Source of the DNA: Patescibacteria group bacterium
GTDB lineage: Bacteria > Patescibacteriota > Patescibacteriia > SG8-24 > DYFX01
Assembly (NCBI GenBank): GCA_038062835.1
Contig: JBBTWH010000006.1
Span: 60 to 64,059, forward strand
Direction of reading: 5' to 3'
Length of the DNA: 64,000 nt
Numbering within the stretch: the stretch's first letter is position 1; each line of letters begins with the position of its first letter. This document shows positions 1 to 64,000 of the stretch, in pieces. The notes under the pieces were generated by a model. That model was not told where the DNA came from and made no database searches. It saw only the letters and a program-made list of their open reading frames with translations. The position numbers and the translations under genes were made by a program.

Positions 1-51
1 CTTGAACCCTCTGCGTGTAAAGCAGATGCTCTACCGTTGAGCTAAGCGTCC
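1..51 (-). tRNA. tRNA-Val(UAC), 3' end cut by window edge
   Basis: Reverse complement reads GGACGCT-TA-GCTC-AACGGTA-GAGC-A-TCTGC-TTTACAC-GCAGA then GGGTTCAAG (start of T-arm) at the window edge; anticodon TAC. Confidence 0.6.
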
Positions 52-217
52 GCGTCGCTGCCTGACATGCTGTCGGTCAGACAGGCTGAGCCTGTCTTCC
101 CTGTCGTATGTCAGTCGCTCCTCCTTCGCGGCCACGCAGGCGTGGCCTTGATGGCAGTTCAGTGTGTTCCGCGCGGTCGCGCGGAACTGGAGCGTTTAAA
201 GCCTATCGTCTCCCCTC

Positions 218-268
218 TTGACAGGCAAGGGCGATATCGTTGACAGATACGCGCGGTTCGGGTACCTT
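218..268 (+). promoter_or_regulatory. Putative promoter region with two TTGACA boxes upstream of the RRM gene (long 5' leader follows)
   Basis: TTGACA at 218-223 and 240-245; weak -10 candidates (TACCTT) downstream; ~130-nt leader before ATG 389. Confidence 0.3.
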
Positions 269-388
269 GCCCTTACACGCGTACGTAGCACGGAGATCGA
301 GGTCGGCGACAGCCATACCGCGTTCAAACAGTGCGAAGACGAGTGAAAGGTCCGAACCTTTTATTCACCAGCTCAAGCCCAACGCAGT

Positions 389-652
389 ATGGCCAGCAAC
401 AAGATCTTCGTCGGCAGCCTGTCTTTCCAGGCCACCGAAGACGACCTCAAGGCCGCTTTCAGCCCGTTCGGTACGGTCGCTTCCGTGTTCATCCCGGTCG
501 ACCGTATGACGGGCCGCAAGCGCGGTTTCGGCTTCGTCGAGATGTCCTCCCCCGAGGAGGCCGCTCGCGCGATCGAGGAAATGAACGGCAAGGAAATTGT
601 CGGTCGCCCGGTCGCCCTGAACGAAGCGCAGCCCCGCCCGGAGCGCCAGTAA
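389..652 (+). CDS. RNA-recognition-motif (RRM) RNA-binding protein
   Basis: 87 aa; RNP-2 'IFVGSL' and RNP-1 'KRGFGFVEM' motifs typical of bacterial Rbp-type RRM proteins. Confidence 0.8.
   Translation: MASNKIFVGSLSFQATEDDLKAAFSPFGTVASVFIPVDRMTGRKRGFGFVEMSSPEEAARAIEEMNGKEIVGRPVALNEAQPRPERQ
586..652 (+). repeat. Direct repeat copy 1 (67 nt, last 22 codons + stop of the RRM gene)
   Basis: Identical to 1422-1488. Confidence 0.9.
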
Positions 653-668
653 AATGGCACCAGCCGAA

Positions 669-690
669 CAGCCCGCAAGGGCTGTTTTGC
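669..690 (+). terminator. Rho-independent terminator after the RRM gene
   Basis: CAGCCC-GCAA-GGGCTG hairpin followed by TTTT. Confidence 0.6.
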
Positions 691-719
691 TTTACGCCGC
701 AACGGCCTGGGGGTATATA
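691..719 (+). promoter_or_regulatory. Sigma70-like promoter for the inserted ORF
   Basis: TTTACG (691-696), 17-nt spacer, TATATA (714-719); RBS AAGGAG precedes ATG 750. Confidence 0.5.
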
Positions 720-749
720 GTAGGCAGGCTCTTTCAAGGAGAAAAGCGC

Positions 750-1376
750 ATGCCAAACCGCCCCGGACACTACCGCATCGACCTGTCGACCCTGGCTGGA
801 CGCACCTTCTCCGACATATTCGGGGATGAGATCCTGAAAGAAGATGAGGCCCGGGATAAAATCTGGGGATTCGTCTTCAAGCATGGCTGCGTCAAGGAGA
901 ATCCGTCCGATCATGACGGTGACGACTTGGGGTGGCTGATGCCGATCGAGATACCCGTCCTCTCGCCGGACGAGGAAATGCGCATCCGCCGCCAATTCGA
1001 CCCCCTGGGCAAAGGGTCGCTGACGTTCGACGATATGTATGACCCTTTCCGAGTCCGCGTGTCCTTCTCGACCGTCGGCGATGTCACGCTCGGAGAGGTC
1101 TTCGGCGGACGCCTGATGGCGGAGAGCGATTTCATGAACGCCTTCTCCGGTTTCATCAAGTCGCGCGGACTGAAGGATGGGACGATGACGGATGCGCAGT
1201 TGGCGCTCCTCCGCGCCGTGCCGCACAGGACGTGCAGCCGCTGTCAGGCGCTGGTGAAGCGGAATTATTGCCGCCAATGCGACGAGGTCTTCGACGAGGC
1301 CCACGCCGCGGGCTGTCCTCTGCCGAACGAACCAGGACCCGACGGTGACAACCATCGCGGGCATCGTACCTACTGA
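750..1376 (+). CDS. Hypothetical protein with C-terminal Cys-rich (zinc-ribbon-like) motif; lies between the 67-bp direct repeats
   Basis: ATG at 750 in frame with track ORF 654-1376; own promoter and RBS; C-terminus 'CSRCQALVKRNYCRQCDEVFDEAHAAGC'. Confidence 0.5.
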   Translation: MPNRPGHYRIDLSTLAGRTFSDIFGDEILKEDEARDKIWGFVFKHGCVKENPSDHDGDDLGWLMPIEIPVLSPDEEMRIRRQFDPLGKGSLTFDDMYDPFRVRVSFSTVGDVTLGEVFGGRLMAESDFMNAFSGFIKSRGLKDGTMTDAQLALLRAVPHRTCSRCQALVKRNYCRQCDEVFDEAHAAGCPLPNEPGPDGDNHRGHRTY

Positions 1377-1397
1377 CCGCAAGAGCGGTCTTTTTTT
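1375..1397 (+). terminator. Rho-independent terminator of the inserted ORF
   Basis: GACCGC-AAGA-GCGGTC followed by TTTTTTT. Confidence 0.65.
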
Positions 1398-1421
1398 CGG
1401 AGCGAAAGCACATGACGCTCC

Positions 1422-1488
1422 CGGCAAGGAAATTGTCGGTCGCCCGGTCGCCCTGAACGAAGCGCAGCCCCGCCCGGAGCGCCAGTAA
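1422..1488 (+). repeat. Direct repeat copy 2 (orphan copy of the RRM gene 3' end)
   Basis: 67 nt identical to 586-652, no upstream RRM coding context; followed by terminator. Confidence 0.9.
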
Positions 1489-1497
1489 GCTCCCTCG

Positions 1498-1521
1498 AAA
1501 CGCCCCTCACGGGGCGTTTTG
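1498..1521 (+). terminator. Rho-independent terminator after repeat copy 2
   Basis: ACGCCCC-TCAC-GGGGCGT followed by TTTT. Confidence 0.6.
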
Positions 1522-1581
1522 ATTTACGCGAAGCGTTGACGCATCGACCGGAAACGTGTACCAAGGGTCCAGGAGGATCGC

Positions 1582-2163
1582 ATGAAGACCATTACCGCAT
1601 TCGCACTGGCCTGCTGTCTCGCTTCCGTCCCTGCCTCGGCGCGCGCCGAAGAGCCGGAGCGGACGACCTACGTCACCCTGGAACAGCAGACCGTCCTCGT
1701 CGATGGCGAGGTCGTGCCGGCCATCGACGGCACGATCGTCAGGACGCTCCACGGTCCGCTGGGCCTCTACACCTTCTTCTACGTCGACCGCGCGTACGCC
1801 GAAGCCGTCGTCGGCCCGTCCTTTTCCCCGACCGCGTGGCTGACTGTCGCGCTCGGCGCGGGTGTCGAGCAGGCGGAGGAAGGATCGTGGCGCGTCGGCG
1901 GCCTGCTCTGGATGGGCCGCGCGCGCTGGACGTCCGTCACCTTGCTCGAGACCGGCGCGTCAGGCTTCTGGGGACGCACCGAGTTCGCCTGGCGGCCCGC
2001 GCCGTGGGCGGGCATCGGCGTCCTCGGCGACCTCGGCCTCGGCGTCGGCCCGCGCCTCGAGCTGCGAGTGCCAAGCCTCCCCGTCCAGATCTGGGGCGCC
2101 TCGCTCTATGATTGGAAAGAGGAGCGTCCGGCGGCGGCCTTCGGCGTGCGGCTCGACCTCTGA
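1582..2163 (+). CDS. Secreted hypothetical protein (signal peptide)
   Basis: N-terminal 'MKTITAFALACCLASVPASARA' signal peptide; Gly/Trp-rich beta-type sequence; terminator follows. Confidence 0.5.
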   Translation: MKTITAFALACCLASVPASARAEEPERTTYVTLEQQTVLVDGEVVPAIDGTIVRTLHGPLGLYTFFYVDRAYAEAVVGPSFSPTAWLTVALGAGVEQAEEGSWRVGGLLWMGRARWTSVTLLETGASGFWGRTEFAWRPAPWAGIGVLGDLGLGVGPRLELRVPSLPVQIWGASLYDWKEERPAAAFGVRLDL

Positions 2164-2186
2164 AAGAGCTTCGGCTCTTTTTTCGT
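2163..2186 (+). terminator. Rho-independent terminator
   Basis: AGAGCTTCGGCTCT hairpin followed by TTTTT. Confidence 0.6.
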
Positions 2187-2212
2187 TTCCGCGGATAAGA
2201 AAAAGAGGCGCA

Positions 2213-2710
2213 TCAGGGATGCGTCTCGACGGGCGCGGAGGCGGCGGCTTCGCGATCCCGCTGGATCTTGTTGCCCATGATCGTCAGGCCGAGCATCAGC
2301 GCGGCGACGGCGTAGGCGGCGAGGTGCCAGCCGTTCGGCGTCTTCCCGGTGCCGACGTACTTGATGATCGTCCCGAAGACCGGGAACAGGACGGCGGCGC
2401 CGACGATGGCGAAGAGGTACTCCTCGCCGCTCCGCTGCGCCGTATAGAAGGCAAGCACGTAGAGGTTATCGGCGAGGAAGAAGACCACGCCGCCGAGCAG
2501 CACCCACTTCAACGCGCCCCCGCTCGGCCAAGCGACGTGCGTGCCGCCTGCCTTGGTGACGAGCAGGTAGGCGCAGGACAAGACCAGGCCGACGACGTAG
2601 AGCTGGACGAGCAGGGCCGCCGGCGTGAAAGACGATGTCTTCTGCTCCAGCAAGTAGGCCTGGGAAGCGTAGAAGGCGTAAGCAAAGACCGCGTAGACGA
2701 TGGGCATCGG
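2213..2710 (-). CDS. Hypothetical integral membrane protein (4-5 TM)
   Basis: Start at internal ATG (MPIVYAVF...) preceded by AGGAGG RBS; multiple hydrophobic helices. Confidence 0.5.
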   Translation of the reverse strand, partial: PMPIVYAVFAYAFYASQAYLLEQKTSSFTPAALLVQLYVVGLVLSCAYLLVTKAGGTHVAWPSGGALKWVLLGGVVFFLADNLYVLAFYTAQRSGEEYLFAIVGAAVLFPVFGTIIKYVGTGKTPNGWHLAAYAVAALMLGLTIMGNKIQRDREAAASAPVETHP

Positions 2711-2880
2711 TTCCTCCTGGATTGTTCTCCTCACCAAATCACGCTCCGGCCCCGATGTCAAGGGTGGAGGTTCGACCGGAAACTTCTTCACTTAGTCGAC
2801 GGTCTGCACCTCCGTGTCCGCGACTGAACCCCTTGCAGGAATTACTTCGTTCGAGTATAGTGTCCCCGTTCGCGAGACGT

Positions 2881-2967
2881 GCGGTCGTGGCGAAATTGGC
2901 AGACGCACTACCTTGAGGTGGTAACGCCCGCAAGGGCATGAGGGTTCAAGTCCCTCCGACCGCACCA
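2881..2967 (+). tRNA. tRNA-Leu(GAG), class II with long variable arm, CCA encoded
   Basis: Acceptor GCGGTCG/CGACCGC, anticodon loop TTGAGGT, T-arm GGGTTCAAGTCCC, 3' ACCA. Confidence 0.85.
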
Positions 2968-2998
2968 CAAAACACCCAGGCATCGCCTGGGTGTTTTG
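2968..2998 (+). terminator. Palindromic A-tract/T-tract terminator downstream of tRNA-Leu
   Basis: AAAACACCCAGGC-ATC-GCCTGGGTGTTTTG. Confidence 0.7.
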
Positions 2999-3004
2999 TC
3001 GTTC

Positions 3005-3784
3005 TCATTCGAATTTGCGGGTCTTGCCGGTGATGACCTTGAGGCGCTTCGGGAGGATGCTGATGTCCAGCACGCTGGAGGAGAGACGCTGGCCGTCGCG
3101 GATGACGGTGACCGGCTGGCTGTGGCGGACCGACAGCGTTCGGACCGGGACGACCGTCGGCGGCGGGAGCGGTTCGGCGGGGCGGAATAGCTTGGAGAAA
3201 AATCCGCGGCGCGGCGATGGTTGGAAGACCGTCTGGAGGAAGCCGTCGCGCGGCGAGCTGATGGCCGCGGCGCCGTCGTCCGAGACGGTCATCGGCGCGA
3301 GGTTGCAGACGCGCACCTCGTTGTCTTCCGTCGGGATGACGCTGTACTGACCGTTGCACGACATCGCCGCGCGGGTGCGCGGGATGCGGACAGAGGACAG
3401 GAAGAAGTGGTCGTTGACGCGTCCGAGGTCCACGGTGTGGAGGACGCGGCGCGAGAGGATGTTGCAGGCCTCGACGCCCTCTTCGACGCCCAGGAGCGCC
3501 GCGATCTCGTGCGGACCGTCGCCGATCGGGATGACGCCGAACGACATGTCGTGCATGCCGACGACGTCGATCAGGCGTCCGACGGTGCCGTCGTCGCCGA
3601 CGGCCACGATCGTCTCGCAGCCCTGTAAGGCGGCGTCCGCCACGATCTCGCCGATGTCCTTGAACATCGTCAAACGCTCGACGCGGCCGCTGATGCCGAG
3701 GTCCGTCAGGCGCGTCTCGACGCGCGAAAGCAGCTTCTCGTGCTTCTTGTCGGTGACGAACCCGTCGTAGACGTAGACGTACAT
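3005..3784 (-). CDS. Diacylglycerol-kinase-catalytic-domain lipid kinase (YegS/BmrU-like; NAD-kinase-like fold)
   Basis: 'IVAVGDDGTVG' GGDG-type motif of the DAGK_cat family. Confidence 0.6.
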   Translation of the reverse strand: MYVYVYDGFVTDKKHEKLLSRVETRLTDLGISGRVERLTMFKDIGEIVADAALQGCETIVAVGDDGTVGRLIDVVGMHDMSFGVIPIGDGPHEIAALLGVEEGVEACNILSRRVLHTVDLGRVNDHFFLSSVRIPRTRAAMSCNGQYSVIPTEDNEVRVCNLAPMTVSDDGAAAISSPRDGFLQTVFQPSPRRGFFSKLFRPAEPLPPPTVVPVRTLSVRHSQPVTVIRDGQRLSSSVLDISILPKRLKVITGKTRKFE

Positions 3785-3835
3785 CGTTCGGCGCTTAGTG
3801 CTCTCTTCCCTTAAGACGCGTCGAACGCGCGGGTC

Positions 3836-4315
3836 TTACTGCTGCAGCAGTTCCTCGATCTTCTTTTCGCGGACGCTGCGCGGGCCGCGCGCGATCGGAG
3901 GTCGGCCTTCGGCGCCTTCGTCGACGGAGGCCGCGGCCGCAGCCTTTTCCTGGACGGGCACTTCGAGGCCGATGATGAGCTGGCCCTTCATCATCGCGCC
4001 TGGCGCGACGGAGAGGACCTTGGCCTGGATGTCGCCATGGATGCGCGCGGTCGACGCGAGCTCGAGACGGTCGTAGACGCGGAGGTTTCCGTGGAGCTCG
4101 CCGGCGATGACGGCGTTGCGGGCCTGGACGCCGGCCGTGATCTTCGAGTTCTCGCCGACGACGAGATCGCGCTCGGTCGAGATGGAGCCTTTCACTTCGC
4201 CCTCGATGCGGACGTTGCCCTCGCTGACGAAGTCGCCTTCGACGCGCACGGACGGCGCGATGACGGTCTCGGTCTCATGCGCGACGGTCGCCGTTTCCCG
4301 ATCGTTCTTGAACAT
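3836..4315 (-). CDS. Bactofilin family cytoskeletal protein
   Basis: Repetitive beta-helical 'V.G.V.G....I.G' pattern characteristic of bactofilin (DUF583) with charged tail. Confidence 0.7.
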   Translation of the reverse strand: MFKNDRETATVAHETETVIAPSVRVEGDFVSEGNVRIEGEVKGSISTERDLVVGENSKITAGVQARNAVIAGELHGNLRVYDRLELASTARIHGDIQAKVLSVAPGAMMKGQLIIGLEVPVQEKAAAAASVDEGAEGRPPIARGPRSVREKKIEELLQQ

Positions 4316-4398
4316 ACCTCCGATTGATTATTATCCCGCTCGTTAAAGGGCGAGGGTGTGAATGTCTTTCCTATTGTACCAAGCGGATGAAACGAGGG

Positions 4399-5994
4399 TC
4401 AAAGACCCCTGGAAACGGGCAGGGCGAAGCCGAAGGTCGAACCCTTCCCTACCCCCGGCGACAAGGCCCAGACGCGCCCGCCCTGCATCTCCGTGAGCAT
4501 CTTCACGACGTACAGGCCGAGTCCCGATCCGCCGCGGTCGATGACGAGTTCCCCTCGCTGGTACTTGCCGAAGATCCTCGGGGCGTCCTCGGGCGTGATG
4601 CCCATGCCAGTGTCGGTGACTTCGAAGATGGCCTCGCGGCCGACGCAGCGGACGCGCGTCGCGATGGATCCTTTCTCGGTGTATTTGAGGGCGTTGTCGA
4701 TCAGGTTGAAGATGACGTGCTTGATCTTTTCCGGATCGAACTCCACCCAGACCGGGCGTTCGCAGTCGAAGGCCAGCGACAGCGCGATGCCCTTCTTCGA
4801 GGCCGGCAGGAGGAACTCGTCGTGCACGTCCTTGACCGCGTTGTCGAGCGGAAGGACTTCCTTGCGGATCGTCAGCGCGCCGGACTCGAGCTTGGTGATG
4901 TCGAGGAAGGTCTCGACGGCGTTCAGGAGGCGCGTGGTGACGTTGAGGTTCAGCGTGACGATCTCCTTCTGCTTGTCGCCGATCGGGCCGAGGTCGCCGT
5001 CGCGGAACATCGTCAGGTAGCCGCGGATGCCGCCGAGCGGGCCGCGGATCTGGTGCGAGGCGATCGAGACCATCGTGGTCTTCAGCTCGTCGAGCTGGCG
5101 CAGCCGCTTGTTGCTGGCCGCCAGTTCCTGGGCGAGCTTCTGGAGCTCGATCTTCTGCCGCTCCTCGCTGAGGAAGCTGCGGATCATGGCGAACCCGAGG
5201 ACCAGCAGGATCAGGAACGAGACCACGTTGATGGCGGCCTCCTGCAGGTCCTTGGAGAGGATGATGCGGGTGATGATGGTGGAGAGGATGCCGAGGAGCA
5301 GGATCTCGACCACCACGAAGCGGATCTGCAGGAAGCGGTGCTTGGCGATCGCCCAGGCCACGCCGCTGATGAAGAAGATCATCGCGTAGATCCCGATGCG
5401 GAACCATTCGGCCGACAGCGCGTTCTGGAAGAACAGGTTGATGGTCAGCGAGACGACCGTGAAGGCCGCCAGTCCGCTGACGATCGACGTCATCTGCGCG
5501 CGGAGGGCCGGCGCCGCCTTCCTTCGCCCGCGCAGGAGCATCACGATCGGCGTGATGAAATACAGGATGAGGATCGGCGCGTAGAAGAAGAAGATGATGC
5601 CTTCGGTGAAGCGGATCTCGCCGGTGCCGGCCGTGAAGGTGGTCGTCAGGAGCCACGGCGTGAAGGACAGCGCCGAGAGGACGGCAGCCGGCAGGAACGT
5701 CAGCGCGAGCGTCTTGGTGCGGACGTCCCGGTCGATGAAGTTCATGACGAACAGCAGGATGAATCCCGCCCCCAGCATGGCGGCCCCGAAATCGGCCTTC
5801 AGGAAGAAGCTCCGGAGAGGGAACGGGATCGCCTGGACGTTCTCCATGTAGTTGAAGACCATCCAGAGCACGCTGAAGACGACCCAGGCGAAGAACAGGC
5901 GGTGCGCGCGGTCCTTCGGGTCATGCACGAAGACGATGCTGCCGAGGAACAGCATCAGGAACGCGACGAATAGGAAAATGGTCAGGCTGAGCAT
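4399..5994 (-). CDS. Sensor histidine kinase with N-terminal multi-TM sensor domain
   Basis: ~7 N-terminal TM helices; HisKA 'SHQIRGPL' H-box; HATPase_c 'NLIDNALKYT' and 'DTGMGI' motifs; no adjacent response regulator. Confidence 0.8.
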   Translation of the reverse strand: MLSLTIFLFVAFLMLFLGSIVFVHDPKDRAHRLFFAWVVFSVLWMVFNYMENVQAIPFPLRSFFLKADFGAAMLGAGFILLFVMNFIDRDVRTKTLALTFLPAAVLSALSFTPWLLTTTFTAGTGEIRFTEGIIFFFYAPILILYFITPIVMLLRGRRKAAPALRAQMTSIVSGLAAFTVVSLTINLFFQNALSAEWFRIGIYAMIFFISGVAWAIAKHRFLQIRFVVVEILLLGILSTIITRIILSKDLQEAAINVVSFLILLVLGFAMIRSFLSEERQKIELQKLAQELAASNKRLRQLDELKTTMVSIASHQIRGPLGGIRGYLTMFRDGDLGPIGDKQKEIVTLNLNVTTRLLNAVETFLDITKLESGALTIRKEVLPLDNAVKDVHDEFLLPASKKGIALSLAFDCERPVWVEFDPEKIKHVIFNLIDNALKYTEKGSIATRVRCVGREAIFEVTDTGMGITPEDAPRIFGKYQRGELVIDRGGSGLGLYVVKMLTEMQGGRVWALSPGVGKGSTFGFALPVSRGL

Positions 5995-6051
5995 ATCCTC
6001 CGATTCCAGTATATAGGAAAAGACGGCCTCGCGTGAGCGAAGCCGTCGTGG

Positions 6052-6855
6052 TCAGGGCTTGGAGGTGCCGTAGTCCGGGTGGTCGTGGTTCTCCCACCCG
6101 ATCAGCACGCCGTAGTTGCAGCTGTCCGGATCCGGGAAGTAGTCCGGAAGCGGACGGAAGATGCGGCAGCGGCGGCCTCCGGCGACGACGCCGAGGAAGA
6201 ATCCCAGCTCGCCGTCGAAGACGCGCGGACGGATCGGCGCGATCGCCGACTCCGGCCAGGCGCGCGGGTCGATGCGGCCTCCGGCGGCGGAAGCGCGCAG
6301 GTCCTGCTTGAGCGGACCGATGCGCCAGACGTTGGTGTCCGGATCCTGGAAGCAGGCGCGGTCATGATCGTCAATCGTCAGCTGGACGTAGTCGTCCACC
6401 GACAGGAGATCGTGCCACTCGTGCAGGTGCGGGATCCTCGAGCCGAGGAGCGCCCAGCGCCGCCCGGCCAGCCAGCCGGACTCGACGGCGCGGGTGACGA
6501 GCGCTTCGCCGAGGCCTTGGCCCGCGAGATCCGGCCTGACCGAGACGTTGACGCCGTACTGGACATCGCCGCCCGGGTTGCAGATGTTGGCATAGGTCCC
6601 TTCGCCGCTGGCCTCCCACCAGCTGACGATGGACTTGAGATCGGTGGCGACCGACCAGACCGAACCGATGATCGCGCCGGTGGCGCGGTCGATCGAGACG
6701 AAGTTGCCGAGCGGCCAGCGCTCGATGCGGGCGAGGAGCATCTCCACGGAGGCCGCGGAATCAGCTCCCCACGCCGCGACGTCGATCTCGTGGCAGGTCT
6801 GCACGTCGGACGGAGTCGCCATCCGGATGAAAAAGGGCGTTTCTACTGCTCGCAT
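6052..6855 (-). CDS. GNAT-family N-acetyltransferase with extra C-terminal domain
   Basis: GNAT core motif 'VRPDLAGQGLGEALV'. Confidence 0.55.
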   Translation of the reverse strand: MRAVETPFFIRMATPSDVQTCHEIDVAAWGADSAASVEMLLARIERWPLGNFVSIDRATGAIIGSVWSVATDLKSIVSWWEASGEGTYANICNPGGDVQYGVNVSVRPDLAGQGLGEALVTRAVESGWLAGRRWALLGSRIPHLHEWHDLLSVDDYVQLTIDDHDRACFQDPDTNVWRIGPLKQDLRASAAGGRIDPRAWPESAIAPIRPRVFDGELGFFLGVVAGGRRCRIFRPLPDYFPDPDSCNYGVLIGWENHDHPDYGTSKP

Positions 6856-6985
6856 GGTTCCCTCCTGGTCCAACGACCTGGACAAGTAATCCCATGAAAT
6901 GGGCCGTCCCGTCAAGCTTGACCGAAGCCGCGAAAACGTGGCATAACGGCGTCAGTTCGTTCCATTTGCCAAGAAGGAGGCGACG

Positions 6986-8161
6986 ATGGACCCGATCGAG
7001 AAGTTCCTGAAGGAGCGGGGTGTCATCGCCCCGCCTCCGGACCGGCCGCTCGTGACGTACCCGAAGTACTGGGAGCGTACCGTGCGCTGGCTGGCCGCCG
7101 CGACGCAAGCGCCCGACATCGTGAAGGCGCACGGGGCTTCAGCCCTGGACGTCCTCAACGGCGCGATCGGCGCGCCGGCGTTCTTCACCGACCGGCGCTA
7201 CCTGCCGCAGCTCGGCCGCCAGGCCGGCTACGGCTTCATCCTCCTCCCTGGAGGGTGCGAGTGGGCGCTGAAGAAGGACCGGGGCGGGCAGTGCACGTTC
7301 TGCGAGTTCCAGGAGGTCGTCGACTTCATGGCCGGCGACCTGCCCTTCAGCCACGAGGAGTTCCTCGCGATCTTCCAAGCCGGTTACGCCGGCATGGCCG
7401 ATTCCGACATCCTCAACGTCTTCACCGCTGGTTCGTTCCTGAATCCCGGCGAGATCCCGATGAGGAGCCAAGCCGCCATGGCCGCGCTCGTCGCCGCGTC
7501 GGCGAAGACGTCCGTCCTGCGCGTGGAATCCCGCGTGCAGTACATCGTCGACGAGACCGTCGCTCCTCTCGTCTCGATCCTGGCGGCCAAGGGCAAGACC
7601 CTCGACATCGCCATCGGCTTCGAGACGAAGGACGACGAGATGCGCAACAAGGCGCTCCGCAAGGGCATGGGCCGCAAGCAGTTCGAACTGGCGGTCCAGG
7701 CTGCTAAGCGCCACGGCGCGCGCGTCTCGGCCTACGTCATCCTGATGCCCATCGCCCTCGACGAAGGCTACGCCATCCAGGAGTGCATCGACTCGATCCG
7801 TTACGCCTTCGAGGCGGGCTGCGACGAAGTGTTGCTCCAGGCGCGCTACAGCCACTACGAGGACCAGAAGTGCCCGTGGCTCTGGTCGATCGTGAAGGTC
7901 CTGAACGAGACCGCCGCGCTCGGCCCGGTCATGCTGGGCCGCTGGGAGACGGAGCTTCCGGAGCCCAAGGTCTGGCCGAAGAACTGCGACGCCTGTTCGC
8001 CGGAGGTCATGAAGTCGATTGCCGCCTGGCGCGACGGCCTCCAACCTTCGACCATCGCCGAGGCGGCCATGCCAGCGTGCGGCTGCCGCAAGGTCTGGGA
8101 GCAGGAGGCGGCCAAGACCGCCCCGCCGCCCAAGCGCATCACCCTGCCGACCGCGCCTTAG
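6986..8161 (+). CDS. Radical-SAM-like enzyme (TIGR01210/01212-like) with atypical Cys motif
   Basis: 'GGCEWALKKDRGGQCTFCEF' cluster motif; C-terminal extra Cys cluster; RBS AAGGAGG. Confidence 0.5.
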   Translation: MDPIEKFLKERGVIAPPPDRPLVTYPKYWERTVRWLAAATQAPDIVKAHGASALDVLNGAIGAPAFFTDRRYLPQLGRQAGYGFILLPGGCEWALKKDRGGQCTFCEFQEVVDFMAGDLPFSHEEFLAIFQAGYAGMADSDILNVFTAGSFLNPGEIPMRSQAAMAALVAASAKTSVLRVESRVQYIVDETVAPLVSILAAKGKTLDIAIGFETKDDEMRNKALRKGMGRKQFELAVQAAKRHGARVSAYVILMPIALDEGYAIQECIDSIRYAFEAGCDEVLLQARYSHYEDQKCPWLWSIVKVLNETAALGPVMLGRWETELPEPKVWPKNCDACSPEVMKSIAAWRDGLQPSTIAEAAMPACGCRKVWEQEAAKTAPPPKRITLPTAP

Positions 8162-8173
8162 GCGCGAACGCAA

Positions 8174-8201
8174 ACGCCCCGACATGTCGGGGCGCTTTTT
8201 A
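8174..8201. terminator. Bidirectional hairpin terminator between convergent genes
   Basis: CGCCCCGAC-ATG-TCGGGGCG flanked by A/T runs. Confidence 0.6.
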
Positions 8202-8206
8202 TTCTT

Positions 8207-9973
8207 CTACATCTCCTCCGGTGCCGAGAAACCCAGGAGCGCCATGCCGCGGACGAGCGCGGCGTCGGCGGCTTCGAGCAGCCGCAGCCGCGCGGCGCGG
8301 TCCTCCTTCGAAGCGGCGAGCACCTGCGCCTTCTCGTAGAGCGCGGCGACCGCCTTGGCGATGTCGTAAATCTGCGCGGCGACGAGCGAGGGTCGCGAGG
8401 ATTGGGCGGCGCGGTGGACGGCTTCGGGGAAGCGCGCGACGGACCAGGCCAAGCGGAACTCGGATTCTTTTTCGGATTCTGGGTCCCCCGCCTTCGCGGG
8501 GGGTGACATGTGGGACGCGGGGGGGGACACGGAGGAGGGCGCGGTTTCGGCGGCCTTCCGCATGATGCTGCGGATGCGGGCGTGCATGTATTGGAGGTAC
8601 GGGCCCGTCTTGCCGGTGAAGGACAGCGAGGCTTTCGGGTCGTAGACCATGTCGGAAGCGATGTCGACCTCGAGGAAGTGGAACTTCACGGCGGCGAGCG
8701 CGACCTGGCGCGAACGGCGGACGAGCTCATCGTCGGTGAGCGTCGGATGGCGCTGGCGGATCTCCAGCGCGGCGTCGGCCTCGAGCGCGGTCAGCAGGTC
8801 GTCAGCGTCGACGACGGTGCCTTCGCGCGACTTCATGCGCCCTTCCGGCAGGGTGACGTAGCCGTAGGAAAGGTGCTCGAGTTTCGTCGCCCACGGGTAG
8901 CCGGCGAGTTCCAGGATCTTGAAGAGCTGGCGCATCTGGAGGTTCTGCTCGTTGCCGACGACGTACAGCGAGCGGTCGAGGCCGTAGTCCTCGAACTTCT
9001 TCTTGGCGAGATAGAGGTCCTGGGTGATGTAGAGCGCGGTGCCGTTGGAGCGCAGGAGGACCTTGTCGGGCATGCCGTACGGTTCGAGCTTCGCCTCGAC
9101 GTGGCCGTCCTCTCCCTTCATGAACGCGCCCTTGGCGACGCCTTCCTCGACGATGGCTTTGCCTTCCGTATAGATCTCGCTCTCCTTGTAGACGGCGTCG
9201 AAATGAAAACCGAAGCGCGCGTACGTCTCATGCTGGCCGCCGACGCACCATTCCCCCATCGTCTTCCAGAGCGCGCGGGTCTCGGCGTCGCCTTCTTCCC
9301 ATTTCTGGACGACAGACTGCGCTTCCTCTTCGAGGCCCGCTTCGCCGGCCTTCAGCTTCGATTCGAACATCACGTACCACTCGGCGACGAAGTGGTCGCC
9401 TTTCATGCCGGACGATTCGGGCGTCTTTCCTTCGCCCCATTTGGCGTACGCGACCATCGCCTTGGCGATGGCCAGGCCGCGGTCGTTCAGGATCATCGAG
9501 CGGACGACTTCGTGGCCTTGCGATTCAAGCAGCGCCGAGACCGATTCGCCGATCAGTCCGTTGCGGACGTGGCCGAGGTGGAGCGGCTTGTTGTTGTTGG
9601 GGCTGATGAACTCGACCATGACCTTCTCGTCGTGGCCGACCTTGCGGTCGCCGAAGCGCGCGCCGGTCTCGAGCGCTTCTTCGGTCGCTTTCGCGATGAC
9701 GGCGTCGCGGTCCAGGAAGAAGTTCAGGTAGGGGCCTTTCGCTTCCGCGCGCGCGAAGCCTTCCGGCAGGGAAATCGCGGCGGAGATTTCGGCGGCGATG
9801 GCCGCCGGCGCCTTCTTCAGATGCTTCGCCAGCGTGAAACACGGGAACGCCAGGTCCCCGTTCTCCGGCAGTTCAGGATATTCGAGCAGATGCTCGTGCA
9901 GGTCCGCGCCCGCCGCGGCGGAAAGCGCCGAGGCGAGATCGGAGCGGAGTTTTTCGATGAGGTACATGGACAT
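8207..9973 (-). CDS. argS: Arginine--tRNA ligase
   Basis: HIGH-type 'PNNNKPLHLGHVRN' and 'GRMKSREGTVV' motifs; 588 aa class-I ArgRS architecture. Confidence 0.9.
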   Translation of the reverse strand: MSMYLIEKLRSDLASALSAAAGADLHEHLLEYPELPENGDLAFPCFTLAKHLKKAPAAIAAEISAAISLPEGFARAEAKGPYLNFFLDRDAVIAKATEEALETGARFGDRKVGHDEKVMVEFISPNNNKPLHLGHVRNGLIGESVSALLESQGHEVVRSMILNDRGLAIAKAMVAYAKWGEGKTPESSGMKGDHFVAEWYVMFESKLKAGEAGLEEEAQSVVQKWEEGDAETRALWKTMGEWCVGGQHETYARFGFHFDAVYKESEIYTEGKAIVEEGVAKGAFMKGEDGHVEAKLEPYGMPDKVLLRSNGTALYITQDLYLAKKKFEDYGLDRSLYVVGNEQNLQMRQLFKILELAGYPWATKLEHLSYGYVTLPEGRMKSREGTVVDADDLLTALEADAALEIRQRHPTLTDDELVRRSRQVALAAVKFHFLEVDIASDMVYDPKASLSFTGKTGPYLQYMHARIRSIMRKAAETAPSSVSPPASHMSPPAKAGDPESEKESEFRLAWSVARFPEAVHRAAQSSRPSLVAAQIYDIAKAVAALYEKAQVLAASKEDRAARLRLLEAADAALVRGMALLGFSAPEEM

Positions 9974-9997
9974 GTCATCCCGGCGAAAGCCGGGATC
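9974..9997. repeat. Palindromic repeat element (GTCATCCC-GGCGAAAGCC-GGGAT) in argS 5' leader
   Basis: Member of the dispersed GTCAYCCCG hairpin family. Confidence 0.7.
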
Positions 9998-10037
9998 CAG
10001 TTCAATACGCGACGTTATAAAGGTTCCTGGATGTACT

Positions 10038-10063
10038 GGGCCCCGGCTTTCGCCGGGGTGACA
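10038..10063. repeat. Palindromic repeat element (inverted copy) abutting tyrS stop
   Basis: CCCCGGCTTTCGCCGGGGTGACATC is the reverse complement of the 9974-9997 element type. Confidence 0.7.
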
Positions 10064-11269
10064 TCACTTTTTCTTCATCAGTCGAACGAAGTACAGCTTA
10101 CCCTTCTGGAGGATGCTGCCCTTTTCAGGCGGGCGAATCTCCATGGAAGGATCATCGATCTTCTTGCCATCAATCTTGACGCCGCCGCTCTCGATGTCAC
10201 GACGAGCCTGCGAGTTCGAGAGGCCGAACGCTTTTGCGACGACTTCGGTCGAAGTCCGGACGCCATCCACGACAAAAATCTTGAGCGTATCAGGGCTCGG
10301 CATCTCGCCTTTCTGGAAGCGGGCCTTGAAAGAAGCTTCGGCGTCGTCCGTGGCTTTCGCGCCGTGATACATGGCGACGAGGCGTTTGGCGAGGCGCATC
10401 TTCACGTCGCGCGGGTTCTCCCCTTTCTTGAGCGCGGCCTTCTCCTGCCCGATCTCTTCCTTCGTATAATCGGCGGCGAGTTCCAGCCAGTTGTCGAGCG
10501 CGAAATCGGGGACCGACATCGTCTTGCCGAACATCTCGTCGGCGGAATCCATCACGCCGATGGTGTTGCCGAGCGACTTCGACATCTTCTCCTTGCCATC
10601 GGTACCGACGAGGATCTCGGTCGTCATCACGTCCTGAGGGATCATCCCCTTCTTGCTCATGAGAGCGCGGCCGGCGAGCATGTTGAAGGTCTGGTCGGTG
10701 GCGCCGATCTCGACGTCGGTCTTGAGCGCGATGGAATCGTAGGCCTGAAGCATCGGGTAGAGCAGCTCATGCATGTGGACGTCGGTGCCGGACGCGAGGC
10801 GTTTCTTGAAATCATCGCGCTCGATGATGCGGGCGACCGTGAACGACGCGCAGAGCGAGACGAAATCCACGGCCTTCATCTTACCGAGCCATTCGGAGTT
10901 GTAGCGGACTTCGACTTTCTTCACGTCGAGCACCTTGCCGACCTGCTTGAGGTACGTCTTGGCGTTCTCCTTGATCTCCTTGTCGGAGAGCATCGGGCGC
11001 GCCTTGGACTTGCCGGTCGGGTCGCCGATCTTGGCGGTGAAGTCACCGATCAGGAAGACGACCTCGTGACCCAAGTCCTGGAAGGCCCGGAGCTTGCGGA
11101 GCAGGACGGCGTGGCCGATGTGGAGGTCCGGGCGCGAAGGGTCGGCGCCGAGCTTGATGCGCAGCTTCCGGCCGGAGCGGAGCTTCTTCTCAAGGCTCTC
11201 GCGTACGATGACGTCGGCGACCTGGTGGGTCAGGAGATGGGAAATTTTCTGATCGATGTCGGGTTTCAT
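10064..11269 (-). CDS. tyrS: Tyrosine--tRNA ligase with C-terminal S4 domain
   Basis: 'PDLHIGHAV' HIGH and 'KMSKSLGN' motifs. Confidence 0.9.
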   Translation of the reverse strand: MKPDIDQKISHLLTHQVADVIVRESLEKKLRSGRKLRIKLGADPSRPDLHIGHAVLLRKLRAFQDLGHEVVFLIGDFTAKIGDPTGKSKARPMLSDKEIKENAKTYLKQVGKVLDVKKVEVRYNSEWLGKMKAVDFVSLCASFTVARIIERDDFKKRLASGTDVHMHELLYPMLQAYDSIALKTDVEIGATDQTFNMLAGRALMSKKGMIPQDVMTTEILVGTDGKEKMSKSLGNTIGVMDSADEMFGKTMSVPDFALDNWLELAADYTKEEIGQEKAALKKGENPRDVKMRLAKRLVAMYHGAKATDDAEASFKARFQKGEMPSPDTLKIFVVDGVRTSTEVVAKAFGLSNSQARRDIESGGVKIDGKKIDDPSMEIRPPEKGSILQKGKLYFVRLMKKK

Positions 11270-11296
11270 ACTTCAAGAATGTAGCGGTTGCGACCT

Positions 11297-11334
11297 AAAA
11301 AAACAACCCTCCAGCGCCTGACGGCTTCGGAGGG
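11297..11334 (-). terminator. Rho-independent terminator (minus strand) after gene 11353-11739
   Basis: CCCTCC...GGAGGG stem followed by TTGTTTTTTT when read on minus strand. Confidence 0.5.
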
Positions 11335-11352
11335 CAGGCCCCTTGTCGGGGA

Positions 11353-11739
11353 TCAGTTGGAGAGGCCGTCGTCCTTGGAGGCGCGGCGCCGGAGGAGCAG
11401 GTATGCCTGGCTGAGCGGATGCTCGGCTTCGCCCGAGAGCGGGTTCCATCTGAGGATCACGCGTTCGTCGCCCCAGATGAGGGCGTAGGTCCAGTCGGTG
11501 CCGCTGGCGTCAGTGCGGCCGACGAAGGCGAAGTTCGATCCGGCGACGCGGCCGCGGAACGCCTCGGCGCGGAAGCCGGAGGCGGGAATCGACGGCTCAT
11601 AGGCCTCGACGACGAACGGGCCTTCGCGGAGCGCGGCGAGGAAGCGCTCGGAGAGCCGACGGTTGACTCGGCGATCGGCGACGTAGGCGCTGGCGATGGC
11701 GGTCGCGGCGGCTCCAAGGAGCCAGTAGAACACTCGCAT
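11353..11739 (-). CDS. Hypothetical membrane-anchored protein (paralog-array member)
   Basis: N-terminal TM helix then Arg-rich 'RRVNRRLSERFL' segment as in neighbours. Confidence 0.4.
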   Translation of the reverse strand: MRVFYWLLGAAATAIASAYVADRRVNRRLSERFLAALREGPFVVEAYEPSIPASGFRAEAFRGRVAGSNFAFVGRTDASGTDWTYALIWGDERVILRWNPLSGEAEHPLSQAYLLLRRRASKDDGLSN

Positions 11740-11813
11740 GATCGGCCTCCTTTCAAATGATCCGCTTTCACGTTCTCATGACACGCGCTTGCCCGTCAAA
11801 GAAAAAGAGGCCT

Positions 11814-12258
11814 CTAAGAGGCCTCGCTATCGGGTTCGACCATCGGATATTTCTTCCGCAGCGCGCGGTAGATCCCGACAAACGGATGTCCGCCATCCTT
11901 GGACGTCTTGATCTCAGCATAGAACATCTCGCGTCCGGAACCGTCAAAGGCGTCACCGTGACCGAGGAAGAGGTGGTACCCTTCGGTGTCCCGGAAAGGA
12001 CGAAAGAGCCGGGTCAGGCAGAACGGCAGCGCGCCGGCCGTGCCGGTGAAGCTGTCGAGGAAGCCGCGGCCAATCGACGATTCTAAACGGAAGAACTCAG
12101 CGCGCAACTGGCCGTCGGCGGCGGCGTGCAGGAACGCACGCATCAGCAATCGGCGGTTCCGCCAGCGGCGGACGGTCTTGGGCGTCGGCAGGAGCTTGAA
12201 GGGGCCGACCAGGCCGAAGCACATCGCGATGAGGTAGATGAAACGGCCGACCTTACGC
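11814..12258 (-). CDS. Hypothetical membrane-anchored protein (paralog-array member)
   Basis: Start at internal ATG (MRKVGRFIYL...); TM helix then 'RRLLMRAFLHAA' resembling 'RRLMLRYFM' of 14258-14719. Confidence 0.4.
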
Positions 12259-12801
12259 ATGATGCCTCCCTTGCGACCGCAGGCGCGCCTCGCGCCTATG
12301 GCCGCGTTCGTCGAAGTACGAGACGTGGAGGCCGCCGACGCGGAGATCCTCGAGTCCGGCGAAGTACGCATCCCAGCGCACCTGCGTGACGGGCGTTTCC
12401 ATGGACGCGGAGGCAGCGATGGCGCCATCGACGTAGACGCACAGGACCGTGTGGAGCGTCTTGCCAACGCGCCGCTGGGTCTCGACGTACAGGAGGCGCC
12501 CGAAGGCGTCGCCGGTCGAACGCACCAGCGCCGTCTCGTAGGACATGACCAGGGCCTCGGAGATCGTGGTCACGTGGGGCTGGGTGGAGTACGCCATCGC
12601 CTCGCGGGCGATGCGGTTGAACTCCGCTTCATCGAGCCTCGGAGAGAAGCTCGGTGGCGGCTTTTCCGCCTCATCGCCCTTCGGGAAGAGGTCCTCATGG
12701 AGGAGCGCCCCGAGCGTCAGCGCCAGAGGTATCAGGTACAGGAATAGTAGGACGTACAAACCCGCAAGGACCGCGACGATGACGAGAATGAGCTTCAGCA
12801 T
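12253..12801 (-). CDS. Hypothetical membrane protein (2 TM + cytoplasmic domain)
   Basis: Start at MLKLIL...; hydrophobic N-terminus. Confidence 0.4.
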   Translation of the reverse strand: MLKLILVIVAVLAGLYVLLFLYLIPLALTLGALLHEDLFPKGDEAEKPPPSFSPRLDEAEFNRIAREAMAYSTQPHVTTISEALVMSYETALVRSTGDAFGRLLYVETQRRVGKTLHTVLCVYVDGAIAASASMETPVTQVRWDAYFAGLEDLRVGGLHVSYFDERGHRREARLRSQGRHHA

Positions 12802-12835
12802 CCAGACCTCCTTTGCTGAACGCCTCAAGCTAACA

Positions 12836-12870
12836 AAAAACCGGCCTCAGGTCAAGCCTGGGCCGGCGCG
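12836..12870 (-). terminator. Terminator with GTCAAGG-type loop
   Basis: AAAAAACCGGCC-TCAGGTCAAGCCTG-GGCCGG. Confidence 0.5.
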
Positions 12871-13373
12871 GTCGTGTCGGACACGGGAGATTCAAGGGGG
12901 TCGACGTGGCGCGCGGCCGCCGATTCCGCATCCGAGGCGGGCACCGACAGTTCCGGCGCGGACGGGAGTTCCCCGCGCGCCGCCTTGAGCAGAGACTGGA
13001 TCGACGCGACCGGGATGGCGTTCCCGACGAAGGTCGCTTCGACGCGGAGCGTGCGGACGCCCGTCTTCGGCTGATGCAGCTCATAGAGCACCCACCATCG
13101 GAGCCGCATCCGGCTCGTGTCGAGGATGAGCGACAGCCTGCGCTCGCCGTATCGTACGTTGAACATCGTATCGTGCGCGCGATCCTCGTCGGACCGCAGC
13201 GGCGAGCTGAACGCGATCTCCCGTGCGGCGACGGGATCGGCGAGCAGGCGGACGAGGTCAGCCATCTCGCCGAGAATCTTTCTTCGGTCACGGAGGCGCA
13301 GGCGCCGCGCCCTCACGAGCGCGAAGGCGGCGAACGACAGGGCGATGCAGATGAGAACGATCAGAAACCACAT
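12852..13373 (-). CDS. Hypothetical single-pass membrane protein, paralog B
   Basis: AGGAGG RBS; 'MWFLIVL...' TM; clear paralog of 14258-14719 ('SDEDRAHDTMF' vs 'SDDDRAHAAIF'). Confidence 0.5.
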   Translation of the reverse strand: MWFLIVLICIALSFAAFALVRARRLRLRDRRKILGEMADLVRLLADPVAAREIAFSSPLRSDEDRAHDTMFNVRYGERRLSLILDTSRMRLRWWVLYELHQPKTGVRTLRVEATFVGNAIPVASIQSLLKAARGELPSAPELSVPASDAESAAARHVDPLESPVSDTTAPAQA

Positions 13374-13897
13374 GGGCCATCCTCCTTGTCGAGCTTATCC
13401 CAATCGACCATCTCCACCACGAGCTCCCGATCGCGTCGGGCGCGGAGGAGAACCTCGGGCGGGTAGGCGTCGAGCAGGCGGAAGAGCTTCTCCATCCGCT
13501 CGACGAACCACGGGCTCCGGCAGGCGCGGCCGTAGCCGGGCAGGCGGTCGTCGACCAGCGCAGGGTGCTTGAAATCGATGGCGTAGATCCACGCGCCTGA
13601 CTTCATGAAGTACGGGCGGCGCATCGAGACATGCAGATGCGTGTAATCCTCGAAGTAGATGAAGCACGAGCGCCGCCTGACCACGCCATCATCATCCCGC
13701 AAACCGAGACGACCCAGACTCTCGAACGGCGGATCGCGCTTCTCGGCCTGCGCGATGATGCGGTCGAGAAGCGGCAGAAGCACGTCCTTGACGGCCCGTC
13801 CCTCGCTCCAACCTTTGTAGCGAAGGTACGCGAGCATGGACCCGGGAACGACGGAGAAGCCGAAGGCGGCGGCGGCGACGGACGTGAGGATCGGCAT
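13361..13897 (-). CDS. Hypothetical protein with hydrophobic N-terminus
   Basis: 178-aa ORF immediately upstream of paralog B with small overlap. Confidence 0.45.
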   Translation of the reverse strand: MPILTSVAAAAFGFSVVPGSMLAYLRYKGWSEGRAVKDVLLPLLDRIIAQAEKRDPPFESLGRLGLRDDDGVVRRRSCFIYFEDYTHLHVSMRRPYFMKSGAWIYAIDFKHPALVDDRLPGYGRACRSPWFVERMEKLFRLLDAYPPEVLLRARRDRELVVEMVDWDKLDKEDGPCGF

Positions 13898-13925
13898 GAT
13901 GAACCCCTTTCGGAAGGTGCTGAGG

Positions 13926-13956
13926 CGAGGCTAACGAAAAAGCCGCCCCGGGTCAA
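13926..13956 (-). terminator. Terminator with GTCAAGG-type loop
   Basis: AAAAAGCCGCCCC-GGGTCAAGG-GGCGGC. Confidence 0.5.
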
Positions 13957-14169
13957 GGGGCGGCGGTCAGGGCGGTCCGCAGCGGAAATCGTGCCGCTTC
14001 GGTGCCGGCGGTGGCGACGTCGAAGGCCAGCGCGACGGCTTCGGCGGCGGCGGCGCCACGCATGGGCCGGTACCCGAGGTCGGCGTACGGCTCCCGAAGA
14101 GGAGGAGGAGCACGAGAAGGGCGACGAAGGCGCTGACGATGACGATGAACAGTGAGGCGACGGACATGG
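13957..14169 (-). CDS. Small hydrophobic (single-TM) protein; coordinates uncertain by 10 nt because the 13981 line shows only 50 nt
   Basis: AAGGAG RBS before internal ATG (MSVASLFIVIV...); track ORF is 13967-14242. Confidence 0.3.
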
Positions 14170-14206
14170 GAACTCCTTCCGATGGGATGGAGACGAAGAT
14201 ATACGA

Positions 14207-14240
14207 AAAACCGGCTTCCGTCAAGGAAGCCGGTCTTACC
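14207..14240 (-). terminator. Terminator AAAAACCGGCTTCC-GTCAAGG-AAGCCGG (copy 1 of identical 33-mer)
   Basis: Identical to 14753-14786. Confidence 0.6.
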
Positions 14241-14257
14241 ACTTCTGACGAGAGCGT

Positions 14258-14719
14258 CTAGTTGGGGTCGACGGGCGCGGAGACTGTCGGTTCCGGCGCG
14301 GGCAGGAGTTCCCCGTGAGCCGCCTTGAGCAGAGCTTGGATGGACTCGACTGGGATGTCGTCCCCGACGAATGTCTCTCGGACGCGACTGAGGATAAGGA
14401 CGACATTATTCTCCCGATGCTGCAGCTCGTACATGACCGACCAACGGACGTGCCGGCGGCGCGTGTCTAGGATGAACGACAGCTGGCGCTGGCCATGCCG
14501 CGCGGTGAATATCGCGGCGTGCGCGCGGTCGTCATCGGACAGGAGCGGCGGCGTGAGAATGACTTCGCCCGCGCTGGCGGGATCGGCGAGCATGCGGACG
14601 AAGTCCTTCATGAAGTAGCGTAGCATCAGGCGTCGGGAGCGGCTAAGACTACGGTTCAGCTTAATTACGCTGGCGAAGTAGAACGACGCGATGACGACGA
14701 GAGCGAGGATGAACCACAT
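14258..14719 (-). CDS. Hypothetical single-pass membrane protein, paralog A
   Basis: GGAGG RBS before ATG (MWFILALV...); paralog of 12852-13373. Confidence 0.5.
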   Translation of the reverse strand: MWFILALVVIASFYFASVIKLNRSLSRSRRLMLRYFMKDFVRMLADPASAGEVILTPPLLSDDDRAHAAIFTARHGQRQLSFILDTRRRHVRWSVMYELQHRENNVVLILSRVRETFVGDDIPVESIQALLKAAHGELLPAPEPTVSAPVDPN

Positions 14720-14752
14720 GCGGACCTCCTTCAAGGTGCTGAAGGCTAAGCT

Positions 14753-14786
14753 AAACCAAAAACCGGCTTCCGTCAAGGAAGCCGGT
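14753..14786 (-). terminator. Terminator AAAAACCGGCTTCC-GTCAAGG-AAGCCGG (copy 2)
   Basis: 33 nt identical to 14207-14240. Confidence 0.6.
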
Positions 14787-14799
14787 CTTATCGGCGCGT

Positions 14800-15945
14800 T
14801 CAGTCGTGGAAGGTGATCGTGCAGGTCTTCTCTTCGCCGTTGCGGACGGCGACGGTCCCTTGCGCGGCGCAGTCGCCGCCCCAGACGGAGGCGGTGTACC
14901 CCGGCGGCACGACTCGATAGAGCGTGTAATCATCGGCCCTTATGGAGGACGGAAAACCGCTGACGACCTGCATGCTCCCGATGAACAGCTGGACGTCGCG
15001 ATCGGTGAGGCGTCCGCCGCGCGTGTTCCGGACCGACGCGGAAATCGTCAGCATCGGCGGGCGGTTGGACAGCGCGCCGTATATCGAGTCCGGGACGTCG
15101 TCGAAAACGATGAAGCAGGCGCGGGTCTCGTCGGCGGGGACGGTGACGACGCCGTCCGGCGAGCAATCGCCTGACCAGGCCGAGATCTTATAGCCGGGAA
15201 GCTTGCCGTGGTACAGCGTGTAGCTGCCGGGCATGACGTTGACGCCTTCCTGCGGCATCACGAGCGACTCGCCGACGAAGTAGTCGACGTCGCCCTCCTT
15301 GGCGGATCCGCCGTTGTCGTTGATGACGGTCGGCAGGATGATGATGCGCGTCTGGGATTTCGGCGCGGCCGTGAACGCGAGCGACGCGACGGAAGCCGGC
15401 TTCGGGGCCGCGAACATGGCCGCGGCGATACGGCGGACGCGGACGTCCTGCAGGTCGGCGGAGGCGTCGCGCTCGGCCTTCCACCAATACTGGTCAGGGC
15501 CGGTCACGGCGGAACCGCGACCGTATTCGGCCAGGGCGGCGTCAGGCAGGACGGCGACCTTGCGGTTCCAGTCGTCGCCGTATATCACGCGCGCCACGGA
15601 TTCGCCCGCGAGCCAGCGCAAGGCGCCGTCGCGGTCGATGGCGTAGACGCGAGACTCGCTCGCGCCCTTGACCGGACGGATTCCGGGACGCAGCGGCGCG
15701 ACGCCGGCGAAAGGAAGTTTCGCCAGCTCGGCGTCGGAAACGGTGCGGACGGCGGAAAAATCCGGATACCAGGTCCGGTAGGTCTGCTCATCGAGGAATG
15801 CCACGCGCTGGCGATCGCCGGTGACGTAATAGACCGTGGGACCGGAACCTTTCACCGCTTCGCCGACATTGACGGCGGCGCTGGCCGACGGAACGGCCGA
15901 CAGCGAAACAACGGCCAGCATCGCGATAATAAGGCTCTTTTTCAT
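14800..15945 (-). CDS. Secreted hypothetical protein with two C-terminal ~45-aa Cys-containing repeats
   Basis: Signal peptide 'MKKSLIIAMLAVVSLSAVPSASA'; repeats 'PGSYTLYHGKLPGYKISAWSGDCSPDG...' and 'DDYTLYRVVPPGYTASVWGGDCAAQG...'. Confidence 0.5.
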   Translation of the reverse strand: MKKSLIIAMLAVVSLSAVPSASAAVNVGEAVKGSGPTVYYVTGDRQRVAFLDEQTYRTWYPDFSAVRTVSDAELAKLPFAGVAPLRPGIRPVKGASESRVYAIDRDGALRWLAGESVARVIYGDDWNRKVAVLPDAALAEYGRGSAVTGPDQYWWKAERDASADLQDVRVRRIAAAMFAAPKPASVASLAFTAAPKSQTRIIILPTVINDNGGSAKEGDVDYFVGESLVMPQEGVNVMPGSYTLYHGKLPGYKISAWSGDCSPDGVVTVPADETRACFIVFDDVPDSIYGALSNRPPMLTISASVRNTRGGRLTDRDVQLFIGSMQVVSGFPSSIRADDYTLYRVVPPGYTASVWGGDCAAQGTVAVRNGEEKTCTITFHD

Positions 15946-16068
15946 GGTATTTCTGGGTTATTGCGAGAAATATCGACGAGCAAGCATAGCACGATAAAGC
16001 GGTTTTGTCAATGATTACTGGCACGCGCGACGAAAAAACCGCCCGGGGGATCCAGACGGTTCTTGTCG

Positions 16069-18759
16069 TCACGTCACGGCAAGGGCCGCAACGATCTTCT
16101 TCAGCTCCTCGCGCTTCTCGGCGAGCATCGCGCGGGTCTTATCGACGATGCCCTTGGGCGCGTTGTCGGTGTAGCCGCGGTTGCCGAGCTTGGCTTCGAG
16201 GGACTTCACGAACCCTTCGAGGTTCGCCTTCTCCTTCTCGAGGCGCGCTTTCTCTTTGGCCGGGTCGACCATGCCGGCGAGCGGCAGGCAGGCTTCGATG
16301 CCGCCGACCATGGCGGAAGCCGCGTCCTTGGGCTTCTCCCCCTTCGCAACGATGGTCAGGGTCTCGATGCGCGCGAGCGTGCGGATGACGTCGGAGTTCT
16401 CCTTCAGCAGCTTCGCCTTGGTGCCGGCGATGAGCGTCGCGTCGACGCGTTTGGCGGGCTCCACCTTGTACTCGCTGCGGACGTTGCGGATAGCGCCGAT
16501 CACCTCGCGAATCAGGTCAAAATCTCTTGAGCGCTGGGCCCCGGCCTCCGCCGGGGTGACAACGCGAGGCCAGGACTCGATCATCAGGAACTTCTTGCCC
16601 TTGGCGTTGCCGGCGAGGAGGTCCCAGATGGCTTCCGTCACGAACGGCATGTAGGGATGCCAGAGCTTCAGCACGTTTTCCAGAACGTGGAGCAGGACTT
16701 TTTCGGTGGAAGCCTTGAGCTTCGTATCCTGCATCTGGATCTTGGCGATCTCGAGGTACCAATCGGCGAGCTCGGTCCAGGAGAAGTCGCGGAGCAGTTC
16801 GCCCGCGGGCGAGAACTCGTATTTCTCGATGTGAGCGGAGGCCTGCGCCGTGACGGCTTCGAGGCGCGCGAGGATCCAGCGGTCGGCGAGCGTCTTCGGC
16901 GTCGGCTTCTTGGATTCGCGGCGGACTTTCGAAACGCTCGTGAGGATGAAGCGCGAGACGTTCCAGAGCTTGTTGGTGAAGTTGCGGTAGCCGGCGATCT
17001 TCTCGTCCCAGACCTTGGCGTCGGCGCCGGGTGCCGTGCCGAGCACGAGCGAAAGGCGTACGGCGTCGGTGCCGTACTTCGGGATGACGTCGAGCGGGTC
17101 GAGCACGTTGCCGAGCGACTTCGACATCTTCCTCCCCTGCTCGTCGCGGACGAGGCCGTGGAGGTAGACCGTCTTGAACGGCACCTGTTTCATGACGTAC
17201 GTCGTCATCAGGATCATGCGCGCCACCCAGAAGAACAGGATGTCGTAGCCCGTCTCGAGCACGTCGGTCGGATGGAAACGCTTCAGGTCCGGCGTCTTCT
17301 TCGGCCAGCCGAGCGTGGTGAACGTCCAGGTGCCGGACGAGAACCAGGTGTCGAAGGTGTCGCTGTCCTGCGTCAGTCGCTTGGAACCGCAGCCTTTCGC
17401 GCCACAGACCTTCGGCACCGTGCGGGCGACGGTCACGTGGCGGTCGGGGCAATACCAGGCCGGGATGCGGTGGCCGAACCAGATCTGGCGCGAGACGCAC
17501 CAGTCGCGCAGGTTCTCCATCCAGTGGTAGTAGACCTTCTCGAAGCGCTCCGGGATGATCTTCACCCCGCCCTTCCTCACGGCGTCGAGCGAGAGTTCCT
17601 TGAGCGACTTGCCACGGCCCGGGATTTTCTTGTTCACGTCGACGAACCACTGGAGCGACGTGAGCGGCTCGATGGCGGTCGCGCATCGATAGCAGGCGGA
17701 GAGGTTGTTGGTGAGTTCCTCGACCTTCTCGATGAGGCCTTGGGCTTCCAGGTCCTTCACGAAGGCGTGGCGCGCTTCGAGCACGGTCATGCCCTTGTAC
17801 TTGCCGGCGGTCTCGAGCATGCGGCCGTCCTCGCCGATGACCTTGATGACGGAGAGCTTGTTCTTCTCGGCCATGCGGAAGTCGACGGCGGAGTGCGCAG
17901 GCGTGACGCCGACCAGGCCCGAACCGAAATTCGCGTCGACTTCGTGGTCGCCGATGACGCGGATGGTGAGAGGCTTCGTGCCCTTGCCCCAGTCCAGCTC
18001 GAAGGACTTTCCGATCCACTTCTTGTAGCGCTCATCGGAAGGGTTGGCGGCCACGGCGGTGTCGCCGAGTTTCGTCTCGGGTCGCGTGGTGGCGACGCTG
18101 AAAGGGCCGTACTTCAGGAAGTACAGCTTGGCTTTCTGTTCCTTATATTCCACCTCGTCGTCAGCAAGCGTCGAGGTGCAGCGCACGCACCAGTTCACGA
18201 CGCGCTCGCCGCGATAGACGAGGCCGTCCTCGTACATGCGGTTGAATATCTCGATGACCGCCTCGGAACGCGGCGCGTCGAGCGTGTAGGCCTCGCGCGA
18301 CCAGTCGATGGACGAGCCCATCTTGCGGATCTGGTTGCGGATGCGGTCACGGGACTTTTCCACGAATTCATCAACCCGGCGCAAGAACTCCGTGCGGCCG
18401 AGGTCGTGCCTGGATTTTTTCTCTTGCTCCTGGATGTTCTTCTCGACGCGCGTTTGCGTGGCGATGGAGGCGTGGTCCGTGCCGGGCAACCAGAGCGCCG
18501 CGAAGCCGCGCATGCGCTTGTAGCGGATCATAAGGTCCTGAAGCGCCAGCATGGTCGCATGTCCGACGTGCAACGCTCCGGTCGCGTTGGGCGGAGGCAG
18601 GACGATGGTGAACGGTTTCTTCTTTTTGCCGCCCGGCAGCTTGTCCGGGTCGAAATAGCCGCTTTTCTCCCAACGCGCGTAAATCCCATCCTCCACCTGG
18701 GAGGCGTCGTAGGCTTTGGCGAGTTCGGGCTTTTTCGGACCGCGCAGCATATGAGGCAT
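16069..18759 (-). CDS. valS: Valine--tRNA ligase
   Basis: 'PPPNATGALHVGHA' HIGH region, 'KMSKSLGN', C-terminal coiled coil; start placed at MPHMLRG; carries an in-frame palindromic-element-derived segment at ~16530-16560. Confidence 0.9.
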   Translation of the reverse strand: MPHMLRGPKKPELAKAYDASQVEDGIYARWEKSGYFDPDKLPGGKKKKPFTIVLPPPNATGALHVGHATMLALQDLMIRYKRMRGFAALWLPGTDHASIATQTRVEKNIQEQEKKSRHDLGRTEFLRRVDEFVEKSRDRIRNQIRKMGSSIDWSREAYTLDAPRSEAVIEIFNRMYEDGLVYRGERVVNWCVRCTSTLADDEVEYKEQKAKLYFLKYGPFSVATTRPETKLGDTAVAANPSDERYKKWIGKSFELDWGKGTKPLTIRVIGDHEVDANFGSGLVGVTPAHSAVDFRMAEKNKLSVIKVIGEDGRMLETAGKYKGMTVLEARHAFVKDLEAQGLIEKVEELTNNLSACYRCATAIEPLTSLQWFVDVNKKIPGRGKSLKELSLDAVRKGGVKIIPERFEKVYYHWMENLRDWCVSRQIWFGHRIPAWYCPDRHVTVARTVPKVCGAKGCGSKRLTQDSDTFDTWFSSGTWTFTTLGWPKKTPDLKRFHPTDVLETGYDILFFWVARMILMTTYVMKQVPFKTVYLHGLVRDEQGRKMSKSLGNVLDPLDVIPKYGTDAVRLSLVLGTAPGADAKVWDEKIAGYRNFTNKLWNVSRFILTSVSKVRRESKKPTPKTLADRWILARLEAVTAQASAHIEKYEFSPAGELLRDFSWTELADWYLEIAKIQMQDTKLKASTEKVLLHVLENVLKLWHPYMPFVTEAIWDLLAGNAKGKKFLMIESWPRVVTPAEAGAQRSRDFDLIREVIGAIRNVRSEYKVEPAKRVDATLIAGTKAKLLKENSDVIRTLARIETLTIVAKGEKPKDAASAMVGGIEACLPLAGMVDPAKEKARLEKEKANLEGFVKSLEAKLGNRGYTDNAPKGIVDKTRAMLAEKREELKKIVAALAVT

Positions 18760-18896
18760 CCTAGCGCGACGGAGCGCACGCTTCAAGCGTGGGAGCGTGT
18801 CGTCGTGGAACCGGTTATCGACGCGTGAATTCCGGAAAAAGCAGAAGGGACCCTGGAGAGGGTCCCTGGAAGGGGGTCGTGCGGGGTGGTTCAGAG

Positions 18897-19340
18897 CTAA
18901 TGGCGGAGCAGATTGACGCAGTCGGGGATGCCGTCGGCAGGGTTCACGTCCTTCGCCCAACCGAGCCGGTTGGCGAAGATGTACCGAATGCCGGGGCTGA
19001 CCCCGTACTGCTGCTCGTAGGTCCTATCCCCGCCCATACAGGCGATGATCTGACTGGCGTTGCAGCCGTCGGCCGTCGTCGTGCCGTCGCCCAGGCGGTT
19101 CGGACGAAGCGTTCCGCTGGTCGGGACCGGCCCGTTCAGGTCGGTGCCGAGGCAGACGTCGGTGAGGGCGGCGGCGGCGGTGGCGGTGGCGAATATGAAG
19201 CGGTCACAGACGTCCACGAGGATACGGACGGAGACGGCCAAGAGCGTGCCGAGGGCGGCTCCAACCGCCATCGCCGCCATCACCCTGAGCACGTGCACGT
19301 GGGGACGGTCGGGAATCTCGACGGACTTGCGAAGGATCAT
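18897..19340 (-). CDS. Hypothetical exported/membrane-anchored protein
   Basis: N-terminal hydrophobic segment; terminator downstream on minus strand (GGGACCCTCTCCAGGGTCCC + T-run). Confidence 0.35.
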   Translation of the reverse strand: MILRKSVEIPDRPHVHVLRVMAAMAVGAALGTLLAVSVRILVDVCDRFIFATATAAAALTDVCLGTDLNGPVPTSGTLRPNRLGDGTTTADGCNASQIIACMGGDRTYEQQYGVSPGIRYIFANRLGWAKDVNPADGIPDCVNLLRH

Positions 19341-19545
19341 CGGAAATCTCCTCTTGTTCGGACGTTGGACGATCGATTTTCCCTCTCGAACCCCTGAACA
19401 TGGTCATGGTCTCGAGATGAAGCCAGCACCATAGCAGATTCTCAGATGCCTGTCAATACGGACATGGAGCGCACGGTCCTTGACAAAGAGCCGTTTTTCG
19501 TATATGGTCGAGCGTTCGTGCCTGTCGCAGGCAAGGGAGGAATAC

Positions 19546-20187
19546 ATGCAAACCCGTTCAGCCAACCGCTTCGTCTACGCGACGCTCATCGACCTCGGCT
19601 TCGATCCCAATGACCCGGAAATCCTGCTCGAAACGGGCTTGGATCATCCGGTCGATTGGGACGCCGTCGACGCCGAAGGAGGCGTCATCTGCAAGCGCCT
19701 GGACTTCGTCCTGACCGTCGATCACGCCAGATTCGGCGGCGAACCCATCGGCATCCACTTCGTCTACTCGCGCGTCGTGCGCGACCATGGCGTGCACGGC
19801 GGCCTGTACGTCTACGCGCTCGGGCTGCGCCCGACGCGCGACAAGGACGGGCGCGATTGCGACCGCCTCGCGCTCGAGACGGCCGTGAACGAATCCCGCA
19901 ACGTGCGCGGCCGCAGCTGGTGCGCCGACATCGGGCAGGTGAAGATCTCATGGCGCCATGCCCCGAAGGACGTCATCTGCGTCGACAACGGCGCCTTCGA
20001 GCCCGAAGCGCCCGACGCGGAGAAGCCTCGCGCCACGGAAGACGAGATCATGCGCGCCTGCGCGGACTTCGACTCATTCTGCGACGGCATCGAAGCGCCT
20101 GAGCTCGTGACGATCCCGCTCGACGAGCGCAGCATCGAGTTCGACATCGATTTCGCCCACGCGCTATCGACAGATCCTCCGCCTTGA
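19546..20187 (+). CDS. Hypothetical protein
   Basis: AGGGAGG RBS before ATG (MQTRSANRF...); TTGACA promoter at ~19472. Confidence 0.45.
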   Translation: MQTRSANRFVYATLIDLGFDPNDPEILLETGLDHPVDWDAVDAEGGVICKRLDFVLTVDHARFGGEPIGIHFVYSRVVRDHGVHGGLYVYALGLRPTRDKDGRDCDRLALETAVNESRNVRGRSWCADIGQVKISWRHAPKDVICVDNGAFEPEAPDAEKPRATEDEIMRACADFDSFCDGIEAPELVTIPLDERSIEFDIDFAHALSTDPPP

Positions 20188-20194
20188 ACGCGAA

Positions 20195-20275
20195 GCCCCG
20201 ACCTTCATCTCGAAGGCGGGGCGTTTTTAATATGGGACGGCCGATAAAAAACCGCCCCGACGTACGTCCGGGCGG
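20195..20275. terminator. Back-to-back terminators between convergent genes
   Basis: GCCCCGACC..GGCGGGGC+TTTTT and AAAAAACCGCCCCGACGTACGTCCGGGCGG+TCTTTT. Confidence 0.6.
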
Positions 20276-20287
20276 TCTTTTCTTTCC

Positions 20288-21046
20288 TTACTGGAGCATC
20301 GAGTCGACGATCTGCTTCACGGACTCGTACGGGAGGGCGCCCGGGATGAGCTCCTGCTCGCCGTTCGGACCGAGCACGATCGAGCCGGGGGTGCCGGTCA
20401 CGCCCGCCGCTTCGCCGCCGGCCAGGTCGGAGGCGACGCGCGCGGCGTACTTGCCGGAGGCGACGCAGTCGTTGAACTTCTTGATGTCCTTCACGCCGGC
20501 TTCCTGCGCGAGACCGGCAAGCTGGGCCACGGCGAGGCCGGAAGCCTGCTTCTCGAACATCTTGTCGGTCATCTCCCAGAACTTGCCCTGCTCAGAGGCG
20601 CACTCGGCGGCTTCGGCGGCCTTCTGCGCGTCAGGATGGATCGAGGTGAGCGGGAAGTGGCGGAAGACCCAGCGGACCTTGCCCTTATACTCGCTCATCA
20701 GCTGGACGAGCGTCGGGTGGAAACGCGAGCAGAACGGGCACTGGTAGTCGGAGTATTCGACGATGGTGATATCGGCGTTCTTGTCGCCGCGGATGTGGTC
20801 CTGGTCGGTGACCGGCGCGACGGGGCCGGCGGTCGGCTCGCCGCCGAGCGACGGGTCGGTCGGGGCGGAGGGCTGCGTCGGGGCGCCGACGCGCGCCGAA
20901 CCTGAGAACCAGCCGGAGGAGTCGACGCCCTTGGCGACCATCATGACGAAACCGAGCGCGGCAATGGCGAGGACGCCGGCAGCGACGCCCGCGAGGAATA
21001 TCTGCTTGGCGGTGAGCTGCATCGAGAACTTAGATTCGTTGTCCAT
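20288..21046 (-). CDS. DsbA-family thiol:disulfide oxidoreductase, membrane-anchored
   Basis: 'YSDYQCPFCSRF' CPFC active site; N-terminal TM. Confidence 0.7.
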   Translation of the reverse strand: MDNESKFSMQLTAKQIFLAGVAAGVLAIAALGFVMMVAKGVDSSGWFSGSARVGAPTQPSAPTDPSLGGEPTAGPVAPVTDQDHIRGDKNADITIVEYSDYQCPFCSRFHPTLVQLMSEYKGKVRWVFRHFPLTSIHPDAQKAAEAAECASEQGKFWEMTDKMFEKQASGLAVAQLAGLAQEAGVKDIKKFNDCVASGKYAARVASDLAGGEAAGVTGTPGSIVLGPNGEQELIPGALPYESVKQIVDSMLQ

Positions 21047-21088
21047 ATTATAGGTGAATGGATAGAGGCGTGCGCGTCACGCAAGCCT

Positions 21089-21454
21089 CTAGGCGTCGCG
21101 AAGCGCGGCGAAAGCGGGAAGCCTCGGCGGATCTTCCGTGACGAACGGCAGCGTGCCGGTCATGGCGCGTATGGAGCCGCGTAGCCGCGCGTGCGCGGCC
21201 GCGAGGACGGCGCGGACAAGGACGCTCGCTGCGAAGATCGCCGGCAGAGCGACCGGGAACCGGGAGACGCCTTCCGCCGGCAGCAGCTCGAGCTTCGACA
21301 GGTCGGCCTGAGCCTTGAACATCTTATGTTCCTGGCACGAGAGCGGCGCGGCGACCGAGCTGAAGAAGCCTGGATCGGCCGTCAGGCACGGCATGACCAG
21401 GAAGGACGCGACCAGCAGGAAGAGGAAGGCGCCGAGCACGGCCTTGGCCAGCAT
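21089..21454 (-). CDS. Hypothetical small membrane protein
   Basis: Hydrophobic N-terminus; weak. Confidence 0.3.
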   Translation of the reverse strand: MLAKAVLGAFLFLLVASFLVMPCLTADPGFFSSVAAPLSCQEHKMFKAQADLSKLELLPAEGVSRFPVALPAIFAASVLVRAVLAAAHARLRGSIRAMTGTLPFVTEDPPRLPAFAALRDA

Positions 21455-21532
21455 CCTGACATTCCCATCATGTGGATGAATCCCCATATGCCACGTCAGT
21501 ATACATGACGACGGCCAACGCGGCCTTTTTCA

Positions 21533-23622
21533 TCAGGAAACGAGGCTCTTGCGACGCAGGGAGATGGCGTTGACCGCTACGATGACGGTGCTCATCGACA
21601 TGAGAAGGGCGGCGAGCGCCGGTTGGAGCAGGATGCCGCGGTATGCCAGGACGCCAGCCGCGAGCGGCAGGGCCACGACGTTGTAGCCGGTGGCCCAAAA
21701 GAGGTTCTGGATCATCTTGGCGTACGTCAGGCGCGAAAGCCGGATGACCTTCGGGATGTCGCGGGGATCGTCCTTGAACAGGATGATGCCGGCCGACTCG
21801 ATGGCGACGTTGGTGCCCGCGCCGATGGCGATGCCGAGGTCGGCCTGCGTGAGCGCGGGCGCGTCGTTGATGCCGTCCCCCACCATCGCGACCTTCATCC
21901 CTTTCCCTTGGAGCAGCTTGACCTTCTCCGCCTTCTCCTCCGGCAGGACGCGCGCGAAGACCTCGTCGATGCCGAGTTCCTTGCCGACCCAAGCCGCGAC
22001 GTCCTCCGAATCGCCGGTGACCATGGCGACCTTGATGCCCATGCCCTTGAGGAGCTTCACCGCTTCGCGGGATTCCTCCCGGATGACGTCCGAAAGCGCG
22101 ATGGCGCCCAAGACGGCATCGCCTTCAAGGACGTACACGATGGTCTTGCCCTTCCGGCTTTCCTCCTCGAGGCCTTCCATCCGCCTCACGGGTTCGCGCA
22201 TGGAAGCGCCGAGAGCCGTCGAGCCGCCGACCGCGATGGCGCGCCCTCCGACCGTCGCCTTCACGCCTTTGCCGGGCACGCGTGCGAAACCTTCCGCCGA
22301 CGGGATCGCGATTCCTTTCTCCATCGCCGCGGCGACGATCGCCCTGGCGGCGACGTGTTCCGACGATGCGTCGACGGCGGCGGCGAGCGTGAGGACGTCG
22401 TCCTCCTTACCCGTCTCGGCCGCCCAGACGCGGTCGACGCCGTACTCCCCCTTCGTCAGCGTCCCGGTCTTGTCGAAGAGCACGACATCGACGTCGCGCG
22501 CGGCCTCGAGCGCCAACCTCTGCTTGATCAGGAAGCCGCTCTTGGCGGCCATCATGGTCGAGATGGAAGCGACGAGCGGCACGGCCAGGCCGAGGGCGTG
22601 CGGACAGGCGATGACCAGCACCGCGACCATGCGTTCGACGGCGACGGCCGGCGTCGCGGAAGCCAGCCAGGCGGCCAGCGTGACGAGGCCCGCGCCGACG
22701 GCCACGTACGTCAGGACCATGGCGGCGCGGTCCGAAAGCATCTGCAGCTTCGATTTCGACGCCTGCGCCTCGGCGACCAAACGCATCACGCCGGCCAGGA
22801 AGGTCTTCTCGCCGACGCCGATCACGCGGACCGTCAGGGCGCCGTCGCCGTTCACGGTCCCGGCGATGACGCGCGCGCCCTTGCCTTTCCGGACCGGGCG
22901 CGATTCTCCGGAGACCGCCGCCTCGTTGACGTCGGACTCGCCGTCCTCGACCTCGCCGTCGGCGGCGATCTGGCCGCCGGGACGCGCGATGAAACGGTCG
23001 CCTTCGCGGAGGTCCGAAAGCGGGATCTTCGCCGTCACGACACCACGCATGACTTCGACCTCGTCGGGCAGGAGCTTGGCGAGTTCCTTGAGCGCCCCGC
23101 TGGTACTGCTGACCGCCCGCATCTCGAGCCAATGGCCGAGCAGCATGACGGTGATGAGCGTCGTCAGTTCCCAGTAGAGCGTCTCCATGCCGCCCGTGAG
23201 GGTCATCCAGAGGCTGAAGGCGTAGGCGGCGATCACGGCCAGCGAGATGAGCGTCATCATGCCGGGCTTCCGGCCGCGCAGTTCGCGGGCGGCGCCGATC
23301 AGGAAGACCCAGCCGCCGTAGAAGAAGACGGCCGAGGCGAGGACGGCCGGGACATAGGCCGAACCGGAAAAAGCCGGCGGCCGCCAGCTGGAGAGCGTCG
23401 GGACGATCTCCGAATACAGCACGACCGGCACGGTCAGGACCAAGCTGACCCAGAACTTCCGCGCGAACATCATCGTCGAGTGGCCTTCGTGCTTGTCTGC
23501 CGCGGCATGCGCGTCATGCGTCTTCTTCTCCTTCACGGGCACGAGCTCCATCCCGCATTCGGGACAGCGGCCTTCGCGGTCGCGTCGGACTTCGGGATGC
23601 ATCGGGCAGGCGTAGGTCATAT
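21533..23622 (-). CDS. copA: Copper-translocating P1B-type ATPase with N-terminal Cys-rich metal-binding region
   Basis: 'CPH' in TM6, 'DKTGTLT', 'GDGINDAP'; N-terminal 'CPMHPEVRRDREGRCPECG'; start at MTYACPMHPE. Confidence 0.85.
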
Positions 23623-23666
23623 GCTGGAAGTATAGCAAAACCCGCCGTGAGGCGGGTTTTGCGGCA

Positions 23667-23870
23667 TCATTGGCCCTTATTGTCGACGCCGAGCGCGTCG
23701 TGGATCCAGCACCAGCCGAGGAAGGCCTCGACGAGCGCGATCCAGCCGATGACGAAGATTCCCCAGTCGGCCCAGGCATACGGATAGTCCGGCGCCCACG
23801 GACCGAGCCACCAGAACGCCAGCGCGAACCTCAGGATACGATCCAACTTGCCGAGATTGTTCTTGATCAT
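23667..23870 (-). CDS. Small membrane protein (DUF2892/YgaP-like)
   Basis: 67 aa, two hydrophobic helices, Trp-rich. Confidence 0.35.
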   Translation of the reverse strand: MIKNNLGKLDRILRFALAFWWLGPWAPDYPYAWADWGIFVIGWIALVEAFLGWCWIHDALGVDNKGQ

Positions 23871-23890
23871 GCGTGCGGATGAAAAATTAT

Positions 23891-25420
23891 TTATTCCTCG
23901 ACGCGGATCTTGGTCATGAGGCCATGCTCCTCATGCTCAAGATTGTGGCAGTGCAGGACCCAGTCGCCCGGGTTGTCGGCCAGGACCGCGACGTCGACGG
24001 ACTCGTTCGGACGGACGACGACCGTGTCCTGACGATAGGCCTGCCCGACCGGCGAACCGTCCCGGGCGATCACCGTCATGAACATGCCGTGCAGATGCAT
24101 CTGATGCGACATCGGCGTGCCGTTCATGAATCTGATCTTGACCCAGGTGCCTCGGCTGAATCGCGCGAGCGGCTGACCGGGATCCTCCATGTCGAACGGG
24201 ACGCCGTTGATCGTCCAGGTCGTCGGGTCCATCATCCGGTCGGTCCCGACCGCGACGACGGCGTCAGGCGCGCGCTTCGAGAGGTCCAGGGGCGCGGGCG
24301 CGTCGGAGACGAACACGGGTTCCGCTCCGGCTTGACCGAAGACGTTCACGGGGATGCGCAGGCTTCCCGTCTCGCGTTTCTCGACGAGCGCCCACGGCTT
24401 GCCGTCCCCGTCGCGCAGGAGCACGTCGAAGCGCTTGGCGGGCGTGAGCGTCAGCGTGCCGGTCCGGACGGGCTTCGCGAGCGGCGTGCCGTCGACCGCG
24501 ACGATCTCCAGCAGGCGGCCGTCGTCGGCCTTCAGCTCATGCGCCATCGCGTTCGAGGCGTTGATGAGCCGCAGGAGGCGCGTCCCGCCTTCCGGCACGG
24601 TGATCGGCGCGACGGCGTCTCCGGCCTTGCCGTTCGCCGTGAGCGTGTCGCCGTAGCGTCCGTTGATCTCCGGCGCGAAGCCATGGTCCATCATCCCCTC
24701 GTGCTGCATCCCGCCCATCATCATGCCGTTCGGCATCATGTGCCGTGCCCCGCCGGTCGGAGGGCGCGTCGCTTCGGAGACGGAATCGAGCAGGTTGTCG
24801 GTCTCCGATTCCTGGTACGTGTACTTCGTGGCCAGCCGTTTGCCGGAAGCGTCGAGCAGCCAGTCATCGAGCGCTACGACGGCGTCGGGGACCGCGCCCT
24901 CCGCGGGTTCGACGATGAACGGGCCGTACAGGCCTCGGTCGACCTGGTCGTCCGTGTCCACGTGCGAGTGATAGAAGAACGTGCCGGCGTCGGGGACGAT
25001 GAAGTCGTAGACGAACGAGCCGCCCGGCGGGACGGGATCCTGGCTCACGTACGGCACGCCGTCCATGCCGGCGGGCACGCGTACGCCGTGCCAATGGATG
25101 GTCGTCGGTTCATCGAGTTTGTTGACGAGCGTCACCTTCACTCGGTCGCCTCGCTTCAGGCGGATTTCCGGACCAGGAATCTGACCGTTGTAGGCGTAGG
25201 CATCGGTGGTGAAGCCTGGACGCAGCTCCCATCGCACGGGCGCGGCCGTCAGTTCGTAGGTGCGCGTCTCGCCTGTCGCCTGGACCTGCGGCCCCGATGC
25301 CGCCGGGGATTCCGGCGGCGGGGCGGGGCGGCGGAAGGCGAAGGCTGAAATCGCGATCAGCGCGACGCAAGCGAGCATGTGCCAATGGTAGCCGTGTCTT
25401 TTCATGGGAGCGTGACTCAT
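23891..25420 (-). CDS. Multicopper oxidase (CueO/CopA-like)
   Basis: 'HWHG' and 'HCHNLEHEEHGLM' copper-binding motifs; N-terminal signal. Confidence 0.85.
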   Translation of the reverse strand: MSHAPMKRHGYHWHMLACVALIAISAFAFRRPAPPPESPAASGPQVQATGETRTYELTAAPVRWELRPGFTTDAYAYNGQIPGPEIRLKRGDRVKVTLVNKLDEPTTIHWHGVRVPAGMDGVPYVSQDPVPPGGSFVYDFIVPDAGTFFYHSHVDTDDQVDRGLYGPFIVEPAEGAVPDAVVALDDWLLDASGKRLATKYTYQESETDNLLDSVSEATRPPTGGARHMMPNGMMMGGMQHEGMMDHGFAPEINGRYGDTLTANGKAGDAVAPITVPEGGTRLLRLINASNAMAHELKADDGRLLEIVAVDGTPLAKPVRTGTLTLTPAKRFDVLLRDGDGKPWALVEKRETGSLRIPVNVFGQAGAEPVFVSDAPAPLDLSKRAPDAVVAVGTDRMMDPTTWTINGVPFDMEDPGQPLARFSRGTWVKIRFMNGTPMSHQMHLHGMFMTVIARDGSPVGQAYRQDTVVVRPNESVDVAVLADNPGDWVLHCHNLEHEEHGLMTKIRVEE

Positions 25421-25431
25421 GGGAAAAGGGC

Positions 25432-28317
25432 TTAGGCTTCCATCGGCGCGCCGCTCAGGCGGGCGAAGCCGACGAAGGCGGCGAGGAAGAGGGCGGTCAT
25501 GACGAACGGCGCGGCCATCGAGACCCAGTTGCGGCGGCCGGGACGGAAGCCGCGCAAGAGCAGGGAGTTGGCGACGACCGAGACCGAACTCAGCGCCATG
25601 GCCAGGCCCGCCAGTTCCGGCTTCAGCACGAGACCGACGCCGGCGAAGACGCGGGCGGCGATGGGGATGCCGGCCACGTTATAGAAGAGGGAGAAGAACA
25701 GGTTCTGACGGACCTTGCCGAGCGTCTCGCGCGAGAGCCGGATGGCGGTCACGACGTCGTTCAGGTCGTTCTTCATCAGCACGATGCCTCCTGTCTCCAT
25801 GGCCACGTCGGTGCCGCTCGACATGGCGATGCCGAGATCGGCCTGTGCCAGCGCCGGCGCGTCGTTGATGCCGTCGCCGACCATGGCGACCTTCACGCCG
25901 GCAGCCTGGAGCTTCTTGACCTCGCCGGCCTTGTCTTCCGGCAGGACTTCGGCAAGCACGTTTTCGATACCCGCCTGTTTGGCGATGGCGCGTGCGGTAC
26001 GTTCATTGTCGCCGGTGATCATGAAGACGTCGAGTCCCATGCGCTTCAGCGCGGCGACCGCGGCGGAGGAGGTGTCCTTGATGGTGTCGGCCACGGCCAG
26101 CACGCCGAGGACGCCCTGGCGCGTGGCTAGGATCATCGCGGTCTTTCCGGCTTCCTCGAGTTTCCGCATCTTGCGGTCGATGCCGGAAGCGTCGAGGCCA
26201 AGGACGTCCGTCACGAGCTTGCGGTTGCCGAAGAAGTGCTCGACGCCCATGATCGCGCCCTGCACGCCGTGCCCCGGAATCGCCTTGAAGTCAGCGACCT
26301 CGACAGGATCGATCCCCTCTTCTTCCGCGTACCGGCAGATCGCCTCGGCTAGCGGATGCTCGGATTTCGCTTCGAGGCCCGCCGCGATCTCCACGATGCG
26401 TTCCTCATCCGTGATCCCGACGCCGACGATGTCGGTCACTTCCGGCGCGCCTTTCGTCAGCGTGCCGGTCTTGTCGAAGACGATCGCGCCGACCTTGCAG
26501 GCCGCCTCGAGCGGTTCGCCGCCCTTGATGAGGATGCCGTGCTCGGCGCCCTTGCCGGTCGCGACCATGATGGCCGTCGGCGTGGCCAGGCCGAGCGCGC
26601 ACGGGCAGGCGATGACGATGACGGCGGTGAAGGCCATGAGCGCGAAGCTGAGCGGCGCGCCGAGCGCCAGGTACCAGACCGCGAACGTCAGGAGCGCCAG
26701 GCCGATCACGGCCGGCACGAACCAGGCGGAGATGCGGTCGGCGAAGCCCTGGATGGGCGCGCGCGAGCCTTGCGCGTCCTCGATCAGCTGGACGATCCGT
26801 GAGAGCGCCGTCTCGGAACCGACCTTGTCGGCCCGGAACTCGAAGCTACCCGTCTTGTTGATGGTGGCGCCGATGACGGCGTCGCCTTCCTTCTTCGCGA
26901 CCGGCAAGCTTTCGCCCGTCAGCATCGATTCATCCACCGCCGACGATCCCTTCAGGACGGTGCCGTCGACGGGAATCTTCTCGCCGGGACGGACCAGGAT
27001 GACGTCGCCCTTCGCGACCTCCTCGATCGGGACGTCGAACGGGCGGCCGTCGCGCATGACGCGCGCGGTCTTGGCCTGGAGGCCCATCAGCTTCTTCACG
27101 GCTTCGGACGTCTCGCCCTTGGCCTTGCTCTCGAGCCACTTGCCCAGCAGGACGAAAGTGATCAGGAAGGCGGACGTCTCGAAGTAGAGCTCGGGGATCT
27201 TCCCGCCGATGCCGATGACCGTGCCTTTCGTGACGGCGTAGATGGCCAGATTGATGGCGCTGTAGGCGAAGGCCGCCGTGGTGCCGATGGCGATCAGCGA
27301 ATCCATGTTGAAGGTCCGCATGCGCAGGCTCGACCACATGCCCTTGTAGAAGCCGGCGCCCAGCGCGATCTGCACCGGCGTCGCCAGCAGGAACGAGACG
27401 ATGCCGACGGACGGAAGGGTCGCCGCGCGGCCCGGCAGGGCGAAGAAGTCGAGCAGCATGAACCAGAGCATCGGCAGGGAGAGCGCCGAGCCGATGAGGA
27501 ACTTGCGCTTGTAGGAACGGACTTCGGCGGCGCGGCGCGCGCGTTCGGCCTCGGGATCGGCCTTGTCGGCGAGTTCGGCGCGGTAACCGGCCTTTCGGAC
27601 CGCTTCGACGAGCGCGGCGACGTCGGTCTGGCGCGGATCGAAGACGACGCGCGCTTTCTCGGCGGCGAAGTTGACGTTCGCTTCCTTGACGCCTTTGACC
27701 TTCTTGAGGCCGCGCGTGATCAGGTTCGCGCACGAGGAACAATGCATGCCGCCCAGCGCGAGCATGGCGCGCGCATCCCCCTGCGCCGAAGCTGCGGGGG
27801 GCGCATCGCCTGCCGGCACGACGGCGGCGGACGGGGCCGCGGCGGCGATGTCGGCGGCCGAATCGACATGAACGGCCTTGCGCATGAATGCCAGGAGCGC
27901 CGCAGGTTCGCTCTCGTCGGCGGGATATTCGATTTCGCCGCGCTTGGTGACGCGGACGGTGCCGGCGAAACGTCGCGCGCCGTCGGCCGACATCGTGACT
28001 TCGCCTTCCGCTTCGACGTCCTGATGGAGCCTGAGCACGTGCGTGGACCTTCCGGCCACCGGCACGGCCTTGATCTCGGGCTCGGGCAGCGGTTCCGGCG
28101 CCGCGGCCACTTCCGCGGCGTAACCGAGTTCGAGGATCTTCTTGAGCACGGCGTCCGCGTCGAGCGGGCCGCCGGGGATGACGACGCACTCGCCGGTCGC
28201 GGCGTCGCTCCGTGACTCCTTGACGCCCGGCATGTCCGCCAAGGCGCCGTCGATGAGCTTCTCGCACGACGAGCAATGCATGCCCGTCACCTTGATCTTG
28301 AGAGGGTTGGAGTTCAT
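25432..28317 (-). CDS. copA: Copper-translocating P-type ATPase with tandem N-terminal HMA domains
   Basis: Two 'GMHCSSC' HMA motifs, 'CPC', 'DKTGTLT', 'GDGINDAP'. Confidence 0.9.
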
Positions 28318-28523
28318 ACGATTTCCGTCTGATACTCCTCCAGCGCCGCGATCTCGCGGACGAGCGCGTCCAAGGCTTCGGGCGTCTCATGCGACACATC
28401 CGCGCGTCCCGCGTCGAGGTCGACCGAGCAGGAAGAGATTCCCGGCACGTCGGCGGCGACGCTTTCGATGAGCTTCTTGCACGAGGCGCAGTGCAGCCCC
28501 GTGATCTTGAGAGTGGAATTCAT
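28314..28523 (-). CDS. copZ: Copper chaperone (HMA domain)
   Basis: 69 aa with 'GLHCASC' metal-binding motif. Confidence 0.8.
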
Positions 28524-28533
28524 AGGATGAACG

Positions 28534-29919
28534 TCAGATGGCCGTGATGAGGCCGGGGAACATGCCCATAGAGCAGCTGAAGACGTAGCCTCCGGCTTTC
28601 TTCGGGGTGAAGACGAGGACGTTCAGACTCTTGTTCAGAGGGACGCTGACGCGGGCTTTCGGGATCGTCAGGACGCCGCGGCAGCCGGTGCCGATGCCTT
28701 CGATCTCCATGCGGACCGGCATGCCGGCCTTCACCGTGTAGGTATCGCTCGGCTTGTAGGCCGGATTGACGCCCAGCCGCATGCGGATGACCTGGACGCC
28801 GTCCACGACGCGGACGTTGGGATCCTCCGCGGCCTGCGCGGCGGCGGGTGGCGGAGCGAACTTCGGCAGGCGGAGCGGATAGCCCATCGAGGTCAGGCCG
28901 TTCTGGAGATTCCAGAGCCCGAGGACGACGACCATGGCGCCGGCGAAGCGGAAGAACTTCTCCCCCGCCTTCCCCTTAAGGGACGTCGAAGCCCATCCGA
29001 GCGCGAGGAGCGACGGCGCGGTGCCGAGCGCGAAGGCAGCCAGGATCAGTCCGCCCTGCGCGAAACTGCCGGCGGTCAGCGCGTAGATCTGGAGCGCCTG
29101 CGTGAAGCCGCACGGGATGAAGAAGGTGAGCGCGCCGAGGGTGAACGGCATGGCCGGATGCTCGCGGCCTTCAGCATCGACGACGCGGCGCGCGAACCAC
29201 TTCGGCATGCGCGGCTGGATGGCCTTGAGCCATGAGGGCGCGAGCTTCAGCATGTCGAGGCCCATGATCAACATGTAGGTGGCGGCCAGCACGATGATGG
29301 CGCCGGTGAAGAAGGGCGACGGCGAGAGGACCTTGCCGAGCGCGGCGATGATCCCGCCGAAGAAGGCGTAGGACAGCACGCGTCCGGCCACGAACATGAA
29401 GACGGGAGTCATGCGGGTCACGCCGTCCATCGAGCCGTAGCGGCGGTTGTAGTTGGCCGCCGAGGAGAGCAGGAGTCCTCCAGAGACGGCGATGCAGGAT
29501 GAGGCAGCGGCCAGAAGGCCGATCACGAAGACGGGCCAGAAGCCGCCGGAACCGCCCGCCCCGAGCGAAGCCGAGGGGTCGACGGCGAAATCCATGTTGA
29601 GAATGCCTATCTTCGCGGCGAGCCAGCCGAACAGGAAGACGGCAGCGAAGGCGCCGACGACCTGTCCGAACTCGGGCTTCTTGGCGTTCGAAGGCGCACC
29701 GCAATGGCGAAGGACGTATTCCTCGCCTTTGAGCGCGGCGTTCAGGACATCGAGCGAGGGAGCGTCGCCTTCGCAATCGATGCAGACTTCGCCCTTCGGC
29801 GAATTCGCGTCGACGGCGCAGACGCCGGGAAGCTTCTTCAACTTGCGTTCTATGGTCAGCTCGCAGCTGCGGCAATGCATGCCGTCGACCGCGTACGTGT
29901 GGGATTTCATGGTAAGCAA
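28534..29919 (-). CDS. HMA domain fused to CcdA/DsbD-like transmembrane domain plus C-terminal beta-rich domain
   Basis: N-terminal 'GMHCRSC'; TM cysteines ('AASSCIAV', 'FFIPCGF') as in CcdA; C-terminal Cys-containing domain. Confidence 0.5.
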   Translation of the reverse strand: MLTMKSHTYAVDGMHCRSCELTIERKLKKLPGVCAVDANSPKGEVCIDCEGDAPSLDVLNAALKGEEYVLRHCGAPSNAKKPEFGQVVGAFAAVFLFGWLAAKIGILNMDFAVDPSASLGAGGSGGFWPVFVIGLLAAASSCIAVSGGLLLSSAANYNRRYGSMDGVTRMTPVFMFVAGRVLSYAFFGGIIAALGKVLSPSPFFTGAIIVLAATYMLIMGLDMLKLAPSWLKAIQPRMPKWFARRVVDAEGREHPAMPFTLGALTFFIPCGFTQALQIYALTAGSFAQGGLILAAFALGTAPSLLALGWASTSLKGKAGEKFFRFAGAMVVVLGLWNLQNGLTSMGYPLRLPKFAPPPAAAQAAEDPNVRVVDGVQVIRMRLGVNPAYKPSDTYTVKAGMPVRMEIEGIGTGCRGVLTIPKARVSVPLNKSLNVLVFTPKKAGGYVFSCSMGMFPGLITAI

Positions 29920-29920
29920 A

Positions 29921-29958
29921 AGGGAATAAGAAGCGTTCGGATCTTGCGATCCGGCGTC
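29921..29958 (-). terminator. Hairpin terminator/attenuator between copper-cluster genes
   Basis: AGGGAATAAGA...TCTTATTCCCT 11-bp stem with inner CGGATC-TTGC-GATCCG, T-run on minus strand. Confidence 0.45.
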
Positions 29959-30297
29959 TTATTCCCTCTTGAACGTGGACCGCAGTCCCGATGGAGAGGT
30001 CGGTGTCGGCACGTAGGCAGGCGGCCGATAGCGCCGGCGCTCGATGGCGTCCGCGCAAACGGCGGTGACGATCGCCAGGAGGAGCAGCGTCAGGTTGACG
30101 ATCGTCTGCGGCGACGACGTGAGCGCCAACTTCAGCACAGCCGGCGAGACCGGGCAGACGTAGCCCATCGGACACGTCAGCATGGCCCCGGAGGAATGGA
30201 ACGGCACCGAATGGTTCCCATGCCAAAGCCCCATCGCGGCCGCATGGAGAGCGACGGCGAGGAGCGCGACGGCGAGAGCGACGGCGATCTTCCGCAT
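29959..30297 (-). CDS. Small Cys-motif membrane protein (metal-handling candidate)
   Basis: Signal/TM N-terminus; 'LTCPMGYVCPVSP' motif; second TM. Confidence 0.35.
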   Translation of the reverse strand: MRKIAVALAVALLAVALHAAAMGLWHGNHSVPFHSSGAMLTCPMGYVCPVSPAVLKLALTSSPQTIVNLTLLLLAIVTAVCADAIERRRYRPPAYVPTPTSPSGLRSTFKRE

Positions 30298-30330
30298 ATG
30301 GCTTCAACCTAGCATGAAACGGCCTGGGAT

Positions 30331-31416
30331 TCAAGGCCCGACCTCAATCAGCCACAGTCCGATCCTGTCCGGTTCTTCCGGAGAAAGCGGCGCGAGGAAG
30401 CTGACCAAGGCGCCGTCCGGCGAGATCGAGGGCGACGTCTCGGGCCCGTGCGCGCCGGAGGTCAGGTACGCGCCCGCTTTGGTGACGGCATCGAGCGCCT
30501 TGATGCGCGTCGTCTCCCCCATCCGCGCCTCGGCGATGATGAACGTGTCGGACGCCCCGCGGCGGACGGGCGAGGTCTCGTCTTCCTCGTGCGTGCGGAG
30601 CAGCGGCGCGGGATTCTTGCCGTCGACGTCCATCACGTAGGCGTCCCAGCTCCCGTTCGGCGAGCGGCGCTGGAAATAGATCTTGCGTCCGTCGTCGGAC
30701 CAGGTCGGCCGGCGGTCGTCGCCGCCGCGCGTGAGCTGCTGGATGCCGGCGCCGTTCAAGCCGATCTTCCAGATCGAGGCTCCCGTCGGCTTCTTCGCAC
30801 GGTCGTCATTGACTTCGAAGGCGGCCCAGACGCCGTCCGGCGAGATCGCGGGGGCGACGAGATCTTCGCGGCCGTCGTGCGTCGTGAGGCGTTTCTCGTT
30901 CTTGCCCTCGAGGCCGGAGCACCAGATTTCGAAGACGCCGCGTTCGTCGGGCGCGGAATAGCAGAGCGTGCCGGCGTTGCGGTGCGCGGCGCGGTGGCTG
31001 GAGGCCAGCCGCGGACGGACGGAATCGAAGATGACGGTCGCGGAGGCGGACGCCACGTCGACGCGCAGGATCTTCCAACGCGCGTCCTTGCCCGTGGCCG
31101 TGGCGCTGACGATGAGCGTGCCGTTGTCGGAGAAGCCGGCGGCGAGCGGACGTTCGCCTTCCGACGGCGCCCAAAGGAGGCGCGCGCCGTCAGGGCGGGC
31201 GCGTAGGCCCTCGAGCCGCGGATCAATCGGCGCGGGCGCTTCTTCGGCCGATGGCTGCGGAGGCGGCGGTTCGACGATGACGTTCTCGAGCGAGCGCGCG
31301 GCGGCCTGGCGATGGACCGTCAGCACGCCGTAACCGACCGCGCCGATGACGACGAGGGCGAAGACGGCGGCGATGAATCCCCTGAACGCGCGCATAACGT
31401 ATTGAAAGTATAGCAC
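30331..31416 (-). CDS. TolB-like beta-propeller (PD40 repeat) protein, membrane-anchored
   Basis: Repeated 'SPDG...' / 'WSDDGRKIYFQR' PD40-like blades; N-terminal TM. Confidence 0.55.
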   Translation of the reverse strand: MLYFQYVMRAFRGFIAAVFALVVIGAVGYGVLTVHRQAAARSLENVIVEPPPPQPSAEEAPAPIDPRLEGLRARPDGARLLWAPSEGERPLAAGFSDNGTLIVSATATGKDARWKILRVDVASASATVIFDSVRPRLASSHRAAHRNAGTLCYSAPDERGVFEIWCSGLEGKNEKRLTTHDGREDLVAPAISPDGVWAAFEVNDDRAKKPTGASIWKIGLNGAGIQQLTRGGDDRRPTWSDDGRKIYFQRRSPNGSWDAYVMDVDGKNPAPLLRTHEEDETSPVRRGASDTFIIAEARMGETTRIKALDAVTKAGAYLTSGAHGPETSPSISPDGALVSFLAPLSPEEPDRIGLWLIEVGP

Positions 31417-31501
31417 TCATCCATGCCTGCGAAGTGGACAAGGACCTGGGGTCTTGCCGATTTCCGGCATTCGATGTAGCCTAGGACGCGTGAGCAAGCT
31501 T

Positions 31502-31578
31502 GGGCGCTTAGCTCAGTTGGCTAGAGCGTCTCGTTGACGTCGAGAAGGTCGAAGGTTCAACTCCTTCAGCGCCCACCA
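31502..31578 (+). tRNA. tRNA-Val(GAC)
   Basis: GGGCGCT-TA-GCTCAGTTGGCTAGAGC...TCTCG-TTGACGT-CGAGA...GGTTCAACTCC...AGCGCCC-A-CCA. Confidence 0.9.
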
Positions 31579-31612
31579 CGTAAAAACCACAGCTTGCCTG
31601 TGGTTTTTACGT
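31579..31612. terminator. Palindromic terminator CACGTAAAAACCACAG...CTGTGGTTTTTACGTG
   Basis: A-tract/hairpin/T-tract, bidirectional. Confidence 0.7.
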
Positions 31613-31720
31613 GCCACGTGAGCGATGACGAAGTCAGCGCTTTTACGTGGCTACCTTGAGCATTGACGCTGTTGTTCACGTGGCAGGCCAGCCCGCCATC
31701 ACCGGCGGGTTTTTCCGTAC

Positions 31721-32455
31721 GTGATATCCTTTCGATATATGGCCGTCCGTCATCCCGCGCCGAGACTAGGAATCCTGCCGACCCTCGCTGCCTACGGAGG
31801 CGGGATGCTGCTGATGTCCGGCGTGACGCGCATCGCCGTCCCGCTCTTCGTCGACATCGGCATGGTCCCGCCGCTCGCCTGGTTCGTCACCGGCGGTCTC
31901 GGCTTCGGCATCCTGCTGCTCACCGCCTTCGCCCTCCTGCGCGCCGAAGGCTGCCGGAGCCATGCCGACTTCGCGCGGCGCGTGCGCTTCCGCCCGATCG
32001 ACCGCATCGACATCGTGCTGATCGGCGCCGTCGGCATCGGCACCGTGGCCATCACCGCCATCTGGGCGGGACTCCTCGGCGCGTTCTGGCCCGGTTTCGA
32101 ACCGCAGCCGTGGTTCATCCGCAGCGGTCCGCTCGCCGACGCGAGTCCCTGGATCCTGCTCGCATGGGCGCCGATGTTCATCCTCAACATCTTCGGAGAA
32201 GAACTCCTGTGGCACGGCTGGCTCCTGCCGGGACAGGAACGCGCCTTCGGCCGCCTCGCCTGGATTCCCGCCAGCCTCGGCTGGATCCTCTTCCACGCCC
32301 CGTTCGGTCTCGGCACGGTCCTGCTCTTCGCGCCCTTCCTGCTGATCGAGACCTACGCCGTCCGCCGCACGCACAACCTCTGGATCGGCGTCTGGCTGCA
32401 CGCCGTCTTCAACGCCTCTGGCATCCTGGCGACGCTCTTCGGGCTGGCGTCCTGA
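31721..32455 (+). CDS. CPBP-family (CAAX/Abi) intramembrane metalloprotease
   Basis: 'FGEELLWHGWLL' (EExxxR-type) and 'WLHAVFNASG' (HxxxN) motifs in a polytopic membrane protein. Confidence 0.65.
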   Translation: MISFRYMAVRHPAPRLGILPTLAAYGGGMLLMSGVTRIAVPLFVDIGMVPPLAWFVTGGLGFGILLLTAFALLRAEGCRSHADFARRVRFRPIDRIDIVLIGAVGIGTVAITAIWAGLLGAFWPGFEPQPWFIRSGPLADASPWILLAWAPMFILNIFGEELLWHGWLLPGQERAFGRLAWIPASLGWILFHAPFGLGTVLLFAPFLLIETYAVRRTHNLWIGVWLHAVFNASGILATLFGLAS

Positions 32456-32478
32456 GAAAAAAGAAAAAACGCCTCGTG

Positions 32479-33117
32479 CTAGAGGCGCGTGAGCAGGCTC
32501 TTGAGATCGTCGATGACGACCATCATGGGATTCGACGCGCGGGCGGCATCGATGCGGGCGCGACCGTGGAAGCCGCGGGGGCAGATGTAGGCGCGGACGC
32601 CGGCGGCCTCGAGCATGGCGACGTCCGAGAGCGTGTCGGTCACTCCGATGGCGGCGTCCGGCGGCGTCTGTGTGCGCGCCAGGATCTCGCGGACGATTTC
32701 CGTCTTCTTGCGCGCGCCGGCATGCGTCTCCTCGAAGTAGCTGCGCACGCCGTGGTGCGCGAGGCTGCGCTCGAGCATCGCGCCGTCGAAGCCGGTCACG
32801 AGGACCTGGCGGTGGCCGCGCATGCGACAGACCTCGAGGGTCGTGAGGGCGTCGGGCTGCATCGGCGGCTCGCCGTCCTCGTCGTACCCCTTCTTCATGA
32901 TGCCGTCGAGGTCCTTGGCGGTCACGTCGGCGGGGATGCCGTACTTCCAGTAGAAGGACTTCATGAAGTCCGATTCCACATCGTTGCGGTACGACTCCAG
33001 CGAGGGCACCACGAGTCCGTAATGCGCGAAGATGCGCACCGGGCCCTGGCGATAGACGTACTCGCAGTCATCGAGGATACATCCGTTCCAGTCCCAAATA
33101 ATCAATTTTCTCGACAT
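32479..33117 (-). CDS. HAD-superfamily hydrolase
   Basis: 'IWDWNGCILDD' motif I; start at MSRKLI. Confidence 0.55.
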   Translation of the reverse strand: MSRKLIIWDWNGCILDDCEYVYRQGPVRIFAHYGLVVPSLESYRNDVESDFMKSFYWKYGIPADVTAKDLDGIMKKGYDEDGEPPMQPDALTTLEVCRMRGHRQVLVTGFDGAMLERSLAHHGVRSYFEETHAGARKKTEIVREILARTQTPPDAAIGVTDTLSDVAMLEAAGVRAYICPRGFHGRARIDAARASNPMMVVIDDLKSLLTRL

Positions 33118-33149
33118 GACCACTCCTCTCCGCACAGGCGGAATCAAAG

Positions 33150-33186
33150 AACCGACCGCACCTTAGCAGTCGGTTCTTTCTTTGGA
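33150..33186. terminator. Hairpin terminator AAGAACCGACCGC-ACCTTAGCA-GTCGGTTCTT
   Basis: 12-bp stem flanked by A/T. Confidence 0.6.
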
Positions 33187-33294
33187 TTGTGGATAACTTT
33201 CGCTCGGGTACGGCCCGCTTCTCGCTGCGGAACTCGGCTTCCCCCGTCGCATGACGGGGGAACCGGGTCGCACGTCAGTTCGCGCTCCCCTGCC

Positions 33295-34086
33295 TCAGAC
33301 AGTCCTCGCTTCGGCGCGGGCCGTACCCTCGCTCATGGAATGAAGGAGCGGGGCCAATGACCGATACTTCTCCCGAAGATGCGGGCTGGTCGTTTGAGCG
33401 GCGAAGGATTCGATGGCTTCCGGCGTCGGCGTGAAAGGCGCGAGGAGGTTGGCTTGGCGGTTGTAGGTGAAGATGGGCAGGAGGCCGGCGGATTTGATCC
33501 AGAGCGACGTCGCGTAGAGCTTCGACATCGCGCCGTCGAGGGCGAAGAAGCCGAGGATGGGCGAGGGGCCGTCGAAACTGGCGTTCACTTCGTTCCAGTC
33601 GTCGCCCGCCACGTCGTTCGCGAACGACGTGGCGTGGACGCGTTTCATGAGCGCGGCGTGAAGTTCCGCCAGGTCGGAGACGCGTTCCTCATCCCGCGCT
33701 TCGAGGCGGCCGAGATGATCCGTCTCGCTGTCGCAGTCGTTGACCGAGACGTGTTCGACGCGGACGAGCGACGGGTCGAGAAGGATTCCTGTGCCGCGTC
33801 CGATGGCGTACACCGAATTGCGGATGTCCTTCTGGAGATACGTCGTCGAAAGATAGCGCACGCGCGTCTGCCGAGCGATGTGCGCGAAGAGGTCGTCGAT
33901 CTGTTCGGGGTTCGCCATATGCACGAGCGCCCCGCCTCCGCTCCAACCCTCCGCGATCTTCGCGCTGCGCGCCGCCGCGTCCTCATGCGCGAAAAAACTT
34001 CGCGCGAGCTCGCGAAAGGTCTTCTCGCCGGGAAACGTCTCCCGCGTCGCCAGGAACATCGGATCGAGAAGGTCGTAGGCTTCCAT
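33295..34086 (-). CDS. Hypothetical protein
   Basis: Start at MEAYDLL; no recognisable motif. Confidence 0.4.
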   Translation of the reverse strand: MEAYDLLDPMFLATRETFPGEKTFRELARSFFAHEDAAARSAKIAEGWSGGGALVHMANPEQIDDLFAHIARQTRVRYLSTTYLQKDIRNSVYAIGRGTGILLDPSLVRVEHVSVNDCDSETDHLGRLEARDEERVSDLAELHAALMKRVHATSFANDVAGDDWNEVNASFDGPSPILGFFALDGAMSKLYATSLWIKSAGLLPIFTYNRQANLLAPFTPTPEAIESFAAQTTSPHLREKYRSLAPLLHSMSEGTARAEARTV

Positions 34087-34189
34087 ACCGGCATGATACC
34101 GCAAATCCGCAAATTTTCACGTTCGTGAAGATTTGTAGAAAGTGAAAAACGCGCCGGGGAAGGCGGGTCTTTCGGGCGCGGATCTCGCG

Positions 34190-34227
34190 GCCCACGTAAA
34201 AATCCCAGACGAGCTGGGATTTTTACG
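34190..34227. terminator. Palindromic terminator CACGTAAAAATCCCAGACGAGCTGGGATTTTTACGTG
   Basis: Same CACGTAAAAA...TTTTTACGTG architecture as after tRNA-Val. Confidence 0.7.
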
Positions 34228-34303
34228 TGGTAGGCCCGGATGGATTCGAACCATCAACCGCCGAGATATAAGCTCGGTGCTCTGACCGTTGAGCTACGGG
34301 CCC
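34228..34303 (-). tRNA. tRNA-Ile(UAU)
   Basis: Minus strand: GGGCCCG-TA-GCTCAACGGTCAGAGC-A-CCGAG-CTTATAT-CTCGG-CGGTT-GATGG-TTCGAAT-CCATC-CGGGCCT-A-CCA. Confidence 0.8.
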
Positions 34304-34369
34304 ACGCACCGTCATTTAACCCTCTCGGGGTCAAGAACGCAAAACTGCCCTTGCGGGCAGCTTCGATTT

Positions 34370-34942
34370 TTATTCCTTGTCTCCGCCGGGGTCGGACCGT
34401 TCGACCGATTCGAGGAGCTTGTGCAGCTTGGAGATCTCGGAGGGATCCGTCGCGGCCTCGATGCGCTGGTTCAGCGCGGTGACCGTGGCGGAGACCGCCT
34501 CATGGCGGATCTTGTCGGTGAAGACCTTGTAGAGCCGCTGGATCTTGGGGTCCTCGTGCAGCTTGCTGAAGCCGCCGGCGGGGTCGAGCGTCTTCTGCAG
34601 GCGCTCCTGGACCGGCTGGACGAGCAGGGTCGCGGCTTCCGGCGAATCGGCCATCTGCATCGCCATGTTCAGCGTGTCGCCAAGCACGCTCTCGGCGGCG
34701 TTGGCGGCCTCCGTATAGATGATGCCGGTGCGCTCGACGTTCCACTGTTTGTCCTTCGTGTCGAGTTCGGTCAGCGTCTCGGCGATCATGCCTTCGATGG
34801 CCTTGGCGCGCTCCGCCTGTTCCGCGGAAGTGTCGTCGTTTTTCTTGAAGCCCTCCATCAGCTGGTCGATGTCCTCATCCTGAACTTCGAGCTTTTTCGG
34901 CTCTTGTGCAGCGTTCGGCATAGATTCAGCGTTGTTTTTCAT
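34370..34942 (-). CDS. Hypothetical acidic protein
   Basis: Start ambiguous (MKNN at 34942, or leaderless MGIQ at 34966 right after the -10 box). Confidence 0.4.
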   Translation of the reverse strand: MKNNAESMPNAAQEPKKLEVQDEDIDQLMEGFKKNDDTSAEQAERAKAIEGMIAETLTELDTKDKQWNVERTGIIYTEAANAAESVLGDTLNMAMQMADSPEAATLLVQPVQERLQKTLDPAGGFSKLHEDPKIQRLYKVFTDKIRHEAVSATVTALNQRIEAATDPSEISKLHKLLESVERSDPGGDKE

Positions 34943-34967
34943 GGGAATTTGGGCCTGAATACCCATA

Positions 34968-34996
34968 TAATTTAGCATATTTCGGCCATTTTGTCA
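34968..34996 (-). promoter_or_regulatory. Promoter (minus strand) TTGACA-16-TAAATT
   Basis: Reverse complement of 34968-34996 = TTGACAAAATGGCCGAAATATGCTAAATT. Confidence 0.5.
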
Positions 34997-35018
34997 AGTT
35001 TCTTGGGCTTTCCGCGCG

Positions 35019-35051
35019 ACTTGACAAAATACCGATTTTAGGGTACGGTCT
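35019..35051 (+). promoter_or_regulatory. Divergent promoter (plus strand) TTGACA ... TAGGGT/TACGGT
   Basis: ACTTGACAAAAT is the inverted copy of ATTTTGTCAAGT at 34985-34996; drives 35106-35594. Confidence 0.45.
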
Positions 35052-35105
35052 CGCGTTCGCCCGTGGCGGGCGGCCCCCCGAAAGGGGTTACGTGAGGAGA
35101 TTGAA

Positions 35106-45881: not shown

Positions 45882-47723
45882 ATGTCCCTTTTCCGAGACC
45901 GATCCCGATCGCTCTTCAACCGCTTCTCGCGCGCCCAAGGACGGCGTTCCTCGGCTTCGCTGCGCGAGCAATCGGGCTGGGACAAGCGGCTGGTCCATTC
46001 CCTGACCTCCGCGCGCCTCCCCACCTGGAGGCAGATCCGACATCTGCCGGAGGTCTTGTCGTCCAACGACAGCTTCCGCCTTCGGCTCGGGACCGTCTTG
46101 TTCTCCCTGGGACTGGTCCTGCTCGGCGTCCGATATTATTACGCCCACACGGAAATCGGTCCGGCGGTCGGCGGCGAGATCGCCGAGGCCGTGGTCGGCA
46201 CGCCGCGCAGCCTGAACCCGATCCTCTCGGTCTCGAACGACGTCGATAACGACCTGACGCGCCTCCTCTTCTCGCGCCTCTTCACGACGGACGGCGCCGG
46301 CCGCGTCGTCCCCGACCTGGTCGAGCGCTACGACATCTCCTCCGACCAGAAGACCTACGCCTTCACGATCCGCGAAAACGCGCGCTGGCACGATGGCGAG
46401 CCGCTCACGGCCGACGACGTCATCTTCACCTTCGCGCTCATCCAGGACCCGGCCTGGAAGAGCCCGCTGCAGGCGCTCCTGAAGGACGTGAAGTTCGAGA
46501 AGACGGACGAACGCACCATCGCGCTGACGCTCGCGGAGCCGTACGCGCAATTCCTCTCGCGCCTGAACTTCGGCATCCTGCCTCGCCACGTCTGGAAGGA
46601 CGTCCAGCCCCAGGACGCCGCCATGGCGGAAGCCAGCCTGAAGCCGATCGGTTCCGGCCCGTTCAAGTTCGCGGACATGCGGCGCGACAAGCGCGGCTTC
46701 GTTCTCTCCTATACCGTCGAGCGCAACGCCGACTACTACATGGAGGCGCCCTATCTGGAGAAGCTGACGTTCCATTTCTATCCGGATTTCGCCACGGCCC
46801 TCGAGGCTCTTCGCAAGCGCCAAGTCCAGTCGCTGAGCTTCGTGCCGCGAGACATGCGCGCCGAGTTGTCCGGCCTGACGCATGTCCTCCCCGTCTCGCT
46901 CGAACTCCCGCAGGCGACGGCCGTCTTCTTCAACGCGCGCAACAACGACGCACTCAAGGAGAAGGACGTCCGCCGCGCGCTGACGATGGCCATCGACAAG
47001 GTCCGCATCCTCTTCGACGTGCTCGGCGGCGACGGCCATCCGATCGACCGTCCCGCGCTTCCAGGCATGTCGGCGACCTCGACGTCTCCTGTCCCCTTCC
47101 GCATCGACGAGGCCGGAGCCCTGCTCGACGGGCTCGGCTGGAAGGTCGACCCGGAAGACGGCCTCCGCAAGAAGGACGTCGACAAGGACCCGAAGACCGA
47201 CCTGAAGACGCTTTCTATCGCGCTCACGACCGTCGACCAGCCGGAGAACCTCAGCGTCGCTTCCATCATCAGGAACGGCTGGGCCGCGCTCGGCGTCGAG
47301 GCGACCGTCAACGCCGTCCCCGCCTCGGAAATCCACCGCACGGTCATCAAGCCGCGCGCGTACGAGGCGCTCCTCTACGGCCAGCTGATGGGCACCGATC
47401 CCGACCTCTACCCCTTCTGGCACTCGTCCCAGGTGCAGGATCCCGGCCTCAACCTGGCGATGTTCGCGAACAAGGGCGCCGACGCCGCGCTCGAAGAAGC
47501 GCGCCGCACCGCCGATCCGGCCGCCCGCAAGGACGCGTACCGGAAATTCCTCGGCGTCCTCGCCGAGGAGGTTCCCGCCGCCTTCCTCTATAGCCCCTCC
47601 TATACCTACCCGATGCCCGCCGAACTCCGCGGCTTCACCGGCGAACGCGTCGCCAGCCCCTCCGACCGCTTCGCGACGGTCACCTCCTGGTACCTCGAGA
47701 CGGCCCGGGTCTGGAAGAAATAG
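45882..47723 (+). CDS. ABC transporter substrate-binding protein, family 5 (peptide/nickel type)
   Basis: SBP_bac_5-like fold, 'ARWHDGEPLTADDVIFTF' region; N-terminal TM anchor. Confidence 0.7.
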   Translation: MSLFRDRSRSLFNRFSRAQGRRSSASLREQSGWDKRLVHSLTSARLPTWRQIRHLPEVLSSNDSFRLRLGTVLFSLGLVLLGVRYYYAHTEIGPAVGGEIAEAVVGTPRSLNPILSVSNDVDNDLTRLLFSRLFTTDGAGRVVPDLVERYDISSDQKTYAFTIRENARWHDGEPLTADDVIFTFALIQDPAWKSPLQALLKDVKFEKTDERTIALTLAEPYAQFLSRLNFGILPRHVWKDVQPQDAAMAEASLKPIGSGPFKFADMRRDKRGFVLSYTVERNADYYMEAPYLEKLTFHFYPDFATALEALRKRQVQSLSFVPRDMRAELSGLTHVLPVSLELPQATAVFFNARNNDALKEKDVRRALTMAIDKVRILFDVLGGDGHPIDRPALPGMSATSTSPVPFRIDEAGALLDGLGWKVDPEDGLRKKDVDKDPKTDLKTLSIALTTVDQPENLSVASIIRNGWAALGVEATVNAVPASEIHRTVIKPRAYEALLYGQLMGTDPDLYPFWHSSQVQDPGLNLAMFANKGADAALEEARRTADPAARKDAYRKFLGVLAEEVPAAFLYSPSYTYPMPAELRGFTGERVASPSDRFATVTSWYLETARVWKK

Positions 47724-47940
47724 GGCCGCGACTTGACCGTTCCTCGGGTTCAAGGTATACTTATTCTCCTAGGAGGCAATCGGTCCAAAAATCAAAAAAC
47801 GTCCGTTCCGCGCGACCGCGCGGAACACGCTGAACCGCCATCAAGTCCACGCCTGCGTGGACGCGAAGGAGGAGCGACTGACACGCGTGAGGGAGGATGG
47901 GCTCGGCCCATCCGACCGGGAGCGTGTCAGGTAGCGACGT

Positions 47941-48027
47941 GGGCGAATGGCGGAATTGGCAGACGCATACGGTTCAGGGCCGTACGATCGCAAGGTCATG
48001 AGGGTTCAAGTCCCTCTTCGCCCACCA
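47941..48027 (+). tRNA. tRNA-Leu(CAG), class II
   Basis: GGGCGAA...anticodon loop TTCAGGG...T-arm GGGTTCAAGTCCC...TTCGCCC-A-CCA. Confidence 0.85.
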
Positions 48028-48066
48028 CGTAAAGACCGAGCCGAAGTGCGAGGACTTTACGTGCCG
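48028..48066. terminator. Palindromic element CACGTAAAGACCGAG...GGACTTTACGTG after tRNA-Leu
   Basis: Same CACGTAAA...TTTACGTG family as after tRNA-Val and tRNA-Ile. Confidence 0.5.
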
Positions 48067-48290
48067 CGTGATCCGAGCAGCGCGAGGATTTTACGCGGCC
48101 GCCTCTCGCTCGGTCCACGTGGCAAGCCACGCTGACATCTCCAGTCGAAAATCCCGGATCGATCCGAGGTTCCCGACTGTCGATGTGCGAGATATCCGCC
48201 TGCCGCGCTTCGCCGCGGAACGCAGGGTCGCACGCACGCAAGACAACCTATTAGAGTCCCCCTTCGCGGGGACGTGAAAGATTCTTTTTT

Positions 48291-50201
48291 ATGGTGAACG
48301 CACCTAAGCGACCGTCTCATCCGCAAGGCGGAGGGTCGCGCCCGCCCCAACAGGGCGGCAACCGTCCTCCGTTCCGCGGAGGCGGACGTCCCCCGTTCCG
48401 CGGCGGACGCCGCGACGGCCGTCCCGCGCCGAAAGTCATCGGCGTCGGCACCGAGAAGCGCGGCATGTCGGCCCGCACGGTCGAAGCCCTTCAGAACGCC
48501 AAGAACGCCGGACCGTTCCCGTTCGAGGTCAAAGGAGACCCGCCGAAGCTCAAGGTCTACGCCTTGGGCGGCCTCGAGGAGATCGGCCGCAACTGCACCG
48601 TCTTCGAATGCGGCGACGATATCGTCATCGTCGACGCCGGCTTGATGTTCCCCGAGGAGAACATGCCGGGCATCGACTACATCATCCCGAACGTCTCCTG
48701 CCTCAAAGGCAAGGAGAAGAACATCCGCGGCGTCATCGTGAGCCACGGCCACCTCGACCACGTCGGCGGCCTGCCCTTCATCCTCCCCCGCCTCGGTTTC
48801 CCGACGCTCTACACCGCGCCGCTCACGGCCGGCATCATCCGGAACCGCCAGGAGGAATTCGGCAACGCCAACCAGCTGAAGATCCAGCTCATCACCGGCA
48901 AGAGCCGCATCCAGATGGGCCGCAACTTCGTGTTCGAGCCCTTCCACGTCAACCACAACATCTCCGACGCCTTCGGCACCGCGCTGTACACCCCGTACGG
49001 CGTCATCCTCGGCACCGGCGACTTCAAGTTCGACTTCACGCCGGCCGACGGCGATCCGGCCGACCTCATCCATATCGCCGGCTTCGGCGGGAAGGGCGTC
49101 CTGATGCTGATGTCCGACTCCACCAACGCTACCTCCCCCGGCCACCAGATCTCCGAGAAGACCGTCGGCGAAGAGATCCGCCGCACCATCGAACGCGCGC
49201 AGGGCCGCGTCATCATCGGCATGTTCTCCTCGATGCTCACCCGCATGCAGCAGGTCTTCGACGCCGCCGAACCGCTCGGCCGCAAGGTCCTGCTCCAGGG
49301 CCGCTCGCTCCTCAACAACGTGGAGCTGGCCCACAAGCTCGGCTACATGAAATACAAGCAAGGCACCGTCGTCGAGGAAGAGGAGTTCAAGCGCCTCCCT
49401 GACGGCAAGGCCATCGTGGTCTGCACCGGTTCCCAGGGCGAGCAGAACGCCACCCTCATGAAGGTCGCCAACCGCGAACACAAGTTCCTCTCGGTCCAGA
49501 AGGGCGACACCGTCGTCTTCTCGAGCTCGGTCATCCCGGGCAACGAGCGCACCGTGCAGTCCCTCAAGGACACGCTGGTCCGCCAGGGCGCCAAGCTCGT
49601 CGACAACGCCATGGTCGACATCCACGCCGGCGGCCACGCCAAGCAGGAGGACCTCAAGCTGATGCTCCGCCTGACCAAGCCGCATTACTTCGTCCCGATC
49701 CACGGCAACCGCTTCATGCTCGAGGCCCACGCCGACCTGGCGGAAGCCGTCGGCATCCCGCGCGCGCAGACGTTCGTGGCCGACAACGGCCAGATCATCG
49801 AAGTCGACAAGACGGGCGCCCGCCTGACCGCGGACTACGTCCCCTCCGACTACGTCTTCGTGGACGGCCTCGGCGTCGGCGACGTCTCGGAAGTGGTCCT
49901 GCGCGACCGCCGCGAGCTCGCTGAGGACGGCATGATGATCGTCGTCTGCACCATCGCCAAGAAGACCGGCGAACTGCTCGGCACCGACACCATCTCCCGC
50001 GGCTTCATCTACCAGAAGGACGCCCAGGGACTCGTCGCGCGCGCCAAGGAGTTCGTGAAGAAGACGATGAAGGACAACGACCCCAACTCCCCCGCCTTCG
50101 ACGACTACCTCAAGAACAAGATCCGCAACGAGGTCGGCAACTTCATCTTCAAGGAGACGGAGCGCCGCCCGATGATCCTCCCCGTGATCATCATGGTGTA
50201 A
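48291..50201 (+). CDS. rnj: Ribonuclease J with N-terminal RGG/Arg-Gly-rich extension
   Basis: Metallo-beta-lactamase 'VSHGHLDHVGG', beta-CASP and C-terminal domain; first ~55 aa are RGG/PPFRGG repeats. Confidence 0.85.
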   Translation: MVNAPKRPSHPQGGGSRPPQQGGNRPPFRGGGRPPFRGGRRDGRPAPKVIGVGTEKRGMSARTVEALQNAKNAGPFPFEVKGDPPKLKVYALGGLEEIGRNCTVFECGDDIVIVDAGLMFPEENMPGIDYIIPNVSCLKGKEKNIRGVIVSHGHLDHVGGLPFILPRLGFPTLYTAPLTAGIIRNRQEEFGNANQLKIQLITGKSRIQMGRNFVFEPFHVNHNISDAFGTALYTPYGVILGTGDFKFDFTPADGDPADLIHIAGFGGKGVLMLMSDSTNATSPGHQISEKTVGEEIRRTIERAQGRVIIGMFSSMLTRMQQVFDAAEPLGRKVLLQGRSLLNNVELAHKLGYMKYKQGTVVEEEEFKRLPDGKAIVVCTGSQGEQNATLMKVANREHKFLSVQKGDTVVFSSSVIPGNERTVQSLKDTLVRQGAKLVDNAMVDIHAGGHAKQEDLKLMLRLTKPHYFVPIHGNRFMLEAHADLAEAVGIPRAQTFVADNGQIIEVDKTGARLTADYVPSDYVFVDGLGVGDVSEVVLRDRRELAEDGMMIVVCTIAKKTGELLGTDTISRGFIYQKDAQGLVARAKEFVKKTMKDNDPNSPAFDDYLKNKIRNEVGNFIFKETERRPMILPVIIMV

Positions 50202-50202
50202 G

Positions 50203-50236
50203 AAGAAACCCCGCTCACCCGAGCGGGGTTTTCGGT
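50203..50236. terminator. Bidirectional terminator AAACCCCGCTCACCCGAGCGGGGTTTT
   Basis: Hairpin flanked by A and T runs between convergent genes. Confidence 0.7.
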
Positions 50237-50535
50237 CGGAGTTCCAGGGCGGTAAGCCGCCGGTCGAACTCCTTGTGCTTGGCCGTCATGTCGCCTTTCA
50301 AGCCGCCGAGCTTCTCGTCCAGGTAGTCCTTCGTGACCATGGTCGCCTTGATTCCGACGATGTCGTCCCGTACCTCTTCGATCTGCGGCAAGACGTTCTG
50401 TTCGAGCATCTCGCCGACGGCCGCGATGACACGATCAGCAGTCTTGACTGAACTCTCCTCGATCTTCTTCTCAAGACGACCCTCGCTGTCGAGAATCAGC
50501 TTGCCGATCTGGCCCAAGTCTTGTTCGGTCAGCAT
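50215..50535 (-). CDS. Hypothetical coiled-coil protein
   Basis: Start at MLTEQDLG; charged/coiled-coil sequence. Confidence 0.4.
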   Translation of the reverse strand: MLTEQDLGQIGKLILDSEGRLEKKIEESSVKTADRVIAAVGEMLEQNVLPQIEEVRDDIVGIKATMVTKDYLDEKLGGLKGDMTAKHKEFDRRLTALELRPKTPLG

Positions 50536-50665
50536 GCCCATATGGTTTAAGAGTAGCACAAGGCTTCCTAGCGGAAGCAAGAGCCGGGTGTCAATCGGCT
50601 GACAGGCATGATTGACAAGACCGCTTTTCCGTGGTTCGCTGGACGAGGATCATTCTATGGAGGCG

Positions 50666-51169
50666 GACATGCCCGACGATACGGATGCGGACCGCTTCTT
50701 CACGGAAGCGGAAGCGTATTTATACAAGCTGGCGAACGAGCGGGGCATCGGCCTCGCCCTCGGCCGTTGGAAGCATCCGAAGTACGGCTTGATGCGCGTA
50801 CGCGCCATCTACGGCCAGGCCGGCGCCACCTACTTCAGGCTGGTGTTCTGCGCGACCGACGCCTGGCTGGCGATCGGCCAGGCCCGGCTCTGGTGGTACG
50901 TGAACGACTGGTTCGAGCCGTTCGAGTTCAAGGACATCGAGCGGCGCCCCCCGATGGCGGAAGCCATCATCAACGCCGGCTCTGATCTCGAATCGGAGAT
51001 CGGCGCGCGCTTGCGCTGGCTCGAAGGACAACATTCCATCGAGACGGCCATCGGCGGCATCTACGGCAAGGCGCTCTCCGGCCTGGCGCATATCGAAGAT
51101 GCCCGGAACGACGTACGCGTGGCCCTCGCGTCTGAGATACCCAAGGGCGACGAGGAGGATGCGGAATGA
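50666..51169 (+). CDS. Hypothetical protein (first of overlapping pair)
   Basis: GGAGG RBS before ATG 50666 (MPDDTDADRFF...). Confidence 0.45.
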   Translation, partial: DMPDDTDADRFFTEAEAYLYKLANERGIGLALGRWKHPKYGLMRVRAIYGQAGATYFRLVFCATDAWLAIGQARLWWYVNDWFEPFEFKDIERRPPMAEAIINAGSDLESEIGARLRWLEGQHSIETAIGGIYGKALSGLAHIEDARNDVRVALASEIPKGDEEDAE

Positions 51170-51594
51170 CGCGCGCCGAACCGCCGAAGATCGCGCCCAA
51201 GGACGTCCCGCCGGAGGCCGCGCTCTATCTCGACGACGCCGCCGGATACCTGACCGAGCTGGTCAAGGAGTACGGCCTCGAGCTGAAGACGTACGACCTG
51301 TACCGCCCTGAACACTCGGCCTGGCTCCACGGCCTGTACGGCAAATGCCGCGACCGCCAGATCTGCATCCAGGTCGTCACCGACGCGGAAATGGCTCCGA
51401 ACCGCGTCGCCCTGCTCAAGGGCTACATCCGCATGTATCCGGGCGACGGCAGGAACGAATGGCTGCTTTTCGAGACGCGCCGCGTCCGCGGCATGGCGGG
51501 CCTCATGGCCGGCACCGCCGACATGGCGGACCGCCTGTTCCTCGCCTGCGTATGGCGCATTCCCCATCCGAACTCCCCCGACCCCAAAGCTTAG
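51166..51594 (+). CDS. Hypothetical protein (second of pair, ATGA start/stop overlap)
   Basis: N-terminal 'EAALYLDDAAGYLTELVKEYGLEL' resembles 'EAEAYLYKLANERGIGLAL' of upstream gene. Confidence 0.45.
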   Translation: MTRAEPPKIAPKDVPPEAALYLDDAAGYLTELVKEYGLELKTYDLYRPEHSAWLHGLYGKCRDRQICIQVVTDAEMAPNRVALLKGYIRMYPGDGRNEWLLFETRRVRGMAGLMAGTADMADRLFLACVWRIPHPNSPDPKA

Positions 51595-51646
51595 GGTCGG
51601 GTTTTTCATTGCCATTTCCGCCCAAATAGGCCAAGATGGCCGTACT

Positions 51647-52651
51647 ATGGCATCGAAAGAACCCCTCATCGTCTCGGGCATCCAGCCCTCCGGCAGGCTC
51701 CATATCGGCAACTGGGCCGGCGGCCTGCGCAACTGGCTCGCGCTCCAGGAGACGCATCCCGAACGCTGCCTTTTCTTCATCGCCGACTATCACGCGATGA
51801 CGGTCGAGTACGACCCGAAGGAACGCCAGCATCAGGTCATCGATCTGGCCGCTTCGCTCCTGGCGCTCGGGCTCGACAGCAAGAAGTCGACGCTCTTCGT
51901 GCAGTCGGACGTGCCGGAAGTCGCGGAACTCGCCTGGATCTTCAACACCGTCACGCCCATCGCCGAGATGGAGCGGATGACGCAGTATAAGGACAAGGCG
52001 GCCAAGCACGCGAAGAACATCAATATGGGCCTGCTCGCCTATCCCGTGCTCCAGGCGGCCGACATCCTGATCTACGGCGGCGACGCCGTGCCGGTCGGCC
52101 AGGACCAGGTCCAGCATGTCGAGACGACGCGCGTCATCGCCCGCAACTTCAACAAGCGCTTCGGACCGACCTTCCCCGAACCGAAGGCGCTCCTCAATGA
52201 CACGCCCAAGATCATGTCGCTCACCGAACCGACCAAGAAGATGTCGAAGAGCGGCGCCGAGAAGTCGTTCATCGCGCTCGACGACGAGCCTGAGACGATC
52301 ATGAAGAAGATGAAGGCCGTGCCGACCGAACCGAGCGGCATCGTGACCGATGAAGCGCTCAAGACCGAGGCCTACGCCGGCGTCGCGCTCCTGCTCGACC
52401 TCATCGAGCTGTGCGGCGGCAAGGACTCGCGGAAAGCCGCGTCGGCGGAGTCCCCCGTGAAGTACGGCGACCTCAAGAAACGCGCCGCCGAAGCGGTCGC
52501 TGCGCGCTTCGCCGAGTTCCGCGCCAAGAAGGCCGGGCTCCTGAAGAACCCGGACCGCATCCGCATGGTGCTGGCTTCCGGCGGCGCCAAGGCGCGCGCC
52601 CATGCCAAACGGACGATGGAGACCGTCCTCAAAGTCACCGGGCTGCGCTGA
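51647..52651 (+). CDS. trpS: Tryptophan--tRNA ligase
   Basis: 'SGIQPSGRLHIGN' HIGH-type and 'KMSKS' motifs; 334 aa. Confidence 0.9.
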   Translation: MASKEPLIVSGIQPSGRLHIGNWAGGLRNWLALQETHPERCLFFIADYHAMTVEYDPKERQHQVIDLAASLLALGLDSKKSTLFVQSDVPEVAELAWIFNTVTPIAEMERMTQYKDKAAKHAKNINMGLLAYPVLQAADILIYGGDAVPVGQDQVQHVETTRVIARNFNKRFGPTFPEPKALLNDTPKIMSLTEPTKKMSKSGAEKSFIALDDEPETIMKKMKAVPTEPSGIVTDEALKTEAYAGVALLLDLIELCGGKDSRKAASAESPVKYGDLKKRAAEAVAARFAEFRAKKAGLLKNPDRIRMVLASGGAKARAHAKRTMETVLKVTGLR

Positions 52652-52655
52652 TGAT

Positions 52656-52745
52656 CCCTTTTTGTCATCCCGAGCGCAGTCGAGGAATCCCTCCGTTTCC
52701 GGAGCGATTCCTCCGCTCCGCCGCGCTCCGGTCGGAATGACAAAA
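52656..52745. repeat. Inverted-repeat element: TTTTTGTCATCCCGAGCG ... CCGGTCGGAATGACAAAAA
   Basis: 18-mer shared with 38186-38203 present in inverted orientation at both ends of a 90-nt trpS/peptidase spacer; internal GAGGAATC direct repeats. Confidence 0.65.
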
Positions 52746-52750
52746 AACGC

Positions 52751-54256
52751 ATGCCCTACGAGGAAATCATCAAGCGGCTGGAGGCCTACCGCGCCGCGTT
52801 GTCGGAAGAGGACCGCCTCGCCCGCACGGGTCTGAAGACGAAGCCTGATTTCGCGTCCATCCGCGCGAAGGAGGACGACCTGTTCACGGACGGATCGATC
52901 ATGACGGTCCGCGAGCTCATGGAACGCGCGCCCTCCGCGCGCCGCCGTGACCAGATGGAGCGCACCCTCTTCGCCCTGCTCGAAGGCGTCATCGCGGCCG
53001 ACACCCTGCCGGTCGAGGAACGCATCCTGGCCAAGACCGCTGAGCTTTCCGCGGCGATCGACGGCCGTTCCTTCGGCTTCCATGAGATGACGGAGCTGAT
53101 GGGCTCCGAGGAGGACCCGGCCAAGCGCGAGGAGATCAGGCGCGCCCAGGCCGGACTGGCCGAGGAGCTCGCGCCGCTGCGCATCGAGCATGAGCACGCC
53201 CTGCGGCAGAAGCTCGCGGCCTTCGGATTCGGAACCATCCGCGAATACGCCGAGACGAAGAAACGCGTCCGCTACGACGTCTTCCTCCAGAAAGCCCTGC
53301 CCATCCTCGAAGAGACGACCGGGCTGTATCGCCGCGTGATGGGCGACACGCTCCGCCGCGCCTACGGCAAGGAGCTCGGCGACATCTCCGCCGCCCACGT
53401 CCATCACTGGCGCGCCGGACGCGAGTTCGACCATCTCTTCCCGCCGGAGAAGGTCATGCCGCTTTGCGCCGGCGCTTTCGCCACGCTCGGACTGCCGTTC
53501 GAGCGCGCGCACGGCATCCGCGTCGACGCCGAGAACCGGCCAGGCAAGCGCCCACGCGCCGTCTGCTACGCCCCGCGCGCGCCGGAGGAGGTCCACCTCA
53601 TCCTCAAGCCGCAGGGCGGTTTCGAGGACGTGCGCTCGTTCCTTCACGAAGGCGGACACGCCCTGCATTTCGGGCATATCGACGCCGCGCTTCCGTACGA
53701 GTGGCGCGGATTACCGCGCTCGCATGCCATGTCCGAGACGTTCGCGTTCCTCATCGAGCACCTGACGGAAAATCCGCTCTGGCTCGAGCATGTCATGCAC
53801 GTGCCGAAGGCCGCCGCGGAACGCCTGGCTGCCTGGTCCCTGCTCGGCGGCCTCTTCATGCTCCGCCGCCATATGGCGAAGCTCACCTACGAACTGGCAT
53901 TCGACGAGAAACCGTTCGACGCGCCGCGCAACCGCGAGATCTACTCCAAGACGCTCAGCGACTTGACGGGCTTCGCCTACGAACCGGAGTTCTGGCTGGA
54001 GGATATGGACGGCGTATTCTACGGCGCCGACCACCTGCGCGCCTGGATCGCCTCGGCGCAAGTCGAGGAACACCTCGTCCGCAAGTACGGCGACCGCTGG
54101 TTCCTGAAACGCGATACCGGCAGTTTCCTCAAGGAGCATTTCGCCAAAGGCGTCTCCATCGACGCCGAAGAGCTGGTGCAGAGCCTCGGCATGACGGCCT
54201 GGGACCCGCTCCCGCTCATCCGGAAATTCGACGGGGTTTCGCGGCTGCTGCGCTAG
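52751..54256 (+). CDS. Zinc metallopeptidase (M3/oligoendopeptidase-F-like)
   Basis: 'HEGGHALHF' HExxH motif in a ~500-aa protein. Confidence 0.55.
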   Translation: MPYEEIIKRLEAYRAALSEEDRLARTGLKTKPDFASIRAKEDDLFTDGSIMTVRELMERAPSARRRDQMERTLFALLEGVIAADTLPVEERILAKTAELSAAIDGRSFGFHEMTELMGSEEDPAKREEIRRAQAGLAEELAPLRIEHEHALRQKLAAFGFGTIREYAETKKRVRYDVFLQKALPILEETTGLYRRVMGDTLRRAYGKELGDISAAHVHHWRAGREFDHLFPPEKVMPLCAGAFATLGLPFERAHGIRVDAENRPGKRPRAVCYAPRAPEEVHLILKPQGGFEDVRSFLHEGGHALHFGHIDAALPYEWRGLPRSHAMSETFAFLIEHLTENPLWLEHVMHVPKAAAERLAAWSLLGGLFMLRRHMAKLTYELAFDEKPFDAPRNREIYSKTLSDLTGFAYEPEFWLEDMDGVFYGADHLRAWIASAQVEEHLVRKYGDRWFLKRDTGSFLKEHFAKGVSIDAEELVQSLGMTAWDPLPLIRKFDGVSRLLR

Positions 54257-54273
54257 AAAAAGAAAAACGCCCG

Positions 54274-54669
54274 TCAGCTTTGACGGGCGCGCGCGGCGCG
54301 CTTGAGCTTCTTGATCAGCCGTCGCCAGTACGGCAACTCCTTCCACCAGTCGATGGTCGTGATCCTGTTCGGATAGCGCCGGCGCATCCGGCCATAGAAC
54401 CCTCCAGAGGCCTTGTCATGGAGCACGACGAGGATTTTCGCGTACCTGTCGAGGACTTCGCGCATGAGGCGATGCGCCACTCCTCTCCCCCGGTATCTCC
54501 GGTTGACGAAGATGTTGGCGATCGGCGCGGGGTCGTGGGCGAAAACGAGGCACCAGCCCATGACCCGGCCGCCCGAGAAGGCGACGATGGTCACCGAGTC
54601 CGGCGCGACGGACGCGAACCTCCACATGTAGCCGTACTGGAACGTCGCGTGCCGCAGGCGACGCTTCAT
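54274..54669 (-). CDS. GNAT-family N-acetyltransferase
   Basis: 'RRYRGRGVAHRLMREVL' acetyl-CoA-binding motif. Confidence 0.7.
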   Translation of the reverse strand: MKRRLRHATFQYGYMWRFASVAPDSVTIVAFSGGRVMGWCLVFAHDPAPIANIFVNRRYRGRGVAHRLMREVLDRYAKILVVLHDKASGGFYGRMRRRYPNRITTIDWWKELPYWRRLIKKLKRAARARQS

Positions 54670-54850
54670 CCGCCGATCCCATCAAAGTGGCGGTGGGCAG
54701 GTGTCTACGAGCGCAGCGTCCGTTCCAACAGCGACATACCTCTTCCCGGCGCCAGCGAGTAGACGCCTGCCCACCGCCCAGCCCACCCATCATTGACACG
54801 CCCCTCCGGGCGTGTTTTTCTTCTGGAAGCGTCCGACGCGAAAGGAGCCG

Positions 54851-55026
54851 CCATGTCCGTGCTCGCCCTCACCGAAACGATGCCGCCGCTTCGCGCGGCG
54901 CTCGCCCCGCTTGTCGCGCTCGTGGCGTGCGTCCTGCCGACGTTTGCCGTCATCCTCGCCGCCGGACTGTGCGCGCCCGTCCTCTTCGGCGCCTCGGCCT
55001 TCCATCAGACGGAAGGGGCGTCCTGA
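54851..55026 (+). CDS. Small hydrophobic protein
   Basis: AAAGGAG RBS; 58 aa with TM helix; stop overlaps next start (TGACATGG). Confidence 0.3.
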
Positions 55027-55399
55027 CATGGGCGCCCGCGATCGTCCTTTTCCGCCTGGCGGCCTTCCCTACGAAGAGGCCAAGCTCTACAAGATGGCGT
55101 TCGACCTCGCGTACCGGAAGGAATACGTCACGGAGGCGTACGGCGTCGACGGACAGGGTATGCAGCTCGCCGTGCGCAAGCTCGGAGGCTTCGAGATCCA
55201 CGTCGAGTTCCAGATCACGGTGCCCCAGAACATCATCCGCTTCACGGTGATGATCTGGTACGAGGAGCATCTGGTCTTCAATGCCTGGTGCTCGAGAATC
55301 GCCGAAAGCGGCGAGACGGTCGGCCTCGTCGTCACCTGTGAGGACGGGCCTTGGAAGGCCCACCTGCGCCGCCGCAGCGAATCCGAAGAGAAGGCCTGA
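55027..55399 (+). CDS. Hypothetical protein
   Basis: Translationally coupled to upstream small ORF. Confidence 0.4.
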
Positions 55400-55405
55400 C
55401 GCCCC

Positions 55406-55434
55406 TTGACAAAAGGGGCTTTTTCTTTTATAGT
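55406..55434 (+). promoter_or_regulatory. Promoter TTGACA-17-TATAGT upstream of RNase P RNA
   Basis: TTGACA 55406-55411, TATAGT 55429-55434. Confidence 0.6.
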
Positions 55435-55475
55435 CATCCCTATCCTGGGTACTTCGTACCTGGGTGATGTTTTAA

Positions 55476-64000: not shown

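Follow-up and report, generated by a model that had tools for sequence, protein, structure and literature searches.

An 836-bp single-gene insertion behind the RRM gene of a groundwater Patescibacteria population, probably acquired by recombination on the gene's tail

In the 64-kb stretch of Patescibacteria DNA analysed here (the window), a unit of 836 bp lies directly behind the gene for an RNA-recognition-motif (RRM) protein. The unit consists of a 67-nt copy of the RRM gene tail and of unique sequence (positions 653–1421), and we consider it probable that it is a recent, strain-specific insertion derived from a related RRM locus through recombination anchored on the RRM gene. Most likely, it is the scar of a gene captured horizontally by RRM-tail recombination, clean in form but of an ordinary kind. 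The kind of event is already known, and no new mechanism is revealed by it. The features on which the argument draws are as follows.

1..51, minus strand: 5' portion of a tRNA gene, truncated at the start of the window (Rfam tRNA, 34.3 bits, 3' end missing)
389..652, plus strand: intact RRM protein gene, 87 aa (PF00076, RRM_1, E=1.1e-22)
586..652, plus strand: first repeat copy, which is the RRM gene's functional 3' end with its TAA stop (67 nt, 100% identity)
653..1421, plus strand: 769 bp unique to the insertion; one copy of the repeat added to this makes up the 836-bp unit missing from all related loci
662..691, plus strand: predicted terminator hairpin that now ends the RRM transcript, CAGCCC-GCAA-GGGCTG type (-19.7 kcal/mol, z -3.8)
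691..719, plus strand: promoter-like stretch TTTACG-17-TATATA with an overlapping TATAGT, a candidate read from the sequence
750..1376, plus strand: cargo gene, 208 aa, RBS AGGAG at 738–742 (frame-specific codon score, host-like codon usage)
1375..1397, plus strand: intrinsic terminator of the cargo gene, 6-bp stem, GAGA-type loop and T7 run (fold of 1375–1390 plus T7, -10.8 kcal/mol)
1398..1421, plus strand: 24 nt, CGGAGCGAAAGCACATGACGCTCC, ending at the non-homologous right junction 1421/1422; no match found
1422..1488, plus strand: repeat copy 2, an orphan RRM tail that runs on into native downstream sequence
1495..1522, plus strand: native RRM terminator, CGCCCC-TCAC-GGGGCG type, now 836 bp away from its gene (-20.9 kcal/mol, z -5.3)
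1582..2163, plus strand: hypothetical gene (ORF193), 193 aa, signal-peptide-like N-terminus; part of the variable RRM-to-tRNA-Leu interval
2881..2967, plus strand: tRNA-Leu(GAG) orthologue that bounds the variable interval (Rfam, 49 bits; aligns to tRNA-Leu(gag) of L034, L046, L053 and L054)

The repeat and the empty sites

The exact recurrence of the last 67 nt of the RRM gene at 1422–1488, first reported in the initial annotation, was confirmed: the two copies agree at 67 of 67 positions, with a start-to-start spacing of 836. Same-strand repeated 24-mers arise at only two places in the window, namely this repeat and a hairpin of ~35 nt near 14204/14756, so a chance origin of the repeat is excluded. 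The flanks of the two copies are unlike each other on both sides. The second copy had been described as an orphan with no coding context upstream. This holds in the sense that RRM homology is absent upstream of it, although its reading frame stays open up to a GTG at 1345. The resulting 47-aa ORF, called as a gene by the gene caller in an assembly from Hainich H41 (replicate R1; L007), is probably meaningless.

Whether the RRM gene directly precedes the 1498–1521 terminator elsewhere had been proposed as a check, and the comparison gave a positive answer. In about 40 orthologous loci from related Patescibacteria (empty sites L001, L003–L006, L009, L010, L012 and L023–L052), the RRM stop is followed directly by a terminator of the native (1495–1522) type; in L001, L004–L006, L009 and L012, it is the same element as at 1495–1522. 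No second copy of the RRM tail was found in any of the ~40 loci, so the insertion event was a one-off; relatives carrying the same arrangement with diverged repeat copies, looked for in the same set, were not found either.

Once positions 653–1488 are removed, the window matches the empty-site sequence of L008 perfectly over 771 nt (0 mismatches). The L008 scaffold, derived from replicate R2 of the same aquifer at about 2x coverage, runs without a mismatch from the RRM gene through the repeat into the native terminator and has the cassette beyond a 10-N gap. Copy 2 of the window is joined to 1489–1607 exactly as in this empty site. The integrated arrangement is present base-for-base in two other assemblies, GCA_964357585.1 (L002/L011) and L007. 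Among the loci compared, the 836-bp insertion is confined to one groundwater population.

We propose the RRM gene, which is highly conserved at the nucleotide level, as the homology anchor. It differs at 0–3 of 264 nt from its counterparts in L001, L004, L005, L006 and L009 and at 4 of 264 nt (98.5%) from that of L012, and the flanking genes of these relatives are 78–88% identical. The 67-mer of the tail is identical in eight lineages, independent of one another, that share just 78–88% identity in the flanking genes. Exact scans with a 34-mer of the tail returned one locus in GTDB genomes (L012, an empty site) and one in JGI metagenomes (L003). These were too few loci to test reuse of the site, and exact-protein look-ups of RRM variants were used instead.

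The ends of the insertion and its proposed origin

The left end of the insert, AACAGCCCGCAAGGGCTGTTTTGCTTTACG, is identical to the post-RRM terminator of L029 at 29 of 30 positions and to that of L046 at 25 of 26, while the native allele matches this terminator at only 21 of 26. It stands 14 nt from the RRM stop versus 16 nt in L029, and the motif that follows the stop is AATGGCACC (GGCAC type), not GCTCC. Judged by these alignments, the first ~45 nt of the insert (653–~696) are an RRM 3'-UTR/terminator allele of another sublineage. Since this segment matches the L029 terminator at a near-equal offset, homology to the RRM locus continues beyond the repeat on the left. A generic GCAA-loop hairpin was considered as the cause of the L029 match and rejected, the 27-mer (<=3 mismatches) having a single occurrence in the window; the 10-mer core of the hairpin has three.

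Exactly at the RRM stop codon, identity falls from 100% to ~73%, as would be expected if the donor locus had the ultra-conserved coding sequence in common with the recipient but not the UTR. Lineages with the L029/L046-type terminator are unlike the window at 3 of 67 tail positions. Either the donor was a mosaic (a window-type RRM gene with a foreign UTR), or the crossover fell within the last ~10–25 nt, or mismatch correction took place.

On the right, the 24 nt at 1398–1421 have no match in related loci or elsewhere in the window. The last bases of the insert (GGAG..CATGACGC) are similar to the RBS and start of ORF195 in L025, L027 and L031, a match too short to count.

Between these ends, the hairpins of all three terminators noted earlier (669–690, 1375–1397 and 1498–1521) fold as claimed, with the energies listed above. 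The promoter placed at 691–719 fared less well: it is readable in the sequence, but it matches 8 of 12 consensus positions and is absent from the output of the consensus promoter scan, and we keep it as putative. In the empty lineages, the RRM terminator is followed by a tRNA-Leu promoter, and the TATAGT within 691–719 equals its -10 element. As a whole, the insertion leaves the RRM gene intact, but the gene would now use an imported terminator, and its native tail and terminator are left behind as an orphan. The cargo would form an independent promoter–ORF–terminator unit.

Homology that extends past the repeat on the left, together with a right junction (1421/1422) that has none, is what recombination with a single homologous arm as its anchor characteristically leaves. 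The donor fragment would have comprised, in this order, the RRM tail, the donor's RRM terminator, the promoter, the 208-aa gene, its terminator and ~24 nt. On the left side, it would pair with the recipient via the nearly invariant RRM coding sequence; on the right side, where homology is lacking, the join would be illegitimate. Two routes would yield exactly the observed structure. In route (a), the fragment would be circularised by an illegitimate join of 1421 to RRM position 586, and the circle would then integrate by a single RecA-type crossover inside the 67-nt tail (Campbell-type), an event that inevitably leaves a copy of the homologous segment at either end of the insert. In route (b), homology-facilitated illegitimate recombination (HFIR), the heterologous 3' end of the invading strand would be ligated to the displaced resident strand at 586. 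Both routes give the same product and are indistinguishable from it.

Several points count against this explanation, among them the three tail differences of the L029/L046-type lineages. A length of 67 nt lies close to the minimum at which RecA recombines efficiently, and the junction graph of L008 also allows another reading, in which the site is empty and the cassette separate from it. No donor was found either: as for a donor locus or a circular intermediate, our searches gave no second context and no close homologue of the cargo; because the cargo has no close relative, the donor arrangement (RRM gene, L029-type terminator, cargo) is unobserved. Natural transformation is a plausible route of DNA entry in this phylum; com genes are carried by Patescibacteria, and Saccharibacteria are naturally transformable with homologous integration (PMC10633639; PMC12455944).

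Experimental precedents come from E. coli. Among integrants obtained with DNA of one-sided homology, 56 of 60 had a partial duplication of the homologous gene end, and the duplications in 14 sequenced integrants measured 109–950 bp and arose via a single crossover with a recircularised molecule (PMC3240628). There, as in the window, heterologous DNA lies between direct duplications of the homologous gene end (that of lacZ in E. coli), the length of the duplication corresponds to the homology retained on the circle, and an intact gene on one side faces an orphan piece on the other. Unlike those integrants, ours is a natural event in an uncultured member of the Patescibacteria, with 67 nt instead of 109–950 bp and with a circle that is putative.

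HFIR during the natural transformation of Acinetobacter, S. pneumoniae and P. stutzeri, as far as it is described through the citations in PMC5361080 and PMC3240628, likewise combines one homologous anchor with one non-homologous junction, and it captures foreign DNA adjoining the anchor where a conserved gene sits beside variable DNA. However, classical HFIR usually deletes recipient DNA between the anchor and the joint, whereas here 67 nt of the anchor are duplicated. HFIR has also been invoked for the orphan 3' modules of Rhs/T6SS loci (PMC5361080). In the C-terminal displacement of Rhs/CDI/T6SS effector–immunity arrays, too, an incoming module recombines via a conserved upstream coding region and the old 3' end persists downstream; in contrast to these arrays, the unit in the window has no toxin–immunity logic, its displaced piece is identical to the retained tail, and it reflects a single event and not an array.

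The product is symmetrical, so the same junctions would be predicted by a mirror-image history in which the cassette and the L029-type terminator are resident, while an L006/L008-like relative supplied the right block, which begins at RRM position 586 and takes in the native-type terminator, ORF193 and sequence farther on. The anchor would then lie downstream, in ORF193, tRNA-Leu or DAGK, and the illegitimate join at 1421/1422. Similarity does not tell which side is native, since near-identity to the window is seen for no relative on either flank, and RRM 3'-UTR alleles are shuffled among lineages, with GCTCC accompanied by TCAC or GCAA loops (L033 versus L034). Yet such a history requires a resident cargo, and no other lineage has one. 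Moreover, the RRM gene of the window and its 5' flank group with the GCTCC-type lineages (L004 98.2%, L012 96.7%), so a GCTCC-type terminator is the expected native one. We regard the import of the right block as unlikely, though not negligible, and continue to favour an insertion from a related RRM locus.

Homologous-recombination capture with the RRM tail as the arm was one of two explanations offered by the initial annotation, and it is strengthened by the ~40 empty sites, by the lack of diverged copies and by the foreign terminator allele at the left end. The accompanying argument, that perfect identity of the repeats implies a recent event, stands only in part. The 67-mer is identical in eight lineages with diverged flanks, so the donor could have supplied an identical tail, and gene conversion between copies 836 bp apart is possible. 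A recent event nevertheless is likeliest, because no constraint acts on the orphan copy and only one population has the insertion. The 67-nt direct repeats would also allow the insertion to be undone by pop-out, with exact restoration of the empty site.

The cargo gene and the variable interval

The 208-codon ORF with a C-terminal Cys-rich motif, recognised earlier, is a real coding gene: its codon score depends on the frame (0.215 for the ORF's own, -0.12 and -0.20 for the other two), and both of its halves have distant homologues. Its GC3 of 0.78, against a genome mean of 0.77, indicates host-like codon usage, which fits a related donor. A search for full-length homologues among 5.8e9 clusters returned only the cargo itself, and no close relative was found among about 15 billion proteins; the distant homologues detected with HMMER cover each half separately, and their clusters bear neither names nor taxa. 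In the related-locus search, the full-length cargo alignment was without a sufficiently conserved block, and the C-terminal alignment worked.

The N-terminal module (residues 1–143) weakly resembles SWIB domains, and the likeness goes no further than resemblance. Its homologue P0031 gives a sub-threshold match to SWIB/MDM2 (PF02201; E=0.003, 17.7 bits against a cut-off of 25), and the cargo itself has no match at E<=0.1. The C-terminal ~63–65 aa contain eight conserved potential metal ligands (C162, C165, C174, C177, H185, C189, H202 and H205), and large phage contigs carry this Cys/His module too, as a small gene standing by itself. For the C-terminal domain, AF2 gave a model with a pLDDT of 77; in a PDB fold search with it, the best hits were the zinc ribbons of NrdR and Rpb9, at an insignificant E>2, and Pfam Zn_ribbon_8 gave a weak match to P0002 (E=0.07). 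Single-sequence AF2 prediction of the whole cargo was uninformative (pLDDT 39.5), and nothing significant was found for the cargo in PDB sequences, Pfam or PHROG. Our guess would be a small nucleic-acid- or protein-binding factor of phage-associated ancestry, and its two uncharacterised modules are of minor interest of their own.

Phage "morons" are single genes with their own promoter and terminator, located between other genes. The order of elements in the insert (terminator, promoter, one ORF, terminator) resembles theirs, and the family of the C-terminal module is shared with large phage contigs. Unlike morons, however, the unit resides in a bacterial chromosome and not in a prophage, and no phage genes were found among the neighbours annotated on L011, which include DAGK, bactofilin and HisK.

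The partial tRNA gene at the window edge is orthologous to the tRNA-Val(TAC) found ahead of the RRM gene in relatives; L053, L054, L029, L046, L005 and L034 have it in the same position. On the other side, the 193-aa gene is present in L001, L004, L006, L025, L027, L031, L032 and L052 and absent from L024, L029, L033, L035, L043 and L044. The content of the RRM-to-tRNA-Leu interval thus varies between lineages and, therefore, we consider it a recombination-prone variable spot. The cargo and ORF193 were also compared as possible diverged tandem duplicates, and this was rejected, similarity being absent.

Alternative readings and meaning of the insertion

At the attL/attR sites of genomic islands and prophages, a tRNA or protein gene has its 3' end duplicated, genomic islands carrying a tRNA gene 3' end in such attachment sites; an example in this neighbourhood lies next to the tRNA-Leu of L053. 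In the window as well, direct repeats bracket the insert and insert-borne sequence reconstitutes the gene. An integrase-type site-specific element, or its decayed remnant, with an attachment site mimicking the last 67 nt of the RRM gene would account for identity that stops exactly at the stop codon and for the supply of a replacement terminator, as with attP-borne gene ends. A tyrosine integrase-bearing element does exist here in the relative L053, but it abuts the 3' end of tRNA-Leu and not the RRM gene. The unit itself, at 0.8 kb, has no integrase, the cargo matches no recombinase family, and nothing integrase-like is seen among the annotated neighbours on L011. Furthermore, the RRM tail serves as a site in 0 of ~40 orthologous loci, and an exact scan placed its 34-mer on no viral contig. 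We find such an element improbable. An integron cassette was considered too; a repeat search and folding of 1377–1421 gave no imperfect inverted-repeat site besides the terminator hairpin, and there is no integrase nearby.

The arrangement might instead be a mixture created during assembly, either from an empty-site chromosome and a separate 836-bp circle or tandem array, or from two strain variants threaded through the 67-mer. The empty-site join in L008, from the same aquifer and with the cassette after a 10-N gap, would suit this idea, and the repeat is longer than the common metaSPAdes k of 55. Still, 67 nt is well below the 150-nt read length, the integrated order is the same base-for-base in three assemblies (the window, GCA_964357585.1 and L007), and the right junction 1421/1422, having no shared k-mer, must exist in real molecules. 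An 836-bp replicon would also need a Rep function, and none was seen in domain searches. An assembly mixture therefore appears very improbable to us.

It is tempting to imagine the 836-bp unit as a minimal mobile module with a 67-nt mimic of the RRM tail, cycling between circle and chromosome via host RecA or via some unrecognised activity of its own 208-aa, putatively zinc-binding protein, with L008 as the excised state. We give this idea very little credence; if it were true, few known integrative elements would be as small, and Patescibacteria would exchange cassettes at the RRM gene as a dedicated landing pad. The second explanation offered by the initial annotation, insertion of a cassette with target duplication, fell: a transposon-like insertion with a 67-bp target-site duplication by staggered cuts would explain the direct repeats of target sequence at its flanks, but it is effectively refuted, as 67 bp is far above usual target duplications, there are no terminal inverted repeats (653–680 versus 1395–1421), no transposase (Pfam, PHROG) or integrase and no second copy in the window or any collection, and the left end, unlike a transposon end, shares homology with what lies downstream of the target in other lineages.

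Overall, we favour capture by recombination on the RRM tail, and on this reading the insertion is a legible natural example of single-gene gain in the streamlined genome of an uncultured member of the Patescibacteria. An ultra-conserved small gene beside a variable interval would offer a homology foothold, and the scar left there would be both datable and reversible. The case supports the notion that uptake based on homologous recombination, rather than dedicated mobile-element enzymes, shapes the accessory content of CPR genomes, and it flags the tRNA-Val / RRM / tRNA-Leu neighbourhood as a spot of gene exchange in this clade.

The 836-bp unit and the empty site

The duplicated gene and the unit behind it comprise the following features:
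389–652: RRM_1 gene, 87 aa (PF00076, E=1e-22)
662–691: terminator hairpin carried by the insert (fold −19.7 kcal/mol)
750–1376, plus strand: cargo ORF, 208 aa
1375–1390 plus T7 run: terminator hairpin (folds)
1495–1522: native terminator hairpin (fold −20.9 kcal/mol)

The last 67 nt of the RRM gene, stop codon included (586–652, CGGCAAGG...CGCCAGTAA), recur at 1422–1488 with 0 mismatches, in agreement with the initial annotation, and all three hairpins that it listed fold as claimed. The promoter that it proposed (TTTACG-17-TATATA) has only 8/12 consensus positions in agreement and is absent from the promoter-scan output. Copies 1 and 2 are preceded by A and C and followed by AATGG and GCTCC, respectively; with flanks unlike on each side, the repeat is exactly 67 nt long and ends at the stop codon. 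Throughout the 64-kb window, the sole sources of same-strand repeated 24-mers are this repeat and a ~35-nt hairpin near 14.2/14.7 kb. The two near-identical hairpin copies (14204–14238, 14756–14790), the only other exact repeat of at least 24 nt, are associated one each with two tandem minus-strand paralogues (12852–13373 and 14258–14776; 173 and 172 aa; 72–82% nucleotide identity).

Orthologous loci were gathered by looking up the RRM protein itself and three variants nearly identical to it, together with a GTDB scan, giving about 40 distinct comparison loci (L handles). In all of these a terminator directly follows the RRM stop, and none has a second RRM-tail copy. Within the window's own sublineage (L001, L004–L006, L009, L012), the stop is followed by a GCTCC...ACGCCCC-TCAC-GGGGCGTTTTG terminator, the element that follows the second repeat copy in the window; here the RRM gene and a 1498–1521-type terminator adjoin directly, as the initial annotation had suggested looking for. 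Moreover, deleting 653–1488 from the window yields the sequence of L008 without a single mismatch across 771 nt; the scaffold L008 comes from a replicate sample taken in the same aquifer. The 836-bp unit is therefore an insertion, limited to one population. The three genes of the locus correspond to MEK7545778-80 in the Patescibacteria MAG (the second and third being AAB554_01730 and AAB554_01735), and two further assemblies reproduce the arrangement base for base: GCA_964357585.1 (L002/L011) and a 0.1-µm assembly from Hainich groundwater (L007).

Upstream of the RRM gene is tRNA-Val, on the minus strand, and on its other side is tRNA-Leu(GAG); the contents of the RRM-to-tRNA-Leu interval vary (window 653–2880; L001–L054 downstream of RRM):
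variant 1: empty
variant 2: ORF193-195 homologue, with or without a 164–192-aa membrane ORF
variant 3: 103-aa plus 184-aa pair
variant 4: 173-aa ORF

In L005, L034 and L039–L042 the tRNA-Leu has the opposite orientation. Since the interval differs by lineage, the 836-bp insertion adds to the events at a variable site between conserved anchors. A rival reading is an integrase-type element at the RRM 3' end. However, the unit has no integrase, the site is not used again in about 40 loci, and the one integrase seen in the neighbourhood (L053) is at the tRNA-Leu 3' end rather than at RRM. There, a tyrosine integrase (377 aa) and an HTH_17 protein lie immediately 3' of tRNA-Leu(GAG) (L053 11571–13354), which points to an integrative element beside the tRNA that adjoins the RRM locus; the 8.6 kb of available sequence shows no direct repeat flanking it. 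The window's own tRNA (2881–2967), its anticodon undefined by ARAGORN, is a tRNA-Leu(GAG) orthologue by alignment; with A in place of G at tRNA position 44, the top anticodon-stem pair is disrupted, and the T stem has a compensated pair change. A tRNA-Ile with anticodon TAT (UAU), an uncommon bacterial means of reading AUA, is predicted at 34228–34303.

Insert boundaries and the putative donor

After the RRM stop, the insert reads AATGGCACC..AACAGCCCGCAAGGGCTGTTTTGCTTTACG. The post-stop sequence of L029 (AACGGCGCC..AACAGCCCGCAAGGGCTGTTTTGCTTTGCG) is 29/30 identical to this left end, the shared terminator sequence being offset from the stop by 16 nt in L029 and by 14 nt in the insert. L046 matches the left-end terminator at 25/26 positions; the window's native terminator does so at only 21/26. 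A generic hairpin was ruled out, since the insert terminator 27-mer has no other occurrence within the window at ≤3 mismatches. RRM terminators have lineage-specific stems with compensatory changes that preserve the hairpin's shape (CGCCCC/GGGGCG, CGTCCC/GGGACG, CAGCCC/GGGCTG, CAACCCC/GGGGTTG) and TCAC or GCAA loops (window 662–691, 1495–1522; L023–L052), and are alleles of one element. Given the A-tract and T-tract bordering the hairpin, it may work in both directions. The match to the L029 and L046 terminators shows that homology with an RRM locus runs on past the left boundary, in a different allele class; the insert's opening ~45 nt are thus no random sequence. Identity is 100% up to the stop codon and about 73% immediately beyond it. 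The right boundary (1398–1421/1422) matches nothing in the related loci or elsewhere in the window.

The RRM gene (264 nt) shows 0–3 differences among L001, L004, L005, L006 and L009 and 4 in L012, whereas the neighbouring genes in these loci are only 78–88% identical to the window. The exact 67-mer occurs in eight lineages with neighbouring genes likewise at 78–88%, so a related donor could have supplied an identical tail. As the sampled lineages with a CAGCCC-type terminator differ from the window at 3/67 tail positions, either the actual donor would be mosaic or unsampled, or the crossover would lie very near the stop. The ~250-nt RRM 5' leader is also unusually conserved (136–652, leader and gene, 96.7% identical to L012), with no Rfam match in this region of the window. 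More distant groups do gain synonymous RRM changes (19–27 differences), and hence the conservation may be due to alleles shared recently through recombination, or to a leader with a structured regulatory role.

The cargo gene

The 208-codon ORF claimed between the repeats proved to be truly coding, judging by a frame-specific codon-usage score and a GC3 of 0.78, the genome mean being 0.77. Among 5.8e9 clusters, the full-length protein matched only itself, and an exhaustive HMMER search matched each half separately. Residues 1–143 resemble the homologues P0011, P0029 and P0031 (the last with a sub-threshold SWIB match) and carry two "..vFG....lW.fl...G" motifs. Residues 146–208 belong to a ~65-aa family with the consensus MPxL...CxxC...NYCRxCDEFF..GH...C....HxGHRTY-COOH (window 1185–1373; L015 441–641; L016–L022 around 4001); the family has eight conserved Cys/His residues and a GHRTY end. 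No Pfam model exists for this family, which comes from metagenomic bacteria and large phage contigs; on seven IMG/VR contigs it is encoded by small genes of its own. On a 180-kb IMG/VR contig, the gene adjoins NAMPT and PRPP synthetase genes, which are typical of large phages. An alignment-based model of the domain (pLDDT 77) has no PDB neighbours beyond insignificant zinc-ribbon matches. It is tempting to guess that the cargo is a small factor that binds nucleic acid or protein and has phage-associated ancestry, perhaps expressed as an independent moron-like unit.

A proposed route of capture

Overall, we lean towards DNA capture anchored on the RRM gene; the empty sites, the RRM-type left end and the non-homologous right end support the earlier proposal that the RRM tail served as a homology arm. 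The tail would have paired donor with recipient, the donor's own version of the RRM locus would have entered next to this anchor, and the far (right) junction would have been joined without homology, the duplicated length being the homology retained. Together, these features point to one-sided-homology integration. In E. coli, most integrants recovered with one-sided homology had part of the homologous gene end duplicated, a recircularised molecule having integrated by a single crossover (PMC3240628). The likeness lies in a gene-end duplication flanking integrated DNA, 67 nt here as opposed to 109–950 bp in sequenced E. coli clones (PMC3240628). The route might have been circular, as there, or linear, by homology-facilitated illegitimate recombination, a related linear-fragment route invoked for T6SS/Rhs orphan 3' modules (PMC5361080). 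Duplications are also documented from unequal sister-chromatid exchange driven by transformation (PMC3784515). Patescibacteria keep com genes, and in Saccharibacteria transforming DNA is taken into the genome through homology (PMC10633639; PMC12455944); we infer that the donor DNA entered via transformation.

In a mirror-image history, which predicts an identical product, the cassette would have been resident and the block to its right imported. This history is less parsimonious, because the cargo is absent from every other lineage and the window's RRM gene and 5' flank group with GCTCC-type lineages. Strain mixture, or a circle mis-threaded via the 67-mer in assembly, would fit L008, where a 2x-coverage scaffold joins RRM, repeat and native terminator, and the cassette starts from window position 668 beyond a 10-N gap (L008 870–879) after the exact empty site. 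However, a genuine integrated copy is indicated by three assemblies that agree on the integrated order and by the right junction, which has no shared k-mer; L008 could equally well stem from variants in the population that have lost the unit by pop-out, or from a mis-resolved 67-nt repeat at about 2x. It is very improbable that the 836-bp unit is a minimal excisable element with the RRM tail as landing site. Insertion with a 67-bp target duplication, as by a transposon, the other option of the initial annotation, is rejected: the unit lacks inverted repeats and a transposase, it has no further copies, and its left end is homologous to an RRM locus.

RRM-anchored capture would thus belong to a kind of event that is already known from experiments and comparative genomics, of which this locus would provide a new and unusually clear natural case in an uncultured phylum.

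Follow-up and report, generated by a model that had tools for sequence, protein, structure and literature searches.

The window analysed here, a 64-kb stretch of Patescibacteria (CPR) DNA (GC = 64%; 7.8% intergenic), carries short palindromic repeats that we assign, with a probability of roughly 85%, to the CGTC-1 family of CGTC-tagged REPs, accompanied by a second, CGTC-like type. Two of the five CGTC-1 units reside within coding sequence, in frame, in the genes for arginyl- and valyl-tRNA synthetase. The elements and their host genes are as follows:

8207-9967, minus strand: argS, arginyl-tRNA synthetase (PF03485, PF00750, PF05746), host of one in-frame unit
8479-8508, minus strand: CGTC-1 unit within argS, TGTCACCCCCCGCGAAGGCGGGGGACCCAG
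8516-8530, minus strand: half copy in argS, GTGTCCCCCCCCGCG, read directly from the sequence
9973-10000, plus strand: CGTC-1 unit, TGTCATCCCGGCGAAAGCCGGGATCCAG
10036-10063, minus strand: CGTC-1 unit, TGTCACCCCGGCGAAAGCCGGGGCCCAG
16069-18750, minus strand: valS, valyl-tRNA synthetase, 893 aa from MLRGPKK, host of one in-frame unit
16534-16561, minus strand: CGTC-1 unit within valS, TGTCACCCCGGCGGAGGCCGGGGCCCAG
35613-35662, minus strand: CGTC-tagged unit with an opposite-orientation core in its loop
38189-38215, plus strand: single unit of the second type, TGTCATCCCGAGCGACGCCGAGGGATC
52663-52742: inverted dimer of the second type

A preliminary description of this DNA had counted at least eight copies of a single family. 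The copies are real, but two element types had been merged: five units have the 28-nt layout TGTC-ATCCCGGC-GAAA-GCCGGGAT-CCAG, while three (38190, 52656-52673 and 52728-52745) follow a second pattern, TGTCATYCCGA...AGGRAYC. That these constitute repeats is borne out by comparison with shuffled sequence, which contains close to none of either type: a 27-mer search allowing up to 3 mismatches yields three matches in the window versus 0.00 in 100 shuffles, and the pattern TGTCATYCCGA-N-AGGRAYC yields three versus 0 expected. A covariance model whose training set of 13 units included the window copies at 9973, 10036 and in valS recovered both remaining CGTC-1 units from outside its training set, in argS (E = 2e-7) and at 35.6 kb (E = 3e-4), and no further window site with E < 0.4. 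Additionally, the published SRM pattern has five sites in the window, the argS copy included, versus 0.8 +/- 0.9 in 100 dinucleotide shuffles (6-fold). The 8-mer GTCAYCCC occurs 16 times versus 4.8, a count that inflates the size of the family because nine of these matches are plain coding sequence in which the hairpin is absent. A remnant proposed at 55433 could not be retained, as it has no hairpin, tail or model score; the RNase P RNA gene follows ~33 nt downstream.

The CGTC-1 unit is an oriented module. Its GC-rich stem of 8 bp encloses a loop of 4 nt and is flanked by two unpaired segments, a (C/T)GTC tag before it and a CCA(G) tail after it. The tag reads TGTC at 9973, 10063, 16561 and 8508 and CGTC at 35662, and CCAG follows the stem in all five units. 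At 9973 the stem opens with AT and is closed by a GAAA loop (ATCCCGGC GAAA GCCGGGAT); stems in the other window units measure 7-8 bp, with GAAA, GGAG or GAAG as the loop, and three units open the stem with A.C in place of A-T. Across the 13 units, 90% of cells pair and three stem positions covary, a score reached by 0 of 500 shuffles. The GTC preceding the stem and the C following it are kept in all five window units; these bases have decayed in the in-gene copies of two related loci (L127 and L129). The SRM pattern, HGTCWYN(0-2)YYVSBRHN(0-5)WNVSBRGN(0-2)RNCYNB, fits three of the five units (8479-8508, 9973-10000 and 10036-10063), and the valS unit departs from it at one loop position.

This architecture, along with dimers, placement after ORFs and in-frame copies, was published for CGTC-1 REPs in 2013 (Di Nocera et al., BMC Genomics 14:522, PMC3733652), and in 2025 its 28-nt form was linked to Ssn, a GIY-YIG nuclease that acts on single strands (Chenal et al. 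2025, Nat Commun 16:2388, PMC11893778), so the earlier suggestion that in-frame copies had not been described for this motif does not hold. In Neisseria this architecture goes by the name NTS, in Rickettsia by RPE-6 and more widely by SRM ('Ssn-related motif') (PMC3733652, PMC11893778); dRS3 of Neisseria belongs to the CGTC-1 family, as does RPE-6 (Di Nocera et al. 2013, PMC3733652). The likeness to Rickettsia palindromic elements, initially drawn as a parallel, is therefore more than analogy: RPE-6 and RPE-4 (Ogata et al.) are CGTC-1 and CGTC-4 after reassignment by Di Nocera et al. Of the published in-gene copies, those of R. conorii encode VIPAKAGI and those of S. wittichii VMPAEAGI, and the host genes include tRNA synthetases (Di Nocera et al. 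2013, PMC3733652). At least 120 stretches from at least 10 phyla contain the exact 28-mer; hosts among the matches listed include Alpha-, Beta-, Gamma- and Deltaproteobacteria as well as Elusimicrobia, NC10, Gemmatimonadales, Ignavibacteriales, Omnitrophota, Chloroflexi, Planctomycetes and Saccharibacteria.

As in CGTC-1 elements described in 2013, units of the window combine an unpaired CGTC/TGTC tag and a CCA tail with a 4-nt loop and an 8-bp stem, of which the first two pairs in the published family are A-T and T-A. Also shared are tags-outside ('HH') dimers, with spacers of 20-100 bp in the family and 35 nt here, a location between co-directional genes near the end of the upstream ORF, the lack of an adjacent transposase, and in-gene copies in the same frame, again with tRNA synthetase genes among the hosts. 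It differs in that Patescibacteria fall outside the five phyla listed at that time, in the A.C first stem pair of three units, in low density (five units per 64 kb) and in the two of five units that are coding. NTS has the same 28-nt layout (CGTCAT-stem-MAV-stem-ATCYRG versus TGTCAT-stem-AAA-stem-ATCCAG), with the GTC and C kept and the stem differences compensatory; the unit of the related locus L127 departs from the NTS consensus at 2 of 28 positions. NTS copies, however, are clustered around particular genes, which is not the case here, and a role in transformation is shown for Neisseria only. Like the window elements, RPE-6 and RPE-4 are short palindromes that lie in frame within essential genes, at exposed sites that tolerate them, in a bacterium with a small genome, and the VIPAKAGI of RPE-6 is in the same frame as the VTPAEAGAQ of the window. 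Rickettsia nevertheless has many more in-gene copies, the window host is a CPR bacterium of 64% GC that lives freely or as an episymbiont, and classic RPE-1 is 100-150 bp long and unrelated in sequence. GTAG REPs/REPINs are also short tagged hairpins that form inverted doublets (the likely mobile unit), occupy sites after ORFs and occasionally lie in genes, but they carry a GTAG tag and are mobilised by a dedicated IS200/IS605-like tyrosine transposase (RAYT); the tag here is (C/T)GTC, and no Y1_Tnp matches were found in the window. The kind of repeat, its dimers and its in-gene copies are thus already known, and the window adds a member; what may be new are high-GC Patescibacteria as a host of CGTC-1 elements, clean filled/empty pairs for the elements, and the way in which three element types occupy, patchily, a single codon of the ArgRS linker.

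Most units lie directly after stop codons, between genes of the same direction, and a minority are in coding sequence. Three of the six element loci are in confirmed intergenic sequence, each 0-18 nt past a stop codon. The 91 nt at 9973-10063 form an inverted dimer of two CGTC-1 units, tags outside and separated by a 35-nt spacer, that occupies the entire tyrS-argS spacer and begins right after the tyrS stop (TGA|TGTCAC). Its units score 48.2 and 48.7 bits in the covariance model, both fit the SRM pattern, and the whole is predicted to fold into one long hairpin (-31.2 kcal/mol, z = -7.35). An argS start at 9973 was rejected as an artefact of the element tag, since orthologs begin at ATG 9967. 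The tyrS-argS spacer is only 2-5 nt in L004, L005, L130, L131 and L132; across genomes it is empty in five relatives, filled by a CGTC-1 dimer in five and by a second-type dimer in two. Tags-outside dimers are also present in L127, L128, L129, L133 and L026, and no CGTC-1 units were found in the syntenic relatives L004 and L130 (21 kb each). At 35613-35662, the unit reads CGTC ATTCCCGCC ... GGCGGGAA CCCAG and its loop holds an opposite-orientation core (35633-35652, plus strand; 24 bits, E = 3e-4); it lies 18 nt past a stop codon and 13 nt ahead of the start of an RluD-like pseudouridine synthase.

Ortholog alignments show that both coding copies keep the reading frame and, as proposed earlier, are specific to the lineage: relatives at 85-88% identity do not have them. 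AlphaFold models place both at loop or linker positions, as had been supposed. The argS unit encodes (M)SPPAKAGDP(E), residues 487-497 of a 586-aa protein, scores 35.5 bits and is missing from 571-aa orthologs. The half copy, 7 nt upstream in the gene, repeats the left arm of this unit and encodes VSPPA; together the two account for the greater part of the 15 codons by which this argS exceeds its orthologs. In the ArgRS model, residues 478-490 have pLDDT < 50 and form a coil between helices 455-474 and 496-511. The valS unit (45.8 bits) encodes VTPAEAGAQ, residues 731-739 of 893, at a predicted coil-to-helix junction where pLDDT dips to 75 versus 92 on either side. It is common only to the window and a 91%-identical ortholog (P0121/L006), with an identical 24-nt core, and the remaining ValS relatives have a KAAKKPAPAPK-type linker in its place. 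We attribute the persistence of coding copies to the five of six reading frames that are open in the unit, to the small size and flexibility of the 8-10 residues encoded (PAEAGA, PAKAG) and to the location of the survivors in disordered ArgRS and ValRS linkers. The common ortholog state of the ArgRS linker is ET(A)PEGEGRH, and three element types, scattered across the ortholog tree, are found there: CGTC-1 (TPAEAGA), the PPAKAG variant of the window, and CGTCATTCCGAGCGAGC...GAGGAAC.

Taken together, these findings reveal that units have spread or been exchanged within the Patescibacteria lineage of the window, both as singles and as tags-outside dimers. One account of this distribution invokes no repeated insertion, the hairpin linkers being either an old polymorphism or alleles on a patch of ~60 nt that homologous recombination or gene conversion carries between related CPR lineages. 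Such exchange would fit the comparison of L127 with L131, which are 76% identical over argS and 89% over the 63-nt linker, the reverse disparity between L131 and L132 (93% over the gene, 58% over the linker), and the identical boundaries of every TPAEAGAH allele (ET|TPAEAGAH|AEGRH). In L131/L132, the closest filled/empty pair, the difference spans ~60 nt around the unit rather than the 28 of the unit alone, and no clean insertion boundary was definable. MITEs combine terminal inverted repeats with a target-site duplication; the dimers here have 28-nt inverted ends, and no duplication was identified in the filled/empty comparisons. Yet the occupation of one ArgRS site by three unrelated element types, and of the adjacent tyrS-argS spacer in two ways or not at all, argues against patch transfer; recombination tracts of ~60 nt between genes 70-76% identical would also be unusual, and transfer accounts for the distribution of copies rather than for what the elements are. 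We consider it possible but doubtful.

Two further explanations appear very improbable. GC-rich linker palindromes such as ACCCCGACGGAAGGGG might have been perfected on the spot by replication template switching, with convergent likeness to REPs, and the common ArgRS linker (CCCCGACGGAAGGGG in L006, CCGGAAGGGG in L132) is indeed a weak palindrome overlapping the unit. This leaves unexplained the conserved unpaired TGTC tag and CCAG tail, which lie outside the palindrome, the match of the valS copy to the copy at 10036 (25/27 nt) and the identity of the 28-mer across phyla. Equally improbable is the proposal that intergenic copies are selected terminators or mRNA-stabilising hairpins and coding copies chance look-alikes. 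Placement of the intergenic loci just past stop codons of co-directional genes would suit it, and many REPs have been argued to be transcribed and to act as RNA elements (Di Nocera et al. 2013, PMC3733652). However, no T-run follows any unit in the window, each continuing into CCAG and mixed sequence; the dimer at 9973-10063 replaces what in relatives is a 2-nt, translationally coupled tyrS-argS junction, where a terminator would be harmful; and under the covariance model the E-values of the coding copies range from 2e-7 to 3e-10. An RNA-level side effect of the units on stability or processing is compatible with their being CGTC-1 elements.

For CGTC-1/SRM elements, the small GIY-YIG nuclease Ssn offers a candidate agent of spread. 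In Neisseria, Wolbachia and others, Ssn binds and cuts the motif only as single-stranded DNA, cleavage of one strand requiring the three nucleotides before the palindrome and binding the C just after it; ssn genes are flanked by the motif in the manner of insertion sequences, and 81% of genomes with >200 SRMs have ssn (PMC11893778). Since both Ssn-critical features are kept in the window copies, an Ssn-type enzyme would be the most likely spreading agent, either encoded at another locus of the genome or having acted in trans at an earlier time. Searches for cd10448 GIY-YIG ssn using tblastn and a 3-sequence HMM returned none in the window or 11 CPR loci, and ssn was absent from Pfam scans of most predicted window genes; Pfam families were also listed for the genes of the syntenic locus L001. 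Over the 64-kb window and ~125 kb of related CPR loci (~190 kb in total), no ssn, RAYT or insertion-sequence genes were found. Elsewhere, GIY-YIG Ssn-like ORFs adjoin motif copies in L030, L062 and L069, the last with three copies on each side. We think it unlikely that the elements are still mobile in Patescibacteria, landing recurrently at one ArgRS linker codon and near aminoacyl-tRNA synthetase genes, for which the resident tag-like CGT CAT (the conserved Arg-His of 'EGRH') could serve as a landing pad for single-strand cut-and-copy of the Ssn type. In that case, insertion of REPs would systematically generate variation among the linkers of essential CPR proteins, and the 93%-identical filled/empty gene pairs would be the first natural 'before and after' substrates for studying how a transposase-less family moves.

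The inverted dimer of second-type units at 52663-52742, tags outside (-25.9 kcal/mol, z = -5.4), begins 11 nt after the stop codon of trpS (identified via Pfam PF00579), and 8 nt separate its end from the start codon that follows. The single second-type unit at 38189-38215 has a weak hairpin that folds no better than shuffles (z = 0.06), lies immediately past a terminator hairpin and T-run within an ORF prediction that appears spurious, and matches, at 33 of 35 nt, an in-frame unit in the N-terminal domain of the L130 ArgRS.

The hairpin copies claimed in the preliminary description share one layout once all are read in a single orientation: an unpaired TGTC tag (CGTC once) precedes a stem of 7-8 bp closing a 4-nt loop (GAAA, GGAG or GAAG), followed by an unpaired CCAG tail at the 3' end. 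A covariance model trained on 13 such units from the window and its relatives recovered five units across the 64 kb, including two outside the training set, while the best remaining match had an E value of 0.4. A second, related type of unit was located by pattern (TGTCATYCCGA...AGGRAYC; three matches versus 0 expected).

Hairpin units and dimers of the window
9973-10000, plus strand: CGTC-1 unit, covariance model
10036-10063, minus strand: CGTC-1 unit, covariance model
16534-16561, minus strand: CGTC-1 unit in valS, covariance model
8479-8508, minus strand: CGTC-1 unit in argS, covariance model, E = 2e-7, outside the training set
35633-35652: CGTC-1 core, covariance model, E = 3e-4, outside the training set
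38189, 52663 and 52742: second-type units, pattern match
9973 and 10063: HH dimer (inverted pair, tags outside), spacer 35 nt, occupying the entire tyrS-argS spacer
52663-52742: second-type dimer, 11 nt past the trpS stop, arranged comparably to the tyrS-argS dimer

The repeats are real; a 27-mer search allowing up to three mismatches gave 3 matches versus 0.00 in shuffles. The original list of copies holds true units, of which those at 38189, 52663 and 52742 belong to the second type, while the supposed remnant at 55433, having neither hairpin nor tail nor model score, was rejected. The published Ssn-related motif (SRM) pattern (Chenal et al.) matched five window sites versus 0.8 in shuffles, the argS copy among them; matches at 28585 and 31748 have poor stems and were taken as chance or decayed copies. 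The raw enrichment of the 8-mer GTCAYCCC (16 matches versus 4.8 expected) is inflated because nine of the 16 are ordinary coding V-I-P codons. A generic census of a tag plus any hairpin (5 matches versus 2.9 expected) was too noisy and was given up in favour of the covariance model and the SRM pattern. Rfam holds no family for the units.

In an alignment of the 13 units, 90% of the cells are paired and three pairs covary; 0 of 500 shuffles attain the observed score. Compensatory stem changes preserve the hairpin in orthologous dimers (CCCGGC/GCCGGG, CCCTGC/GCAGGG and CCCCGC/GCGGGG), and the element is a hairpin module with a defined orientation and a constrained structure. The tyrS stop codon is followed immediately by the tyrS-argS dimer, which folds into a single long hairpin (z = -7.35). 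At 35613-35662, a unit with a CGTC tag contains in its loop the core of another unit in opposite orientation, so that one element lies inside another. Three of the six element loci are in confirmed intergenic sequence, which makes up only 7.8% of the window; these lie between co-directional genes, 0-18 nt past the upstream stop. The 38189 locus follows a terminator hairpin, within an ORF prediction that appears spurious. No T-run follows the units at any window element locus. Short GGTACC-rich repeats (ggtaccaggtaccgataca, twice) at 38220-38290 adjoin the 38189 unit, and a related GGGTAC..GTACC hairpin (55440-55472) immediately precedes the gene for RNase P RNA (55473-55978).

We compared argS and valS with their orthologs. 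The window ArgRS, counted from the conserved MYLIE start, has 586 aa; relatives at 85-88% identity have 571 aa and read ET-AP-EGEGRH at the site where the window has ETAPSSVSPPASHMSPPAKAGDPESEKES. The DNA of this insert consists of a unit, TGTCACCCCCCGCGAAGGCGGGGGACCCAG, with a half copy upstream. In ValRS, TPAEAGAQ is confined to the window and to P0121, a relative at 91% identity, and the 24-nt core is the same in both; from 88% identity downward, relatives carry a KAAKKPAPAPK-type linker. As originally proposed, both copies are in frame and lineage-specific, with relatives at 85-88% identity lacking them; an ancestral origin of the segments, named beforehand as the refuting case, is therefore not borne out, and the observation holds. 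AlphaFold models computed from these ortholog alignments, confident overall (mean pLDDT 92 for ArgRS and 88 for ValS), agree with the proposed loop or linker positions: between helices 455-474 and 496-511, the ArgRS insert is predicted as coil at a pLDDT of less than 50, and the ValS insert as a coil-to-helix junction where pLDDT dips to 75 versus 92 on both flanks. These data support the reading of the argS and valS copies as insertions, and the element is tolerated in frame within disordered linkers. A further ValRS ortholog (P0131) has a different 12-residue insert (PSGTPSLLKRGQG) in the linker matching window 16534-16561, which may derive from yet another palindromic repeat. The element also affects the annotated argS start: the ATG of the longest ORF (9973; M-S-M-Y-L) is made by the last base of an element tag (..GGGATGAC directly before ATG TCC ATG TAC). 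Because all argS orthologs begin at MYLIE (9967), the first two codons of this ORF are probably not translated.

CGTC-type elements have been gained and lost between close relatives. The tyrS-argS junction measures 2-5 nt in five related loci (L004, L005, L130, L131 and L132), holds a CGTC-1 dimer in the window and four others (L127, L128, L129 and L133), and holds a second-type dimer in two more (L006 and L134). Similarly, the ArgRS linker carries three element types among relatives, namely TPAEAGA(H/Q), the PPAKAG variant of the window, and CGTCATTCCGAGCGAGC(G/A)GAGCGAGTCGAGGAAC, which encodes VIPSE(R/Q)SESRN; these are scattered across at least four clades of the ortholog tree, where the common state is ET(A)PEGEGRH. 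In L130 (GCA_964404275.1), a second-type unit (TTTTGTCATCCCGAGCGAAGCCGAGGGATCTGTTT, 10206-10232) lies in frame in the ArgRS N-terminal domain, giving KEILSSRAKPRDLFSD versus KL-PE-GFER in relatives. This unit matches the intergenic window unit at 38189 at 33 of 35 nt and marks a second insertion site within the ArgRS family.

L131 and L132 are 93% identical in argS and 58% in the linker, versus 76% in the gene and 89% in the linker when L131 is paired with the distant L127. The linker copies may reflect either repeated insertion of one composite element at a single site or recombination that moves a short patch between lineages; no target-site duplication was definable in filled/empty comparisons of the tyrS-argS junction and the ArgRS linker. 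The ArgRS linker is an interesting candidate hotspot.

Of the six element loci, four fall inside aminoacyl-tRNA synthetase genes or no more than 100 nt away from them (argS, tyrS, valS and trpS; regions 8207-11269, 16069-18750 and 51647-52742). Synthetase territory covers 11.5% of the window (binomial P ~0.002, post hoc and from a small sample). At a fifth locus, 13 nt separate the element from the following gene, which encodes an RluD-like pseudouridine synthase (region 35613-36653).

The preliminary description held that in-frame survival had not been described for this motif. That claim is not supported: the CGTC-tagged REP superfamily, in-frame copies included, was published in 2013 (Di Nocera, De Gregorio and Rocco, 2013; PMC3733652). 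Its tag is CGTC, "changed to TGTC" in many repeats, its stems have 8-9 bp with first bases AT, the family 1 loop is 4 nt, tails fit CCA, HH dimers predominate, and there is no dedicated transposase; members include Neisseria dRS3 and Rickettsia RPE-6 and RPE-4 (PMC3733652). The window units show every testable feature. Among the in-gene copies of its supplementary list, VIPAKAGI (R. conorii) and VMPAEAGI (S. wittichii) (PMC3733652) are in the same frame as VTPAEAGAQ of the window valS; the string VIPAKAGI was found in the supplement only, and in the main text of none of the papers searched. The host genes named there include tRNA synthetase and pseudouridine synthase genes (PMC3733652), the same tendency toward tRNA synthetases as in the window.

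A candidate enzyme has been known since 2025. SsnA, a GIY-YIG nuclease of 94 aa, binds the 28-nt Neisseria motif NTS, CGTCATTCCCGCGMAVGCGGGAATCYRG, and cuts it, in both cases only when the DNA is single-stranded; critical bases of the motif are the three that precede the palindrome and the C that follows, and ssn genes are motif-flanked across phyla (Chenal et al., 2025; PMC11893778). In one relative, a unit agrees with the NTS consensus at all but 2 of 28 positions, and the exact 28-mer of these Patescibacteria (CPR) is present in at least 120 stretches spanning more than 10 phyla, with an Ssn-like GIY-YIG ORF beside copies at three of these loci among the matches listed. Going by this work (PMC11893778), an Ssn-type nuclease would recognise the element as single-stranded DNA and may drive its spread. 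Neither the window nor ~125 kb of related CPR loci yielded an ssn, RAYT or insertion-sequence gene. The exact 26-nt unit core also occurs in 71 stretches of IMG/VR viral or proviral contigs (L135-L205; median GC 66%), where inverted pairs are frequent and one stretch (L146) encodes an Ssn-like GIY-YIG ORF; this evidence is too slight to argue for viral spread.

The window has 64% GC and derives from a member of the Patescibacteria (CPR). Assembly GCA_964357585.1 contains an identical ArgRS; the closest homologues are mostly from metagenome contigs, and most of those with a name are labelled "Patescibacteria group bacterium". No relevant report of REPs in the Candidate Phyla Radiation was found in the searchable literature, and the host phylum is apparently new for the family. 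New here are a host outside the published range, with a reduced genome where selection on every insertion into an essential gene is strong; close relatives with empty, filled and differently filled tyrS-argS junctions and ArgRS linkers; and units that lie in frame in ValRS and, at two sites across the clade, in ArgRS and that appear to keep the nuclease-recognition features fully. All three could be used to test how the element is mobilised and how short palindromes remodel protein linkers. For annotation, 8-10-residue PAEAGA, PAKAG and VIPSE segments and tag-created start codons should be regarded as repeat-derived.

Other features of the window were also observed. Two tRNA-like genes (38004-38073 and 38369-38440) fall below Rfam and ARAGORN thresholds; their best sub-threshold matches are to tRNA-Sec, at 39.7 bits, and to tmRNA, at 23.5 bits for its tRNA-like ends. 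A similar box (CTTGCGT..AAAA..GCTTCTGCTAGGA) stands upstream of both genes, and downstream of each (38088-38195 and 38448-38560) come a TTGACA-type promoter-like site and a predicted transcript of ~70-100 nt that would be complementary to the tRNA D and anticodon arms and end in a strong terminator. The tRNA and antisense partner look like a duplicated module, and the ORF prediction at 38115-38510 (minus strand) is probably spurious. A copper/heavy-metal island (20288-30297) encodes two P-type ATPases, a multicopper oxidase, a DsbD-like protein with an HMA domain and a DsbA-like thioredoxin, and two adjacent ~500-aa proteins with T4SS-pilin domains are encoded at 41930-44834, both notable for a small CPR genome.

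Follow-up and report, generated by a model that had tools for sequence, protein, structure and literature searches.

A run of small co-directional genes whose intergenic hairpins carry the same loop raises two questions: why the loops are conserved, and what kind of system the genes encode. The earlier note had read this locus as a tandem array of membrane-anchored paralogs, each with its own terminator, in a repeated module reminiscent of polymorphic toxin/immunity or surface-variation loci. We analyzed it within the complete stretch of 64,000 nucleotides (the window, 64 kb), which belongs to a MAG of "Ca. Paceibacter"-like Patescibacteria, the host genome being that of an uncultivated, high-GC member. 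Our overall reading, which we hold with moderate confidence, is a clade-specific cluster with promoter-coupled terminators, a duplication giving rise to gene B and a proposed membrane assembly.

Gene order and its conservation

Eight co-directional genes on the minus strand, labelled A to H, are flanked by valS (16069–18750) and tyrS (10064–11269), with the secreted protein A being followed by seven small genes in the same direction:

14800–15945, minus strand: gene A, secreted protein of 381 aa
14258–14719, minus strand: gene B, 153 aa, paralog of E
13967–14167, minus strand: gene C, ORF of 66 aa
13361–13897, minus strand: gene D, 178 aa, N-terminal TM anchor
12852–13373, minus strand: gene E, 173 aa, TM anchor
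12253–12801, minus strand: gene F, 182 aa, long N-terminal hydrophobic segment
11814–12260, minus strand: gene G, 148 aa, TM-anchored
11353–11739, minus strand: gene H, 128 aa, TM anchor

The GC3 of all eight (0.81–0.87) resembles that of the flanking housekeeping genes and the intergenic gaps in the cluster are only 50–90 nt long. As the reading frames of D and E overlap by 13 nt and those of F and G by 8 nt, the C-terminal HHA* of F covering the SD and ATG of G, we regard D-E and F-G as bicistrons, and a terminator of its own is therefore not given for D and F. The cluster would consist of separately driven short transcription units, namely A, B, C, D-E, F-G and H.

Synteny was compared across L003–L008, L012–L014, L016, L017 and L019. 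Ten distinct related loci possess the syntenic D-E-F-G-H core with a single copy of E, and positional orthologs in related genomes exist for all small genes other than B and C. The core is thus made up of five small membrane proteins (D-E, F-G and H) between valS and tyrS, and A precedes it in one sub-clade including this genome. A is absent from L017 and L019, which both retain D–H, and D-E is missing in L014, showing that the set is not an obligate unit; extra genes x and y occur at some related loci. With relatives as close as these (valS 85–91% identical), shared gene order by itself says little about whether the proteins cooperate. The cluster is restricted to a small groundwater group of Patescibacteria and encodes fast-evolving membrane-anchored proteins, with dN/dS values of 0.5–1.0 for the small genes versus 0.13–0.27 for valS and tyrS. 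A distant homolog of E (L009–L011) has an unrelated gene neighborhood that includes none of D, F, G and H.

Variable stems around an invariant loop

The regulatory elements of the locus are as follows:

16033–16049, minus strand: valS terminator, separate from the A promoter
15983–16011, minus strand: A promoter, TTGACA-N17-TATGCT
14748–14790, minus strand: predicted promoter-coupled terminator 1; 33-mer at 14758–14790, ACCGGCTTCC-TTGAC-GGAAGCCGGT plus T-tract
14748–14776, minus strand: promoter of terminator 1, TTGACG-N17-TAGCTT, would drive B
14196–14238, minus strand: predicted promoter-coupled terminator 2; identical 33-mer hairpin at 14206–14238
14196–14224, minus strand: promoter of terminator 2, TTGACG-N17-TATCTT, would drive C
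13928–13964, minus strand: predicted promoter-coupled terminator 3, GCCGCCCC-TTGACCC-GGGGCGGC plus T-tract
Same element, minus strand: promoter of terminator 3, TTGACC-N17-TAGCCT, would drive the D-E bicistron
12827–12867, minus strand: predicted promoter-coupled terminator 4; 5' arm in the last codons of E, T-tract then TAGCTT, would drive F-G
11802–11825 (element 11788–11825), minus strand: G terminator, GAGGCCTC-TTA-GAGGCCTC plus T-tract
11794–11799, minus strand: conserved TTGACG upstream of H, directly after the G terminator
11297–11334 (element 11278–11334), minus strand: H terminator, T-tract overlapping a TTGTTT −35-like box

Four loops had been described as containing GTCAAGG, which is correct for three of them (13952, 14220 and 14772), while the fourth (12851–12857) reads GTCAAGC. 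GTCAAGG is the reverse complement of CCTTGAC, and the core shared by the loops on the coding strand is TTGAC, which we take as the predicted −35 box of a sigma-70-type promoter belonging to the next gene. This would explain the conservation of the loops: each holds the −35 hexamer (TTGAC) of the promoter that follows, with the 3' arm of the hairpin and the T-tract forming the 17-nt spacer and the −10 hexamer (TAnnnT) following 3–4 nt past the T-tract. RNA polymerase would be released at the hairpin with its U-tract and a further transcript would begin roughly 10–17 nt downstream, the same elements both terminating and initiating transcription.

The full promoter pattern, rather than GTCAAGG, is the informative motif: GTCAAGG occurs 15 times in the window versus 6.9 expected, and TTGACN-N16–18-TANNNT is found 18 times (four of them within this locus) versus 0.70 expected from shuffles, mostly upstream of genes as read from the site listing. 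In an alignment of 14 elements the sole invariant columns are TTGAC, three positions of the T-tract and, in the −10 hexamer, the T, the A and the last T, and 13 of the 14 fold with TTGAC in the loop (dG −14 to −30 kcal/mol). The same loop is carried by at least four different stems (ACCGGCTTCC/GGAAGCCGGT, CCGCCCAGG/CCTCGGGCGG, GCCGCCCC/GGGGCGGC and GCCGCCTGAC/GTCAGGCGG), which differ by compensating changes. Terminators 1, 2 and 4 fold with dG values of −21.8 (z −5.4), −22.5 and −20.7 kcal/mol, respectively, and in terminator 4 the stop codon TGA of E is embedded in TTGAC. A near-identical copy of terminator 3 is located upstream of gene x in L003.

The hairpins might instead be merely duplicated terminators, a repeat family propagated through tandem duplication or gene conversion, with a TTGAC loop devoid of any promoter role and the genes being reached by read-through from one upstream promoter. 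The two identical 33-mers are indeed part of a longer repeat (75 nt, 79% identity) extending up to each start codon, a similar 5'UTR (TCAGCACC...AAGGAGG) in all cassettes of the locus suggests common descent, and four of the six hairpins with TTGAC in the loop found in the window fall into this 4.6-kb region. However, the stems vary among elements and orthologs around the invariant TTGAC, T-tract and TAnnnT, and the −10 hexamer is placed at a sigma-70-compatible spacing of 17 nt in four of four elements. The composite is also present at unrelated genes, as the same design is found upstream of rnpB (55406) and at 19480, and at the valS-A junction of L004 and L007 terminator and promoter are likewise merged, the loop holding TTGACA. 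Furthermore, read-through would be blocked by U-tracts behind hairpins as strong as −20 to −22 kcal/mol, and the downstream genes would need promoters of their own. Duplication without a promoter role therefore appears quite improbable to us. The earlier proposal that the loops indicate module duplication holds for the 33-mer pair and the wider similarity of the cassettes, but the conservation of the loop itself is better attributed to the predicted −35 box.

Perfect inverted repeats of 10–13 bp overlapping −35 boxes could also act as operators for one transcription factor co-regulating the cluster, and terminator palindromes as transcription-factor binding sites are the subject of a section heading in the preprint by Fletcher et al. 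(bioRxiv 10.64898/2026.08.19.745784). A shared operator is absent from this locus, as it uses three different stem sequences, and the cluster contains no regulator gene, making this explanation exceedingly improbable.

The arrangement of terminator and −35 box favored here is already known; it has been described recently, is widespread and is not peculiar to this locus. Promoter-coupled intrinsic terminators were reported in August 2026 by Fletcher, Forrest, Cooper, Adams, Kapanidis and Grainger (bioRxiv 10.64898/2026.08.19.745784), as elements between tandem genes in which the −35 coincides with the stem-loop DNA and the T-tract immediately precedes the −10. Both share the GC-rich hairpin and T-tract between tandem genes, the −10 hexamer immediately past the T-tract with the −35 at the stem-loop DNA, and shortened intergenic regions that keep related neighbour genes apart. 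In contrast to those of the preprint, the elements described here are predicted from sequence alone in a genome outside its sampling, have the −35 specifically in the loop, include a variant with the upstream gene's stop codon within TTGAC, and belong to a cassette that was copied within the locus along with 5'UTR and SD.

Some junctions deviate from this design, which counts against it. Several orthologous loci show a poor −10 at the E-F element. At the G-H junction the block TTGACG...TGAGAACGTG is kept in all orthologous loci, with a non-canonical −10. The H terminator (dG −26.4 kcal/mol) is conserved in L003 and L017, and as TACATT (11278–11283) is positioned only 8 nt before the ATG of tyrS, the sequence suggests that tyrS is leaderless.

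Duplication of E and the B-C insertion

The paralogy of B and E suspected in the earlier note could be confirmed (50% identity over 149 aa, E 1e-42). B consists of an N-terminal TM anchor and a predicted cytoplasmic domain and misses the C-terminal tail of E. In a neighbor-joining tree, which was not bootstrapped, B is sister to the E of this genome with a branch about twice as long; branch dN/dS is 0.83–1.10 for B versus 0.32–0.72 for E, and B evolves 2–5 times faster at nonsynonymous sites. Neither B nor C (the latter searched with tblastn) is found in any other related locus, and the gap between A and D measures 902 nt here versus 77–110 nt in related loci, so B and C are a genome-specific insertion of about 820 nt. 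Comparison of copy numbers thus revealed one extra copy of E in this genome, and no variation among the ten related loci with their single E. E was duplicated in this genome, the resulting B has since lost the tail and C was also gained, B and C each standing behind an extra copy of the regulatory cassette of about 75 nt; the regulatory cassette was hence copied together with a gene.

C has one TM helix, a Pro-rich tail, a strong SD (GGAAGGAG) and a GC3 of 0.84, and no family member was found elsewhere in the window. It shares a 27-nt in-frame stretch (24/27) with the TM-coding part of H.

B and C might be remnants of a duplication that are decaying or have no function, and the entire cluster might do little, considering the B branch dN/dS of about 1, the lost conserved tail, the absence of a homolog of C from the related loci and the window, and the dispensability of D-E as seen in L014. 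On the other side, B still has an intact frame of 153 codons with the core family motifs, its GC3 is 0.81, and it keeps a strong SD and a predicted promoter of its own, although dS on its branch is about 0.3. F, G and H, with dN/dS below 1, occur at all loci spanning their positions. We consider such decay unlikely.

The encoded proteins

The description of the first protein as secreted and Cys-repeat-containing was accurate: A carries a Sec signal peptide (cleavage ASA|A) and two SpaA_2 (prealbumin-like) repeats (PF19403, E 6.7e-12, 46.3 bits versus a curated cut-off of 25), each with a Cys pair, and its N-terminal ~170 aa match no family. These features, confined to A, resemble SpaA-type domains of Gram-positive surface proteins; in A, an LPXTG sorting signal or C-terminal anchor is not visible in the sequence, and the surrounding cluster has no sortase gene.

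The small proteins are clade-restricted orphans, as the profile searches proposed earlier gave no match to known families in Pfam or NCBIfam, nor was there any in PADLOC, PHROGs or the PDB. As noted before, recognizable catalytic motifs are absent. Among 5.8e9 proteins the family of E makes up 17 clusters, and it has 11 representatives among 1.84e9; the family of F comprises 22 clusters and has no Pfam match, and that of H comprises 27 clusters. D is the fastest-diverging member, its positional ortholog in L003 being 25% identical over 151 aa (pairwise E 2e-6), and H is the best-conserved small one with an invariant ...KDDGLSN end. The kinship of G and H, previously seen in a juxtamembrane motif, extends over the whole length (hhalign probability 93.5%, E 2e-7 over 121 columns, reciprocal HMM cross-hits), so both are distant paralogs. 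The supposed X-Y repeat is in turn only architectural, with hhalign probabilities of 1% for D-F and 2.6% for E-G.

In the confident AlphaFold2 models of E (mean pLDDT 85.4) and H (80.7, core above 88), a single TM helix is followed by a long helix, a meander of 4–6 strands and another helix; in E the helix after the TM anchor is Arg-rich and the chain ends in a disordered, Pro-rich tail containing the conserved motif VDPFE, and the meander of H has five strands. Bacterial PH-domain membrane proteins (bPH, e.g., YdbS/YdbT) are likewise small and membrane-anchored, with a soluble β-sheet followed by a C-terminal helix, but the suggested PH-like fold was not recovered, as no bPH Pfam matched at E ≤ 1 and no PH-domain structure was among the top 50 Foldseek matches listed for E and H (best E-values 0.085 and 0.13).

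Topology was assigned by hydrophobicity and flanking-charge rules only. With 4–8 K+R after the TM helix (positive-inside), B, D, E, G and H are tentatively predicted as N-out/C-in bitopic proteins whose small α/β domains would lie on the cytoplasmic side of the membrane, with which the lack of a TM anchor in the L017 ortholog of E is consistent. F has an acidic flank after its hydrophobic segment and is predicted N-in/C-out, tentatively placing its domain outside the cell.

A polymorphic toxin/immunity or surface-variation locus, with A or another product as the exported effector and an array of small TM immunity or variant modules, would agree with the tandem, fast-evolving small genes downstream of a secreted protein, the two paralog pairs, the gain and loss of genes (B and C here, D-E in L014, x and y elsewhere) and a weak sub-threshold match of H to Imm31 (E 0.22, 11.9 bits versus a cut-off of 25). 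Unlike in such arrays, a toxin, trafficking or known immunity domain was detected in none of the eight proteins, and A is conserved from end to end including its C-terminus (66–76% identity across the related loci possessing it, dN/dS about 0.33). The small genes apart from B and C are single-copy positional orthologs, the rest of the window harbors no additional family members, PADLOC, PHROGs and viral contigs gave no match, and the predicted orientation of most small proteins is towards the cytoplasm rather than the surface. The conserved A, the single-copy orthologs and the missing toxin domain largely refute this reading, which we consider very improbable.

No homology or fold match in the profile and structure searches backs any specific function. 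Distant relatives of E have not kept the conserved polar motif DEDRAHDTMF while WWVLYE, the C-terminal helix and DPFE persist, which favors a binding module over an enzyme. With low confidence, B and D–H might together build one membrane-associated assembly in which they serve as adaptors or scaffolds without enzymatic activity, E and H being the most persistent pair. At the distant locus L020, an E-like and an H-like gene form an overlapping bicistron.

The gene cluster between valS and tyrS

The array of small membrane protein genes described in an earlier note on this DNA is real and requires only small corrections. The cluster comprises eight genes on the minus strand, here named A to H, which occupy positions 11353-15945 between two aminoacyl-tRNA synthetase genes.

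Genes of the cluster and its surroundings
valS: 16069-18750, borders the cluster
A: 14800-15945, minus strand, 381 aa, secreted protein
B: 14258-14719, minus strand, 153 aa, paralogue of E
C: 13967-14167, minus strand, 66 aa, orphan ORF
D: 13361-13897, minus strand, 178 aa, overlaps E
E: 12852-13373, minus strand, 173 aa
F: 12253-12801, minus strand, 182 aa, overlaps G
G: 11814-12260, minus strand, 148 aa, paralogue of H
H: 11353-11739, minus strand, 128 aa
tyrS: 10064-11269, other border of the cluster
argS: 8207-9973, beyond tyrS

D and E overlap by 13 nt and F and G by 8 nt, resulting in two bicistrons, and the gene calls are identical on the public contig GCA_964357585.1 (a Patescibacteria MAG from Hainich groundwater). 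The base composition of the locus is like that of the remainder of the window, and the GC3 of A-H (0.81-0.87) is similar to that of the adjacent synthetase genes (0.84-0.89). A strong Shine-Dalgarno (SD) sequence precedes B, C, E, F, G and H, although in the window as a whole just some 12 of the 53 crude gene calls possess one. At many window genes a -10-like TAnnnT box is located directly or at most about 10 nt before the ATG with no SD, as for tyrS (box at 11278-11283) and the genes at 20288-21046, 21089-21487, 29959-30297 and 30331-31395, all on the minus strand, which suggests leaderless mRNAs. Very long ORFs such as those on the plus strand antisense to argS and tyrS (8510-11284, 924 aa) and to valS (16657-18828, 723 aa) were rejected as genes and are artefacts of the high GC content.

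Profile scans covered all eight proteins, and the only match obtained was SpaA_2 for A, whose sequence shows a Sec signal peptide as well as two copies of this repeat (PF19403; E-value 6.7e-12; 46.3 bits vs a cut-off of 25 over two matched stretches, passing the gathering threshold). B-H had no accepted match in Pfam, NCBIfam, PADLOC or PHROGs; over the whole set PADLOC gave no hits and PHROGs only two, both with E-values > 0.1. Sequence searches of the PDB with A and with the E profile returned nothing. A PH-like fold had been raised as a possibility for the small proteins; no bPH family of Pfam was hit by B-H at an E-value ≤ 1. The PADLOC and PHROG results give no match to known anti-phage defence or phage genes, and the viral contigs of IMG/VR contained no relatives of E or H.

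Topology was called from hydrophobic segments and the charges flanking them. In B, D, E, G and H 4-8 Lys/Arg come after an N-terminal TM helix, and these proteins are predicted to be N-out/C-in with their domain in the cytoplasm; F shows a basic N-terminus, a long hydrophobic segment and then an acidic flank, and its domain is predicted to lie outside. The AlphaFold2 model of E (mean pLDDT 85.4, 18-sequence alignment) shows a long helix (residues 2-45), then a beta-meander (68-116) with four long strands, and ends with the C-terminal helix (122-132) followed by a disordered tail. That of H (mean pLDDT 80.7 with a core >88, 27 sequences) has a helix (23-39), five strands and a second helix (108-125). 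The polar motif DEDRAHDTMF is lost in distant relatives of E, in which the DPFE peptide of the tail, WWVLYE and the C-terminal helix persist; this pattern is more suggestive of a binding module than of an enzyme.

The cluster was compared with loci from related and distant genomes. Ten distinct related loci (L003/L005, L004, L006, L007, L008, L012/L013, L014, L016, L017/L018 and L019) have the families D-E-F-G-H in this order and differ only by single gains and losses: D-E are missing in L014 (1279-3933) and A in L017 and L019, the E orthologue of L017 (7716-8165) has no TM anchor, and L003 has an extra 107-aa gene without TM segment between valS and A (7730-8053). An extra gene of about 90 aa, conserved (MSQYLPGRINV...) and also without TM segment, is present between H and tyrS in L004 (9048-9326), L006 (4922-5188) and L008 (5688-5960); the spacer ahead of it contains a terminator and a TTGAC box. 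The D-H core between valS and tyrS is confined to a small clade whose sole GTDB species representative is 'Candidatus Paceibacter sp.' BE2011. Scanning the GTDB species representatives gave nothing with the E profile and a single genome, "Ca. Paceibacter sp.", with that of H. A search of 5.8e9 proteins with E resulted in 17 clusters and an exhaustive search of 1.84e9 representatives with its profile in 11 matches, while the profiles of H and F gave 27 and 22 clusters, respectively; none of these database relatives of E, H and F carries a Pfam domain or an informative name. A distant GC-rich lineage has an E-like/H-like overlapping bicistron (L020, 105-1003; the E-like protein is 29% identical), and in a still more distant low-GC relative E stands alone beside an unrelated multi-TM protein. 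Evolution is far more rapid in the small genes than in the genes around them, with dN/dS of 0.5-1.0 vs 0.33 for A, 0.25 for tyrS and 0.13-0.15 for valS, D being the extreme with 25% identity to its L003 orthologue.

The earlier note likened the array to a toxin/immunity or surface-variation locus. A polymorphic toxin/immunity locus would be expected to carry a secreted protein with a toxin domain and/or a variable C-terminal module, and downstream immunity genes of different kinds in close relatives, through cassette replacement or orphan modules. A is indeed secreted, but it has no toxin domain (SpaA_2 only) and no variable C-terminal module and aligns end to end with its orthologues at 66-76% identity, and the small genes, D-H, are syntenic in the ten loci with single gains and losses only, leaving either reading unsupported. 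What the array represents is a conserved cluster of orphan, bitopic membrane proteins that is restricted to one clade and has undergone a single duplication specific to this genome. Small orphan membrane proteins are common in Patescibacteria genomes, and the cluster is no large surprise. It defines four orphan families (D, E/B, F and G/H) of a very small clade, two of them with confident structure models, as concrete targets for work on what is particular to the Patescibacteria membrane.

Putative terminators joined to promoters

Hairpins ahead of B, C, D-E and F-G all have the form hairpin (loop TTGAC), T-tract, 3-4 nt and TAnnnT. Their RNAfold energies are -20 to -22.5 kcal/mol with z of -2.9 to -5.4, and a terminator scan also recovered all four. 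They contain the promoter pattern TTGAC(G/C)-N17 followed by TAGCTT, TATCTT, TAGCCT or TAGCTT, the spacer between the -35 TTGAC and the -10 being 17 nt in 4/4 elements and the -10 hexamer starting 3-4 nt past the T-tract in each. In the window TTGACN-N16-18-TANNNT occurs 18 times vs 0.70 expected from dinucleotide shuffles, mostly upstream of genes by reading of the site listing, and it is the predicted ordinary sigma-70-type promoter of this organism.

Each gene had been thought to end in its own terminator with a GTCAAGG loop, and the shared loops had been taken as a sign of module duplication. D and F have no terminator of their own, and the exact heptamer, which reads CCTTGAC on the coding strand, is present in three loops, the fourth reading GTCAAGC. 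An alignment of 14 elements, taken from this genome and its relatives, is invariant solely at TTGAC, at three positions of the T-tract and at the T, the A and the final T of the -10. The stems comprise at least four different internally complementary sequences. As loop length differs between elements, the stems are not in register in the MAFFT alignment and each sequence was folded on its own, which placed TTGAC in the loop in 13/14 elements with dG of -14 to -30 kcal/mol. The same composite, with the -35 in the loop and the 3' arm plus T-tract as spacer, is found at 19480, ahead of the RNase P RNA gene (55406) and, in L004 and L007, at the junction of valS and A. With stems that vary around invariant signals and with the composite also at unrelated genes, recent duplication does not account for the conserved loop, which is probably kept because TTGAC is the -35 box.

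Such promoter-coupled terminators have been described by Fletcher et al. (bioRxiv 10.64898/2026.08.19.745784), who report experimental mapping in A. baumannii, E. coli and B. subtilis and prediction in six more species. In their elements the -35 coincides with the stem-loop, the T-tract immediately precedes the -10, and transcripts end about 10 bp ahead of the start sites; such elements are over-represented between genes that lie in tandem and are related in function (10.64898/2026.08.19.745784). The window elements are alike in that a GC-rich hairpin with a T-tract ends the upstream gene, the -10 follows right after the T-tract and the -35 lies within the DNA encoding the stem-loop. A promoter-coupled terminator is recognised by a measured 3' end that precedes a measured start by at most about 35 bp (mode about 10 bp), and for our elements the distance from transcript 3' end to next start, predicted from sequence alone, is roughly 10-17 nt. 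Their assignment to this already known kind of element is well supported by the sequence architecture. It would carry a design that was reported in 2026 from cultivated bacteria into a reduced Patescibacteria genome of high GC content, in which it would save intergenic space and has been copied along with genes. It is a neat case of a recently described regulatory design and overturns no expectations, and a predicted overlap of termination and initiation signals replaces the misleading idea of toxin/immunity module shuffling.

The terminators of G and H are likewise tightly joined to the next predicted promoter, with a conserved TTGACG directly after the hairpin of G and with the T-tract of H overlapping a TTGTTT box 17 nt upstream of TACATT (11278-11283), which is located 8 nt before the tyrS start codon. 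Signals also reach into coding sequence: the 5' arm of the hairpin is made from the ...PAQA* end of E (12852-12867), whose TGA stop falls within the TTGAC of the following promoter, the invariant C-terminal HHA* of F (12253-12262) overlaps SD and ATG of G, and the C-terminus of D (13361-13375) overlaps those of E. The extreme C-termini of D, E and F are thus conserved because of dual coding with the signals of the next gene.

Upstream of H (11740-11813) a TTGACG-N15-TGAGAACGTG block is almost invariant in all related loci; it does not fit a canonical -10 and may serve in regulation or as a promoter of unusual type. An Rfam search of the region found no RNA family. The stretch 55400-55978 holds the RNase P RNA gene (Rfam RF00010, 151 bits), which spans 506 nt vs the 367 positions of the model and therefore contains insertions; directly upstream of the gene lies a putative promoter-coupled terminator, GCCCC-TTGACAAAA-GGGGC-TTTTT...TATAGT. 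Two divergent TTGACA-N17-TAnnnT promoter pairs (19428-19508 and 34969-35049) have the same geometry, with exactly 23 nt separating the -35 boxes in both.

Paralogues and the gain of B and C

Both paralogue pairs, B/E and G/H, are genuine. B and E share 50% identity over 149 residues (E-value 1e-42). G and H show only weak pairwise similarity (28%, E-value 0.5), but hhalign of their orthologue profiles aligned 121 columns with a probability of 93.5% (E-value 2e-7) and each HMM recovers members of the other family, so that both are old paralogues. A common origin of D, E, F and G/H was rejected, as profile-profile comparison gave similarity of the TM segments only, with no relation between D and F, E and G or E and H. 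The apparent repetition of a homologous X-Y module thus dissolves into two bicistrons, D-E and F-G, of unrelated families. No further family members were found elsewhere in the 64-kb window.

Identical 33-mers at 14758-14790 and 14206-14238, each a terminator hairpin, belong to a longer repeat (75 nt, 79% identity) extending from the terminator up to the start codons of B and C. The spacer between A and D measures 77-110 nt in related loci vs 902 nt in the window, and in L003, L004 and L012 it contains the same stem as the 33-mer (with one additional base in L012). As the relatives have this short spacer, one copy of E and neither B nor C, about 820 nt have been gained here, comprising B, C and two extra copies of the cassette. 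In a neighbour-joining tree (not bootstrapped) B is the sister of E from the same genome on a branch about twice as long; by three-taxon Nei-Gojobori analysis the B branch has dN 0.25-0.34 and dN/dS 0.83-1.10 and the E branch dN 0.07-0.16 and dN/dS 0.32-0.72. B lacks the conserved C-terminal tail of E (VDPFE...AQA) and has kept the core motifs and an open frame.

With low confidence, we infer that the cluster might function as a non-enzymatic membrane-associated assembly with E and H as its most persistent partners. A wider and rather doubtful reading would combine this with the duplication: D-H would form an unrecognised membrane-associated assembly of the Paceibacter lineage, with E and H as its persistent pair and with small cytoplasmic domains that would have no match among solved structures, and the cassette of terminator, promoter, 5'UTR and SD would be a copyable, ready-made expression slot for added genes, which would have taken up the duplicate B and, as a possible newborn gene, the orphan ORF C.

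C has no detectable relative, and its origin as a decayed copy of B or E was rejected, as DNA alignments scored no better than codon shuffles. Its sole similarity is a 27-nt in-frame match (24/27, I(V/A)SA(F/Y)VA) of positions 14123-14149 to the TM-coding positions 11680-11706 of H, with z = 5 vs codon shuffles, which may represent a fragment of common origin or a chance similarity from Ala/Val/Ile codons.
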